DNA from: Eledone cirrhosa | Taxonomy: Eukaryota | DNA length: 64,000 nucleotides | NCBI GenBank assembly: GCA_964016885.1 | Contig: OZ024740.1 | Location: 150,846,001-150,910,000 of the forward strand | Direction: 5' to 3' | In this document: positions 1 through 64,000 of the stretch, piece by piece | How positions within the stretch are numbered: the stretch's first letter is position 1 | Layout: the number at the start of each line of letters is the position of its first letter | Position numbers and translations under genes: made by a program | Notes under the pieces: generated by a model | The model's database searches: none | The model's input: the letters and a program-made list of their open reading frames with translations, nothing else | Told to the model about the DNA's origin: nothing

Positions 1-256
1 TAAAAAGCTTCATAAGGGGCGACCTCATGGATCAACTAAGCACTCTTGCCATAATAACACATTTTGAACTTCTTATCTTCAAGAAATATGCCTGTAAATA
101 ATATTATTTTTTCTTTCCCTATCATGTTTCACATTACCCACTTTTTTATTTTTTATTTTCACTTCAAAAACCTTGTTTGTAAATAACATTATTCTTTCTT
201 CCCCATTTCCTTAACATGTTCAACATCACCAACATTTTACACCAATACAAATTCCC

Positions 257-294
257 CCCTTTGATAATGCATAAAATGCTGAAACCGGTAATAG
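257..294 (+). ncRNA. Degenerate minimal hammerhead motif (PLE pLTR remnant)
   Basis: TTGATAA (two changes from CTGANGA), stem II gcat/atgc, GAAA, palindromic CCGG, then TA. Stem I is eroded. Confidence 0.35.
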
Positions 295-739
295 ACAATT
301 ATTAAATATATAAATAATTAAATAAATGCCATTGTTAATTAATAAATAAATTAACTAATACCTTAACACTTCACACAAAGTAAAATATTTTGTTTTAAAC
401 ATTTTCAAACCCAGAAAAAAGAGAAAAAAATAAAAGGCAAACAAATATTTTTCTTCCTAATAAGCGTCTTTTTCTCCCTATTTTCATATATATATATATA
501 TATATATATTCCAACTTCTGTGCTCCTTCTCCACATTTTATTATTATTATATATATACATATAAATATATATGAGAGAGGAGTACAGATAGCAAATACGT
601 TGACGTATATTTCTCTCTGTAAAATATATATGTATGATTATATGATCATGTAAATATAAAACTTCTATCCATGTAAACTTGCGTTATTATAAATATGATG
701 TATAACAGAAATAACACACTTATACGTATATATATTTGT

Positions 740-754
740 ACGTATGTGTGTGTG

Positions 755-832
<78 letters not shown>

Positions 833-896
833 TATATATATACATGTATATACATATTTACATGTATATATGAATACATATTTATATATATAAATG

Positions 897-929
<33 letters not shown>

Positions 930-948
930 CATATATATATATATACAA
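740..948. repeat. (TA)n/(TG)n microsatellite complex, representative of dozens in the window
   Basis: Long dinucleotide runs seen directly; they generate the YIYI ORFs. Confidence 0.95.
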
Positions 949-1314
949 TAAATTTAAAGCTGCTTATAGTGTCAATAGTGGCATAGGTCAAAATATACTC
1001 ATATATCTTAAAGTTAGTGTTCTACACACGTAAACAAGGCAAAAATAGAATGTTAAGAAATAACTAAGAAATTGGACAATGACTGACTATGTATGAGGAG
1101 TGAGAATGGTAATGAATATACATGTATATGTATGTGTGTGTGTGTTTGTCTAAATGTGCTTGTGTATATATGTGTATGAATGTATATACTTACGCACATA
1201 TCTATATGTTTGCATGTATGCACGTATGTATGTATCTATGTACGTATGTATGAATGTATCTATGCAGGTATACAATTATGTATTTGTCTATATTTGATTG
1301 TCATAAATCAACCT

Positions 1315-1560
1315 GGTTTAGTTTTAAGGATGTTAGGCTTACGGTTTTAAAGTTCTGAGTTCAATTACAGACAAGGATTGTGACATTAAGCAAAACACTT
1401 TACTTCACTTTCCTTCTGTTCACTCAGCCTGAAATGTGTGTCATTCCCGTAGTTCAAAAGTCCAGCGATGTCATACCATATGTCACTTTGGATTGCTTTG
1501 AGAACTTTGCATATTTGTGGAATATTCAGCCACTGGCACATTAATTTCACGAGCCGGCTA
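1315..1560 (+). mobile_element. Degenerate tRNA-derived SINE
   Basis: B-box-like gttctgagttcaa. The segment attcagccactggcacattaatttcac resembles the reverse complement of a repeat segment at ~36345-36375. Confidence 0.5.
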
Positions 1561-2226
1561 CTACTACTAATACTACTATTATCACTTCTATACTGTTCTT
1601 ACAGCAATTGACACCGATGGTTACTCCCCCCTATGTAACTGTCATTGTTGTTTCTGCTTTGGCGTTTGTTGTAGTTGTTGTAGATGATAATTAACATCAT
1701 CTCCCTTCAGCACCATATCATTTTTTTAACACACTTGCGTTTGAGCTATCAAAGGATGTATTCCTTACTGTTAAAGAATTTACAACCGAACTGATACCAG
1801 AGTACATAGACGATCTTAGATCTTGGCGTCACTTGGGCGTTCAAATAAGTAAGGAATGCGAAAGTTTGGAAATATATTCAACAAATAGCTTTGTGGTGTT
1901 GCTGAGAGGGTGTTTGAAGTAATCATGTCAGCAGGGCTTTGAGGAAACAACATTTTAATTCGCCTGTTGTATATCACAGAATGTAAACGGCAGTAGTAAT
2001 TTTTATTCATGTAATTATTTGTTCATGTAACATGAGACTGATGAGGTTGTAACTGTTACATAACAATAAAAATTGACATATACATAACAACGATTATATA
2101 ATCAATAAAATGATGTAAATAGTTTGATGTAAATAGTTTGATGAAAATAGTTTGATCACTACCCACTGAGTTCGTTTTACCCAAGGCTGCCATTGACGGC
2201 ATTTCGCTGATTTAACAGCTATTTTT

Positions 2227-2302
<76 letters not shown>

Positions 2303-3109
2303 GTATAACTGTTGACCCTGCAGTATATTGTTTAAAACTGCGAAAGTTATATTTTGGTACTGATGCAATTTGATTTCTCGCCTGAATATAATAACACATG
2401 GTACGTAATTTCTCATGGCTGACATACCAGCAGCAGCTATAGACAGACACACATATACCCACATATTATGTTTTATAATGTATACATAATTATAGGTATA
2501 TATTCTATTCTTATTGTTTTCAAACATTTTACTCGAACAATATTGCATCACTGTCATGAAGGATTTTCGTATCGTCTATATCGTCTCCAGTTCGTACTTC
2601 TTCAATATCTATTTGCTAATCATAGAACATAACAAATAGAAACGTAAATGTTGCCACCGACACACGCACACGAATACACACACTCATACCTACTTGTATA
2701 CACACATACACACAATAGGCTCACATAGAGATTTCGTGTATCAAGTTTCAATTACAAGGCATTGATCAACTCGACACTATGGATTGAAACACTCGTGTGA
2801 GTCTGAGCTCAAGTCAACTCAATAATGCATATGACCGCAGCTGTAAAGCAAAGATAATCTTTTATCCTAGCTGATTATTTGCAACCTTTACCTATCACAC
2901 AAACGCCACTTCTCGGTTAAATGTGATGTATTTCAACCTACTTACAGATAAACAGTGTTCATTACGTTTCTCCATCTAATGATGGCCTATCGCTAGCTTG
3001 CTTTGATTCTCGAAACCTTGAAAATCAAAGATCAACCTTAACAAGATAAACCTGATTACAAGCTGAACATTTGGAGGAACTACTCATATCTATGATATTT
3101 TCTTTCTTT

Positions 3110-4370
3110 GCGTTTCCAGTCCATTTCATATCTCAATTGTGATTGAAAATATTTTTCTCCAAGATAAAAAATATTTTTCTTCAATGCATTTCCCTCCAAA
3201 TTGCCACACGCATACTACCCTTTTGTTTAGATGTGTTTTGAAGCAGTATTTGTCTTTTAACATCGGGCTGTCTAGGTGTTGTTGCCCTTTCCCAGAATAG
3301 AGCTCTCTATTGATACTTAGGAATTTCCGTATGGGCAATGCGAAATATATGGCCTGTTCACTTCAGTTTGCTACGTTGCTAGATAGCTTCTTTACTTTCA
3401 ATATTCACTAGCAACAGAACCTCAAGATTCATCATATAACCAATCCAGGATATATGTAAAATTTACCGAATACTCCCGAAGAAACAGATCTAATTGATTA
3501 GAATAAAATGTGTGTTTCACTATAATCTAAACAAATGCGCACATTTTGAAAATAGATATTCTATTGATATTTCTACATATGTTTGAGACGATAGTGAAGA
3601 TTTTCCAAAACATTTACATGACATCGGAAGTATATTCTAGTTTTCTCATCATGATATACATCTCTGGTCAGCATTCTGGCAAGCTACATGCAGGAAGGTA
3701 CGATTTTCAAAGTTTTATCATATACCGTTATTTTAGAATCCTTACGGAGCTTTCCGTGACAGGGTTGCCAATGTAGTACTATTTTATCAAGATTTATTGT
3801 AAGACTTAAAATGTATCATGTTATGTCATCCATAAGAACTTGAAGATATTTTTAATTGCCTGACTACATCGCAATCGTCAGCGTACAACGGGTCTCTTAC
3901 GGGAGATGCAAATGTGTGTGATTTAGAATTAACCTATTAGCGATTGGATAACTTACAGTGTATGTTCTTCAGATAAGTCTTTCAACAGGATTGAAAAGCA
4001 CTAGGGTGATGTATATGGCAAATAATGTAAGAGCTGTTATATCACAGTGTTTTACGTAACTATTGATTAAAAAGGGACCTGTGATTCTCCACCAATCATA
4101 ACATGTGCTTTCATGTCATTCGAATTTTATCGGAATTTGTGTAATGAGGTTTGGAAGAGAACAATATATTGAGCAGATTACTGAATATTCTTGTCCCCAT
4201 TGAAGGATTTTATATGAATTTTTAATGATTGTTTTGCAATTCTTAGACCTTAACGGGTGCACAGTTAATTGAGCGGTGACGCTAAAATTGATTTATAAGA
4301 TACTAAAGCCTTTTCGATCTTTTCTGCCGTATGCTTATTAAAGTCACGGCGCTTTTCAAGCCAGTACTTT
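3110..4370 (-). mobile_element. RTE (BovB-like) LINE remnant, RT domain and C-terminus
   Basis: Manual minus-strand translation across stops and frameshifts gives MKAHVMIGGESQVPF, ALTLFAIY, LYADDCD (~3870-3890), LTINLDK..WQP and TGHIFRI..EIPK..ELYSGK. Confidence 0.7.
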
Positions 4371-4651
4371 TTTTATACACACGCATGCATACAAACACCC
4401 ATATATATATATATATATATATAAAATTACAACAGTGACATAAACAGGTACTTAAGTTTCGTTGTGTTCTGGACCATAACTCATTCAGCCTGTCATGAGA
4501 AAAAGAAAAATAAAGATGGCCGCCTAGGGCTGATTGTGATTTCCTTTTAGAGATATGTCATAAGAGTTGAAACAACGGCAGGCAATTTAGAAATTAGTTT
4601 TAAAAAGTTAAGTTTTTTAAATTAGAAAGTATGTATCTGTGTGCTTGTTTG

Positions 4652-4726
<75 letters not shown>

Positions 4727-5319
4727 TATATAGAGAGAGAGAGAGAGGAGAGAGAGAGAAATAGAGGGTGGTATAGAGAGAAATAAAGAGCGAAAGCAAT
4801 ATCATTACTCAGACAATAGCACTCCCTCCTCTCTCTCTGTCAATGGAATTGTGCTCCTTTGATTTCCATAACGAATATTCCAAATGTTCGGTGTACGAAA
4901 CAGCCTGCCCAGGAAACTAAAGATCAAGTCACTGACCATTCCACAGATACATATCCATTTAAAGTAATCAAGAAAATTCAGTGACACCATGTGTGGTATG
5001 ACTGGGGATTTGAATTAGTGGTAAAGTCCATCTGACGGCCTGCAAACCACTATCAGTCTATCAATATTCACCCACAAGACTTAGGTTGACACGAAGTTAT
5101 GGCAACTGACACATGTCCCCTGTACCGCATGGAATCAAAATCGAAACCTAATAACTGCGAAACGATTTCTTCCTCATTTGGCTATGTTACGGTTTCTCGT
5201 CTTTCTGAAACTTTCAGTAACAAGTTTAAACTTATTTTGGTATTACGAATTCCTGCTGCATATTGTGTTCGTTTTTCGCTTGTATATATATATAACATAG
5301 AAAGATATGTCAATCTCTG

Positions 5320-5462
<143 letters not shown>

Positions 5463-5508
5463 TAAAATAACAGATTAAAGTTTAAGCAAAGAATCGCTGC
5501 TTTCATAC

Positions 5509-5629
<121 letters not shown>

Positions 5630-5639
5630 TATATATATA

Positions 5640-6010
5640 TCATATAAGAAACGGAGAATCAGTGGTGCGACGAATAAAATTTATTAGACATATTACAATC
5701 GTTTCTCTGGCGACGAGCACGAGGCACCATCGATGTAATGATCGAACCTGACTCTGAAATCGCAAGATCCTCAGATACGTCTCGATTCTACGAAGCAGAG
5801 TTTCCAAATGTCCAGTTACCTGGACATTTGGTAACTGGACATTTGGAAAATCAGCTTCGTAAAATCGAGACGTATCTGAGGATCTTGCGATTTCAGAGTC
5901 AGGTTCTATCATTGCATCGATCGTGCCTCGAGCTGGTCGCCAGAGAAACGATTGTAATATGTCTAATATATTTTATTAGTCACACCACTGATTCTCTGTT
6001 TCTTATGTGA
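5640..6010. repeat. Long foldback palindrome (~180 bp arms, ~9 nt spacer)
   Basis: 5641-5820 is the near-perfect reverse complement of 5830-6009. The track shows near-identical 90-aa ORFs on both strands. Confidence 0.95.
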
Positions 6011-6304
6011 TATTATACTCTGCTCTGTAAGAGCATCGAGTGCTCAAACGCCCTACCGCTTACGGACGCTTTAAGCATCCCACATCAATTAAATATATAT
6101 ATATATTTATTTAGGTATGAAGGTTCACCACTGGATAGAGCTGGTCAATTCCGTATGGTCAATCTTGATATAATAATATGGAGAGTACACAACGTAAAGC
6201 AGCTCAACCGTCTTCGTTTGTGCAGTTGGTGGTGCGAGTACGGAGTTAAATATTATAATAAAATAATAGGAGCTGGACTTGTGTAAATCCTTGAAAGGTT
6301 TATT

Positions 6305-6362
6305 ATACTATGATCATTTCAATGACCGGGTTCCGTATGAATCCGGTGATATCATCAGGTAT
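6305..6362 (-). ncRNA. Type I hammerhead ribozyme (inverted pLTR copy)
   Basis: Minus strand reads ATAC-CTGATGA-stem II-GAAA-TGATCA-TA-GTAT. Confidence 0.8.
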
Positions 6363-7680
6363 TCGAAATATAATAAATGAATGTACCAGATAAAATCCAT
6401 GGGGCTGAAAATCAAAGTTTCTTCATAAAAGACTCTTTCTTTAACATCGCAACCCAAAACCTTAAAAAAAGGTTTAAACTGTTTAATTTTCAATTTTCTA
6501 ATTTTTTTATTTTATAATGTTAATCTTTAATTTTTTCAACTTCATCCTATAAATCTAAACAAAAATTTAACGTTCCAATTTTCTGTCGGACTGTTGTGTT
6601 GGTTTTCCTGGTTGCGAGACCGGCCTCCTGGTGCATAGGCCTACCTTTAGTGCTTGGAAAAATAAATTTCCCCTTCTTTTGGTAAATGAAATTACTCGAA
6701 GCGGATTGATTCGCCCCGGGGCCCGCCGCGCAGCCGTTTATTGACCGCCATATAGTACCTTTAAATTCTAGGCCTAATCATAACTATGAGCTGTATCATG
6801 CCTCCCTCTACTTAAACAAATTCCCCTCCTGTGTAAATTAATAGTACTCGTTTGGTATATCGATGGCCTAACGACGATGGCTGACTTCCCACTAGTACAC
6901 CTGAAGCCTATAATATATTCCTAGAGTGCTTGGAAAAATTGATTTCCATATCTTTCGCTAGGCGATCTCACTCGGAATGGCTGACACGTGGTTAGGATGG
7001 GCTGGCCGGAGTCTGCAGTCGCCGCATGCTGTTTAACTGCTAAACAAGGACATAATCTTTACTCTACCTCCCACTCGGATAACTTATAGAGGATCTCTAT
7101 AATACAATTAAAGTTTCTTCATAAAAGACTCTTTCTTTAACTAAACCTCGCAACCCAAAACCATAACCATTTTTTTAAACTGTTTAATTTTCAATTTTCT
7201 AATTTTTTAATTTTATAATGTTAATCTTTAAATTTTTTAACTTCATCCTATAAATCTAAACACAAATTTAACGTTCCAATCTTCTGTTCACACATTATAC
7301 CATGTAGATCCCCACTATATATACATCTGTTATAATATATAACTCTGTTAAGATATGGGTCCTCTCGCGGCAATTCCTGGTCTGACTGTAGCATGACATT
7401 AATGCTGACTTTTCTTCCTCTTTATTTCTGTCTTTTTTCTTGTAGCATGACATTAACGCTGACTTTTCTTCTTCTTCCTTTCTGTTTTTCTTCTCTTTGA
7501 CCGGGAGGTTTGTAGCACACTAAGCTTTAGCCCCCTCACCAGATAGCCTTAAGTAGGCCGAATGGGCAGCACTTGAGGGCGACCGGCTAAAGTGGAAGAT
7601 GCTAGATGGTCGGTCGTCCTCGGGTCTATGATTTTCAGCCCCATGGATTTTGTCTGTTACATTCATTTATTATATTTCGA

Positions 7681-7738
7681 ATACCTGATGAAATCACCGG
7701 ATTCATACGGAACCCGGTCATTGAAATGATCATAGTAT
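7681..7738 (+). ncRNA. Type I hammerhead ribozyme
   Basis: Stem I ATAC/GTAT, core CTGATGA, stem II aatcaccgg/ccggtcatt, GAAA, palindromic stem III TGATCA. Predicted cleavage after AUA at 7734. Confidence 0.82.
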
Positions 7739-7784
7739 AATAAACCTTTCAAGGATTTACACAAGTCCAGCCTCCTGTTATTTT

Positions 7785-7862
<78 letters not shown>

Positions 7863-8204
7863 CGATCAGGATTTTACCAGGTTTAAACTAGTAAGGCCAT
7901 CATTTAGCAAAGTACTCAATATACTGAATACAGAATCTGGAATTAGCTGTCGAAATGCCAAAAGCCCAGCCGTGGGCCCATGTCTCTCTCAAATATATAT
8001 ATATATATACGCGCGTGTGTTTATGTATGCGCGCACGTGAGTGTGCCTGTGTGTGTCCGCCTCTTCCTATTTAGATATTTGCCTGCTAGATGTTCTGTGC
8101 TTTCTATCGCTTTCTTACACTGGCCTTCCTCTGTAAATATATTTATTTGTGTACTAATTTGTTTTGTATGCCAAGTAAAACCACACAATAGAACAATAAT
8201 ACCA

Positions 8205-8396
8205 ATGTATTAGAATTTCGTATTTCTAAAGAAATACGGTATGTTTACAGGTAAACATTTAGAAAGCCGTAGCTATGCACAAAACCGGAGGACACCACCA
8301 CAAGGCGTTAGCCCGGTGTTTTGTATAGCTACTGCTTTCTAAATGTTTACCTGTAAACATACCGCATTTCTTTAGAAATACGAAATTCCAATACAT
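8205..8396. repeat. Inverted repeat (~74 bp arms, ~45 nt spacer)
   Basis: 8205-8278 is the reverse complement of 8323-8396 with few mismatches. Confidence 0.9.
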
Positions 8397-9463
8397 ATCT
8401 GTATACAGCTATGCATGAAGCTAAATCCTAATTCTGTTCTATTATAAGTTGAGCCAACTTAAGCAGCTTCATATGCAAATGAGATTAATCACCTAATTTA
8501 CACAGACGAGAAAACTATATATTCTCGCATATTTTCAAGTCCAGCAGTTGCAAGTGGAGCTAGAAAAAGCACAGTATATGTGCATCTATGCACAGGTGCA
8601 TATGATATAGTACACACAAATCGGTTTTCTATATCATATGCATGTGTTCATAGATGCAAATAAAACACGTGATAGACCTCAGAGGTTTCCGACCACGAGA
8701 ATTTCTGTCATTCGAACAACGAAGAAGCTAGTTCATGAAATCGCCCAATATATAGTTGAGCATTCTACAGACAAAGTCACCCATGACCTAGTTCTCATGG
8801 GGACACAGCGTGACACGGTATGTAACATGTATGGCTCTTTGAAATACATGTACAACACACTTTTGTCAGTTGAATGGACTGAAACACGTGGAATAAAATG
8901 CCTTGCACAAAACTATAACGTGCCATTGGAACCTGAACTCACGAACTTACAATCATACACTGAACACCCCTAACTACTAAGCCACGCAATATAAATACAT
9001 ACACACGCAATATAAATACATACACACGTACAAACATATATGTACATGTTTGTATGTGTGCATATGTCTACTATTACGCGCTTCGGAGGTTATGCAGATG
9101 TTATTGTTGATGGCGGTGATGGTTTTAATGATGATGATGTCGAAGACACGATGATGACGATGGGCAATATTAAAATGCCTAAGTGACCCTACCAACAAAG
9201 ACACATGTCAATGCTTCTATTGAATAAGCACTTCCAACTTTAACAAAATAGATATTACACTGAGTTTTACAGTGTATGCTGTTGTGAATGTGGCTCATTT
9301 TGTTGTATGCATATATACATGTTAACAGGGACAATAACGCACATAATTGTGCCCTTATACATGTACATACACACGCACGCATATCGCTGACTGAATACAC
9401 GTATTTTCTTCTCAAAAATATTTTTTCCATTCCTTTCTATTTCATCTTTTATTTCTCATTCTA

Positions 9464-9499
9464 TCTTCTGATGAAAGACTAGTGCCCTAAACGTTAAGA
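9464..9499 (+). ncRNA. Degenerate minimal hammerhead motif
   Basis: TCTT-CTGATGA-eroded stem II-TAAA (for GAAA)-CGTT-AAGA. Stem I tctt/aaga is intact. Confidence 0.5.
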
Positions 9500-9613
9500 A
9501 TCTTTTCCTAATATATCAAGATTTAAACTAATGTATTTCTTCATTGTACTGTATCGTTTGCTCTCTTATTTCTGTTTACCTTTTGCATACATGCGTATAT
9601 ATAAACTCGTATG

Positions 9614-9698
9614 AGCGCCTGAAGAAAAGTAACTAATTTGATACCTCTTGTATTCTGGAGGTAAGATCATATTTGAGGCTTGAAACCTTCGTAGCGCT
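9614..9698 (+). ncRNA. Type I hammerhead with extended stem II (solo pLTR)
   Basis: Stem I AGCGC/GCGCT, CTGAAGA, ~56 nt stem II region with tacctc/gaggta hairpin, GAAA-C-cttc-G-TA (GUA site). Confidence 0.72.
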
Positions 9699-9883
9699 TT
9701 TATTCCGTGTATGAACATAAATAAATAAATTATATATATATATTATGTATATTCGCAGTGACCCGTCTATTTCGTTCTTACTGCTTCCTCTTTCTCTGTA
9801 TCTTTACCCTCTCTAACAGTCACTCTCTCTGTTAGCCTCTTCCTCACCCTTCACTCACTCACTCTCTGCTACTACCTCTCCTA

Positions 9884-10141
9884 CTTCCTCCCGTTTGACC
9901 TGTGCGTAATTCTTTTCTCGCGCACGCTTGACCAGGCTGCTTGTTCCTTTTTTCTCTCTTGTCTACGATTTCACAGAACTTATGTTCACCGAATTCAGGG
10001 ACTAGACTCCTTCTTCCTCCCGTTTGACCTGTGCGGAATTCCTTCCTTGCTCACATTTTGACTAGGTTTGATGGTCTTTATTCTCTCTCGTTCACGATTT
10101 CAGCGAACTTATATTCATGGAAATCTGGGACTTGATTCTTT
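9884..10141. repeat. Diverged tandem duplication, ~129 bp unit
   Basis: cttcctcccgtttgacctgtgcg recurs at 9884 and 10013, with colinear similarity (acgatttca, gaacttat, gggact). Confidence 0.8.
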
Positions 10142-10348
10142 CTTCCTCACTTTCCGTTGCATTACCATCTTTGTTTGTTTACAGTCTCGCTCGTTCCCCT
10201 TATATACGTGTCCCAACGACTTTCTTTAGCCGTTGCTCGCACCAACCAGAGGTATATGGTCTTTAAAGCGATGAAATACCAATGAAGGTTGGAAGATCAC
10301 TGACGAAGGACTAACTTTATTCATATATATATACACACCCCCCCCCCC

Positions 10349-10398
<50 letters not shown>

Positions 10399-11337
10399 TG
10401 TGTGTGTGTATGTCTATGTACGTCCATATGAGTGTATGTGTGTTTGTGTGTGTGTACGTCAATGTGTTCCTGCTGAAATGATGAAACGGTAATAACATAC
10501 AAGATAGCAGCTGTAATTTGTAGAGAAATGGTAATAAAATGGCGGCAAAATGGGAGATTGTTGCAAATGTGCTCGAACAATTAAAACAACGCTAGAATGG
10601 TTATAGGAGTTAAGGCATTTCAATTTTCCATGTGGGGCGCCTCCCTTAGTGTAAGGGTCATGGAATGAGAATGGCTCTCGTTCGCTAATTATCAACAAAT
10701 TAATTTATGTACACACTTGAAACATTTCTCATTCACCCTCACTCCCCTCTCTCTCATTCACACACACATGCACACTCTCACCTTTTCGCTCACTCTCTTT
10801 CTTTCTCACTGAGGCATATTATTCTATTTTCTTTCTCTCCCCCACACACTAGTTTTCCCATAGTTTTTCTTACATATTTACATACGTACAATCTATATCT
10901 CTATGTGTATATTTTCCTCATACATACACAGTTCCCTTATCTATTCTTTTTCTTATTATCTCTCTCCCCCTCTCTATCTTTCTCTCTCTCACTCTCTCTC
11001 ACTATCTGTATGTCTGTTTGTGTCTGTTTCCCTCTCTCTATTTTTGTTTCGTTAATTTTCATACAAATTAACATATATATACAAGTCATAAGTAACCATT
11101 TCTTAACATTGCTAGATTTACAAACACGAATTGTCGCAATTTTATACATCTGCATAACGGACGCAATAACCTCGCATTTTCATATACACAAACAGATTTG
11201 TGAATAGCGCTTGATACCAACTGACATAGTAACCAAGATAGCACACAAATAAATACATTTACATTGAAGTAGCTCTATAATAACCGCTATCAGGTAAATA
11301 TCTAAATAGAAATACAGGCACAGACACACAAACATGC

Positions 11338-11368
<31 letters not shown>

Positions 11369-12340
11369 AAATAGGTTCGCACATATATATATATATATAT
11401 TTACAGACACACTCACCCCCCTATATATATATATAAGCATCCACCCGTCCGTCCATCCATCCCTCCCTCCCTCCCTCCATCCATCCCTCCCTCCATCTAT
11501 CCATCTATCCATCGATACATACATGCATACATACTTATATACATACGTGATGGCTGCAACACAATTTCGAGTAATGCCATCGCTTAATACTTATGCATGA
11601 GCATCACTGACGTGGCTTCCTAGTCCTGATAGGGCAAGCAATGTCATGCATCGTAAAAAAATGTCACATACCGAGCGATGCCTATGCTTGAAGCTTTTTT
11701 AAGTGAAGAAAGGCTCTGCACGGAGCCAATCCCACTCTCTTAACATTAAATGCATTTACCCCAAAAGAAAAAAACTGGTCTACATCATTGGATTCAAACG
11801 AAGTCGCAGGTTTTATAACAGAATAACCATCTCCCAGAGAGACGTCTTAATGAAGAAATACATACACACATACATATACTACGACTTACATGATCCGCTG
11901 CCATTACTACAGAGCATGTGAATATGCCACCAATACTAACATTCTTATATATATGAATAGACATTTTAGGAAACGTTAATAAACTTATGGATTCTAGAAC
12001 CTTATTGTTCCAAACCAAACAGAAAGAACTAATAATGGAATCTGAAAAATTCTTAACGAAAAAAAGGGAAAATTTGAGTGCTGTTGTGTTCTCAATATTT
12101 TAAGAAAATCTGTACCTTTTTTATTTCAAATATATATGAAAATATGTTTGCTTTTTGAATAAATACAATTCGATAAACCGCAAGTGATTCTGTCTGTTAT
12201 TTCGTCTCCAACGTTATTTTACCCGACATAATCAACCTTTATGCAATGTTAATCAGCATATTTTCAAATTTCATAAATTATTAAATTAAATTATTAAATT
12301 ATTTCATAAATTATTAAAAACAATATATATATACATATAT

Positions 12341-13083
<743 letters not shown>

Positions 13084-13138
13084 AATAAACTAGCGTTTTA
13101 GCGCGCTATACTAACTACGGGATCTTCAAACTCGTCTA

Positions 13139-13218
13139 AGCGTCTGAAGATTAGGTCACAATCACTTTTACAATCTAGAGATATTGTCAGTATTGAACCT
13201 GAAACCGTAGGCAGAGCT
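13139..13218 (+). ncRNA. Degenerate hammerhead, same pLTR family as 9614-9698
   Basis: Shares aaactcgt..agcg.ctgaaga and the downstream ttccgt.tatg..cataaataaataaat with the 9614 copy. GAAA-CC-gta-GG-CA shows a mutated cleavage U. Confidence 0.6.
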
Positions 13219-13247
13219 TTTGTTCCGTATATGGGCATAAATAAATA

Positions 13248-13363
<116 letters not shown>

Positions 13364-15289
13364 TGCACCAAGAAAAATTTAAAGATTGGCAAAAAATTTG
13401 CTGAAACATTTGTTTCTGTCTATTTTATAATTGTCTATATATGCTGACTACAATAGATATTGTTCAATCATATGCAATACTTGATTATTTATCACACTTC
13501 ATCAGAAAGCTAATCACTAACTCTAATATATATATATATATATATAATCATTAGGGTTAGTAATTTGTATCATAAGAGGGCGTGCCATCAGGAGTTAAGC
13601 GCCTTTCAGCATTCTTCTTCTTGATGATATCTAACAAAATCCAAACGAGTCTGTTGCTTTCCTTAGTTAACTTAATGCATTGTTTCTCAAAACTTTCAAT
13701 AATTAATTATTAATGCAATTTCAGCGTGGAGGAATCATTTTAGCCACTTAAAATCACAAAATCTGTCAACGTTATATATATTTATTATTTTGGTGTCAAA
13801 GATTTCGTAGCAGTTCCACTGCAACAAGTAAGGTTAACAATTTTGTGTGTTTTATGTCTAAATGATACTTTCATACTGTAATTACTTTAGTTTCAACAGA
13901 CATCCTCATATCATGTCACTTTTTAGATAAGTATAACCCCTGAATAATTCATATTGGCGGAGTTATCTCCCAAAATTCGTTATTTAAGATTCTAAACTAT
14001 TCTTCAAAGTGAGTTCCTGCTTTCAAACTGCAAATAATCTCGGTTAATTGAAGTTGTATGCTTGTGTATTTGTTTTGTTGTAATATATGTGTGTGAATGC
14101 CAGCATTCTTATAAATGTTGATGTAAACATTGTGTGTATACATCCATCTGTGTGTAGCCTTGTGTTTGTGTTTGTGTGTGTGTGTGAAAGAGAAAGAAAG
14201 CGAGAGATGGGGTGAGCAATTACATGTCTGATTTGCAATATGATAATCATGTTATATCTCAGCATTCGATAAATGTCCCCGTGAAAGAGGTAGCGGCACA
14301 TGTCGGGACACGTGTGTAGAGCGAGAAGTTAGGTAAAGATATGGAGACAAGGACAAATAAATGGATAAAACATATGCGTACACACATATATTTGCACACA
14401 CAGGCCCACACATACACACACACACGATCGAACACCCGCTCACATATATGCGCACACAAAGACACACACACTACTTGGCAAGCGAATATGTTATACTGTG
14501 GTGTGATATGTTCCGCAAAAAATGAATACTCTTACAATTTCATTATTTTTTGTTGTTTTATTCTTTAGCCTACGGGTCTTGTGTGGCACCCAATTGAAGG
14601 ATTCAATCGATCTTATTAACTACAGTCATTGCCTTAATTCGGAGTACTTAGGATCGCTGTTTGCTGAATTGATAGGATTTGTATACAAGATTTGTACAGT
14701 GCTTAAACATAAGGGCAGCTGATATTGAAATGTTTTCGAATCTTAAAAAAAAAAAGAAACAAAGAGAAAAACCGTTTTTTTTTCATTAAATATAAGAATT
14801 ATTTATTTTCCTTTTTTAAAAATGAGAATCTGATTTGGGTAAGAGGATTTACAACTGCAATAATTTTCTTTATTTGTATATAAATATATTTTGTTTGTAT
14901 TTGAAGTCCGTGAGTTTGTATTGTGTTTGCATTGAAATGCATTAATTTGGTTACATTTCTTAAAACGTTTAAATGTTTCAGTTTCAAATAAAAAATAAAA
15001 ATGCAATCACAAATGCTAGCAAAATATACACTTCAAATGCGAACGAAATATATACCACATTATCACCAGGTGTTTTCTCAGTAGATTGACTAACATGAAG
15101 AGCATTAGAGAGGATTGTTTCAATTGTGAGTTCTAATTCATTTCCTGGCGGCTGGTAGGCCACAGCGGTACATGATCTCACAATACAAAGAGCTAAAACA
15201 AATACCGCAAAGTATCTTGGATGAAAACAAAAATAATATCATGATTGAACTCAGAATGCAAAATGTTAATGGCGCGATGTATTAGGATA

Positions 15290-15700
15290 TAAATAACGTA
15301 AACAATTTACAATTTCCGCTGGAGAGTATACATTTTTAGTCAGTACAATCTATCTAGATCAGATGCATAGACAAGGGTTTGGACAGTATAAGTTCAATGC
15401 GGCATTTCCGAAGTTAAAAGCCTACTGCGACCGAATTAACGAACTAATTAAACCAGAACATGAGAGATTAGAGTAAAATTGATAAGATTTAACAAAGAAG
15501 TTGCTTTAGAAAGCAATATATTACAGGTTGAGCTCGTCAGCAAATTTGATGAAGCTATGACAAAAAACAACTCGACCGTTGAGGAAGCATCAAATATACT
15601 GCTCAATCATTTTTTTCGACGCGAAACAAAAGGTTACTTTGTCGGAAATAGCAGGCGTACCCTTAAATACGAGGTTGCAAAAGCTAATCAATGAACCTGG
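15290..15700 (+). mobile_element. Old L1/Tx1-clade ORF2 fragment
   Basis: KFNAAFPKLKAYCDRINEL and FNKEVALE..KFDEA..NHFF align by eye to KLNMSFPARKAYRDRVNNL and FSKEVAIE..KLDEA..DHFF of the 988-aa ORF in this window. Confidence 0.7.
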
Positions 15701-16215
15701 GTAACACAGGTATGACGTGCTAACAAAGTCACAATTATGTCTTTCATAGATGATACCGGAAGCGTAAAATTCGTTTTCAGCTAAATGTGTCTGGTTTATC
15801 CTTTTTTTCAATATCTTTGGGGTTAATTGTGGATCAAACCCGTTCGATGTTAATAATTACAACGACGGTTTGATGCAGCTCTCGTGGAAGCCTGTTATAA
15901 AATATCAATAGCAACAGTTGTGGAATAGTCCCCGTCGAGTCATTGTGAGAAGGACAATCGCCTGGTTACAATTACATTCAGTTTGTCGCTCGTGTGGTCA
16001 AAAGTGAGCAAGTCTGTCTGAAAGCAGATCTATCGACGATAGTCATAGAGTCAGGGTAAACGAAAAAGCGCCCTTAACTCCAGCTAGAGTCATAAGTACG
16101 TCATCATGAAATACGGCATGCCTTGGGTTTAATGATCCTGGCGAAGCCTATTTCTTCGGGTCTAAGCGCAGCCCATTTCTTCCAGAGAGAGAGAGAGAGA
16201 GGGAGAGAGAGAGGA

Positions 16216-16266
<51 letters not shown>

Positions 16267-16359
16267 GAGAGAGAGAGACTTGCGCAAAAACGATTAAATG
16301 CGTTGCCATGATAAAATCTGTTCGTACCTTCATTGACTGTTATGTGATAAATACGAAGT

Positions 16360-16860
16360 AATACAGTATTCGCATGGAATGCAACAATATTCTGGGATTA
16401 TGATTTTCAGACTAATTGAGTAATTGAACATTTCCGACCGGACATTGTCATATAGAACAATAAAGACAAATACTGTCAGATCATAAACTTAGCCATACCA
16501 AATGACATGAATATTCTGTGTAAAGAAGTTGAAAAATTATCAAAAACTCCGAATTGAAAGTGGAGATGGCAAGACTTTTTGGGATGCCAGTTGTGATCAG
16601 AGTATAGGTTCCATCCCATTGAAACTCCATAACTTCTTAAAGCAGTTGGGAATACTATGCAAAATTGGTGTCATACAAAAATCAGCCTTGCTAGGGACTA
16701 CGCAGATTTTAAGGTAAGTATTATCTGTCTGAGATAATTGCTGTGACTTGACAGATGACTAAATCCTCCAGTGCAATTTCCATCTACACTGCGTGACAAA
16801 AGGAATAATAAAATAACAGCTACAATATAAAGGAATAATAAAAATAACAGCTACAATAAC
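16360..16860 (+). mobile_element. R4/Dong-clade LINE 3' remnant (restriction-like endonuclease)
   Basis: ILWDYDFQT..IEH.RPDIVI...AIPND.NI..KEVEK...IQKSALLGTTQILR, followed by an AAT-rich tail. Confidence 0.75.
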
Positions 16861-18332
16861 AACAACAGCCAAAAGGCTAGGAAAAGCCTTTAACTTTGGT
16901 TGGTGACCTTCCTAGTTGTGTTGTATACAATAAAAGCACTGGTAGTTGCGCAACCTTATAAACGCAAATCTCGTGGAATTGATGCAGCCAATAAATATGG
17001 ATACACATTCTTGCAAAAGAGGGGGGAGCACAAAGTGTGGTTGAACTAGTGCTTCAGCGTTGGAAACTGTTTGGAATGCTTGAAATCAGTGTAAACAATT
17101 TGATATGACAGATAAGGAATGTTAAACTCAGCAATTAGCTCACCGGGTTGAATTAGTGGCCCTGGAATTTGAAGTACAAAACATAAATGATAACATTGAA
17201 GGTAACTTAAAAGACGAATGTGGAAAGTGAGAAACTTAGAGATCATAATGAAAATGAATCAACTGAGGATGAATTAGTCTACCAAAATGCTGATATGGAA
17301 AAAATGATGAATTAGTAAATGTGGAGAGTGTAAAATCAAGTGACTGATGATGTGAATGAAAATGAACATGAAACAGCGGACGAAACAAGATCAATTATCA
17401 AAAAAAAAAGAAAATGTCTGTTTAATGATACTGAATTCTATAAGACACTGCTGAATCTTCGGAATGTAGAGTTGTTGTTTAGCAAATGAAACAGCCAAAG
17501 TAAACCATGCGATTCTGTTTTTTTCTCTCTCTCTCTTACTGCTCCCTCGTTCTCTCTGTTTCTCTTACTTTCTTTCGTCCCCTCTGTCATGTCAGTTAAC
17601 ACTTTCTCTCTACTGACCTCTTCCTCGCACTTCCACTCACTCACTCACTGTTTCTCCCCTTCTCACTTCCCCCCGTTCGCGACGAAAACGATTCTCCTTC
17701 TTTCTTACATCGGATTCATCTCGAAAGGTCTATTTCTTACTCGCTCATATATTCACCCAGCTTATACTGATAGAATAACTATGTAGCTTGTGTTTCTTCC
17801 TATCTTCGGTTAGCTTTCCCCTGCGTTGTGTACTTGTCTCACTCGCTTTACGCGTTTTAATTGTCCTAATAACTTATTTTAGTTATTATTGCACCAACGT
17901 GAGGTATATGATTTTTAATGCAATGAAATACCTATGACCGTTGGCAAATCACTGATGAGGGACTCATTTTATAACATGTTATCCATGTGCAACCATGCAT
18001 TATCCTTCTCCCCATATTTTTCACATATATTTATATATATATGGACAAGAACTGAAACAGATGGACAAGAACTGAAACGAGGCCACGGCGAAGGTATTTG
18101 CACTCACCCCGAAGTGGGCTGAGTGCAAACTCTCCTTGAAAGGTCGAGCGGAGATATATCCGAGATATACATATATATATATATAGTCTATCAAAGTGCT
18201 TTCGTTACACATCTGCAATATCATCAGTGGTACTATTATGTTTCCTCCTGTTGTATTGTATGTCTTCGCCATTTTTATTTTAATTAATGTATTTATTTCT
18301 TCTTGTTTTTGTCTCTGCGCATGCGTTTGCGT

Positions 18333-18427
<95 letters not shown>

Positions 18428-18604
18428 CATATATAACCATATATATACATATATATACATATATATATATATAATTATATACTATGCCAATCATTGGAGT
18501 TTGAATCTAACTGACATACATGCAAATGTATATATATATGAATAAGGTAAGCCCATAGTGGATTAAAATAACACAGAGAGAAAAGAGAGAGAGGGAGGGG
18601 GAGA

Positions 18605-18654
<50 letters not shown>

Positions 18655-18837
18655 GGGAGAGAGAGAGAGAGAGAGAGGGAGAGAGAGGGAGAGAGAGAGA
18701 GAGAGAGACAGAGAGACAGAGGAGGAAGGGCAAGAAATGAGGTGCAACAAAAATGAAACATTGATTACAGGTTAAAATATAGTCTAGATAGATGAGAAAC
18801 AAAACGAGCGCGTAGTTTATGGACATTAAGTAGGAGC

Positions 18838-19247
18838 AATAACATTAAGACAGACATCAACGGCTCCACATCATTTTGTATTGAAAACTTTGAATGTAAG
18901 TTTATAAGTATGAATTTCAGTAAATTTTCGTAACTGTCTCCTTGGGCTAGCCGTAGGTACTAGAGACGTTGGAGATACTGGACTTGGGTTCAATCCTGGT
19001 CGAGAGGTACATCCAATATTTTTCAGTTTTTATTTTAAAACCCATAGAAAAAAACTGAAAAGGTTTACCAGGAACGCTACTCTCGACAAGGATCGAACTT
19101 CAGACCAGGATCACCAACGTCTGTGATTCCTCCAACAAGGCCACCGAGACAGCTACGAAAGTATAATGAAAATTAATTATTATAAACCTACTTTCAAAAT
19201 CAAAGTTAAAACGATGTGGTGTCGTTCATGGCTTTCCTAGTGCTATT
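18838..19247. mobile_element. Foldback/MITE-like palindrome with a tRNA-like module in each arm
   Basis: Imperfect ~195 bp arms. B-box ggttcaatcc at 18987 (+) and agttcgatcc at 19099-19090 (-). Confidence 0.65.
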
Positions 19248-19828
19248 AGTCACATTTAGGGTCGACTTGTCAATCTTCTGGCTGTTTTGTAACAACCTTA
19301 TTATTTCTATGTGTGTTTAACTGTTGAATTAATTTCATTTGATTATTTTAACAGGGAAATAATCTATATAGATATATACTAGCAGAATGGCTCGGCTTTG
19401 CTCGGGATTCTAAACATAGATTGGTATGTTTATCCCCCCTTTCTGAAACAGTAGAGAGAAGTACGGAATACCTCGGACTTGCAACCGTCGAATAGCAGAT
19501 TCCACTGACGATTCGTTTGCCCGCCTTGTTCTTTTTCTTGCCGCTTTCGCAGTATTTCGGCCAATGGAGTATCTCTTCCTTCGAGGCCTGACCTAAAAGC
19601 AGGACGAAGTAGACTAAGACTAACTGGTAGAGTAAGGAGTAAACTCGTCAGTGATGCATATGATTTCCGTTGACTATGCAATTGCTGGCCTTGTGCCAAA
19701 AGTAGAGGGACTTTTTGGGGTTGCATATCGGCAGTAACAATGACGATAAGCCGTCTGTGCTTTCGTGAAATAAATACGTTTGTTTATATTTTATTTTTTG
19801 TATGCAAAAATATCTGTACACGAATATA

Positions 19829-19908
<80 letters not shown>

Positions 19909-19918
19909 AACGAGTAGG

Positions 19919-20014
19919 ACCCCGACGGCTGAGCTCAATCCGTTTCGACGGCTAATTCTGGACTAAATGAAAATTTTTATCCTGGTATATGAATAGCCGA
20001 GCTTCTCAGGGGGT
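19919..20014 (-). ncRNA. Type I hammerhead (core variant CUGAGAA)
   Basis: Stem I ACCCC/GGGGT, long stem II cggcta/tagccg, GAAA-CGG..tgagctca..CCG-TC (GUC site). Confidence 0.7.
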
Positions 20015-21161
20015 AATTCCATATATGGTAAAAGTTATTGTCACAAGGATTAGTCAAAAGTTTGTTGTTGAGACACATAATTCTATCATGGCAATTTGTG
20101 GAGGGAAGGGGTAGCTGAACTTGCCAGTAGAAGAAAGAGGGAGAGGGAGTGGGGGAAACCCAATCGTGCGTTGATAGTGCCAACTACAGCAGAATCCTAA
20201 GGATAAGAGGTCAAGAGAAGTATACTAGGGAAGGGGAGGGGGAGGAAGTCGAAACAATAAGTAAAACAATATAGAAAAATACCGAGAATGTTAAAAAAAA
20301 CAATTAAATGTAAAAAAAACAATTTCTGGTTACTATAACCTAAGGACAGCTATCAAGTCTCTCACTGGTACTGCTAGACTAAAGAAAGGTTTACTAGGTG
20401 GGACGGAATTATAATGAGGCCCTTTTAAGATGTATAAGTAATCAATCGAGTATATCTTACGGTAACGGGTCAACAAGTGGGGGGCCAAAATACTAAAGAA
20501 ACTACCACGAAATAATAATTCAGAGTCCCGAGACCAATACGAAATAAAGGTTTCTACCCCAGGCACAAGGCCACCAACCACCCAGTGCAAAAAAAAATAA
20601 ACTAATACGAAATAATAATTCAGAATCCCGAAAAAGAATACTAACACTATCTCTAAGGGTGCCGCCACGATACAAAAATTCTAGTGCAAACTACATAAAT
20701 GCTCGTACGAAGTATATGAAAAATTCGATACGGAAAATTAATTCAGAATCCCCCCCCCCCCCCCCCCCCAAAAAAAAATACTGATATACGAGAACTTAAA
20801 GCAAAGATGCCACTAAGAAATATAGAAGGCACGGAAACGGGGCAGCCATCGGATAAGAAGGCAAATATCCGGGGTCTAACACATCTGCTATAAAAAGCGG
20901 AGTCGGCCAATTCTATCATAGAATAGGGGAAGGGGGTGGGGGTACTGAGGCTACAAAAGACCGAGGGGCTGCCTCGGGTGGGTGAGAAAGTGGAAAGGAC
21001 GACGACAAAGAAAGAGGACTGGGGTGGAAGGACTAGGGAGGGGTGGGGGGAAGAAGGAAATATAGAGGAAGCGATAAAAAGATATAAAAGATCTTATGTC
21101 TACCTTTGCAAGCAGGGGTTACCCGATACAAAGTCGGCAAGTGGGGTGTTATAGCCCTAGT

Positions 21162-22155
21162 CTACCCCCCCCCCCGGGTCATTATGGGGTTTGAGGGCGA
21201 GGGCAATCTGTGTTTACATGCAGTTACCAGTTCATCTTTCTTGTTTAGGAGTTGGTCCGTCGAAAACAGCATTTGTAAAGTTTCCTCCGAGCATAAATTG
21301 CACGGACGGCGACCTCCCGTGTAAGAGTTGGCTCTGGACAGTAAGCTCCAAGTGAGATCATAGGTAATATTGTTATGCTTGAGGTCCCATATGTGGACCG
21401 AAAGTGTAGTGACGTGACGCTGGGCCGGGTTTCGGAAGCTATGTCTGTGTTGGTATAGCCGGGTCTTGAAGTCACATGCGGTTAATCCTATATAAGCTTT
21501 GTTGGAGGTGTCCGTCCTCACGTTGCACTGGTAGATCACATTACGATCTCTGCATTTGTTGTCGAGGGGGCAAATGGATCTATCGGGACAGTTGCACCTC
21601 CTGGTCGGCTCTCCACTGCTATTTAGGTTATTTCTTCCATAGGGGTTGAGTTTTTTGTTGTTAGAGGAGACGATGTTTTGTGCAAAGTTTGGTGTGGTGC
21701 TGTAGGAGAGTTTGATGGTATTTTTGTTAATTATGTTGTGGTAGCGGTGTTGTAGTGGGAAGTGTTTTTCAATGAGCCTAAAGAAGATTTTCCCGATAGG
21801 AGTTGTCACCTCGGCGTTGTGGGGAGGATTGAACCATGTTACATTGCGTGAGCGGCGGTGTCGCCTGCTGGTTCCGCTAATGGAAGCTGGACAGTAGGAT
21901 ATTTCCTCCCGGAAATCACTCCGCTTGAGTCCCTGGTTGTAATAAGGCGCATGTTTCTCGAATATCTGCTCATTAGCGGACAAACGAGATATGCGGAGGG
22001 AGATGTTTTAAACAAGGTTATTGGTGATGTTCCTAGGATAGTTTGACCGGCGGTGGATGTAGTGCAGGTTGTCGTTGGGTTTCCTGTATGGGTAGTACAG
22101 ATCATTATCGAGGTCAAGGATAACGTCCAGGAAGTTTACTCGGACCAGGGACGTT
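21162..22155 (-). pseudogene. PLE RT-thumb and GIY-YIG endonuclease fragment
   Basis: WFNPP, CNC-x4-CPL-x3-C, VIY..YIG..FKTR..H, CNLCSEE and LLNKKDE..CKH motifs. One TAA lies just upstream of the 273-aa ORF. Confidence 0.88.
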
Positions 22156-22268
22156 TGTAGGGGTCCTACTCGTTCCTATTACCCACTCTACTACCCTAAG
22201 TATTGAGTACTTTGGTGCGTTATGGTCCACCTGGTTCCTTACCACATTTCCTTCGTTATATATATATA

Positions 22269-22335
22269 TTAAAATAACAGATTAAAGTTTAAGCAAAGAA
22301 TTGCTGCTTTCACCCTTAACGGGATCTTCTGAAAC
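22269..22335 (-). repeat. pLTR end with degenerate hammerhead; shorter copy at 5462-5505
   Basis: ttaaaataacagattaaagtttaagcaaagaat is shared by both sites. Minus strand reads CAGAAGA-tccc gttaa gggt-GAAA. Confidence 0.5.
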
Positions 22336-22902
22336 TAAAAAAAATCAATCTATGGACGCAGAAGTAAATATTTCGAAAAAACGTTGCAAACGAAGGAAAT
22401 CAGGAAGACGATACTTTGGTTCGTGAAGACGTTCCGTGGCAATGAACGGAAAATAGCGAAGATAATATGTCAGCAATTAGAACAATATTTGTCACAATGC
22501 AGACAGCCAGACATACAGACATACATTATAAGGGCGCGATGCTATAGCTATGTATCTATCTAAAAAGACAGACTAAGAAAGAGAGAGATCCGCAAACCGG
22601 CGCCTAATGCGGTCTCTAGGGTATTGAAAATTTGAAATATCTTTTGCTCAAAACACTCACACATGTGTAAACTTTGAAAAAAATCGGTTGGGTGGTTCTT
22701 GAGTTTTAGGGAGTCAGACAGACATTCTCTGTTTTAGATATATAGATATATAAATTTGATTGCAGTGTTTTGTTTCCACTTATGTATTTTTTGAAAATGT
22801 TACTTATTCATTTATAAAAATTAAATGATAGCATTCTATATGTAGGTGGGTCCCCTTCATCTCCTGGCAACCAATATTTTTAGACCCAGTCCAGTCCATC
22901 AC

Positions 22903-22987
<85 letters not shown>

Positions 22988-23849
22988 TTATCTGCCTTAT
23001 ACAACTGTATAAGACATTCAGATATTTAAAGTTCTAATGTAATTTTATCGACATCAAGACTGCCGAACGACAGTTCAGAGTTAAATCCAATTTATAAATT
23101 TCCTGTCATCGTAGTATTACAAAATTCCAGAACATATATAAATGAAAAAATGATAATCAGCAAAGTCCCATACATTAATACATTCTTTAATTTAATTACA
23201 TATGTTTCATTCAACTACAAAGGGGGTAGCGTTTCATTCCTTTCTAGAGAAATCGTCAGAATCACAGGATAATATAAAAAAGATATTTATTTACCGGCCA
23301 CATGTTCTCGTTTGTCCTGATACGAAGATTGAAAGACGTAAACAATTTTCATATTTAGGGAAAGCGTTAAAATTTATGGAAGTCTAGATATGTATAGTCT
23401 GTACACATCCTTACGTTAGTTGACTAGCATAACCAACATTCATATTTTGACTTGAATATATTATAGGAGTGAATTTAGAGCTTATCAATTTAATATTATT
23501 TATTCCTAAATGTTACAATTAAATTTAATTTTAAGTATATAGTATTTTATGAATAAACCATATATAATTTATTGAAACCCATATTGGCTATAATATACCA
23601 GTCTGCAAAATGCTTTAATTCTTTAGAATTATTTACCTAGAGGTTACTACTCTTTATATCAGATTACGTACATATTCACATATTCCTATAAGTACACACA
23701 GGCATATAGACACACACACACCAACACGAATTAAATTCACACTCACACATACATAAGTATATATGTGTGCTCGCATAAACACACATATACACCCCTATTA
23801 GTTTACCTCTATATGTGTGTACAAGATTTGCCACCACCTGATCCCCCTC

Positions 23850-25240
23850 TCACACATTCCTTTGTGCATATGTTGCAGTGATGAAAATTTCTTCCACTTT
23901 TGTTCTTCCACATTTCCGACAGGAGGGAATGCCAAAAGACACCGAAATTGACAACATACTGTACATGGTTTCTAGGTAGGCTTCTAAGTCAGGCCCTAAT
24001 GAGGCAAATCCGGCCTCATTCATTGCACATAAAGTCATTTTGAGCATTTAAAAATCTAGTTAAAGTAATATCATGTAGACCGTTACGCAGAATCCCTCTT
24101 TTATTTATTATGCTCCAGCCGAGATTTTCCCTTAAACTCTGTTTTTTTCTTAAAGATGATCGATCTAAGGCAATGTCTTCCCAGTTATCTTCTATGACTT
24201 TTTACTTTATCAAATCTCTTTTGATGTAGTCTTTATATCTGAGATTTGGTTTATGCCTTGACCGTTTGCCTTTGACTAACAGTAACTGCTTAGGAATACG
24301 ATGATCTGACATTCTTACAACATGACCGCCCCAGCGCAATCTATATTGAATTGTGAGAGATTCAATACTTTCAAAATGACTCCTTTCCAGCACATCAACA
24401 TCAATTGCTTAGACTGATTGTTAGACCTAATGCGCTGCATGGCACCTAAGAGGAATCCATCAGGTGCTGCATGTCACTCACAGAGTGAACAACAATATCA
24501 CAATAAAAAAAACCTGTATTAAAGAAGTGAGCACCTTTGTTTTGGCAGGGAGCATGTCAGAACTGCTACAAACTTGTCAGGACAACCGAGCTTAGTCAGA
24601 ATTGTCCATTAGGTAGCGCTAATCCCTGTTAACAATGACGTGATACAAATCCATTCTCTGTTCAATGCGCTTCTCTTGTAGTTGCTTCACTGAGGAGACC
24701 ATGCCCGCTGTCCCATTGTTACCTCTAAAGTGACACTTTGATCCAGGAAGAACATTGACAGTGATGTTATCAAACGATTTGTCCAACATGATCTTACACA
24801 AAATCTTTTCCACAACTGAAAAGAGGGCTATCCCCGCGAAAATTACCACAACCATCCTTTGTACCTTTTCCTTTAACAAGCCGTTAATGCATCCTTCCAG
24901 TCTTCGGGAACGCTTTCTTTTTCCCAAGCCTTACGCATCAGATTTATAAGATGTCGAAGAACGTTTCGACTTGCACATTTCATTACCTTAGTATAAATAC
25001 CATCCCTGCCTGGCGACCTTCCATTATTGAGTTGTTTTACAGGCACTTCCACTTCCTTCAAGGGAGGACTTTCTGCTAGTACATCATTTGCAGATCAACT
25101 AGGAATTGAGACGATAAACTCCCCATTGACCCGAGAATGCCTATTCAAACGTTCATTGAAGTGTTCGATCCATCTCAAAATGTTATCCTTTGTGTCTTTA
25201 AACAATTCGTTGCCATTCTGGGATTTCAGAGGAAACATAC
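23850..25240 (-). mobile_element. RTE (BovB-like) LINE remnant, internally deleted
   Basis: GRSPGRDGI, VPEDWKDA, VLPGSKCHFRG..KQLQEK, LRWGGHVVRM..RIPKQLL..GKR..RYKD. Confidence 0.85.
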
Positions 25241-26194
25241 CTGCATGCATACACAATAATTATATCGACTCCATCACAATACAGACTTGCGCAGAGAGAG
25301 AAAGAAAGAGTGGGAAGGAGTATGAGAGGAAGAGAGAGTGAAAAAAAGCAGAAGTCCTCCCTTGAAGGAAGTGGAGGAGGAGAAGGAACAGGAAAGAAAG
25401 GTGGAATGGGAGAGGGAAATAATGGGGGAAAGAAAGAGAGAGATGCGGAAAGAGAGAGATAGAGATAGAGAGAGAGAGAGAAAGAAAGAGATGGAGAGAA
25501 GAGCGAGAGTAACACTCGACTAAAATACACAGATATAGAAATTGAATCATACACACGAACACACGTACACAAACAGCGAGAATTGTGAAGCGTCAACATA
25601 TAGAGAAACCGAAACGTACATGACAGCATACACACATATAGATATGTACACACGTGCACACACAGAGACACACACACACACGCGCGTGCGCGTTTATGCA
25701 TTTGTAAACATTTATACACGTACACATATGCGCAATAATCACTCCATTGCATCACGATTCCCTTCACACATTCAACATGTTCAGCAGCATGGACGATATT
25801 TTTTAGTTTTACTTTCGTTTCTGCGGCATGTTAGCATCTCTGCTTGAGTGATGTTGAGTGGGTGGGGTTAAACAGTTAATGAGAATTGAGCAAAAGATAA
25901 AGGGGGCTGCATATTTTGTAGCAGAATGCACCACGATGCAGTGACTTGTGTGTTAAACCAGCGAATGGAAATTGTCGTTCACAGTATTTTGGCACATTCA
26001 CCGGGTAATAAGTTATTTTTTATTATTGCGTTTATTGTTGTTCCGTTTTGCATGTTGTTATTATTGTTGTTGTTGTTGTTGTTGTTGTTATTATCCTTAT
26101 TGCTATTAAAAAGAGTAAAGAAATTATCATTATTATTGTTTTTGATATTATCGTCACGAATATTAAATAAATACAGAAACAAATATGATAGCGA

Positions 26195-26580
26195 ATACAA
26201 ACGGCCGAAATGGGGTTTCTTCGGATGATCTTTAGAGTAACGTTACTCGATAGAGTGCGTAGCTCTGAGATCAGAGAGACACGCAAGTTTGAGCTGCTAC
26301 TTCTCCGTATTGAGGGCTGACGGCTCTGATACTATAGGCATGCGGTTAGAATGTCTCAGGAAAGAATCGATGGACAGATTTTACGGATAAAACCAACCGG
26401 CCGGGGACCCAGAGGTAGACTTCGAGCAAGATGGTTTAATAACATCCATGAGCCCGGCTGGTCTCGCTTTGGGGATTCAGCCAGGTCAGTTGGAGATGGT
26501 TACTTCTGACAGGACCCGCTGGAAGGAATGTCTGAGGACGTTTCCCCCATGACTCTCTCAGGAATATGTGGGCGAAGATA
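26195..26580 (+). mobile_element. RTE-clade LINE 3' fragment
   Basis: AEMGFLR..VTLLDRVRSSEIRE..LLLRIE..HAVRMSQER..PRGR..RW. Confidence 0.75.
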
Positions 26581-26649
26581 TTATGATTGTTTGTATGATG
26601 GGCATTGATGTTGTTTGTACCGTTCTTGTTATTGGTGGCGTTATTTTTA

Positions 26650-26680
<31 letters not shown>

Positions 26681-26869
26681 TGTTGTTGTTGGTGTTGGTG
26701 TTGGTGTTGGTGTTGGTGTTGGTGTTGTTGGTGTTGTTGGTGGTGGTGGTGTTGTAGTAATTGTTGTTTGTTAATTATAGTTGATGTCACTGTTGTTCTA
26801 TTTGTTGTAGTTGGAATTGTTATTACAACTCTTGTTGGGTTGATAGAGTTGCGAGAGTGTAGGACAAAT

Positions 26870-27025
26870 TGATTTGCAATATTTGTGCAGGCTCTTTACT
26901 TTATGAGTTCAAATTCTCCTTTAATCATCTCGGGATGAATAAAATAATGTTCCAGTCAAGTACTGTGTTCGATTTAATCTACTTACCCCTCCCCTCAAAT
27001 TGCCTAGTTTAGAAACAATTATTGT
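26870..27025 (+). mobile_element. Degenerate SINE
   Basis: gagttcaaat B box, ataaaataatgttccagtcaagtactg core and tagaaacaattatt tail, as in the SINEs at 55.6 and 57.8 kb. Confidence 0.6.
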
Positions 27026-27129
27026 TGTTATTGTTGCCACTGCTATTCTTAATGTTGTTTGCTTTTGCTGGTGCAGCTGACGCTGTTAATGATTCTGTTT
27101 TTGCAATGGCTAATGATAATTTAGAGCTG

Positions 27130-29660
27130 TGTTTTTCAGGAGGATATCATGTGTCTTCATTTTATATTTAGATGTGATTGTTTAGCTGAATCGTTAACGT
27201 GACCAGAATATGTCTGGAGAGCGATAAAAAATAACTACAAATTGTAGTGCATGCCATGCTTCTGCTAAGGGTTTTAAGTGCCCCTGTCGTTGCGAGCAGA
27301 CACAGATACCCCCACTTGGTCCATGAAATGATGGAATATTTAGTGTTTATTTCGGGTGATACATTGTCTAGTGATAACTTGGTTATCCTCTGCCACTTAC
27401 AAAGCGGAAGTACTACATTCTCCTCGGGGAGCTTGTTTATCTGGCTATTTTCCAAACTTACTGTCCAGGTGCTGTTGGGGATTGACCACCACATTAAGGG
27501 TTCCCATGTCATTGGGGAAGCTCGCCCTAATACTTTAGTAGGCATCTAGCGATATTCGCTGGGGCTTTAAAAGTATTGGTGTCGAAAATCATCCCCTCTC
27601 AATGTAGTTAATTCGTACTATTAGTGCCATCAATTGTACGTTGACTCTCCTCATTAAAACGAAGTTTAGTGTCTGTGTGGTAAATTGTTATTGTAATGTC
27701 TCATTTTATTTTGTAGCGCTGGGTGTCTTTGTGGTTGTGTTGGTTGGGTTGGTGTTGTAGTAGCTGTGTCTGTATATGTTTTGGAACGCTGCTGGCTCTT
27801 TTTTGTTTTCTTGTTATGTTTCACTTTTGTTTTGGCTTTTCGGCTTTCCCCCACTTCCTCTCTGCAAGAAAGGGATATTTCTGTATCTAAGTCTTTTGAC
27901 TCAGATGTGTGTTGTGGTGGGAGTGAGAGACTGAAGGTGTGTGTGTGTGCTTTGACTAGGCAAAGAGGGAGAGTTATGTTGGTATTCCTCCTGCGTGGTT
28001 TTTAAAGTTTCTGTTGTTGCTGGTGGCGGCTCTTTTGCTGCTTTATGTGGTCTCGTTGATGTATCTAATGATACTTGTGTAAGTGCGGCTGTTGTTGCTT
28101 TTTGCTACTGCTTTAGTTGTTTTAGTTGTTGGGTTCTTGGTGTCGGCGGTAATGGGCCCGGTTGTTCCCATTGTTCCGTTGAGGAGAAAAAGCTGTCAAG
28201 TGGGTACTTTTGCCACATAGACGACAATGTGACCTTTTGATCTCAATGACAACATGCAGGTCCATCCCACCAGGAAGGCGAATTAAGTCTGGGATCTTGT
28301 CTACTTTTTTTAGTTTTATATAGAGGAGTACCTCAAAGGTGACCCAAGACCAGTGTTCTCTGCGTGTTTGGTTTCTTTCCAGGAATGTATAATTTACTTC
28401 CAGGCCCGCACATGCCTGGATCCGCCAGATATTCACCTCTGGTGGGATCCCTTACTGTTCCTCCTCCCTAAATAAGAAGGGAAAAGAACATAGTTTTATT
28501 TCTACAGGGAACCATCGAGCACTGAAATACCCACATACTGACTGGCTCTTGAAATATGGTCTATGTCGAGCATGATGTATTTCAATGCACTTTCCTTTTT
28601 GGCTTGTGGTAGCTGGCTCCGGTCATCTCGTTTTTATGGAAATAGATTTAAAAATTAGGGTTTTCTAATTCGGCACATACATTTTTTATTATTACTTTGG
28701 ATGCTTGGGCCAAATATTGATCATTCTCTGTAATGTTCATTTCGAAACATTTTGTTGCTTTCGCAACTGTTGCTGCAAGTATATAGCTATCGTTGGTGTT
28801 GTTGTTGCTATTGTTGTTGTTGCTATTCTTGTTCATGTTGATGTTGTAGTTGTTGCCATTTTTGTTAACGTTCTTGTCTGTGTTACAGTTACATGTTTTG
28901 TTGTTTTTGTCGTGGTGAAGTTGTTGGTGTTAGAATTAGTGTTGTCCTTGTTTTTTGTTCTGTTCCTTTCATTAATTATTAATTTAGTGGTGGTGTTGAT
29001 AGTGCTAAATTAAGAATTGTGTCTTATTTTTCTCGTGCTGTTGTTGATGTTGATGATGATATTGTTGCTGTTGTTGTTATTGTCGTTGCCTTTGTTACTG
29101 CTGCTGCTGTTTTTATTGTCCTTGCCGTTGTTGATGTTGTTGTCGCCGTTAATGTTGTTGTTTTTGTCGTTGATGTTGCTATTGTTTTTGTTGTCGTTGT
29201 TGCTGCAGCTGCTCCTTTTGTTGTCGTTGCTGCTGCTTCTGCTGTTTTGTTGTTGTTTTTATTGCTGTTGTTGGTGACGCTGCTTTTCTTGGTGATGTAT
29301 TTAGTGATGGTAGTGACAGTAGTGGTGGTGGTGACATTCTACTATTACACTTTAGAATGCAGTCACAATTTTTGTCACGAAATACGCTTTTCTCGAGAAA
29401 CATTTTGCTTAACTGGCTGAATGTGAAGAGGGCTGTAACACCTCCCCACCAAAAAAATAAAAATAAAATAAAAATTATGGGTGGGAATTTTAGATACAAA
29501 GTTCATATATTTGGGATAAAGACCTAGATATTATAGAGTCTCCCTTCCTCAGGGCAAAAACTGATGTCTATGTACCCCTTTGCAATTGAAAATTATAACA
29601 AAATACCAATTTAAATAGGTGAAAACAAACAAAATTATGTGAGAGATCTTCAAAACGTTT
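27130..29660 (-). mobile_element. Old degenerate Tx1-like LINE 5' half (5'UTR and ORF1)
   Basis: KIPDLIRLPGGMDLHVVIEIKRSHCRLCGKSTHLTAF matches EIPEVIDLTDGSHLTVIVEGRRPRCVVCGEGTHLRAF of the ORF1 at 54 kb. The 5'UTR near 29500-29550 resembles 55420-55470. Confidence 0.7.
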
Positions 29661-31942
29661 TAACAAACGAACGAACAAAGTGATGATGATGATGATGATG
29701 ATGATGGTGAAGGCTATGATGATGATAATAGTAGTACTGGTGATGGTGATGATGAAGTTGTGGTTGAGCTCGTCAAATAAGCTTAAGTGATATTCTTTGA
29801 ACCTCTCCTATCACGTGATTATAAAGTGCCACTCTCATTTATTCATTAATGAACGTTTAGTTAAATACTTTTGGCTTCTTCGATTATTTCATTAATAGGA
29901 TCAGTATAATGACATCACATTAAATGTTATCAATATTGAATCTGCTTAACAATGGTTAATTCGACCTCCACCAATACTCTAGCCGTCTTCCACTTAAAAC
30001 AAATTCCTCATCGGAATTGAATAGGACCATATAAATTATCCACTCCCTAAAAGTGGTCGAATTTATTCAATAGGATTCGAACTCCAGCGGCGAAATCAAT
30101 CAAGCAATCATTTGATCAATTATACACTCAATCAACAATCATTCAATCAGTCAATTAAGTAAGCACGCAATCTTTCAATTAATCTATTGATTAATAAGTC
30201 AATCATTCACTTAACTATCTCTTATCAATGAATGAATGAATCGATTAATCAATCATGCATTCTTCAAAATTTGTTGCATTTATATTAAGACTGGGGATTC
30301 TCGGAATCATTACAGATTAAGATCGATTACTTTGCGGTATTCTTTCCGGGTTTCGTCGTTTTGAGTTAAAATCCCGTCGAGGTCAACTTTACTTTTCATC
30401 CCTTCTTAGCTTAATAAAGAAATGTCAGCCCAATATTGGAGCTGCTTTCTCTTTCTCTCTCCTCACCCTCTCTCTCTCTCTCATTCTCTGTGAAATCGGC
30501 TGTCATCTGACGTGGAGACAGATCGACTCCCTCATATCTATTTAACAGTGCCACTATGATTCGATCAGGAGTTGATAACTGAAGACATGGCAAAGCACAT
30601 CTAACGTTGCAGCGTAAAAGCATTTGCGAAAAACATGCTTCAAAATATCCAATAACAAAAAAGTGAGTTAAATTTAATATGAGGAAGAATATCTTGAAAG
30701 ATTATTTTGTAAGTAATGCCTGTAAAATTTATTGATCATTGCCTCATAAAATTAATTAATAAGAAATGTTCATAGTTTCAGGTGTCTAGGCACGGTTCAC
30801 ATAAACAACACACCGACTCCATCCACTCATAATTATGAACAATTGATCATGCAAAAGTCGTAGTCTTCAAAAAACAATTAACACGACAAAAATAAAAATA
30901 ATCTAAATAAAGAGCCAGTTTCAAAAATAAAGTCGGAAAAGCATACGCGGACACGAGAGGTAGTTTTGTTTAAAGCTTGATTCTAACCAAAGCTACAAAA
31001 GTTTGAAAATGTTCTCATATACAATTTGGAGTGAAATGACCATCATATAAACACAACGTTAGATGACACCACACTAATTTATTTAAGGAGATGCATTTTC
31101 AAATTCCTGAAATATTAGTAATAGAAACAAAACATTTAAAAGGAAAGTATAAATAAAGGAAAGGGAAATAGCAAACTCAAAACAAACAACAGAAATCAGA
31201 ACGTGAATCACGAAAATAAACTTAACACGTGCAAAAGAAAATCACAAAAAACACAACAGCTTAAAGCGTTAAAATACTTGCAGAACACTGATTAACTAAA
31301 TTCCAGCCAGAGCAACTAAAAAACATAAGAATAAAAGTGGCATTCAAAAGGTTTGTAGAATAGAAAATGCTGAAGATAAAAATCCTAGACATCACAATCT
31401 AAAAGTGGAAATATTAACAGAATTCAAATCAATAAGAAATCTTCCTGTAGATCAAAGAATGATCCTGGCAAGGATGAAACTCAACGATGAGATGCAACAT
31501 TAAAAAACGTAAACCCTTCTATCGCACACATCATATTTGTAGACACAAACATCAATATCTTCATATCAAAACGAAATGATATATGCAGGAGCTACAGTAG
31601 TTATAAAGGAATCAGAGTATATTCGTTCGGTTCTATTCATGTAGAAATATTTAATTCAAAGCAATTTGCACGGAAGATAAAATTGTAGAAAAAGTGAAAA
31701 ATGAAACAAAAATTTGAGAGTTCAAGCATTTGTTTAGTGCCAATTGTGTTTTCCCGTGGTGATATGCCACATATATAAAATCATTTTATGCCATTAGTGA
31801 GTATAGACAGGGGGTGTCATTAGAGTTTAATTGTAACTATAACGGCTCTAAGCGTTCACCTAATATATCCCTTTCATATACTGTACCGATTGTGTTGTTA
31901 TTTCTGTTTACCTTTTACACACACACACACACACTCTATCAC

Positions 31943-32101
<159 letters not shown>

Positions 32102-32378
32102 CGGTATGTGCGCATTTCTTCTAAGTTTAATTTTACTACTAATTACGTACGGTTGACGATATATTTGATCGGATTCTGCATGCTGCTGAAGTGTTTGATA
32201 AATAATGGAACGGAGTTAACGCGAACTAGCTGCGATCAATTATTTGTCGGAGATTTCCCCGTTAGAAAATTTACTCTTAAAGCTTGCTGGATTTGATTAT
32301 GTATATGGTTAATTATGCTGATTAGAGGAAGAAATAGTATATATTTTAATATCTGATTGATTCTATAGACATGTTTTA

Positions 32379-32453
<75 letters not shown>

Positions 32454-32695
32454 AGTAGTTCCACAACAGTTGTTCACCATACCGAGAACAAATGTTTCAC
32501 CTTATTCGGAGACTCAGTATAAATAAAGAAAAGGGAAATAGTAAACTCAAAACAAACTGAGCTGAGGATTTGAATAAGGTGAAACATTTGTTCTCGGTAT
32601 GGTGAACTAACTGTTGTGAAACTACTACTACCAAACTCGTTCCATGGACTGAGTGCTCTACTACTACGGATATAACTTACCAGTGTTCTACTATA
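32454..32695 (+). mobile_element. Solo PLE pLTR with inverted partial copy and hammerhead motif at 32559-32595
   Basis: 32454-32507 is inverted to 32573-32626. Motif GAG-CTGAGGA...GAAA-CATTTG-TT-CTC. Homologous to the reverse complement of 38600-38735. Confidence 0.75.
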
Positions 32696-32706
32696 TCACA
32701 CAGACA

Positions 32707-32765
<59 letters not shown>

Positions 32766-32879
32766 CACGTCCGAAATGAAAGGATATCTAAATAAAAATA
32801 ATTCGCCTTTATAAAAAGCGGGTGACATATTGAAGTAACAAATGTAAGGGAACTCGAGCTAACAAAAACCTTTAAATGC

Positions 32880-33760
32880 AATGAACTAGACAGACTATAA
32901 CTTCCGCAAATGAAAGAAAAGATTAGTTCTAGATTAATACATAAAACAACTTAAATCATAAAAGATAATAAACATCATTACACACACTCTCCCATTGAGA
33001 ATTTATAGGTCCAACATTCTTAATTGGATGCTAATATTAGACAGAAAAGGAAGAAAAATGACTTTATTTATAATACACCTCACAAAGTCTAACATAAAAG
33101 GTATATTTACCATGAATACAGGGAGTTTCTGCAATTAAATAAAACTGTTTTAAGATAATCAATATAGGACTAGAAAAATATCTGGTTAAAACCAATAGAA
33201 AACTAAGGCAAAAAACTCGAAAATAGCGACAAAGCAAAACAGTCCCCGTATTCTGTCTTCATTGGCAGCAACAAATACAAAACACGGGCTGGGGTTTCAG
33301 GCAGTTGTTACGGTAAAAAATAACATTAAGAGAAACTGAAAAAATAAAGCTAAAACTAAGAGGTTCTTGAAAATCTTCACAAAGACAAATCGCAGCACGC
33401 GCTGGAGTGAGGGATAGGATTCAAATTTGAAACTGAAGGATTCTTGATTAAAGTTGTGAAATGCCTTCCAACATATATTACGCAAAACACACTACATTAA
33501 GTAACTGCAGAATATTTGCAGGATGGGATGAAACAATTAATCACATTGTCCTAGGAAGTGAAGAGTCTCTTAATTTGTGTACTATTTCTAACAAACAATA
33601 ATGTATTTCTAAATAAATAGACAATATCGAAAAACAAAGATCGGGATATAGAGATAATAGGAATGAAAACAATCCCTATGTATTTAAACCCTGAAGCAAA
33701 CATCTTTAACATATATTGGTTGTGAGCCTAAGATTAGAGGTGTCAAATATATCTGGTAAT
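32880..33760 (+). mobile_element. R4/Dong-clade LINE remnant (may extend upstream to ~30650)
   Basis: DRKGRK, ETEGFLI..CLPT, NCRI..DETINHIVLG resemble the R4/Dong post-RT and zinc-finger region. Confidence 0.55.
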
Positions 33761-35888
33761 AAATTTTCAACCCTGCGATGTAGATATAAAATGAAATCTT
33801 ACAAAATATTCAGTATTATATCTATTATGTATTTAATAACAAAAACCCAGAAGAAAAAAATCTTATAGGAATGTATTCTCAGTTAAATAGGTTACAGTAG
33901 ATTATTTTTGTTGCTTATTTCATTGATTCCAAATGGGTGGTGTGCAAAGTCAACTGAGGCAAGAGGTATCCACAGAATGTAGATGGTGCGAAACTAAATG
34001 ATGTTCCTATCAACTTACATAAGGAAGTAAAATGCAAAAATATTATGGGTTTGAATGCAACGACGGAGCCATATTTTTAACATTTCGAGCAGAATTCCTC
34101 TTTAGAAAAGACATTTGTATTGGACAAGAAGGGACCCCGTAAGAAATATTAGAATTTATATTCCTACTAGGGAACAAAAACCTATTCTAACTTATTCCAT
34201 GCCAGCAAGGGAGTTTCTATGTTGGCATTCCACCTTCCAGAACAGCCACATGGTATTCAAATTTCACCTTGACATTTAAAAACGGAATAACATATTACAT
34301 AATAGAATCCGATATGCATTATGTATAGAAAAAAGTTGCCATGGTCGCTGACATGAGGCAAAAGAATATAAAGGTATTTGTGAATTATATGAACTGGGTA
34401 AAATCCTGTTGTCTTTATCTAGATATAGAAGCCATCTGATTTCGTGTAAAAGTCGATGTTTGTTGGCTGGTGTTGCTTGAGGTCAGTAAAGATTCCTGAA
34501 GTGGAAAAAAGTTATAAAGTTATATTCTCTATCACTTGATTTTCCAACGCTTTATCGATCTTAAATGGTGGCTGCAATATTAATGGAGGTCGAAAATAAA
34601 AAGGAAGACAAATAAAAGAAAATAAATTTAACGAAACAAATAGAGAAAATAAAAAGAACAAACAAACTTTCAAACAAAGTGTTACAGTTCTACACGTTTT
34701 ATTTTTTACCTCCTTCCCACTTTTAATCATAAGCTTCTTCAAAGGTTTTCTTTAAAGTTTAAGGTGTCTTTCTCAGTACACATATGCATCCCTTTAAACA
34801 TTGAGTAAAAGGTCGATCGATCTGAGGGAGTGTGAAGATCAATGTTTTAAATTGATTCGCATGTTCACTGATTTTACAATCTGATCAATTATCTTCCGAA
34901 TGATATCGATTATAATTATTTTTTTTATTAAGAGAAATAAAACGAGAAAAAGCGTTAGAAATAGAAATAGTGGTACGGAGTGATGAAATTAAAGAGGGAG
35001 AAATTCTCGCCATTTTTTACAAATTATTTTTTCGTTTCTATCTTGACGTTTAGGTGTGATTGTTAAAATCCTTACTGTAAAATTTGCCTTGTAGTTCTTA
35101 GCAATCAGTCGGTCAGGTCAAAGTACCTAACACCACCATCAGCATTACTCCAAACACTACCAATAGTATCACATCTTCTCTAGTACACCAATAACACAGC
35201 CTCATAAACAAAACATTTCCACCAGCAGTATAAATACCATCATCAACGCAACTACAGAATTCACCACCAACATCAATATCTTCACTAATACCAATGCAAA
35301 GAAGATTGATACAAATACTACCCCCCCCATTAACACGAGCATCACTAGAAGTACCACCACGACTAGTAACAACACGCCATTACCTCTACTATTACCACAA
35401 GCAGCAACAGCACAAAGAATAATTCTAACACAGAATCATAAGCTCAAACAGGAATACCTTGAACGTAACAAACAACAGCCCCAAAACTAACTCTCTGCCA
35501 TCACATTCCCGCTCATTATCAACACCAATACCAAATGTATCAACACCAAATATTAACCAACATCAACGCACCACAGAATGTGCAAATGACGTCACTCTCA
35601 TATGCTCCACCCTCCTTGAGATATTAATGTATAATTACAACAGCATTACATAAATATCATAGGAATCTGGCACCATAACAACAGACAAAATGGAAGAAAA
35701 AAGAAAGGAAGAGTTCCTTAACTTCTGATAGACTCGTAGTGGTGGTGTAACTTGGACATTTTAAACCTGGCGGAGACAATTTCTCTAGATCTGAACACGG
35801 AGAATTTCTTCCTTTCTTCCAGGGATAGAGAGAGAGAGAGAGAGAGAGAGTGGGAGAGGGAGAGAGATAGAGAGAGAGATATAGAGAG

Positions 35889-35947
<59 letters not shown>

Positions 35948-36420
35948 GAGGGAGAGAGAGAATAAAGGTCAATACTTATTTATCGACCTCGAAAGGATGA
36001 GAATCAAAGTTGATCTCGAAGCTCGGAGAGTCGGAACAGATATCGAAGCACTTTCTTAATTTGACACTTTATCGATACTGCCATGTTTCTAACTTAGTGC
36101 GATTCCTCTCAATGTCTGTGTTTCCTTTCTTACCATCAATACATCAAGTGCAATAAAATATCACGCATAAGAACATACAAAATGCTGGGCCACAGCATTC
36201 AGACCAGTCATAGACTCACAGACATATTTAAAACAGTCGCACGTATCACATTTCGCCAAAAGAAGGAAGCAGCTACAGTGGTTTAGATGTGTCCTGGACG
36301 TCCGTCGGTTCCGACAACGAGTATGCTAGCTGATACGATCAACGGAAATTAACGTGCAAGTAGCCGTGCATTCCAGAAGTCCAATCATTTGCGTTTGAAT
36401 ATACACATTGCAAATTTCCA

Positions 36421-36530
<110 letters not shown>

Positions 36531-36620
36531 ATATATGAATACATGCATACATATATGCATAAATACATGTATGCAAGCATACATAATTACATACATACAC
36601 ACCTCGACACCTAACATGGT

Positions 36621-36829
36621 GGGGTTGATGATAGCAGCTTAAGAATTTCTCACGATCAAAAGGAAGCACAGCATGATAAATATTATATATAAACGGGATA
36701 TATATACGTTTGTTGGGTCCCAACAAGGGGGCATACATTCCCGCGTGACATGAATCGTAGAGTGATATGACTATCAAGGTGTCAGATACGTTATCAAATC
36801 TTTAATAATAAGAAACACCTGTGTCTCCT
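36621..36829 (+). ncRNA. Possible hammerhead with ~180 nt stem II insertion
   Basis: GGGG-TTGATGA ... ttaagaattt/aaatctttaa ... GAAA-CAC-ct-GTG-TC-TCCT. C3 is mutated. Confidence 0.4.
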
Positions 36830-36894
36830 TATAAGCGGACTAAACATTAGTACTACTACTGGCGACACGGGCTGATATCGTGCCTCTCTCTCTT

Positions 36895-36942
<48 letters not shown>

Positions 36943-37104
36943 GATATATATATATATCTATATATATATAGAGAGAGATTGATAGATAGATAGATATATA
37001 GATCTATGTATAAGTGTCTGTGTGTAACTGTGGTCAAGTTTTTGCTGTTTTGTTGTATGGAGTTTTAAGTTGAATAATGATCTTACTAATCTTACACACA
37101 GGCA

Positions 37105-37243
<139 letters not shown>

Positions 37244-37329
37244 TGACAGTCGATCGACTTTCGTCAAATCGGACCTAGGAAACAATGTTTCCATTGGTCT
37301 TTCCAATTGCTAATACTATCTATCGGTCG

Positions 37330-37446
37330 CAACTCCAGGTAGAAGGAGCAACGTGAAATAAAGTGTCTTGCTCAAGGACATAACGCATCGCCCGGTTCGG
37401 GAATCGAACTCACGACCTCAGGATTGTGAATCCAATTCTCTAACCA

Positions 37447-37450
<4 letters not shown>
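37330..37450 (-). mobile_element. tRNA-derived SINE 5' part
   Basis: Minus strand reads agtggttagag..gagttcgattccc..ccttgagcaagacactt. Confidence 0.7.
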
Positions 37451-37506
<56 letters not shown>

Positions 37507-37754
37507 GAAAAAGGAAAAGAATGACCTCATTTGTAGTCCTAAACAATTTAATTTTATAATGTTACAATTTTACAATTTTGTTTTGTAGATCTAGTAAGTT
37601 CTTTGTTAATTTCGGCGGTAAGTTTTTTTTAAAGATTCCTGGTTAACTTTCGGGGAGAACTTTCTCGCATTTCTGGCAATTGGCAATCTGATCTAAAGTT
37701 TCACCCACATCTCTTATATATAGAGAAACACATCACAACACAACTTTAGATCAG

Positions 37755-37895
37755 AATCGTCAGAACGTCGGATAGAATGCTTTGCGGTATTCGTTCCGGC
37801 TCTCAGCTCGCTGAGTTCAAACCCCACCGAAGTCAATTTTACCTTTCATTCTTTCGATGTCGATATGAAAGTACTAGTCTAGTACTGGGGTTGAT
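37755..37895 (+). mobile_element. tRNA/CORE-type SINE, partial
   Basis: gagttcaaacccc B box and ctttcattctttcgatgtcgat core, same family as 55645. Confidence 0.7.
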
Positions 37896-38599
37896 TCTTC
37901 CTCTATATTTCGTCCTCACTTCCTCTCAGTTTTCTATACTTCTCTGAAAGAAATCTGCTGTCTTCAAACCTGGAGAGTCATGGGCTCCGCCATCGTCAAA
38001 ATGCCGAAGAAACGCTGTATATCACTACGGCGCAACTACGACTCCACTAGGAATTACTGGACCCTACATACATACATACATACATACATTCATAGAACAA
38101 TGAGAAAACTCAACGCTAGAACAGCTGTCAATGACAGCGATGGAAGATATGTATGTGAGAAATTGTCTTGTACATTACCTTTCTTTATTTCCTTCTTCCA
38201 GCCACGGCTATGTGCCAGCATTTCAATTTTTTCTATATTTCACCTGACTGTCACCCCCTCACGGATTGTCTCTCTCTTCCGACCACTGGTCGCTGGTTTC
38301 TGTCTTTGACAACATTTGTTTGTTTTTTTGTCACTTACTGGAGAACAGCGAGGTGATCCAAGTGAAGGTATGTCCCGTTTCTCACTACGTTAATGACTTT
38401 CAAGAGTTTGGAATTCAGGTGATTGTTGATTTCAAAATACCTGAATGATATGATAGGTGAGAGAGATTCGACGGTAATTAATTGCAAGGTTAAATGCATG
38501 TTCGTGCATTTATTTTCCCTTTAGTACGTATAGGTATGCACATAAGTATGCACTCGTATATGTTGGTGAGCATGTATATATATATATATATATATATAT

Positions 38600-39960
38600 A
38601 GTGGTAGAATACTGGAAGGTAATATCCGTAGTGGTAGAGCACTCAGTCCATGGGACGAGTTAGGTAGAAATTGTTACACAACAGTTAGTTCACCATACCG
38701 AGAACAATTGTTTCACCTTAGCGGATCCTCAGCTTGTAATGGACATGGTTATACGGAACAGGAAGGACAACCGTACGAACGCGCATGCGCAGAAACCGGT
38801 CACTTCACACAGGCAATACTAAAATGCGTGCGAGAGGTGTAAGGGAGATAACTGCGAAAGTCAGAAAAGTTTTTAGTTGATAAGACAATTATGATGTTGT
38901 AATAATTCAATCCGGAGTTTTGTAGTTATGCAAGAGGTGTTTCGAGACGTGTGGTCAACGTGTGAAGAATTCATTTCTCATGTTTAGGCAATCGCTATTG
39001 CATAATCTCTTTAGAATATTTATTCGTTCATCAATACATAGTCCACACGACGGATTTCCCCAATGGCTTGGACTTAGTGATGGCTTTCCATTGAATGGAG
39101 TAGTCTATACTTGGGTCCTTGAGGGACCATACGTGGATGAACGTCTGTCCGGGTACCTAAAGGTCGACTGGTGGTTCAGGAAACGTTCCTTAAATCGGCC
39201 CTCCGCCATGCCCACATAGGATTTGACCTCCTGTGGTTAGTTTGGTCGGTTGGAAGAGACCACAGCTTCATAAATTACAGCGGGTGTGTTGCATTGCTGT
39301 TGAAAGGGACAAGCTTCGGGCTTATGGCAAGAGCACCCTGGTGGGGTGTTGCTCCTAGGGCTGCTGCTGGTGTGGGCCTTCATGTTCTTACCGCAGGAGT
39401 ATCCTAGTTTTACTTTGTGTCGGTTAAAGGTGGAGCGGTATTTATGACCTATGGGTAAGCGTCTATCTAAGTGGGCTAGAAATGTTTTGCCGACATTGGT
39501 TTTAACGTGGAGTGAGAAGGGAGGAGAGAACCAGATGGTTTGTCTATTGTTACGCTTTCTTTTCTTATTGCTCTTTGTCCAATGTATTCTTCATGGCAAC
39601 CCTTACATATTAAATTTGCTGAGTTGCACGAGAAGTCTTTTCTAATTTTGAAAATGGGACCTGCTTTAAAGAGGAATTTGTTGCCTTCCAATAGATAATT
39701 CCACACCTCGTAGTAAGGTCTTCTGCATCTTTTGACTCCAGGCTCTTTAATTCTGGTTGGCAGCTTGTCATTTGTTGGTACCTTTTTAAGGAAATTAGGT
39801 ATATCTAAAATTTTGCATTACACACCTACCTATTACGTTTTGCAGTACATTGATTTCAAGGTCATCACTGGTATCGCTATTCCACGGTTTTTTCACCACC
39901 GTGTACTATCAGAAGTAATGGTCGTACTTAGATCTCGAAACCTAAGGTAGGGCAATACAT
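38600..39960 (-). mobile_element. Degenerate PLE 3' part (GIY-YIG remnant and pLTR with hammerhead at 38700-38735)
   Basis: FKIRKDFSCNSANLICKGCHEEYIGQ. Minus strand reads CTGAGGA-tccgctaaggt-GAAA-CAATTG-TT. Confidence 0.7.
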
Positions 39961-40066
39961 GTTACATCTATGAATCTTAATAAATACTAAAATGACCCTT
40001 TTGCACTATATTGAACAACTTTTCCTTATTCCTTCACACGAATATATTTGCTGCACACATACATAC

Positions 40067-40127
<61 letters not shown>

Positions 40128-40271
40128 ACACACCACACACACTTAAACACACTCATACACACCCACAAACATACTCGCACACACACACACACATGTATAT
40201 ACGTATACATACATATGCACTTCCTGCTTAACAATAATCCCCAATTCATCAGCAATAATATATATAATATA

Positions 40272-40339
<68 letters not shown>

Positions 40340-40585
40340 TACATAGTCTCTATATAGTATGCTAATCCCCAGTCTCATTCATCTGTTGTCACGAAGTCAG
40401 TCATTTTTTAGGCTTAATTAATTTTCATGTTTAACAAGTGTATATAATTTTTGTATCTGTCACTAGCGGGATTGAAGGTTATTGATGATACCATCTCCCC
40501 CACCACCAATTACCCCTCACTCTTCCTCTATACCATCATCATATGCTCACTCCATTCTGACTCCCCCTCCTCCTCCACATCCTAG

Positions 40586-40587
<2 letters not shown>

Positions 40588-40655
<68 letters not shown>

Positions 40656-40658
40656 GCC

Positions 40659-40717
<59 letters not shown>
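40588..40717. repeat. (ACT)n microsatellite at the end of the LINE train
   Basis: Seen directly in the sequence. Confidence 0.95.
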
Positions 40718-40719
<2 letters not shown>

Positions 40720-40721
40720 TT

Positions 40722-43700
40722 AATAATGATTTCATTTATTGGCCACAAGGGCCGACATATAGGGGACAACACAATAGACAGGGACAGTGGGGGTTTACAT
40801 AGAGATCGAGTAAGTATAAATAACAAAAAACAAAATAACAATAAAATACAACAATGAAAGTTCCCCAATAAGAGGGATCACCACCCAGGGTTGTCTCAAG
40901 CACCCCACCAGTCCTGAGCCACCCGACGCTCCTAGGGCACCCGGGAAGGGCACTCCTCTCCTTCTCGAATTCACCAGCCTACAGGCGCATGATCAGAGTA
41001 GGCCCACTCACGCGGGCCATTCTCGCCACATTCACCCACCTTTCAGTAAATGTACTGGGGGGCAGCACTTCTCTCTCCACCCTCACCTTCCTTTCCAAGT
41101 GAAACTTGAAGAAGTTGATGAGGGATTGGCCGAAGAGAAAAGTGTCTGTCTTCAGTCCTTTCAACCTGGCCCACCATGCAACCTCTTTCGCTACTGCCAC
41201 CAGGCAGAGGAAAATTGCCTGCCCTTCCTGACCAAAAGAAGGCGGCGGGTCAATCTTCACTATGGACTCGGACGATAGCCGGATCCGTTCTACACGCGAC
41301 AATAGCTGTTCGACATAACCCCACAAGTCAGCAATGCACGGACACTGGACGAGTGCGTGCAGAACGGTTTCGTCGCTCTGCGCGCATCTCGGGCAGGTTC
41401 GTCTGACAGCACTTCCGTGCCTGTAGAGTTTATCCCGAACCGGCAGCGCCCCCCGGTAGCACTGCCAAGCGAGGGATTTCTGGAAGTTATCCATCGTCCC
41501 CGGCTCGAAAGTCCTCCGGAACATACTGGTCAGTTCTACTTCGTTGACGCCCAGAGCCTCTCCTAGTACGTCATCGCACTTGCCCTCCACTAATCCTCTA
41601 TAGAAATCTTGAGTGGAAGTTCCACTGATCGCATTGCCCACCTTGCAGAGTGCAGTGAGCGCCTGGCAACATTCCAGATGCCAGTCGCCCAGTCTCGGTC
41701 TCTTCTTGACCCAGGACTGCAGCTCAGTCAAAGAGATGAGCTGCGGAAAGGCCCGTCTAACAAACGGCGACCACACCTGTTCACCGTTTAGGCAAAATAT
41801 CTGGAGATGTCGCAGCCTCAGCGCATGTCTGCGCATCATTAGCCACGGCATGCCCAGCCCTCCACGAAGAGGGTGCTGGCAGCAGATGGACCGCCTCACC
41901 AACGGGACCCGTCCCCTCCACAAAAATTTGAAAAGGAGCCGTTCCAAATTGGCGAGGCGTGGACGGGGGCAAGGCACGACGGTCAGGCGGTAGTAGATGA
42001 CGGACCCGATGTACGCGTTCGCCACCTCCGCCCGCCCTTTCAGTGATAGCTTTCTCTCAGCCCATTTCTGGGTGAGGTTGGCTATCCTGCTCGTCACCTC
42101 GTCCCAATTCTTATCCACCTGGAGGTCTGGTCCGAACCAAACCCCGAGCAACTTTACCGGTCCGTCTGTCCAGCGCCCAACGACGCTGTTGGACGGCATG
42201 GACTTGCCTCTCCAGGTGCCGAGCTGCAAGCCCACCGACTTTTCCGGGTTAAGTTTTGCTCCCGTCAACTTTTCATATTCCTCCAAATGGGTGCGGATCA
42301 CCTCGATTTCCGAGGTGTCCGACACCATCACGGTGATGTCGTCCGCATAAGCGGACGCAGCCTTTCTACGTCCCGGTTCGAGCGGGATGCCCTGCAACAA
42401 CTCCAGCTTCCGCAGTAGAGGCTCAAGAGTCAATACGTACAGAAGTGAGGAGAGAGGGCACCCTTGACGGACCGATCGAGAGATCTGAAACGGTTCCGAG
42501 AGGTGGCCATTGATTTTGACCACCGAGCAGATGCCGCTGTACATTGCAGCGATCCAGCTTCTGAAGACGGGGCCGAAGCCAGCCGCCTCGAGGACAGCCT
42601 CCAAGTACCGATGGTCGACCCTATCGAATGCTTTCGATTGATCTAAATTGATCAGAGCCCCACCGAAGCCAGGTTTGCACCCAACCCTCTCTATGATGTA
42701 TCGCATGAGGTGGAGGTTGTCGTGTATGGACCTGGTCGGGATTGAGCAAGTTTGCGCCTCCCCAACCAAATCTTTGACGACAAGCGCCAACCTTTTCGCT
42801 AACACCTTGGCCAAAATCTTAAACTCTGTGTTGAGCAGGGTTATGGGCCTGAAATTATCTAGTGTGTCCCTCTTGTTCTCGTCTTTCCTTATCAGCGTCA
42901 CTACGCCACGGCTCACAGAACTGGGAATGCTCCCGTTCTGCTGCCAGTTGCAGTAGAGCGCTTCGAGGAGATCGGAGAACAAGTCTGGCATATTTACGTA
43001 AAGCTCGTAGGGCAGACCATCCAAACCGGGTGACTTGCGACTCGAGCAGCCGACAAGGGCGTCCTGAATTTCGACTGATGTTATCGGCTCTTCGCAGCGC
43101 TCAGCGTCGGCCGTCGAGAGGCGTGGCAAGCCGTCGAGGTAGGGACTGAAGTCCGCCGCCGTCTCCGACTCACCCATCCTCCCGAACAATCGAGCAAAGT
43201 GCTGGCGAAAGGCCTTACACATCTGCTTGGAATCGCTCAGTTCGTGTCCATCTCGATCCGTCAAAGACCGAATTGTGGTTTTATTTCCACGCTGCGTCTC
43301 TGCAAAGCGAGCCCATCGGGCAGCTTTGGTTCCCTCGTTCCTCAGAGCACGCGCCTTAGCTCTGACAATGCAACCTTCGTGTTTCGCATTGAAGAAATGG
43401 TCTAGTGCCATTCTCGCCGCTAGCACGTCTGTTGCAATGCCACTACAAATAGCCTCGTCTAACTTAGCTATCAGCCCCTCCTCCTTTCTATTTTTCTCTA
43501 TTGCTACTTCTTTGCTAAATCCTATCGAGGTTGCTCTAATCTCTCTTTTGAGTGCCCCCCACCACCTGTTGTTGACAACCCCCCCTGTCAACTTTTGCTT
43601 AACTAAGTTGTTGACCCGGTCCCTGTAAGCTTTACGTGCCGGAAACGACATGTTTAGCTTCCAGTAGCTAGGTCCTAACCTACGTGTCTTATCTAGGTCG

Positions 43701-44017
43701 ACCATACAGATCACAAGCTTGTGATCTGAATAGGCAACCGTTTTAAAATGTGGACATCCTACACTATTTCTATCTCTTTTCCTAATGAAAATCCTATCTA
43801 TGTACGATCTAGATGACCCTATGCGATTGGTCCAGGTCCATACTGGCGCATTAGGGAAATCTAGTCGGTACCTGTCAGACAGTTGAAACTGGCTGATCAG
43901 GTACTTGAGGCTTTTGCACCCCCCGCTCCTATCAGATACTCCCACACAATCCCAGCGTGCTTCTAAGATGCCATTCCAATCCCCTATTAACAGTAAAGGG
44001 CGAGACGTAAGCAGAAA
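40722..44017 (-). mobile_element. Tx1/L1-clade LINE copy A (family 1), 5'-truncated, young
   Basis: Uninterrupted ORF2, 3'UTR, AATAAA and ATT tail. TSD ctactactttt(aataat) at 40711 and 44018. Confidence 0.92.
40979..43945 (-). CDS. LINE ORF2: partial APE endonuclease, reverse transcriptase and CCHC (N-terminally truncated)
   Basis: YIDRIF/SDHK, KSPGLDGL, RPITLLN, DQSKAFDRV, VRQGCPLS, AYADD, CPRC-x8-H-x4-C. The frame stays open up to the truncation at ~44017. Confidence 0.93.
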   Translation of the reverse strand: MGVSDRSGGCKSLKYLISQFQLSDRYRLDFPNAPVWTWTNRIGSSRSYIDRIFIRKRDRNSVGCPHFKTVAYSDHKLVICMVDLDKTRRLGPSYWKLNMSFPARKAYRDRVNNLVKQKLTGGVVNNRWWGALKREIRATSIGFSKEVAIEKNRKEEGLIAKLDEAICSGIATDVLAARMALDHFFNAKHEGCIVRAKARALRNEGTKAARWARFAETQRGNKTTIRSLTDRDGHELSDSKQMCKAFRQHFARLFGRMGESETAADFSPYLDGLPRLSTADAERCEEPITSVEIQDALVGCSSRKSPGLDGLPYELYVNMPDLFSDLLEALYCNWQQNGSIPSSVSRGVVTLIRKDENKRDTLDNFRPITLLNTEFKILAKVLAKRLALVVKDLVGEAQTCSIPTRSIHDNLHLMRYIIERVGCKPGFGGALINLDQSKAFDRVDHRYLEAVLEAAGFGPVFRSWIAAMYSGICSVVKINGHLSEPFQISRSVRQGCPLSSLLYVLTLEPLLRKLELLQGIPLEPGRRKAASAYADDITVMVSDTSEIEVIRTHLEEYEKLTGAKLNPEKSVGLQLGTWRGKSMPSNSVVGRWTDGPVKLLGVWFGPDLQVDKNWDEVTSRIANLTQKWAERKLSLKGRAEVANAYIGSVIYYRLTVVPCPRPRLANLERLLFKFLWRGRVPLVRRSICCQHPLRGGLGMPWLMMRRHALRLRHLQIFCLNGEQVWSPFVRRAFPQLISLTELQSWVKKRPRLGDWHLECCQALTALCKVGNAISGTSTQDFYRGLVEGKCDDVLGEALGVNEVELTSMFRRTFEPGTMDNFQKSLAWQCYRGALPVRDKLYRHGSAVRRTCPRCAQSDETVLHALVQCPCIADLWGYVEQLLSRVERIRLSSESIVKIDPPPSFGQEGQAIFLCLVAVAKEVAWWARLKGLKTDTFLFGQSLINFFKFHLERKVRVEREVLPPSTFTERWVNVARMARVSGPTLIMRL

Positions 44018-44049
44018 CTACTACTTTTAATAATAATAATAATAATAAT

Positions 44050-47000
44050 GATTTCTTTATTAACCACAAGGGTTTACATAAAGTAAACATTAAGGACAGT
44101 ACAGGACAATACAGGACGGTACAAATTGGCATTTCTGCGTGTAAAAAAAACAAGAAACAGAGGATGTAATAATAGAACAATAAAAAATTCCCCAATAGGG
44201 GGGAGACTTACGAGGGACATTGGTGGAGAAAGCCTATTAAAAAGCCACAGTGACCCTGACCACCAGGGCAAGTACCCTCTCCCAGTTTTCCACCTTTAAT
44301 TTACAGACACATACTCAGAGTAGGTCCATTCACTCGGGCCATTCTTGCCTCTCTCATCTATCTTTCAACAAAATGCTGGGAGGAGAGCACTTCCCTCTCT
44401 ACCCTGATTTTCCTTTTCAAATGAAATTTGAAAAAGTTAATCAGGGCATCACCGAAGAGGTAAGTGCTCGTCTTCAGCCCTTTCAAACGTGTCCACCATA
44501 CTATCTCTTTCGCCTTGGCGACCAAACAGATAAAAACTGCCTGCCCTTCCCGGCTAAAGGAAGAGGGCGGGGCAATCCTCACGATGGACTCAGCTGATAG
44601 CTGGATCCGTCTCACACGCGACAGCAGGTGTTCGACATAAACCCACAAGTCAGCAATGCTCAGACACTGGACGAGTGCGTGCAAGACGGTTTCGTCGCCC
44701 TGCGCGCATCTCGGACATGCCCGGTTGACGGCACCTCCATGCCTGTAGAGTTTATCCCGAAATGGCAAAGCTCCTCGGTAGCACTGCCAGGCCAGGGATT
44801 TCTGGAAGTTGTCCATAGGCCCCGGCCCGAAAGTTTTTCCGAAGAGATTGGCTAGTTGATTTTCGTCGACGCCTAGAGTTTCCCCAAGGAAGTCATCGCT
44901 CTTCCCCTCCACTAATCCCCTATAGAACGCCAAGGTGGAGTTTCCACCGATCACATTGCCCGATTGGTCAAGGGCTGTGAGCGCCTGAATACATTCCAGT
45001 CTCCAAGCGCTCCCCCTCGGTCTTCGCTTGACCCAGGACTGCAGCTCCGTCAAGGAGACGAGCTGGGGAAAGACGTGTCCAGCAAACGGAGACCACACCT
45101 GATCACCGTCGAGGAAAAGGTGGAGATGTCGTAGCTTGAGCGCGTGTCTGCGCATCATCAGCCACGGCAGGTGTAGACAGCAGATGGACCGCCTGACCAT
45201 CGGAGCGCGTCCCTTCCACAAAAAGCGAAAGAGCAAACCCTCCAGCGCAGACATGCGGGGCTTAGGACAAGGTACGACGGTCAGGCGGTAGTAGGTGACG
45301 GACGCGATATACGCGTTAGCCACCTCCGCTCGACCTTTCAGGGATAGCTTCCTCTCGGCCCATTTCTGGGTGAGAGAAGCCACCCTGCTCGTCACCTCGT
45401 CCCAGTTTTTGTCCGTCTGGAGGTCCGGACCGAACCAGACCCCTAGCAATTTAACTGGTCCGTCCGTCCAGCGCCCGACGACGCTGTTGGACGGAATGGA
45501 CCTGCTTCTCCAGGTGCCGAGCTGCAGGCCCACTGACTTTTCCTGGTTGATCATTGCTCCTGTCACCGCTTCGTATTCTCTTAGTGTAGTGCCGATCGCC
45601 TCGATGTGTTTGGCGTTCGACACCACTACGGTGACATCGTCGGCATATGCTGACACGGATCTTCCGCATCCTAGTTCGCGCGGGACCCCCCCCCCCCTTC
45701 AACGTCTCCAGTTTGTGCAGTAATGGCTCGAGAGTCAATACGTACAAGAGGGACGAGAAGGGACATCCTTGGCGGACCGAGCGCATGATGTTGAACGGTT
45801 CCGAAATGTGACCGTTCACTCTCACCATAGAGCAGATGTCGCTGTGCATTGCAGCGATCCAGCCTCTGAAGACGGGCCCAAAGCCAGCCGCCCTCAGGAC
45901 TGCCGCTAGGTAACGATGGTCGACCCTATCGAAAGCTTTCGACTGATCTAAATTGACCAAGGACCCACCCGTGCCAGGTTCCCTAGCTACCCTCTCTACG
46001 ATGTATCGCATGAGGTGGAAGTTGTCGTGGATGGATCTGTCGGGAATGGCGCATGTCTGCGCCTCTCCCACCAGACCACCAACGACAAGCGCCAACCTCT
46101 TTGCTAGCACCTTGGCCAAAATCTTGAACTCTGTGTTTAGCAGAGTTATGGGCCTAAAATTATCTGTTATCCTTTCGGATCCTTTCTCAGCAGCACCACA
46201 GCTCCTCGGCTCACAGAGCTGGGATTTCTACCGTTCTGTTGCCAGTTGCAGTAGACGTCCGCCAAGAGGCCTCCGAACAAGTCTGGCATCTGTACGTAAA
46301 GTTCATAGGGAAGACCATCCAAACCAGGCGATTTACCCCTTGTGCAGCTAGTCATTGCCTCCCGTACTTCAGCGGCTGTTATCGGCTTTTCGCAACACTC
46401 CGCCTCAGTGGTCGAGAGCCGCGGCAGTCCGTCGAGGTAGACACTAAAGTCCATCCCTCGATCCGGCCCGCCGCTGCCCCCGAACAACTGAGCGAAGTGT
46501 CGCTGAAAAGCTGCACACATTTGTCCGGGATCGAGTAGCATGCGCCCGTCGTGGTCCACCAAAGACCGGATCGTGGCTTTGTTGCCACGACGCGCCTCCG
46601 CTACTTGGGCCCATTGAACGGCTTTCGTCCCCTCGTGTCTGATAGCACGCATCCTAGCTCTGACAACGCAAGTACGTCGGTCGCGATGCCTTTGCTAAGC
46701 GCCTTGTCTAATTTTCTAACTAATTCTCCTTCTGCTCTATTTTTCTCTATTGCTAAAGCCTTACTAAACCTAATGGACTCTATTCTAATTGCTCTTTTCA
46801 GAGCAAACCACCACTTGTTGTTGACGATGGCCCCCGTCAACGCCCGCTTAACTAGTTCGCTAATCCGGTCTCTGTAGGCCTTGCGCGCTGGTAAGGACGC
46901 GTTTAGCTTTCAGTAGCCGAGTCCTTGTCTATGAAGCCTATCTTATTCAAGTACACAGATCACGAATTTGTGGTCCGTGTAGCTGACTATCTTGAATTGT

Positions 47001-49635
47001 GGACAGCCTATGCTAGACCTATCTATTTTTCTACAAAATACTCTATCTAGATATGATCTGGATGACCCTATGCGATTTGTCCAAGTCCACATTGGCACAT
47101 TCGGGAAATCCAATCGGTACCCGTCAGACAGTTCAAAACGCCTGAGCAGGTTGGTGAGGCTCTTGCACCCTCCTCCCCTATCCGCTAATCCCACACAGTC
47201 CCAGCGTGCATCTAAGATCCCGTTCCAGTCGTCCACTAACACTAAAGAGCGGGAAGTTCCAAGAAAGGTCTCCAGACGCCGGAAGAAATCAGGCCGCCCT
47301 GCTCCAGTCGGGGGATAGACGGCCAGTACCCTGAAAGCTTGCTCGTCTCCGCTGGTCACGTCTAGCACCACCAACTTACCTTCTGGGTCCAGGAAGATGG
47401 CCCGTATGGCGAGATCCAAACCTCTCCGAAAAAGCACAGCAACTCCCCCTCCCCCTGATCCCGGACGGCTGGGAGATGCGTACAAATCGTAGCCGCCGAT
47501 CTATGTTTAGTGACCTGAGGTCGTTGAGCAGGTGGCTCTGCTTCCATGATGACCCCAGGCCACGCGCATTTATGCTGCCTATTCTGAGTGAGGTCATGTT
47601 GAAATGGAGTGGAAAAGATGGGAAAGAACACTTACCTTACTTCTCGTAGAGGAAGTATGGTTTGTCCATCCTTTTCACTGCTTGTGGCCTCCTCCGGAAG
47701 GATGTCCTTATAAATCCTCCTGGAGAGTGTTTGTCGGAAGTCTCCGATGTCTTTGGGGAATTTTTGTTTTAGTGTCGTGTACGTTTTCTGTGTGATGCGA
47801 GTGATTTGTATGTGTGGAGGTGGTGTGAACTTTTGGGTTGTTGTGTAGTCTTTTTCTGTGATGCTCGTGTTGTGTTGCATGTAGTGTAATAATTGGTTGT
47901 TGTTCAAATTTAATGCTGTGTAGTGTGTATCGTTTTGGTTGTTTTGTTTTGTTTGCGTTTGTTGTGGGTTCGTTTCTGTTACGCTTTTTGGTGACTTTTG
48001 TGGTGTTGGTGAGGGTGGTGTTGGGGTTAATGATGGTGATGGTGTTGGTGTTTGTGGTGATGGGGTTGGTGATGCTGGTGTGGATGGTGGCATATCTGTC
48101 TCAACTTTCTTGTTCGATAATTTATTTGTTTCCCTCTGTATTTTGTTTTTTGAGGGGGAAGGAAGAGAACTTTTTCTTTTTTGGTTTCTTTTTTTTTTCT
48201 TTTTTTCTGATACCGTTTCCCACTCGTCGTCACAATCTGTCTCCAGTTGCGATAGGCCGGGGAGTGGAAAATCCTCCACAGGCGTTGGTTTTGGTTGTGG
48301 CGTGGTGGATGGTGTAGGAGCTGGTGCTAGTTCTGGGGCGTTTGGTGGTGGTGGTGTTGGTTTTGCTACTGTTGCTGGGGTTGTTGCTGTTATAGTTGCT
48401 TCTGTTGTTGCTGCTACAGTTGTTGCTGCCATCTCTGCTACTGGTGGTGTTGATGGTTGTGTCACTGGGGTGGGTAGGAGAGGTGGCCTCAACCTTTTAG
48501 CCTGAGGGCAGAAAGCCCTTAGGTGGGTTCCTTCACCACAAACGACACACCTAGGTCTTCTGCCCTCGACAATTACCGTGAGGTGGCTGCCGTCAGTGAG
48601 GTCTATTACCTCTGGGATCTCCTCAATGCTTTTATGGTCCGCTTGGATCAGGAGCTCCATCCCAGATCCGGACCAGTTCTCCTGCTTTTCTTTTGCTATT
48701 TCTATTATTTTGGTGTTGGCCTCGATGCCGGCGAGGACGGCAGCCATTAGCCAGGGAATTTCGATGGCCGGTGGAACGTGGGTCACCCTGATCTTCACAA
48801 GTCTCTGGCCACAATAGCTTGGGATGAGTGTGAAGTCGTCACTTCTTAATGGGACCATGGAGTGTTCTCTGGTCTCCTGTGGTGTTTCAAAGGACACGTC
48901 CACGGTTCCATACTTCTGACCCTGTACCCATCTTTCTTTACCATTCCTTTGGCTTCGTCTAATTCTTCCTGAGTAACCTACATCGCTTCGTACGTTTTTG
49001 CTACTCTGGCAAAATTCAGGGTAGTTTTCTTAATTTCATTGTTGCTGTTGTTATTATCGTTATTTTTGCTATTGTTAATTTTAGTTTCAGTTGTGGTGGT
49101 GGTGGCGTCAGTGGTGTTCGGTGTGGAAGAGTTCATTTTGGTTGAATTCATTTCGATATCATGAGTTAATTTATTTTTTTCTTTTGTTTCTGTTGTCGCT
49201 GTGATGGGGGTGGGGGTGGGGGTTGTCGCGGTGGAGGTGGTGGCGGCTTTAACACCTGCAGTCATTGGTAATGGCGGGAAATGAACGTCTGCTTGAGACA
49301 AATTAAAAATATTGCTACTGCTTACAATTCCAGTGTTGGTAAACGTAGCAATGTTTACAATGGTGGTGTCGGTGTGAGGTGTTGGATTGTGAGGAAGGAG
49401 TGAATCTGAGTCATCCATTATTTTTCAAAGAAAAAATTTTTTGTTTGATAATTATAAAAAGTTTAAATTTTGGGCTCAAGGCCCCAATATTTTTGAGTGT
49501 CCTTTTCAGAAATCAATGTATGTGCACTTATATATAGTTAACAATAAAAATATTCCATAAATGGCAATTTTAAATAACTGAAAATAACAAACCTTTGTGG
49601 AGATCACGATGATACGATTTACTACGTAGGTCGCC
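44050..49635 (-). mobile_element. Tx1/L1-clade LINE copy B (family 2), both ends present, disrupted
   Basis: ORF1 fragments 47632-49418 and ORF2 fragments ~44300-47597 with frameshifts and deletions. Highly similar to copy C, with the same 5' start GGCGACCTACGTAG. Confidence 0.92.
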
Positions 49636-49690
<55 letters not shown>

Positions 49691-49933
49691 TTTTCTTTAT
49701 TAACCACAAGGGTTTACATAAAGTAGACATTAAGGACAGTACAGGACAATACAGGACGGTACAAATGGGCATTTCTGCGTGTAAAAAAAAACAGAGGATG
49801 AAATAAAATAACAAAGAAAAATTCCCCAATAGGGGGGAGACTTCCGAGGGACATTTGTGGAGAAAGCCCATTAAAGACCACAGTGGCCCTGACCACCAGG
49901 GCAAGTACCCTCTCCCAGTTTTCCACCTTTAAT

Positions 49934-52900
49934 TTACAGACACATACTCAGAGAAGGCCCATTCATTCGGGCCATACTTGCTTCTCTCACCCATCTTTCA
50001 ACAAAATGCTGAGAGGAGAGCACTTCCCTCTCTACCCTGATTTTCCTTTTCAGATGAAATTTGAAAAAGTTAATCAGGGCATCACCGAAGAGGTAAGTGC
50101 TCGTCTTCAGCCCTTTCAAACGTGTCCACCATACTATCTCTTTCGCCTTGGCCACCAGACAGATAAAAACTGCCTTCCCTTCCCGGCTAAAGGAAGGGGG
50201 CGGGGCAATCCTCACGATGGACTCAGCTGATCGCCGGATCCGTCCTACACGTGACAGCAGGTGTTCGACATAAACCCACAAGTCAGCAATGCTCGGACAC
50301 TGGACGAGTGCGTGCAGGACGGTTTCGTCGCCCTGCGCGCATCTCGGACATGCCCGACTGACGGCACCTCCATGCCTGTAGAGTTTATCCCGAACTGACA
50401 AAGCTCCTCGGTAGCACTGCCAGGCCAGGGATTTCTGGAAGTTGTCCATAGGCCCCGGCCCGAAAGTGCTTCCGAAGAGATTGGCTAGTTGATTTTCGTC
50501 GACGCCTAGAGTTTCTCCAAGTACGTCGTCGCTCTTCCCCTCCACTAATCCCCTATAGAACGCCAAGGTGGAGTTTCCACCGATCACATTGCCCGATTGA
50601 TCGAGGGCTGTGAGCGCCTGAAGACATTCCAGTCTCCAAGCGCTCCCTTTCGGTCTTCGCTTGACCCAGGACTGCAGCTCCGTCAAGGAGACGAGCTGGG
50701 GAAAAACGTGTCTAGCAAACGGCGACCACACCTGATCACCGTCGAGGAAGAGGTGGAGATGTCGTAGCTTGAGCGCGTGTCTGCGCATCATCAGCCACGG
50801 CATGCCCATCCCTCCACGTAGCGGGTGTTGACAGCAGATGGACCCCCTGACCATCGGAGCGCGTCCCTTTCACAAGAAGCGAAAGAGCAAACGCTCCAGC
50901 GCAGTCAGGCGGGGCTTAGGACAAGGTACGACGGTCAGGCGGTAGTAGATGACGGATGCGATGTAAGCATTCGCCACCTCCGCTCGACCTTTCAGGGATA
51001 GCTTCCTCTCGGCCCATTTCTGGGTGAGAGAAGCCACCCTGCTCGTCACCTCGTCCCAGTTTTTGTCCGTCTGGAGGTCTGGACCGAACCAGACCCCTAG
51101 CAATTTAACCGGTCCGTCCGTCCAGCGCCCGACGACGCTGTTGGACGGCATGGACCTGCCTCTCCAGGTGCCGAGCTGCAGGCCCACTGACTTTTCCTGG
51201 TTGATCATCGCTCCTGTCACCGCTTCGTATTCTCTTAGTGTAGTGCCGATCGCCTCGATGTGTTTGGCGTTCGACACCACTACGGTGACATCGTCGGCAT
51301 ATGCTGACACGGATCTTCCGCATCCTAGTTCGCGCGGGACCCCCCTCAACGTCTCCAGTTTGTGCAGTAATGGCTCGAGAGTCAATACGTACAATAGGGA
51401 CGAGAGGGGACATCCTTGGTGGACCGAACGCATGATGTTGAACGGTTCCGAAAGGTGACCGTTCACTCTTACTACAGAGCAGATGTCGCTGTGCATGGCA
51501 GCGATCCAGCCTCTGAAGACAGGCCCAAAGCCAGCCGCCCTCAGGACTGCCGCTAGGTAACGATGGTCGACCCTATCGAAGGCTTTCCACTGATCTAAAT
51601 TGATCAAAGACCCACCCGTGCCAGGTTCCCTAGCTACCCTCTCTACGATGTATCGCATGAGGTGGAGGTTGTCGTGGATGGATCTGTCGGGAATGGCGCA
51701 TGTCTGTGCCTCTCCCACCAGACCACCAACGACAAGCGCCAACCTATTTGCTAGCACCTTGGCCAAAATCTTGAACTCTGTGTTTAGCAGAGTTATGGGC
51801 CTAAAATTATCTGTTATCCCCCTTGTTCGGATACTTTCTCCGCAGCGCCACCGCTCCTCGGCTCACAGAGCTGGGAATTCTCCCGTTCTGTTGCCAGTTG
51901 CAGTAGACGTCCGCCAAGAGTCCTCCAAACAAGTTTGGCATTTGTACGTAAAGTTCATAGGGCAGACCATCCAAACCAGGCGATTTACCCCTTGTGCAAC
52001 TAGTCATTGCATCCCGTACTTCAGCGGTTGTTATCGGCTTTTCGCAACACTCCGCCTCAGTGGCCGAAAGCCGCGGCAGTCCATCGAGGTAGACACTAAA
52101 GTCCATCCCTCGATCCGGCCCGCCACTGCCCCCGAACAGTTGAGCGAAGTGTCGCTGAAAAGCTTCACACATTTGCCCGGGATCGAGTAGCATGCGCCCG
52201 TCGTGGTCCACCAAAGACTGGATCGTGGCTTTGTTGCCACGACGCGCCTCCGCCACTCGGGCCCATTGAACAGCTTTTGTCCCCTCGTGTCTGAGAGCCC
52301 GCACCCTAGCTCTGACAACGCAGCCTTCGTGCTTTGCATTGAAGAATTGGTCAAGGGCCAATTTCGCCGCAAGTACGTCGGTCGCGATGCCTTTCCTAAG
52401 CGCCTCATCTAATTTTCTAACTAATTCTCCCTCTGCTCTATTTTTCTCTATTGCTAAAGTCTTACTAAACCTAATGGACTCTATTCTAATTGCTCTTTTC
52501 AGAGCAAACCACCACTTGTTGTTGACGATGGCCCCCGTCAACGCCCGCTTAACTAGTTCGCTAATCCGGTCTCTGCAGGCCTTGCGCGCTGGTAAGGACG
52601 CGTTTAGCTTCCAGTAGCCGGGTCCTCGTCTATGAAGCCTATCTAAGTCAAGCACACAGATCACGAATTTGTGGTCCGTGTAGCTGACTATCTTGAATTG
52701 TGGACAGCCTATGCTAAACCTATCTATTTCCCTACAAAATACTCTATCTAGATATGATCTGGATGACCCTATGCGATTTGTCCAAGTCCACATTGGTACA
52801 TTCGGGAAATCCATTCGGTACCTGTCAGACAGTTCAAAACGTCTGAGCAGGTTGGTGAGACTCTTGCACCCTCCTTCCCTATCCATTAATCCCACACAAT

Positions 52901-53351
52901 CCCAGCGTGCATCTAAGATTCCGTTCCAGTCGCCCACTAACACTAAAGAGCGGGACATTCCAAGAAAGGTCTCCAGACGCCGGAAGAAATCAGGCCGCCC
53001 TGCTCCTGTCGGGGCATAGACGGCCACTAACCTGAAAGCTTGCCCGTCTCCGCTGGTCACGTCCAGCACCACCAACTTACCTTCTGGGTCCAGGAAGATG
53101 GCCCGTATGGCAAGATCCAAACCTCTCCGAAAAAGCACAGCAACTCCTCCCCCCGATCCCGGACGGCTGGGTGATGCGTACACATCGTAGCCGCCGAAGA
53201 TCGGTGCGAAAGCCTGTGCTTCGGAGATTCTGGTCTCGCTGATGGCCACTACATCTATGTTTAGTGACCTGAGGTCGTTGAGCAGGTGGCCCTGCTTCCA
53301 TGACGACCCCAAGCCACGCGCATTTATGCTGCCTATTCTGAGTGAGGTCAT
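49934..53351 (-). pseudogene. ORF2 (APE-RT-CCHC) of copy C, split into three ORFs
   Basis: IGSINARG, SET, VYAP, GDWN, TDHK, AYADD and CPRC motifs distributed over 51807-53351, 50870-51766 and 49934-50854. Confidence 0.92.
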
Positions 53352-53385
53352 GTTGAAAAGGAGTGGAAAAGATGGGAAAGAACAC

Positions 53386-55388
53386 TTACCTTACTTCTCG
53401 TAGAGGAAGGACGATTTTTCCATCCTTTTCACTGCTTGTGGCCTCCTCAGGAAGGATGTCCTTATAAATCCTCCTGGAGAGTGCTTGTCGGAAGTCTCCG
53501 ATGTCTTTGGGGAATTTTTGTTTTAGTGTCATGTACGTTTTCTGTGTGATGCGAGTGATTTGTATGTGTGGAGGTGGTGTGAATTTTGGGGTTGTTGTGT
53601 AGTCTTTTTCTGTGATGCTGGTGTTGTGTTGGATGTAGTGTAATAATTGCTTGTTGTTCAAATTTAATGCTGTGTAGTGTGTATCGTTTTGGTTGTTTTG
53701 TTTTGTTTGCGTTTGTTGTGGGTTTGTTTCTGTTTCGCATTTTGGTGACTTTTGTGGTGTAGGTGATGGTGGTGTTGGGGTTAATGATGGTGATGGTGTT
53801 GGTGTTTGGGTTGATGGGGTCGGTGATGCTGGTGTGGATGGTGGCATATCTGTCCTAACTTTTTTGTTTCTTAATTTATTTGTTTCCCTCTGTATTTTGT
53901 TTTTGGAGGGGGAAGGAAGAGAATTTTTTCTTTTTTGGTTTCTTTTTTTTTTCCGGATATCGTTTCCCACTCCTCGTCGTCACAATCTGTCTCCAGTTGC
54001 GATAGGCCGGGGAGTGGAAAATCCTCCACAGCCGTTAGTTTTGGTTGTGGTGTGGTGGATGGTGTAGGCGCTGGTGGTAGTTCTGAAGCGTTGGGTGGTG
54101 GTGGTGTTGGTTTTGCTGGTGGTGGTAGTGGTGTTGGTTTTGCTACTGTTGCTGGGGTTGTTGCTGTTATAGTTGCTTCTGTTGTTGCTGCTACAGTTGT
54201 TGCTGCCATCTCTGCTACTGGTGGTGTTGATGGTTGTGTCACTGGGGTGGGTAGGAGAGGTGGCCTCAACCTTTTAGCCTGAGGGCAGAAAGCCCTTAGG
54301 TGGGTTCCTTCACCACAAACGACACACCTAGGTCTTCTGCCCTCGACAATTACCGTGAGGTGGCTGCCGTCAGTGAGGTCTATTACCTCTGGGATCTCCT
54401 CAATGCTTTTTTGGTCCGCTTGGATCAGGAGCTCCATCCCAGATCCGGACCAGTTTTCCTGCTTTTCTTTTGCTATTGCTATTATTTTCGTGTTGGCTTC
54501 GATGCCGGCGAGGACAGCCGCTATTAGCCAGGGAATTTCGATGGCCGGTGGAACATGGGTCACCCTGATCTTTACGAGTCTCTGGCCACAATAGCTTGGG
54601 ACGAGTGTGAAGTCGTCACTTTTTAATGGGGCCATGGAGTGTTCTCTAGCCTCCTCTGGTGTTTCCAAGAACACATCCACGGCTCCATACTTTTGCCCAC
54701 GTCTGATGTGGGTTTTTCTTGCCCACACATGTCCCAAAGCTTTTTGGATTTGGGACTCGGATGCCCGTTCCACTCGGCGCGATTTTACATTTATTGTTCT
54801 ATACGACACGGTGCATAGGCGCCAATGCTCCATTTTATTAGGTGGGGGGGGGGGGGGGAGGCTGACCCTGTACCCATCTTTCTTTACCATTTGTTTGGCA
54901 TTTTCTAAATCCTCCTGAGTTACCGTGAATGCTTCGAACTGTTTTGCTACTATGGCGAAACTGAGGGTCGGTTTTATAATGTCATTGTTGTTGTTGTTGC
55001 TACCGTTATTTGTGTTAATATTAATTTTAGTTTCAGTTGTGGTGGTGGTGACGTCAGTCGTCTTTGGTGCGGAAGAGTCCATTTTGCTTGATTTCATTTC
55101 GACATCACGAGTTAATTTATTTTTGTCTTCTTTTTTTTCTGTTGTCGCGGTGGTGGTGGGGGTGGTGGTTGTTGCGGTGGTGGTGGTGGTGGTGGAGGCT
55201 TTAACACCTGCAGTCATTGGTAATGGCGGGAAATGAATGTCTGCCTGAGACAAATTTAAAATATTGCTAGTGCTTATATTTTTTTTCGTGTTGGCAAACG
55301 TAGTAACATTTACAATGGTGGTGTCGGTGTGAGGTGTTAATTTGTGAGGAAGGCTTTCAGCTGCTTCGTGCAGAGGTGAATTAGCCAT
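53386..55388 (-). pseudogene. ORF1 of copy C (gag-like zinc knuckle), frameshift near the poly-T at ~53945
   Basis: C-x2-C-x4-H-x4-C motif (CVVCGEGTHLRAFC) and Thr/Pro-rich linkers. Copy B is continuous across the frameshift. Likely ATG at 55388. Confidence 0.88.
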
Positions 55389-55596
55389 TTTTTTCAAAGA
55401 AATTTTTTTGATAATAATAAAAGTTTAAATTTTGGGCACAAGGCCCCAATCTTTTTGGGTGTCCTTTTCGGAAAACAATGTATGTGCGCTTATAAACAGT
55501 TAACAATAAAATTTTCCATAAATGACAATTTTTAACAAACGGAAATAACAAACCTTTGCGGAGCTCACGATGATACGATTTACTACGTAGGTCGCC

Positions 55597-55637
<41 letters not shown>

Positions 55638-55644
55638 TAAAAAT

Positions 55645-55837
55645 AATAATTGTTTCTACTTTTGGCACAAGGCCAGCAATTATATCAGTGTATTACTGGT
55701 ACTTTATTTTATCGACCCTGTATGGATGAAAGGCAAAGTTAACCTCGGCGGGATTTGAACTCAGACCATAAAGAGCCGTAACTCTTTGCTGCAAAGCATG
55801 GTGTCCGACCCTCTACCGATACTGCCAATCGACCGCC
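55645..55837 (-). mobile_element. Full-length tRNA/CORE-type SINE with 19-bp TSD
   Basis: A box tggcagtatcgg, B box gagttcaaatcc and ATT tail. TSD taaaaataaaaataataat at 55632 and 55840. Confidence 0.88.
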
Positions 55838-55854
55838 CTTAAAAATAAAAATAA

Positions 55855-56110
55855 TAATAATTGTTTATATTTTTAGTACAAGGCCAGCAATTATCCTAGT
55901 GTATTCTTCTTGTGACGCTAAACCCCGCCATTTACAGACTGCAAATTAACATTGATCACAAGCAGCAGAATTCAAAGAGCAAAGGTCAAGTCCAATCCAT
56001 AAATTGACATTGTCAAGCCATCGTTTTTGCTGCCGGCCTCTGCTTCTCTTACATTACATGAACTTTATTTTATCGACCCCGTAAGGATGAAAGGCAAAGT
56101 TAACCTCAGC
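55855..56110 (-). mobile_element. Partial SINE of the same family interrupted by an RTE 3' fragment (55904-56055)
   Basis: SINE tail and core segments flank an insert that translates to RSRGRQQKRWLDNV and ends in gaagaa. Confidence 0.7.
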
Positions 56111-56111
56111 A

Positions 56112-56790
56112 AATTGTTTCATTTATTGGCCACAAGGGCCGACATATAGAAGACAAAACACTAAACGGTGACAGTTGGATTTTTACATTAAAAAATCAAG
56201 CAATGAATATAAAAACAATAACAATCAACAAGAAAAATACATACAACAGAGGAGATAACCACCCGAGGGCGACTCAGGTACCACACTAATCATGAACCGC
56301 CCGACGCTTCATGAACCACGCCTCTCCTCCACAAATTAGTCAGCCTACAGGCGCATGCCCAGGGTAAGCACATTTACACAGGCCATTCTCGTTACATTAA
56401 CCTTTCAGCAAATGTACTGAGGAAGGGGTGGCAGCATTTCTCTCTCAACCCTCAACTTCCATTCCAAGTGGAACTTGAAAAACTGGATGACGGATCGGCC
56501 TGTAGATACTTGCTTTGTATTGAGGGGAGAAATCTCTCAAGTGGACCGTCTGCCCACAGATGGCAGCGAGGATTCTCCCCCCCCCCCCCAGCAGTGGTAT
56601 GGAGTTCCATTTCCCACGCCAAGCAAATGAAGTCTGGGATATCTTCAATCTTCTCTGGTTTGATGTGGAGGAGTAACACCCAGACCAGTTTTCCTCTCTG
56701 TTCTCTCTACCTCGACGTCCAGGCGGGTCAGCATCCACTAGATATCCAGCTGTGGTAGGATTGCTGTTATTCTGACCTTTATGGTATAAC
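56112..56790 (-). mobile_element. Internally deleted Tx1 copy D (ORF1 knuckle region fused to family-1 ORF2 end and 3'UTR)
   Basis: 56115-56490 aligns with 40730-41120. IEDIPDFICL..PRCHL resembles ORF1. Confidence 0.75.
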
Positions 56791-57763
56791 ATCTTTACTC
56801 ACACAGACACACACGCCCCCCTCCCAATATATATATATATATGTATAGAACATCTTATACAAAATAACTGAGGGGTAGTTCCCAATAAAGTAATCTAAAA
56901 TAAGAACACTCCACATGCATCTCTTTCTAGAAATATAGTCTAGTTGAGCAGTCTAAAGCTGGAACGCTTCACTAAGATCCCTTACTGAAGATTCAAGATC
57001 AAGAATATCTTATTGTCACAAGATTAACAACGACATATTAGCTGGGTCTTCTTGTTCTTTAGACAAATCAAAGGCAGCACAAACGTGACTGTCCCGTCTT
57101 CTTATGTACAGAGAACCCAAAAGTACATTAACTAATGCAACCTTCTCGATGACATTGTGTGTGTATTGTGTGTAAAGGAGATTGAAAATACTGTTTGTTA
57201 TTGATAGTAAGTCGACCAATCACATTCGTAGTTGTTAATATCTAACTTTAGGTCAACTTCGGTCGAGCGGTCCTATGATGAAAGATCTTAAATCGTGACC
57301 ATCTTGTAAACCCAGAACCACAATATCCAATATTTACTTTTCTAAGAGATAGAGTGAGATTTATCTGCTATATATAACAGGTTGAACAATCACTTAGAAA
57401 TATCATCGTGATGTGCTATGTATTTATTTAGCATTGATGATCTCGAGTGTAGGGAAATGGTGTTGTGTTGTGTCAGGATAAATATTTCTCAGAAGATATA
57501 TCGGCTTGAGGCAAAAAGTGTTCATGATACGACCAACGGTCCAATTTAAGGATCTCATATAGCATTTGCCAGTAGCATTTACACATATACTTGATATCAA
57601 TATAGAATATAGTTATGATTTTCTATGTGCCTATAAATATGTACCAAAATATCTTTGGATCAATAAGTCATTTAGACTAATTGTCACTATCTATCTATCT
57701 ATCTATCTATCTATTTATCTATCCATATATTGACTATATATATAACCACTAATAATCGTTATT

Positions 57764-57953
57764 AATAATTGTTTCTACTTTAGGCACAAGGCCAGCAATT
57801 ACCCAGTGCATTACTGGTACTTTATTTTATCGACCCCGTAAGGATCAAAGGCAGAGTCAACCTCGGCGGGATTTGAACTCAGATCGTAAAGGGACGTAAC
57901 TATGCTGGAAAGCAAGGCGTCCGACCCTCTACCGATACTGCCAATACACCGCC
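57764..57953 (-). mobile_element. Full-length SINE with 14-bp TSD
   Basis: Colinear with 55645-55837. TSD tcgttattaataat at 57756 and 57954. Confidence 0.88.
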
Positions 57954-58151
57954 TCGTTATTAATAATGGTGTAAGAATCCAGTATCGAGTGCTCAAACTG
58001 GTGTAGCACGTGTAAGTAACGTTGCACACCTAACAACTGTATATATATATATATATATATAATGGAAAAATTTGAACAGGAACAAAACAGAGAGGCAGTA
58101 CAACGAATGTTTATTAATTTCACGCTCTGGAGAGTGGGGTGTTGGTGGGGA

Positions 58152-58183
58152 ACGACTTTTCGGGCATAAGCCCTTCCTCAGGT
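58152..58183 (-). ncRNA. Minimal hammerhead in the 3' pLTR
   Basis: AC-CTGAGGA-agggc ttat gccc-GAAA-AG-TC-GT. Confidence 0.65.
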
Positions 58184-59700
58184 GAGAAGTATGTGGGAAC
58201 AGAGTTCAAAGGGTGTGTAGGGGAGTGGTGGAGAGACATATAGCGAAAGGAAACGGTGCGAATGGAATTAAAAAAAATAAAAATAAAAATAAATCATGAT
58301 CAAAATACAAAGAATGAAATAAAATTTAAATATAAAAGCATGATCAGAATAAACTGAAATTAAAAGGGGGGTAAAACAGGTGGTGGAAGGTTGTGGGGTG
58401 TGTAGGGGTGCTGGCGGGTGGAGTGGGGAGAGGGAAACGGGGTGTCCGAGCGGGGAGGGCTGAAGGTGGTGTGTGTGTGTAGGTGTACGTGTGTGTGTGT
58501 GTGTGTGTGTGTATGTGAAAGTAAGGGTTGGGGAAGAACGGGGTTGCATGTTCAGGAAGAGGTGTGTGTGTGTGTGGGGGGGGGGGTTGTAGGTCGGAGT
58601 GTCTGTGCGTGTGTGGATAGAGGGGTGGGGGGGAGAGGTATCAGGAGGCTGAGGGTGTAAATATGTGGTGGAAAGCACGTGTGTGTGGGGTTTAAGCGTG
58701 TTGTGGGTGTAGGTGGCGTGTGGAGAAAAAAAATTTTTTTGGGGTGTGTGTGTGGTTGAGTTATATAGGTGATTACGTAAGAGGATGGTTGAAAAGTTGG
58801 TAACATCCGATGATGTTTAGTGGATTCTGTGGTGGTCAAGTTCTACGTATGAGTATTCCATGAAGCGATGGTCGGAAGAGGAGAGATGTGGGGTGCGCGC
58901 GCAACAGGAAGTGGTCAAGCAGTGGGAGTGCTGTGTGTCTGTTTGTGCTGGGAGGTGGTCAGAGGGCTTAGCAGCAGTCGGTGGAATGGTAAAGGGGCGA
59001 GGATGGGTAGGTGTGAAAGTTGGAGAGAGGAGGGTGTGTGTGTGTGTATTAGTAGAGGTGTTAGTGGGATGAGTGAGTGTGGAGCGAGGGTGTGGGTGGA
59101 GAGGGGAGAGAAGGGTGTGTGTAGGTTTATGGAGGGAGTGTGGTGCACTGGTGTGTGTGTAGTTTGATGAAGGGGTGTTAGTGGGTGTTAGTATACGGGA
59201 GGTGGGGAGGGGTTGAATGCAGGTGTGAGTGGGGGTTAGTGGTGGTAGGGTGTGTAGAGTTGGTGGTGTACGAGGGTGTGTGGGTACGTGTGCGTGGGGT
59301 TGGGGGTGTTAGTGATGTTAGTTGCGTGTGGGGTGGGTGGTGTAAGTGGGTGCGTGTGTTCGTGTGCTTGGGGTCAGGGGGTGTTAGTGAGGTTAGTTGC
59401 AGGGTGGGGGGATGGAGGTGTGGGGGTGAGAGGTGTGGGGGTGAGGGTTAGTGGTTGTAGTAGGGTGTGTGTTTAGTGTGAGCGCGTGTATATATGTGCC
59501 GGTGGGTGTGTGCGTGTGACAAGGAGGGGGGAGGAGGAGAAGAAGGGAGGGATGTTAGTATGTTAGTTGGGGAAGGGTGGTCAGATGAGGGGTGGAGTGG
59601 AGGTGTTAGTATTGTTAGTTGTGGGGTGGGCGGTGAAAAGGAGGGGTGTGTTAGTGGTGTTAGTGGGGAATAAGTGTGGGGGGAGGGGGGCGGTCGAAGG

Positions 59701-62700
59701 CTAAAGGAATAAGGGTGGGGAGTTCAGGCCAGGGGGAGTGTGGGTCTGTAATATGAAGATAGTTCTTTGTTCGACTCTAAGGCAATTGGCGGGTGTTCCG
59801 TGGCACTGGAGTAGGCCACAGACTGTGAGATGGCGTGCGGAATGTCCAGGGCCACCAAAGTGGCGGGCGATGGGGGAACTACCCCCGAGACGAATATCCC
59901 GGAGGTGTTCAGTGAATCGGTCCGCCAGGCGACGTCCCGTCTGTCCGACATAAGTCGCGCTGCACGGAGTACTCCCCACCCTTATTCCTTTAGCCTTCGA
60001 CCGCCCCCCTCCCCCACACTTATCCCCCACTAACACCACTAACACACCCTCCTTTTCACCGCCCACCCCACAACTAACAATACTAACACCTCCACTCCAC
60101 CCCTCATCTGACCACCCTTCCCCAACTAACATACTAACATCCCTCCCTTCTTCTCCTCCTACCCCCTCCTTATCACACGCACACACCCACCGGCACATAT
60201 ATACACGCGCTCACACTAAACACACACCCTACTACCACCACTAACCCTCACCCCCACACCTCTCACCCCCACACCTCCATCCCACCACCCCGTAGACTTG
60301 GTTGGAGGAGGTGCAGCGGAAGGCATGCCGGACACAGAGAGAATGGTCGTTGGGACCCTGGAAGGTGGTGGTGTTGGTGATGTGGGGACAGGTGTTGCAG
60401 CGGGGCCTAGAACAGGGAAAGGAACCGGGGGGGGGAACAGAGCGTGGGTTGGGGGGTAGGAAGTTGTGGACGAGGAGGGTGCGGAGATTGCGTGCGCGTT
60501 TGAAGGAGGGGAGTGGTGGGGTTGGGAAGATGTGGGAGGTGGAGGGGTCGGACTGGAGGCGTCGGAAGAGGCGGTGGATGGTGCGGTGGAGGGGTAAGGT
60601 GGAGGGGTGGTAGGTGATGGGGAAGGGGAGACGGTGGGTGGGTGTGCGGTGGCGTGGGGTGAAGGTGGTGGTGCGGGGGACAGCACGGGCGCGGGTGAGA
60701 GCGGTGTGGACGAGAGAGGGGGGGGGGGTAACCTCTGCGGATGAAATGGCTGACTAGGGAAAGGGCCTGGGACTCAAAGTCAGCATCTCGGCTACAGAGG
60801 TGGCGGATCCTGAGAAGTTGGGAGTAGGGAATGGAGTGTTTAGTATGGGTGGGGTGGGAAGAGGTGAGTCGAGGTAAGAGTGGGAGTCGGTGGGTTTGAA
60901 GAAGGTGGAGGTGACGAGAGAGTGGTGGGAGGGGTCGAAGGCGACGCAGATGTCTAAGAAGTGGACGTGGGTGGTGGAGATAGAGGTGGTGAAGTGGAGG
61001 GAGGGGTGGAAGGAGCAGAAGAAGGAGAGGAAGGAGTCAAGCTGTTCTCGGGTGAGGGTCGTGGCTCCGATACAGTCGTCAATGTAACGACCGTACAGTT
61101 CGGGCGTGGGGCCGGTGTACTGGTCAAAGATTTGGGCCTCAACCTTGCCAACAAAAAGGTTGGCATAGTTCGGGCCCATTCTTGTACCCATGGCTACCCC
61201 CGTGACCTGTTGGTAAAACTCACCCGAGAAGGAGAAACAATTCAGGATGAGGACCAGCTCGGCGAGGCTAAGGAGGGTGGGGGTGGGGGGAATGGGGGAG
61301 GGGCGAAGGTCGAGGTAGTGTTTTAGGGCGCGTAGGCCGTCGGCGTGGGGCATGAAGGTATAGAGGCACTTGATGTCTAGGGTGAAGAGGAAGGGCTGTG
61401 GGCCGGGTGGGTAGGTGAAGGAGTCGAAAAGGCGCAGGGCGTGGTTGGTGTCGGAGATGTGGGAGGGGAGGGTGGTGACAAGTAGGGCGAGGATGGAGTA
61501 GAGAAAGGCGGAGATGAGTTCGTTGGGGCAGTTGCAAGCGGAGACGATGGGGCGGCCGGGGTTGTCGGGTTTTTGGAGTTTGGGGAGGAAGTAGATGGTT
61601 GGGGTGCGGGTAGTGCGGACGATGAGGTGGGAAGCGGTGGGGGGGGGGAGGAGGCGATAAGGTCTTTGATGGTGGAGGAGACTTGTTGTTGGTAGAGGGA
61701 GGTGGGATAGGAGGGTAGAGGGCGGTAGAAGAAGGGGTTACAGAGCTGCCTGAGGGCTTCGGCCGTGTAGAGGTCCACGCGCCTCCCTTGTCCGCCGGTT
61801 TGATGACGATGTCATCTCGGCTACGGAGGGAGCGGAGAGCGAGGAGTTCGCCCCGTGAGATGTTGTACCGTTTGGAACGGTGGCGGAAGTCGAAACGATT
61901 TACTGCGCTACGGCTGGCATCGACAAAGGCGTCCAGGGTGCTAAATTGCCCTGGGGCCGGCGTCCGAGAAGATGGTCGTTGGCTCAGGGCGAGAAACGGG
62001 TCTGGGGCGTCCGGAGCCGGTGACGTTCGGCCGAAATGTGCCTGTAGCTTAGTGCGTCGCACGAATCGCTCGACTTCCGTTCGGGTGCGGAACTCGTCGC
62101 TGTGCGGAGTGTGGGGTATGAAGCGAAGGCCTCTACTAAGGAGTGAGCGCTCAGGTGCGGAGAGGGGGAGGTCAGGGGGGATGGTGACAACAAGTGGTGG
62201 TGTTTGGGTGTTAGGGGTTGTGAGGTGGAGTGGGGTGATTAGGTGGGTGGGGGGGGAGTGAGTGTAGCTTGCGGGCTTTGGTGGAGCTGAGGAAGGAGAA
62301 GAGGTTGTGGTTGAGGTTTTGGATGAAGGAGAGGATGGCTTGGGCGAGGAGGGGGTGGCAGGTGGAGTTAAGGCGGAGGAGGGAGGGGGTCAGTTGGTGG
62401 TCAAGTTGGCGGAGGGTGGAACCGTAGGCGCGGATGGAGTTGCGCATCAGGAGGCGTGAGGATCGGCTGAGGATACGTTGCGTGGGTGGGGGGGGGAGCG
62501 GCGGGGGCAGGGTGGAAGTGTAGACGGAAGCCGAGGGGGATAAGGTGGAGGCGGAGGCAGTGGCTGAGGAAATGGATGTGGCTGGAGTGCCGGGTTTTGG
62601 CGAAGAGAAGGTAGGAGAACTGAAGGGCAGAGGGGAGATAGCAGAGTGGGAGGAGGGGGGGTGAGGAAAAGTTTGAGGCGATTATGTAGTTGGTGGAGAA

Positions 62701-62717
62701 AGGATCTCAGGCTGGGC
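59701..62717 (-). pseudogene. PLE RT and GIY-YIG ORF, frameshifted
   Basis: IVIKPADKGG, FYQQVTGVAMGTRMGPNYANLF, RYIDD, FLDI, CSRPRCNTCP, CTSSNQVY, YVGQTGRRLADRFTEH, PPGLN. Confidence 0.9.
59971..60290 (+). repeat. Inverted copy of 59401-59723 inside the GIY-YIG domain
   Basis: Near-identical reverse complement of ~320 bp. Confidence 0.92.
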
Positions 62718-63234
62718 ATGGTGGGCGTTGGGTGAAAGCAGGGGGATGGATGAGAAGGCAGGGGTGTGAAGCGGGGTGGAGTGAACGAAGGAGTGAGTGC
62801 GAAGGATAGGCAGAGACGGGGAAGGGAAAATGAAACAGAAAAACGTAGGGAGGGGGGAGTAAACACAGGAAAATTAAAGACAAAAAATCATAAAGGTAAA
62901 AACACAGGCAATCGTGAACAAAAAATCATAGAAATAAAATTGTAAGAACACAGGCAAGGAATCATATACGGAAATAAACAAGTACAGTAACAAAATCAAA
63001 CAGAGGTAATGCGTGGAAGGAAAGACCAAGTGTGGGAAGGTGTGTAAAGTTCGGAGAAAGGTCACGGCGGATTAGATCGGGGTTGAGCCGGTATTTAAGT
63101 TATGTTCCAAGGAATGGAAGCCGTGTGAGCGTGTATTATATATAATGGAAAAATTTGAACAGGAACAAAACAGAGAGGCAGTACAACGAATGTTTATTAA
63201 TTTCACGCTCTGGAGAGTGGGGTGTTGGTGGGGA

Positions 63235-63266
63235 ACGACGTTTCGGGCATAAGCCCTTCCTCAAGT
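63235..63266 (-). ncRNA. Minimal hammerhead in the 5' pLTR
   Basis: AC-TTGAGGA-agggc ttat gccc-GAAA-CG-TC-GT. Confidence 0.6.
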
Positions 63267-63371
63267 GAGAAGTGCGTGGGAACAGAGTTCAAAGGGTGTG
63301 TAGGGGAGTGGTGGAGAGACATATAGCGAAAGGAAACGGTGCGAATGAAATACAGTTGTTAGGTCCCTTTT

Positions 63372-63437
<66 letters not shown>

Positions 63438-63479
63438 AGAAAACAAAAAATCAGTGATGCATCTGGACTTAGTTTATTT

Positions 63480-63570
63480 CGTGTTACAAATGTTTCGCCG
63501 GGATGTAGCTCGAGTCATGGTCCTTGTATGGATCTGGCTGATTCTACTTCTGCGGGTTCTTTCAGACACG
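63480..63570 (-). ncRNA. Type I hammerhead, core variant CUGAAAGA, long stem II
   Basis: Stem I CGTGT/ACACG, stem II ccg..gtag/ctac..cgg, GAAA-CA-tt-TG-TA (GUA site). Confidence 0.68.
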
Positions 63571-64000
63571 GGTGTTATGTCCGGATCAAATTTTATCACT
63601 GGGGTGTTATCAAAACAACACCCTCAAAAAACCCTCTTTCCACACCTGTCATGCCATTGGCTGTTTTTACTCCACGTCATCACAAGTTCTGGTCAGTATC
63701 TGCTGCCACACGGTTTATCAACCATTTTCCGTCCGACACATTTCAATGGAGTCATGCTGGGTTCAGTACTTCACACGTCTGCTCACACTTCAGGGTAAGC
63801 ACCCACACATACTAGAATAAACACATAGTAACACACACACATTCAGACACATACCTATCTATGCATTCACACTCGTACGTCTACATGCGCAGACACCCAC
63901 ACCGCCACATACATCGCAGTATATATACTCACACACCCTCTCTCCCTTACTCCCATGGACCCAGTCACAGACACTTGTTAATACATACCGCCACGAGCCT

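Follow-up and report, generated by a model that had tools for sequence, protein, structure and literature searches.

LINEs and SINEs stacked in one orientation through ATT tails in Eledone cirrhosa, and spacer arrays of sister elements

Introduction

Insertions that preserve their target while generating a new one have been described as double insertion for R1, jockey and P-element dimers (McGurk and Barbash, 10.1101/158386), and Alu elements insert into the A-rich stretches of other Alus (Levy et al., PMC2836564). Kibi targets (TC)n and Koshi targets (TTC)n; the same account deals with crocodilian Tx1 elements and the tandem SINEU-3, and takes microsatellite specificity to mean that more than 20% of the copies are flanked by a microsatellite (PMC4494074). 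For RTE LINEs and SINEs a microsatellite-like tail has been proposed to choose the site of cutting or priming by pairing, so that a changed tail brings a changed site (PMC6007223). Dong targets TAA repeats and was reported in a snail (PMC3812793); another account counts Dong-R4 among the recently active elements of Octopus vulgaris and places Dong in the R4 group (PMC13282606). ZeppL forms centromeric L1 clusters of 51-320 kb in Chlamydomonas (10.1101/2022.06.16.496473). The stacking principle itself, i. e. an insertion that preserves its target and a tail that pairs with the primer, is already in the literature for R1, jockey, Alu and SINEU.

The window analysed here is a stretch of 64,000 nucleotides of Eledone cirrhosa DNA. 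It contains a train of LINEs and SINEs which, like the arrays of R1 and jockey, has head-to-tail copies with one target copy between them and 5'-truncated members. Unlike in those arrays, several families and a SINE occupy one site, and further targets come with the tail itself. With Alu the locus shares an element-borne simple sequence as the hotspot, the sense orientation and a tail that would pair with the primer strand; however, Alu has poly(A), L1 and a hotspot in the internal linker, whereas the window has (ATT)n and an apparently Tx1-like LINE. Compared by description, Kibi, Koshi and SINEU-3 are similar in their Tx1-type protein, microsatellite flanks, partner SINE and tandem copies around a target-site duplication (TSD), but the targets of Kibi, Koshi and crocodilian Tx1 are (TC)n, (TTC)n and (TTCC)n, and specificity was measured there at the family level. 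The RTE clade differs from the window in matching one or two bases, and arrays are not mentioned in the accessible part of that account (PMC6007223). ZeppL is likewise an L1-group LINE in large local clusters, but its clusters are centromeric. We found no published account of Tx1 stacks with ATT tails in cephalopods, nor one of the spacer arrays reported below, although closed-access papers, Repbase reports and supplements may describe the families.

Anatomy of the train

All members of the train lie on the minus strand in a single orientation. In minus-strand order they are LINE D, a partial SINE, a full SINE, LINE C, LINE B and LINE A, followed downstream by an (AGT)n microsatellite of 44 units (40587..40718). 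This order, the common orientation and the AAT tracts at the junctions from the partial SINE onwards are as an earlier note on this DNA had described them. The six stacked copies have six junctions and ends, of which five are ATT stretches.

LINE D (56111..56790, 5' end approximate) is internally deleted: a piece of ORF1 (about 56782-56520) is followed directly by the final 59 codons of ORF2, with a 3' UTR resembling that of A. Its junction with the partial SINE consists of AATTT only and has no ATT tract. The partial SINE (55862..56110), a 3' half, is in two pieces (56053-56110 and 55862-55905) split by a LINE-like fragment of 147 bp (55906..56052). We take this fragment, by motif, to resemble the C-terminus of an RTE-type LINE; a domain scan of one frame only, which was not the motif-bearing frame, gave no match. 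An imperfect tract of 22 nt leads to the full SINE (55651..55837, 187 bp), which has what is presumably, by its motif, a B-box-like head; ARAGORN found no tRNA and Rfam nothing on the full SINE. From position 38000 to 64000 Rfam yielded just two chance matches to mir-297, on a TA repeat.

An imperfect (ATT)n of about 54 nt (55597..55650) separates the SINE from the full-length LINE C (49690..55596). This LINE belongs to a high-copy family. Its ORF1 starts at 55388 and has a CCHC knuckle and a frameshift in an A run near 53960, and its ORF2 (53351-49934) has one stop and one frameshift. Between C and B lies (ATT)18 (49636..49689). LINE B (44050..49635) has a full-length 5' end and is decayed, and (ATT)7 (44029..44049) separates it from LINE A (40728..44016). 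The latter is truncated 5' with the breakpoint within the endonuclease and is about 75% identical to B and C in nucleotides; its ORF2 is open over 1012 aa (40979-44017), comprising the endonuclease end, RT and zf-RVT. The truncation and open frame of A, the internal deletion of D, the split of the partial SINE and a frameshift common to B and C go beyond the earlier note. Outside the train, in unique DNA, lies a lone SINE with TSDs (57756..57967, SINE body 57770-57953, minus strand). Three of the four (AAT) tracts of at least 15 nt in the window are inside the array, a count that is circular as a measure of enrichment because these tracts are the tails themselves.

Microsatellites are weak points of an assembly, and no contig bridging an ATT junction was found among the contigs of run X1; no read crossing such a junction and no empty site was seen, so that read support does not extend over the entire array. 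Even so, an artefact in which the assembly joined repeats through ATT tracts is scarcely conceivable. TSDs with unique parts flank both A and the SINE. Substitutions at 322 of 5553 positions and private indels set B and C apart, and in a comparison that covered a stretch outside A and B, X1 contigs agree with D and its upstream flank with 0-2 differences.

Clade placement and a common 3' end

The ORF2 sequences match the Pfam domains Exo_endo_phos, RVT_1 and zf-RVT, and with this arrangement of APE, RT and C-terminal zinc motif the window LINEs appear Tx1-like. A scores 297-338 bits against relatives in U2 and U1 snRNA genes and 165 bits against human L1. These relatives are Keno-like as judged by their target, and the tree contains no named Tx1 reference. 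Pfam gave no match on ORF1 of C and B, in which CX2CX4HX4C is visible; the Atlas look-alikes of ORF1 are CCHC and ZCCHC3-type RNA-binding clusters (0.88-0.93), and ORF1 of the sister elements described below matches zf-CCHC (E 3e-4). Dong/R4 elements have a single ORF without an N-terminal APE endonuclease. Unlike Dong, the window LINEs carry such an endonuclease, have two ORFs and appear to fall among Tx1-like elements. On the grounds of the endonuclease and the ORFs, membership in Dong/R4 was rejected.

LINEs and SINEs have a common 3' end of about 30 nt, in which a CUUGU loop with a compensatory stem is followed by an A-rich end and the ATT tail. The putative stem-loop has a 4-bp stem in A (40741..40753, minus strand) and recurs in B (44062-44074), C (49702-49714), D (56128-56140), the SINE (55663-55675) and the lone SINE (57782-57794). 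The stems are GGCC/GGCC in A and D, AACC/GGUU in B and C, UGGC/GCCA in the SINE and AGGC/GCCU in eight of the nine sister loci inspected. This covariation in a few families points to a folded structure; the folding of the 3' ends relative to shuffles was not significant (z-scores 0.08 to -1.72).

Target-site duplications

The TSD of A, ATTATTAAAAGTAGTAGT, is 18 bp at most, of which 12 bp lie outside the tail ambiguity. Its 3' copy is at 40710..40727, and its 5' copy (44017..44034) consists of the end of the B tail plus 12 nt. The SINE has a TSD of 19 bp, with the 3' copy (55632-55650) within the imperfect (ATT)n and the 5' copy (55840..55858) in the tail of the partial SINE. The lone SINE, a case independent of the array, has a TSD of 14 bp (57756-57769 and 57954-57967) that starts with ATTATT. 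Both SINE lengths are those first proposed, whereas A had been given 11-17 bp. Among about 4,950 random position pairs, matches of at least 18 occurred in four, with lengths of 25-40 nt; these are probably simple repeats. ATTATT begins all three readable TSDs, compared with a background of 0.27% per position in any phase.

In A and in the SINE alike, the TSD is a copy of the tail end of the upstream element. Hence A and the SINE are separate insertions, which bears out the sequential insertion into earlier tails that had been suggested, and for both of them the R1-type pattern with a target copy between neighbours is present. B and C, which lie wholly inside (ATT)n, have no readable TSD, and the search for a TSD of D gave only 3 nt. 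No TSD enclosing the whole train was found upstream of D.

Part of the train, namely B then C or the partial SINE then D, could also have arisen in one event by template jumping, i. e. the reverse transcriptase leaving the end of one RNA and continuing on the 3' end of another. L1 ORF2p makes such concatemers in vitro (PMC10830420). D adjoins a 5'-truncated SINE without a tract or TSD, B and C lack TSDs of their own, and X1 contains a joint of high depth at which the end of an A/D-type LINE meets part of a SINE (55768 to 56117). Nevertheless we regard this origin as distinctly unlikely: A and the SINE are each bounded by a TSD, none was found that encloses the train as a whole, and B is more decayed than C, with three ORF2 stops and deletions of 169, 56, 49 and 21 nt relative to C, which has one stop. 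This suggests different ages of the two copies.

We consider it likely that the stack has grown by repeated target-primed insertions, with an endonuclease nick in an earlier tail and pairing of the RNA tail with the primer. The endonuclease would nick the AAT strand of an older copy's tail, and the (AUU)n end of the incoming RNA would pair with the freed primer. Each insertion would leave the old target twice, as the TSD, and add a new tail, so that the site gains targets; one 54-nt tail contains 17 ATTATT sites, compared with a background of 1.8 per kb. The tailed partial SINE may have come first, followed by the SINE, C and B into its tract and by A at the end of B's tail, and the SINE may use the protein of this LINE type. 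The idea of a self-regenerating target, proposed in the earlier note, is not new (10.1101/158386; PMC2836564; PMC4494074). Taken by itself, the stack in the window is instructive but no more than known rules would lead one to expect.

Divergence of neighbouring copies

B and C start at the same 5' point and are 94% alike, with a divergence of 12-20% across the 5' 900 bp. They have in common a frameshift in ORF2, a 2-nt loss just before the DNFRP motif (51812..51825 in C, near 46171 in B, minus strand), and a tract of 283 bp in which they are identical (54127..54411, minus strand) and which was matched in one of 2000 permutations. Both relatives that cover the site of the frameshift are intact there, and a protein search for members of the B/C family ending at it found none. 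Across 969 codons of ORF2 the pN/pS ratio is 0.33-0.34 (p 1e-9), which holds when CpG codons are left out, and it is 0.33 on either side of the shared frameshift (p 4e-5 and 4e-6). This shows that ORF2 of B and C is under purifying selection. Most differences therefore arose in working lineages, and a plain duplication does not account for the pair.

A tandem duplication of B and C by unequal exchange between the flanking ATT tracts, with the rest of the train due to chance nesting in AT-rich, repeat-rich DNA, is for these reasons very improbable. It would fit the same 5' start, the common frameshift and the identical tract, and the copies in the sister arrays are as similar as unequal exchange would give (see below). 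The selection on both sides of the frameshift and the divergence at the 5' end speak against the duplication, however, and the non-random starts of the TSDs against chance nesting. The identical tract is possibly due to gene conversion or a mosaic source, and B and C have probably exchanged some sequence at a later time.

SINE pairs in other contigs

SINE 3' ends joined to SINE 5' ends in one orientation were found on 297 contigs of X1 and 139 contigs of X4, two organisms, and the strand was kept in all 15 joints listed (there are 7342 further joints). Head-to-tail SINE pairs are frequent in both. The plurality sequence past the SINE 3' ends is (AAT)n, while most SINE tails run into other sequence. 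Loose ends past the tails agree with (AAT)n at 0.40-0.42 compared with 0.31 for random DNA, a value biased downward by an unknown amount because short-read contigs break at microsatellites. In a contig scan of SINE ends, with ATT repeats skipped, an estimated 13-16% continue in long (AAT)n, which is a lower bound. A metagenome scan returned, among the matches listed, only distant relatives (25-40%) and no octopod copy with flanks, and the LINE 3'-end pattern had two bacterial chance matches in genome contigs and none in viral contigs.

These data bear on the proposal that the elements target (AAT)n. In a strict form of this proposal the endonuclease itself recognises long (AAT)n, as in Kibi, Koshi and Dong with their repeats, and tails matter only as DNA targets. 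The complete embedding of B and C in (ATT)n, the entry of four copies into a single tract and a Tx1-like protein with target-specific relatives in U1 and U2 snRNA genes agree with it, and LINE copies may be stricter than SINE copies. Yet the lone SINE entered a single ATTATT in unique, non-repeat DNA, A entered at the last two units of B's ATT tract, long (AAT)n follows only the stated minority of SINE ends, itself a lower bound, and sister subfamilies that are 1-5% apart in ORF2 carry unrelated spacers. Strict targeting of a microsatellite is therefore rather unlikely; what stands of the proposal is the ATT at the start of the TSDs. The repeated target-primed insertions that we favour probably need no long microsatellite but only a short match to ATT, of about 6 nt, which would explain the single insertions in unique DNA.

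Arrays of sister elements

Sister elements with 41% identity to the window LINEs (clade support 100/97) occur in arrays in which up to 12 copies, 0-0.9% apart, follow one another in one orientation. The copies are separated by spacers of 12-18 bp that are specific to the subfamily, and an ATT tail is present at none of 64 ends. The 3' end is followed by a co-oriented copy in 57 of the 64 cases and by flank in three, the other four giving no reading. At locus L107 the spacer is found at both ends of the array and between the copies, with 1-3 differences in 18 positions, whereas at the ends of contig 18 this pattern is absent. An ATT tail is thus no requirement for arrays, contrary to what the earlier note had implied. 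Stacking looks like a trait of the clade, with ATT as one tail among several, and the sister arrays, with their subfamily-specific spacers and without an ATT tail, are the new part here.

A tentative and somewhat doubtful interpretation is that members of the Tx1-like clade find their targets through an exchangeable RNA guide. The protein would grip the conserved CUUGU stem-loop, and the 12-18 nt past AAUAAA would pair with the nicked DNA and set the target. Such a guide could derive from the sequence that happens to lie behind the source copy; each subfamily would then home to its own spacer and build arrays of intact copies over tens of kb. The octopod (AUU)n tail would be a guide turned microsatellite, common to several LINEs and the SINE.

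If the insertion into earlier tails holds true, it would explain the joint build-up of LINE/SINE trains and AAT microsatellites in octopod genomes; in O. vulgaris LINEs make up 12.9% and SINEs 11.6% of the DNA, together about a quarter (PMC13282606). The shares of RNA tail and endonuclease in the choice of the site are left open in the accessible parts of earlier work (PMC3812793, PMC6007223), and the sister arrays, with near-identical proteins and different spacers, are a natural test of them. If confirmed, a LINE that lets a short RNA end set its target would also deserve attention with a view to directed insertion.

At four loci with sister arrays Rfam detected no RNA gene, and for these loci a target in an snRNA or SL gene was rejected. 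In 118 kb of sister flanks there is one short telomere-like match.

Organisation of the train

On the minus strand, the train reads LINE D (about 56790-56111), a partial SINE (56110-55862) interrupted by a 147-bp fragment, a SINE (55837-55651), LINE C (55596-49690), LINE B (49635-44050), LINE A (44016-40728) and, at its end, (AGT)44. ATT tracts lie directly 3' of the partial SINE, the SINE, C and B; the 3' end of A has two ATT units and that of D AATTT only. The order, common orientation and ATT junctions described in an earlier note were seen again, as were the target site duplications (TSDs) of A and the SINE.

C is a full-length element with two ORFs, the second of which (ORF2) contains APE endonuclease, RT and zf-RVT domains. 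A is cut 5' within the endonuclease, yet its frame is open for 1012 aa. D is an ORF1 piece fused to the final 59 ORF2 codons, and a contig of sequencing run X1 covers this join with one difference. The junction between D and the partial SINE may be due to template jumping. The LINE protein has its best named homologues in Argonauta hians (66%), Octopus bimaculoides and a cuttlefish, so that the host is probably an octopod; the non-element part of the window is microsatellite-rich animal DNA (GC ~36%). Fragments of the same family lie in opposite orientation at 15462-15518 and 18058-18153. At 55768 and 56117, a high-depth X1 joint leads from an A/D-type LINE 3' end via ATTATT into the SINE body, perhaps an amplified composite.

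Insertion sites and copies elsewhere

The TSDs measure 18 bp (A), 19 bp (SINE) and 14 bp (a lone SINE, 57770-57953). In all three, the 5' copy starts with ATTATT; ATT-phase hexamers occupy 0.27% of positions outside the array. For A and the SINE, the duplicated bases are the last stretch of the tail that belongs to the element upstream, indicating that each inserted separately into an existing tail. The lone SINE's target is unique DNA with a single ATTATT. B and C are embedded in pure (ATT)n, where no TSD is readable.

The segment 49675-58050 was compared with contigs of four of the 24 listed runs. Summed depth, which is not a copy number, was very high for C and the SINE versus 9-20 for the flank. 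Seven of the 15 joints listed, from a set with 7342 others, connect the 3' end of a SINE with a SINE 5' end while keeping the orientation (at least 297 contigs in X1, 139 in X4 and three in X6 among these joints); none of the 15, which give no strand ratio, has a strand change. Past the 3' end of the SINE, (AAT)n forms the plurality sequence, with an agreement of 0.42 in X1 (1206 contigs) and 0.40 in X4 (1470 contigs); random DNA gives 0.31. Long (AAT)n was estimated beyond about 13-16% of SINE ends, a lower bound because contigs ending in (AAT)n break at repeats. Joints and loose-end agreement together indicate that stacking is common and that the SINE can do without long microsatellites. No empty site was found among the rows listed for this segment in the four runs.

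All four LINEs and the SINEs share a CUUGU loop on a 4-bp stem, 13 bases upstream of the A-rich end. The stem pairs co-vary (GGCC/GGCC, AACC/GGUU, UGGC/GCCA), with one pair broken in each of the partial and lone SINEs; the folding energy of the 3' ends is not significant. We infer that the SINE is mobilised by this LINE family. Remnants of older SINEs that retain either this 3' motif or the body, and have no ATT tract, occur at 19680-19706, 20543-20589 and 37752-37878.

Comparison of B and C

Of 5553 aligned positions, 322 differ between B and C, with a divergence of 12-20% over the 5' 900 bp and about 5% beyond. In ORF2 (969 codons) pS is 0.087 and pN 0.030 (ratio 0.34, p 1e-9), with similar pN/pS upstream and downstream of a frameshift; in ORF1 pN/pS is 0.84, near neutral, in the first part and 0.38 in the second. 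These values indicate that most differences arose in working lineages. Two features point the other way. Immediately upstream of the DNFRP motif (51812-51825 in C, about 46171 in B), both copies have lost 2 nt, whereas A and the relatives are intact there. They also share an identical 283-bp tract, matched in 1 of 2000 permutations. Exchange between the neighbours would explain both features, and such later exchange may account for the oddities of this pair. Alternatively, the frameshift is possibly family-wide, since in the contig comparison the rows listed, 12 of 14, contain no indel at the C site. In C the first frame ends in AGA-TAA exactly at the shift, a putative arrangement for +1 recoding associated with a stop codon. 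In both C (53393-53384) and B (47637-47628), a sequence resembling the splice-donor consensus (AGGTAAGT) overlaps with the stop codon of ORF1, and a pyrimidine run leads from there to the start codon of ORF2.

Sister-element arrays

An alignment-based scan led to relatives sharing 40-41% identity. They lie in G001, a record that carries the label of a bacterial MAG, on contigs that are animal-like (TA microsatellites, GC about 35%). The 16 LINE-array contigs of this GTDB record (L083-L121, L129) are host contamination. The window family and these sister elements form one clade (support 100/97) in a tree of 36 of 38 rows; the pieces of B and C were too short for the length filter. U2 and U1 snRNA genes harbour more distant relatives; A scores 297-338 bits against these and 165 bits against human L1, which suggests that the elements are Tx1-like. 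Keno likewise targets U2 (PMC4494074). In another MAG record (L123, L124, L130, L131), several Tx1-like LINEs have inserted into animal U1-U2-5S gene clusters; some of them end precisely where U1 begins and others within U2.

The 83 matches on the 16 contigs occupy a single strand per contig, with ORF2 open in most. Units are 6.4-6.8 kb long, and the longest array has 12 3' ends across 71 kb. These arrays are known from assembled contigs alone, possibly selected by binning. Of 64 sister 3' ends, 57 are followed by the next co-oriented unit, three by flank, and four are too close to the locus end. None of the 64 carries an ATT tail; each has the same stem-loop, AATAAA and then a 12-18-nt spacer, whose sequence differs among subfamilies with an ORF2 divergence of just 1-5%. 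Within an array, the copies listed differ from each other by 0-0.9%, and some units are 5'-truncated with the spacer upstream intact. At L107 the spacer stands at both array ends, TSD-like; at three other array 5' ends the flank is partly similar to it, and the array ends of contig 18 show no TSD. One spacer family is found next to two or more distinct 3' flanks, which is compatible with an RNA-borne spacer and also with exchange between loci. The flank of one sister array (L145, 16700-17100) contains a repeat, about 286 bp long, with the same 3' motif and no LINE body.

Probable mechanism

Most likely, the AAT strand of the target would be nicked, the (AUU)n end of the RNA would pair with the primer and be reverse transcribed, and a second nick would follow 14-19 nt from the first. 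We infer the nick, the pairing and the order in which the elements inserted; anatomy and statistics are as observed. RNA-primer pairing would set the orientation, the TSD would retain the old target and the new tail would add targets: a 54-nt tail holds 17 ATTATT sites versus a background of 1.8 per kb.

The self-regenerating mechanism proposed from sequence alone is right in kind, yet the kind is known. In published work, insertion preserves and multiplies its own target (10.1101/158386), Alu shows sense-oriented self-insertion via tail pairing (PMC2836564), SINEU-3 forms a tandem around a TSD and Tx1 elements target microsatellites (PMC4494074), Dong targets TAA (PMC3812793), site choice depends on the tail (PMC6007223), and L1-Tx1 families of O. 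vulgaris are recorded as recently active (PMC13282606). Strict (AAT)n targeting is unproven, and both the lone SINE's single ATTATT in unique DNA and the agreement of only 0.40-0.42 speak against it. The literature searched held no account of this LINE family or of these spacer arrays; what is added here is clade-wide stacking with interchangeable tails.

Other repeats

A decayed Penelope-like element (58054-63351) has direct repeats of 215 bp (97.7%), an inverted repeat of 322 bp (97.8%), a weak RVT_1 match (E 0.004) and what we presume to be a GIY-YIG-like motif. Inverted repeat pairs at 6247-6417/7626-7797 (96%) and 32560-32691/38604-38734 (88%) are possibly DNA transposon ends.

Follow-up and report, generated by a model that had tools for sequence, protein, structure and literature searches.

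A 3' hairpin motif common to Tx1-type LINEs and an abundant SINE in Eledone cirrhosa

The Tx1 LINEs of Eledone cirrhosa and a SINE of the same genome end in one motif, which consists of a 3-bp hairpin with a five-base loop, a spacer of 7 to 8 nt, a purine box and ATT repeats. We favor a model, to which we give a probability of roughly 0.6, in which Tx1 ORF2p likely binds LINE and SINE RNA through this motif and is thereby the likely trans-acting mobiliser of the SINE. By this model, ORF2p would bind the hairpin of a LINE or SINE RNA, its endonuclease would nick DNA that contains ATT, and reverse transcription would be primed once the AUU repeats of the RNA have annealed to the nicked strand. 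Every new copy would bring a fresh (ATT)n target, which would account for the head-to-tail pile SINE-SINE-C-B-A seen in the window, the stretch of 64,000 nucleotides that we analysed (contig OZ024740.1 of assembly GCA_964016885.1, positions 150,846,001 to 150,910,000).

The motif in the window and across families

The elements of the window and their copies of the motif are as follows.

40728..44016, minus strand: LINE A, a 5'-truncated Tx1-type copy
40982-44017: LINE A ORF2 remnant, open over 1012 aa
40710-40727 and 44017-44034: LINE A target duplication, 18 bp, beginning at ATT
40741..40753, minus strand: LINE A 3' hairpin, 4 bp, 5-nt loop at 40745-40749
44050..49635, minus strand: LINE B, a near full-length family C copy with internal deletions and broken frames
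44062..44074, minus strand: LINE B 3' hairpin, 4 bp, loop at 44066-44070
49472..49484, minus strand: LINE B 5' UTR hairpin copy, loop at 49476-49480 with one base altered
49690..55596, minus strand: LINE C, full-length, 5.9 kb, (ATT)n at either side
ORF1 start at 55388: LINE C ORF1, with a CCHC knuckle
53351-49937: LINE C ORF2, with EN, RT and zf-RVT, one frameshift and one stop
49702..49714, minus strand: LINE C 3' hairpin, 4 bp, loop at 49706-49710, outer two pairs A-U vs G-C in A
55434..55446, minus strand: LINE C 5' UTR hairpin copy, loop at 55438-55442, about 46 nt upstream of the ORF1 start
55651..55838, minus strand: full SINE, about 188 nt, with an A/B-box-like head, a conserved body and a hairpin tail
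55663..55675, minus strand: 3' hairpin of this SINE, 4 bp, loop at 55667-55671
55856..55905, minus strand: decayed SINE 3' fragment, the third SINE tail, loop at 55878-55882
56053..56110, minus strand: SINE body fragment, immediately after LINE D
56115..56524, minus strand: LINE D, an old 3' fragment, about 70% identical to A
56128-56140, minus strand: LINE D hairpin, 4 bp, loop at 56132-56136
57770..57953, minus strand: full SINE of a second subtype, with a 14-bp target duplication
57783-57793, minus strand: hairpin of the second-subtype SINE, 3 bp, loop at 57786-57790

LINEs B and C are 93% identical across 3.5 kb. LINE C is inserted within the (ATT)n tail of the SINE at 55651..55838, which has a 19-bp target duplication and is itself inserted in the tail of the decayed SINE fragment. 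This decayed tail and the 5' UTR copies of the motif in LINEs C and B had been overlooked in the initial annotation. That annotation had described six minus-strand hairpins, in LINEs A to D and in two SINEs, and all six are present, with stems of 4 bp in the LINEs and of 4 and 3 bp in the SINEs. The four LINE copies and the two SINEs share the five-base loop, a short stem, the purine box and ATT repeats in identical register; the distance from the loop end to the first ATT is 16 nt in B, C and the SINEs and 17 nt in A and D. Both the loop and the closing C-G pair of the stem are invariant among these hairpins. LINE D had been credited with an (ATT)n tail as well, and it proved to carry one ATT, followed by a SINE fragment.

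Genome-wide, exact matches to one SINE tail pattern number 73,563 (0 for the reversed control), a non-SINE-type loop plus (ATT)3 has 17,534 (55 in the control), and the B/C/E-type tail has 12,667 (0 in the control). With match counts this far above the controls, the shared motif is not due to chance. The stretch common to the SINE and Tx1 tails is only about 26 nt and non-identical, and a Tx1-type tail with the exact stem of the SINE was not found, the 2 genome-wide matches both having SINE sequence upstream.

The further claim that the stems differ and still pair applies to the inner 3 bp, which are intact in 15 of 15 family representatives, but not to the fourth, outer pair, which is broken in 7 of them. 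RNAalifold recovers the same 3-bp helix, with flanks that diverge across the representatives, and helix positions slid along the alignment pair at 13-55% compared with 88% for the real one. Covariation amounts to two independent double changes in the inner pairs, and one of these could just as well reflect the loss of a single pair. The loop had been called invariant, which is true within (ATT)n-tailed families but not of their (ATCT)n-tailed sisters, where 31 of 100 copies among the matches listed have two altered loop positions. An alignment of 212 SINE tails shows 93-99% constancy in the columns of the loop and inner stem and 60-83% in five spacer columns, which differ by subtype. The fold predicted for the tail of the SINE at 57770..57953 in a 51-nt context misses the hairpin.

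The short stem with its scant covariation would also suit a reading that keeps Tx1 as the partner but in which the AUU repeats would be sufficient by themselves, the hairpin serving 3'-end processing or RNA stability by the poly(A)-signal hexamer and being merely inherited by the SINE. This hexamer stands immediately after the stem in most aligned Tx1 tails, and in LINE A it is followed by the purine box and (ATT)2. The drift of the loop in sister families and the related hairpins in 5' UTRs, a place where one would not expect 3'-end priming, fit this reading too. Nevertheless, the SINE retains the loop, stem, purine box and register without the hexamer, and its hairpin is constant between subtypes. 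Moreover, CR1 elements with the same repeat tail have a different hairpin of their own, an indication that a template is defined by more than its tail. We therefore consider it unlikely that the repeats suffice, although this is the strongest of the alternatives, and judge from the sequences that the hairpin is probably required, i.e., that recognition is stringent. A poly(A) continuation was seen in 0 of 100 Tx1 tails among the matches listed.

Tx1 as the probable partner of the SINE

The LINEs had been assigned to the Tx1/L1 type, and the domain content agrees: ORF2 has Pfam Exo_endo_phos, RVT_1 and zf-RVT, and an ORF1 with a CCHC knuckle, read from its translation, lies upstream. The RT phylogeny likewise places them in a 26-row clade (support 100/99) to which an alligator protein named TX1 also belongs and which stands apart from the CR1, RTE and Dong rows of the genome, in a tree that contains no true L1 row, from which an I-like row was dropped and in which row P0016 is mis-windowed. 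The best PDB match of the RT protein is human L1 ORF2p (E 5e-52), and pairwise scores, which come from different programs, lean towards Tx1, with 287 bits (32%) for the alligator TX1 protein and 180 bits for L1. The young Tx1 families show 98-100% identity, and ORF2 is still open in some of them. Tx1 makes up about 5% of a 510-kb sample, compared with 0.4% for (ATT)n-tailed CR1, and the SINE makes up at least 2% of the genome sample.

The SINE is a short (about 188 nt), non-coding, high-copy element with a simple-repeat tail and target duplications. Its head contains A/B-box-like motifs, found by eye against the box consensus; ARAGORN called 0 tRNA genes in the head, which matched neither tRNA nor a known RNA family in Rfam. 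The body may resemble the 66-bp Meta domain that comes after the head in MetaSINEs. Most SINE copies are older than the youngest Tx1 burst (median 89% to one copy for the SINE, 98-100% for Tx1), and a SINE inside an A or C copy was not found.

When the last 30 nt of three SINE tails were compared with each of eight Tx1 tails, z was 2.9-4.8, compared with at most 1.9 for 12 CR1, RTE, Dong and I-like tails; these values, obtained with mononucleotide shuffles, with non-Tx1 tail ends set by eye and with Tx1 tails that are mutually related, are rankings and not independent tests. Among the clades sampled, in a comparison that did not include L2, Hero, R2 and one RTE family whose tail could not be delimited, none fits the SINE tail better than Tx1, which we regard as the likely partner of the SINE.

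Mobilisation by another LINE, be it an RTE, the young CR1 with the (ATT)n tail, or an element of L2, I or Hero type that is extinct or escaped sampling, would make the Tx1 likeness historical or convergent. The LINE survey covers a sample of about 2 Mb and two family searches, and published work names CR1, CR1-Zenon, L2, Nimb and RTE as partners of mollusc SINEs. The CR1 of this genome is young and often intact, ends in (ATT)n and, like the SINE, inserts without needing ATT tracts. Yet its tails reach z of at most 0.3 to the SINE tails, and it is disfavored by its own, different hairpin and by the lack of the 8-22 bp target duplications of the SINE: truncated CR1 copies have duplications in only 2 of 25 cases, both AT-dinucleotide runs. 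(The "full-length" CR1 class, with duplications in 0 of 10, was set aside, since its reference copy is short of the true 5' end.) No match to the SINE tail was seen in three RTE and two I-like tails, and we rejected Dong/R4, whose repeat tail has the opposite sense and no such hairpin. An engine other than Tx1 thus seems improbable.

Insertion sites and 5' UTR hairpins

Insertion sites of Tx1 are rich in ATT, a target-sequence preference that fits Tx1 rather than L1 proper. An (ATT)n run, part of which may be carried by the RNA, precedes 30 of 30 family C 5' ends and 17 of 18 full A copies. Tx1 and the SINE target ATT to different degrees: an (ATT)3 run adjoins the 5' end of 32 of 34 full Tx1 copies compared with 14 of 109 SINEs, and the median number of 3' ATT units is 5.5-10 in Tx1 vs 2 in the SINE. 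Target duplications of the SINE mostly start at ATT; they reach at least 8 bp in 77 of 109 full copies, 59 of them not pure ATT, against 5% in the control. Tx1 has three clear duplications of 18-20 bp, also beginning at ATT. The duplications of full-length Tx1 copies are indistinguishable from the control because ATT tracts lie on both flanks.

Three Tx1 families (A, C and one more) also carry related hairpins in the 5' UTR. In family C, an A-rich spacer and ATT repeats come after a SINE-type inner stem, and the motif scores z up to 4.6 to Tx1 3' tails. The SINE stem occurs in no Tx1 3' tail, and the SINE tail could in principle derive from, or be the source of, the hairpin of the 5' UTR instead of that at the 3' end; the motif would then be used at both Tx1 RNA ends or be a relic of an upstream neighbor captured in a tandem array. 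However, the purine box common to the SINE and the Tx1 3' tails is imperfect in the 5' copy, the local fold of which favors an alternative pairing (0.06), and the remainder of the C 5' UTR is unlike the SINE. Such an origin is quite improbable, even more so than a partner from another clade. That the C 5' UTR is a captured copy of this SINE was considered as well and rejected outside the hairpin, where the local score is 14 vs 18.7 for shuffles. The best 30 of 30 C 5' UTR matches extend into ORF1, though old solo copies may also exist.

Relation to known LINE/SINE pairs

The recognition model that we apply to Eledone comes from the stringent L2 LINEs (eel UnaL2/UnaSINE1, zebrafish ZfL2-1 and ZfL2-2), for which the published account (PMC4176376) describes an experimentally tested 3' stem-loop plus short-repeat tail with loop-specific, stem-general recognition. 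The tail architecture is alike; their elements belong to the L2 clade and were assayed, whereas the Eledone elements are L1/Tx1 and have a 3-bp stem, and stringency in them is predicted from sequence. Within the L1 clade, two reports (PMC3472496, PMC3747384) describe a 3' end common to LINE and SINE, with stringency inferred, for a maize/sorghum L1 lineage with ZmSINE2/3 and for Chlamydomonas L1-1_CR with SINEX-3_CR. As here, the loop and the 3' flank are conserved there and the stem varies, but those pairs share 50-80 nt and the algal one has poly(A), whereas the Eledone case is animal, with (ATT)n and about 26 nt.

For crocodilian SINEU, a target in common was the basis for proposing mobilisation by Tx1 (Tx1-Mar); the SINEU tail is poly(A), and that report found no LINE that carries the SINEU-1 3' end (PMC4494074). 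A Tx1-SINE partnership is proposed in both cases, and in that of Eledone the two also have a tail motif in common. The same source describes Tx1 families that target microsatellites (Kibi, Koshi and a crocodilian (TTCC)n/(TTTC)n group), like the Eledone families with their specific flanking (ATT)n, in which sisters switched to (ATCT)n. MetaSINEs, including cuttlefish SepiaSINE2, have a tRNA-like head followed by a short conserved body, and their partner LINEs are given as unknown in the published description (PMC4824008); the Eledone SINE is alike in having a putatively tRNA-like head joined directly to such a body. Among animals, our literature search did not turn up an L1/Tx1 case in which the hairpin is shared, the stringent L1-clade cases in print being from plants and an alga, and this motif-recognition strategy has seldom been reported in the L1/Tx1 group.

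If the model is right, the sharing of a hairpin by an animal Tx1 lineage and a SINE would speak for stringency as the ancestral state, and the engine behind a SINE of this abundance would be named. In O. vulgaris, SINEs form 11.6% of the genome according to a 2026 annotation, in which most of the SINE families with recent activity are still unclassified. More tentatively, these elements could be an animal branch of L1/Tx1 that recognises its RNA stringently, drives a dominant octopod SINE and uses the same hairpin at both RNA ends (3' tail and 5' UTR), with a changed loop in some of the sisters whose tails switched from (ATT)n to (ATCT)n; we hold this broader proposal to be possible, though doubtful. 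Young families, some with open ORF2 frames, make stringency directly testable. The switch from (ATT)n to (ATCT)n tails occurs in sister families of the same clade, and those sisters with a changed loop would, if the model holds, provide a natural system for the evolution of L1-type RNA and target specificity.

Tx1 elements and their 3' hairpin

The window, part of a 3.0-Gb animal assembly, holds a minus-strand pile in which SINE and LINE units, LINE A included, are arranged head-to-tail, together with plus-strand fragments.

57770-57953, minus: SINE, first member of the pile
56115-56524, minus: LINE D, 3' fragment, same pile
between LINE D and the full SINE in pile order, minus: SINE body fragment, then decayed SINE tail
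55651-55838, minus: full SINE, same pile
49690-55596, minus: LINE C, full-length, same pile
44050-49635, minus: LINE B, relative of C, same pile
55434-55446 (C) and 49472-49484 (B), minus: 5' UTR hairpin copies
40728-44016, minus: LINE A, 5'-truncated, same pile, with an 18-bp target duplication
18040-18153, 19680-19706, 30362-30401, 37752-37878, plus: old Tx1 RT fragment and three SINE fragments

ORF2 contains endonuclease, RT, and zf-RVT domains. Among named proteins, the closest relative of the LINE product comes from Argonauta hians (74% across 63% of the searched region), and the RT tree places it in the same 100/99 clade; the host is thus probably an octopod. Copies A and C are ~77% alike in DNA, and each belongs to a young, abundant family; the best 40 of 3,076 candidates are 99-100% identical for A, and the best 40 of 1,142 are 98-100% identical for C. 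A Pfam search of the window returned no match for a 281-aa frame at 21165-22007 (minus), which looks to us like a Penelope-like element's GIY-YIG end.

The six 3' hairpins that the initial annotation had claimed for LINEs A to D and two SINEs were all found as described, except that LINE D has a single ATT and no (ATT)n. Counted from the loop, A and D have a 17-nt register to the tail, and B, C, and the SINEs a 16-nt one. Exact matches genome-wide numbered 73,563 for one SINE tail pattern (control, 0), 17,534 for a non-SINE-type loop followed by (ATT)3 (control, 55), and 12,667 for the tail type of B, C, and the further abundant family E (control, 0). Because these counts lie far above the controls, a chance origin of the tail motif is excluded.

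Stem covariation and loop conservation

The stem had also been described as covarying. We aligned 15 natural copies, picked by hand so that each family or subtype had one or two rows, the rows being related to one another, and compared the 4-bp helix named in that description with 500 shuffles and slid controls. The loop-closing pair is C-G in all 15 rows; pair 2 is C-G in the 12 Tx1 rows and G-C in the 3 SINE rows; at pair 3, 12 rows have G-C, the 2 family C rows A-U, and the remaining row G-U. The helix exceeded 500/500 shuffles in percent paired and covariation score, as well as every slid control, but by two event-counting measures it was not above all shuffles (85/500 and 59/500), and RNAalifold predicted the 3-bp helix at just -3.2 kcal/mol. 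The signal amounts to two independent double changes, in the SINE and in family C, and the former can also be read as an A-type stem minus one pair. Covariation is weaker than that description implied. Pair 4 is not formed in 7 of 15 rows. By eye, family E has a pair-4 mismatch in 15 of 100 copies among the matches listed. In 212 SINE tails from 235 bodies (23 had no recognizable tail), constancy was 93-99% in the hairpin columns and 60-83% in five spacer columns.

Tx1 families with an (ATCT)n tail, sisters of A within the same clade (support, 99/94), gave 3,503 exact matches genome-wide and retain the stem. Among the first 100 of these inspected by eye, 31 have two altered loop positions and a stem that includes a wobble, a few others differ at a single loop position, and 2 are unrelated. 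The loop, claimed to be invariant, is thus so only in the (ATT)n-tailed families and the SINE. This amounts to a tail or target switch within one clade. (ATCT)n replaces (ATT)n in five copies studied besides the window (L127, L012, L247, L367, and L368), some with altered loops.

The probable LINE partner of the SINE

Two Pfam searches and ~0.5 Mb of evenly spaced stretches yielded other LINEs, namely CR1 (four types), RTE (four), Dong (two), and I-like (two), with clade labels assigned from motifs and the tree. In Dong tails the repeat runs in the opposite sense. A young CR1 family with open frames of 945-957 aa (L265-L268, L271-L300) shares the (ATT)n ending, yet its hairpin is a different one, of 5 bp and with a six-base loop. 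Over the last 30 nt, end-anchored, three SINE tails scored z 2.9-4.8 with 8/8 Tx1 tails, and against 12 other LINE tails z did not exceed 1.9; extending the comparison to 45 nt gave 1.6-5.4 and at most 2.1, respectively. The tail match is real and well supported, in an unusual clade, and we consider Tx1 the partner of the SINE with a probability of roughly 0.8. The hairpin is somewhat more probably required for mobilization than dispensable.

In family C the motif recurs ~46 nt upstream of ORF1 with a SINE-type inner stem (z up to 4.6 against Tx1 3' tails). By eye, the 5' UTRs of family A and a third family have related hairpins in much the same place. Across these three families (the window copies and the 5' ends of L343, L056, L086, and L089) the hairpin is ~40-60 nt upstream of ORF1, and the remaining 5' UTRs look dissimilar. 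Outside the hairpin, the family C 5' UTR showed no relation to the SINE, and a genome-wide search found the SINE's stem in no Tx1-type 3' tail.

One study reportedly treats L1/Alu 3' stem-loops. In the literature covered we found no animal L1/Tx1-SINE pair with a common hairpin; Repbase, Dfam, subscription literature, and most supplements lie outside that scope and could hold one. A Tx1 partnership was argued from targets for crocodilian SINEU, whose tail is instead poly(A) (PMC4494074), and mollusc SINE partners are CR1, CR1-Zenon, L2, Nimb, and RTE (PMC4824008, PMC11481361, PMC4758252, PMC5786205); three of the four do not use "Tx1" in their main text. For O. vulgaris, 13 L1-Tx1 families are annotated as active, with no SINE partner named in the first part of that annotation (PMC13282606).

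Insertion signatures and tails

Following the L2 model as set out in PMC4176376, Tx1 ORF2p would most likely bind hairpin and spacer, whether in its own RNA or in that of the SINE, and nick ATT-containing DNA, and the AUU repeats would then pair with the target and prime. Most Tx1 tails have a poly(A)-signal hexamer directly after the stem; among 100 matches listed, none runs on into poly(A) and roughly nine of every ten run on into ATT, which would fit priming from repeats instead of poly(A).

Full SINEs have duplications of at least 8 bp in 77/109 cases, 59 of them not pure ATT (8-22 bp; controls, 5% and 13%), beginning mostly at ATT. Truncated CR1 copies have them in 2/25, both AT runs. Truncated Tx1 copies, many of whose "truncations" are internal deletions, gave 3/27 non-pure-ATT duplications (18, 18, and 20 bp) and 8 pure ones. 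Full-length Tx1 duplications are uninformative, because ATT tracts occupy both flanks and the rate equals that of the control. (ATT)3 stands at the 5' junction of 14/109 SINEs versus 32/34 full Tx1 copies; the SINE goes to short ATT sites, contrary to a simple identity of targeting with Tx1.

The best 30 SINE matches are 96-98% identical to their nearest neighbors, and a CR1 copy 98% like its own family contains a SINE fragment with a duplication, so the SINE was recently active. No SINE was found inside A or C copies. Tx1 covers ~5% of an unselected sample, the SINE 2.1%, and the (ATT)n CR1 0.4%.

Full-length C copies L187, L194, L310, and L313 have long 5' (ATT)n even against Dong coding flank, which suggests that this run may be partly brought in with the RNA. 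Tx1 copies often lie tail-to-tail within Dong/R4 repeat tails, where (ATT)n is available on the opposite strand (L132, L156, L165, L167, and several of L301-L320). In L305, L317, and L302, the 5' parts of family C have internal deletions or are fused to another family's 3' end (A-type tail in L305); these copies are possibly recombinants or template switches. SINE insertion into SINE tails is frequent, giving tandem dimers (L012, L016, L021, L026, and L030).
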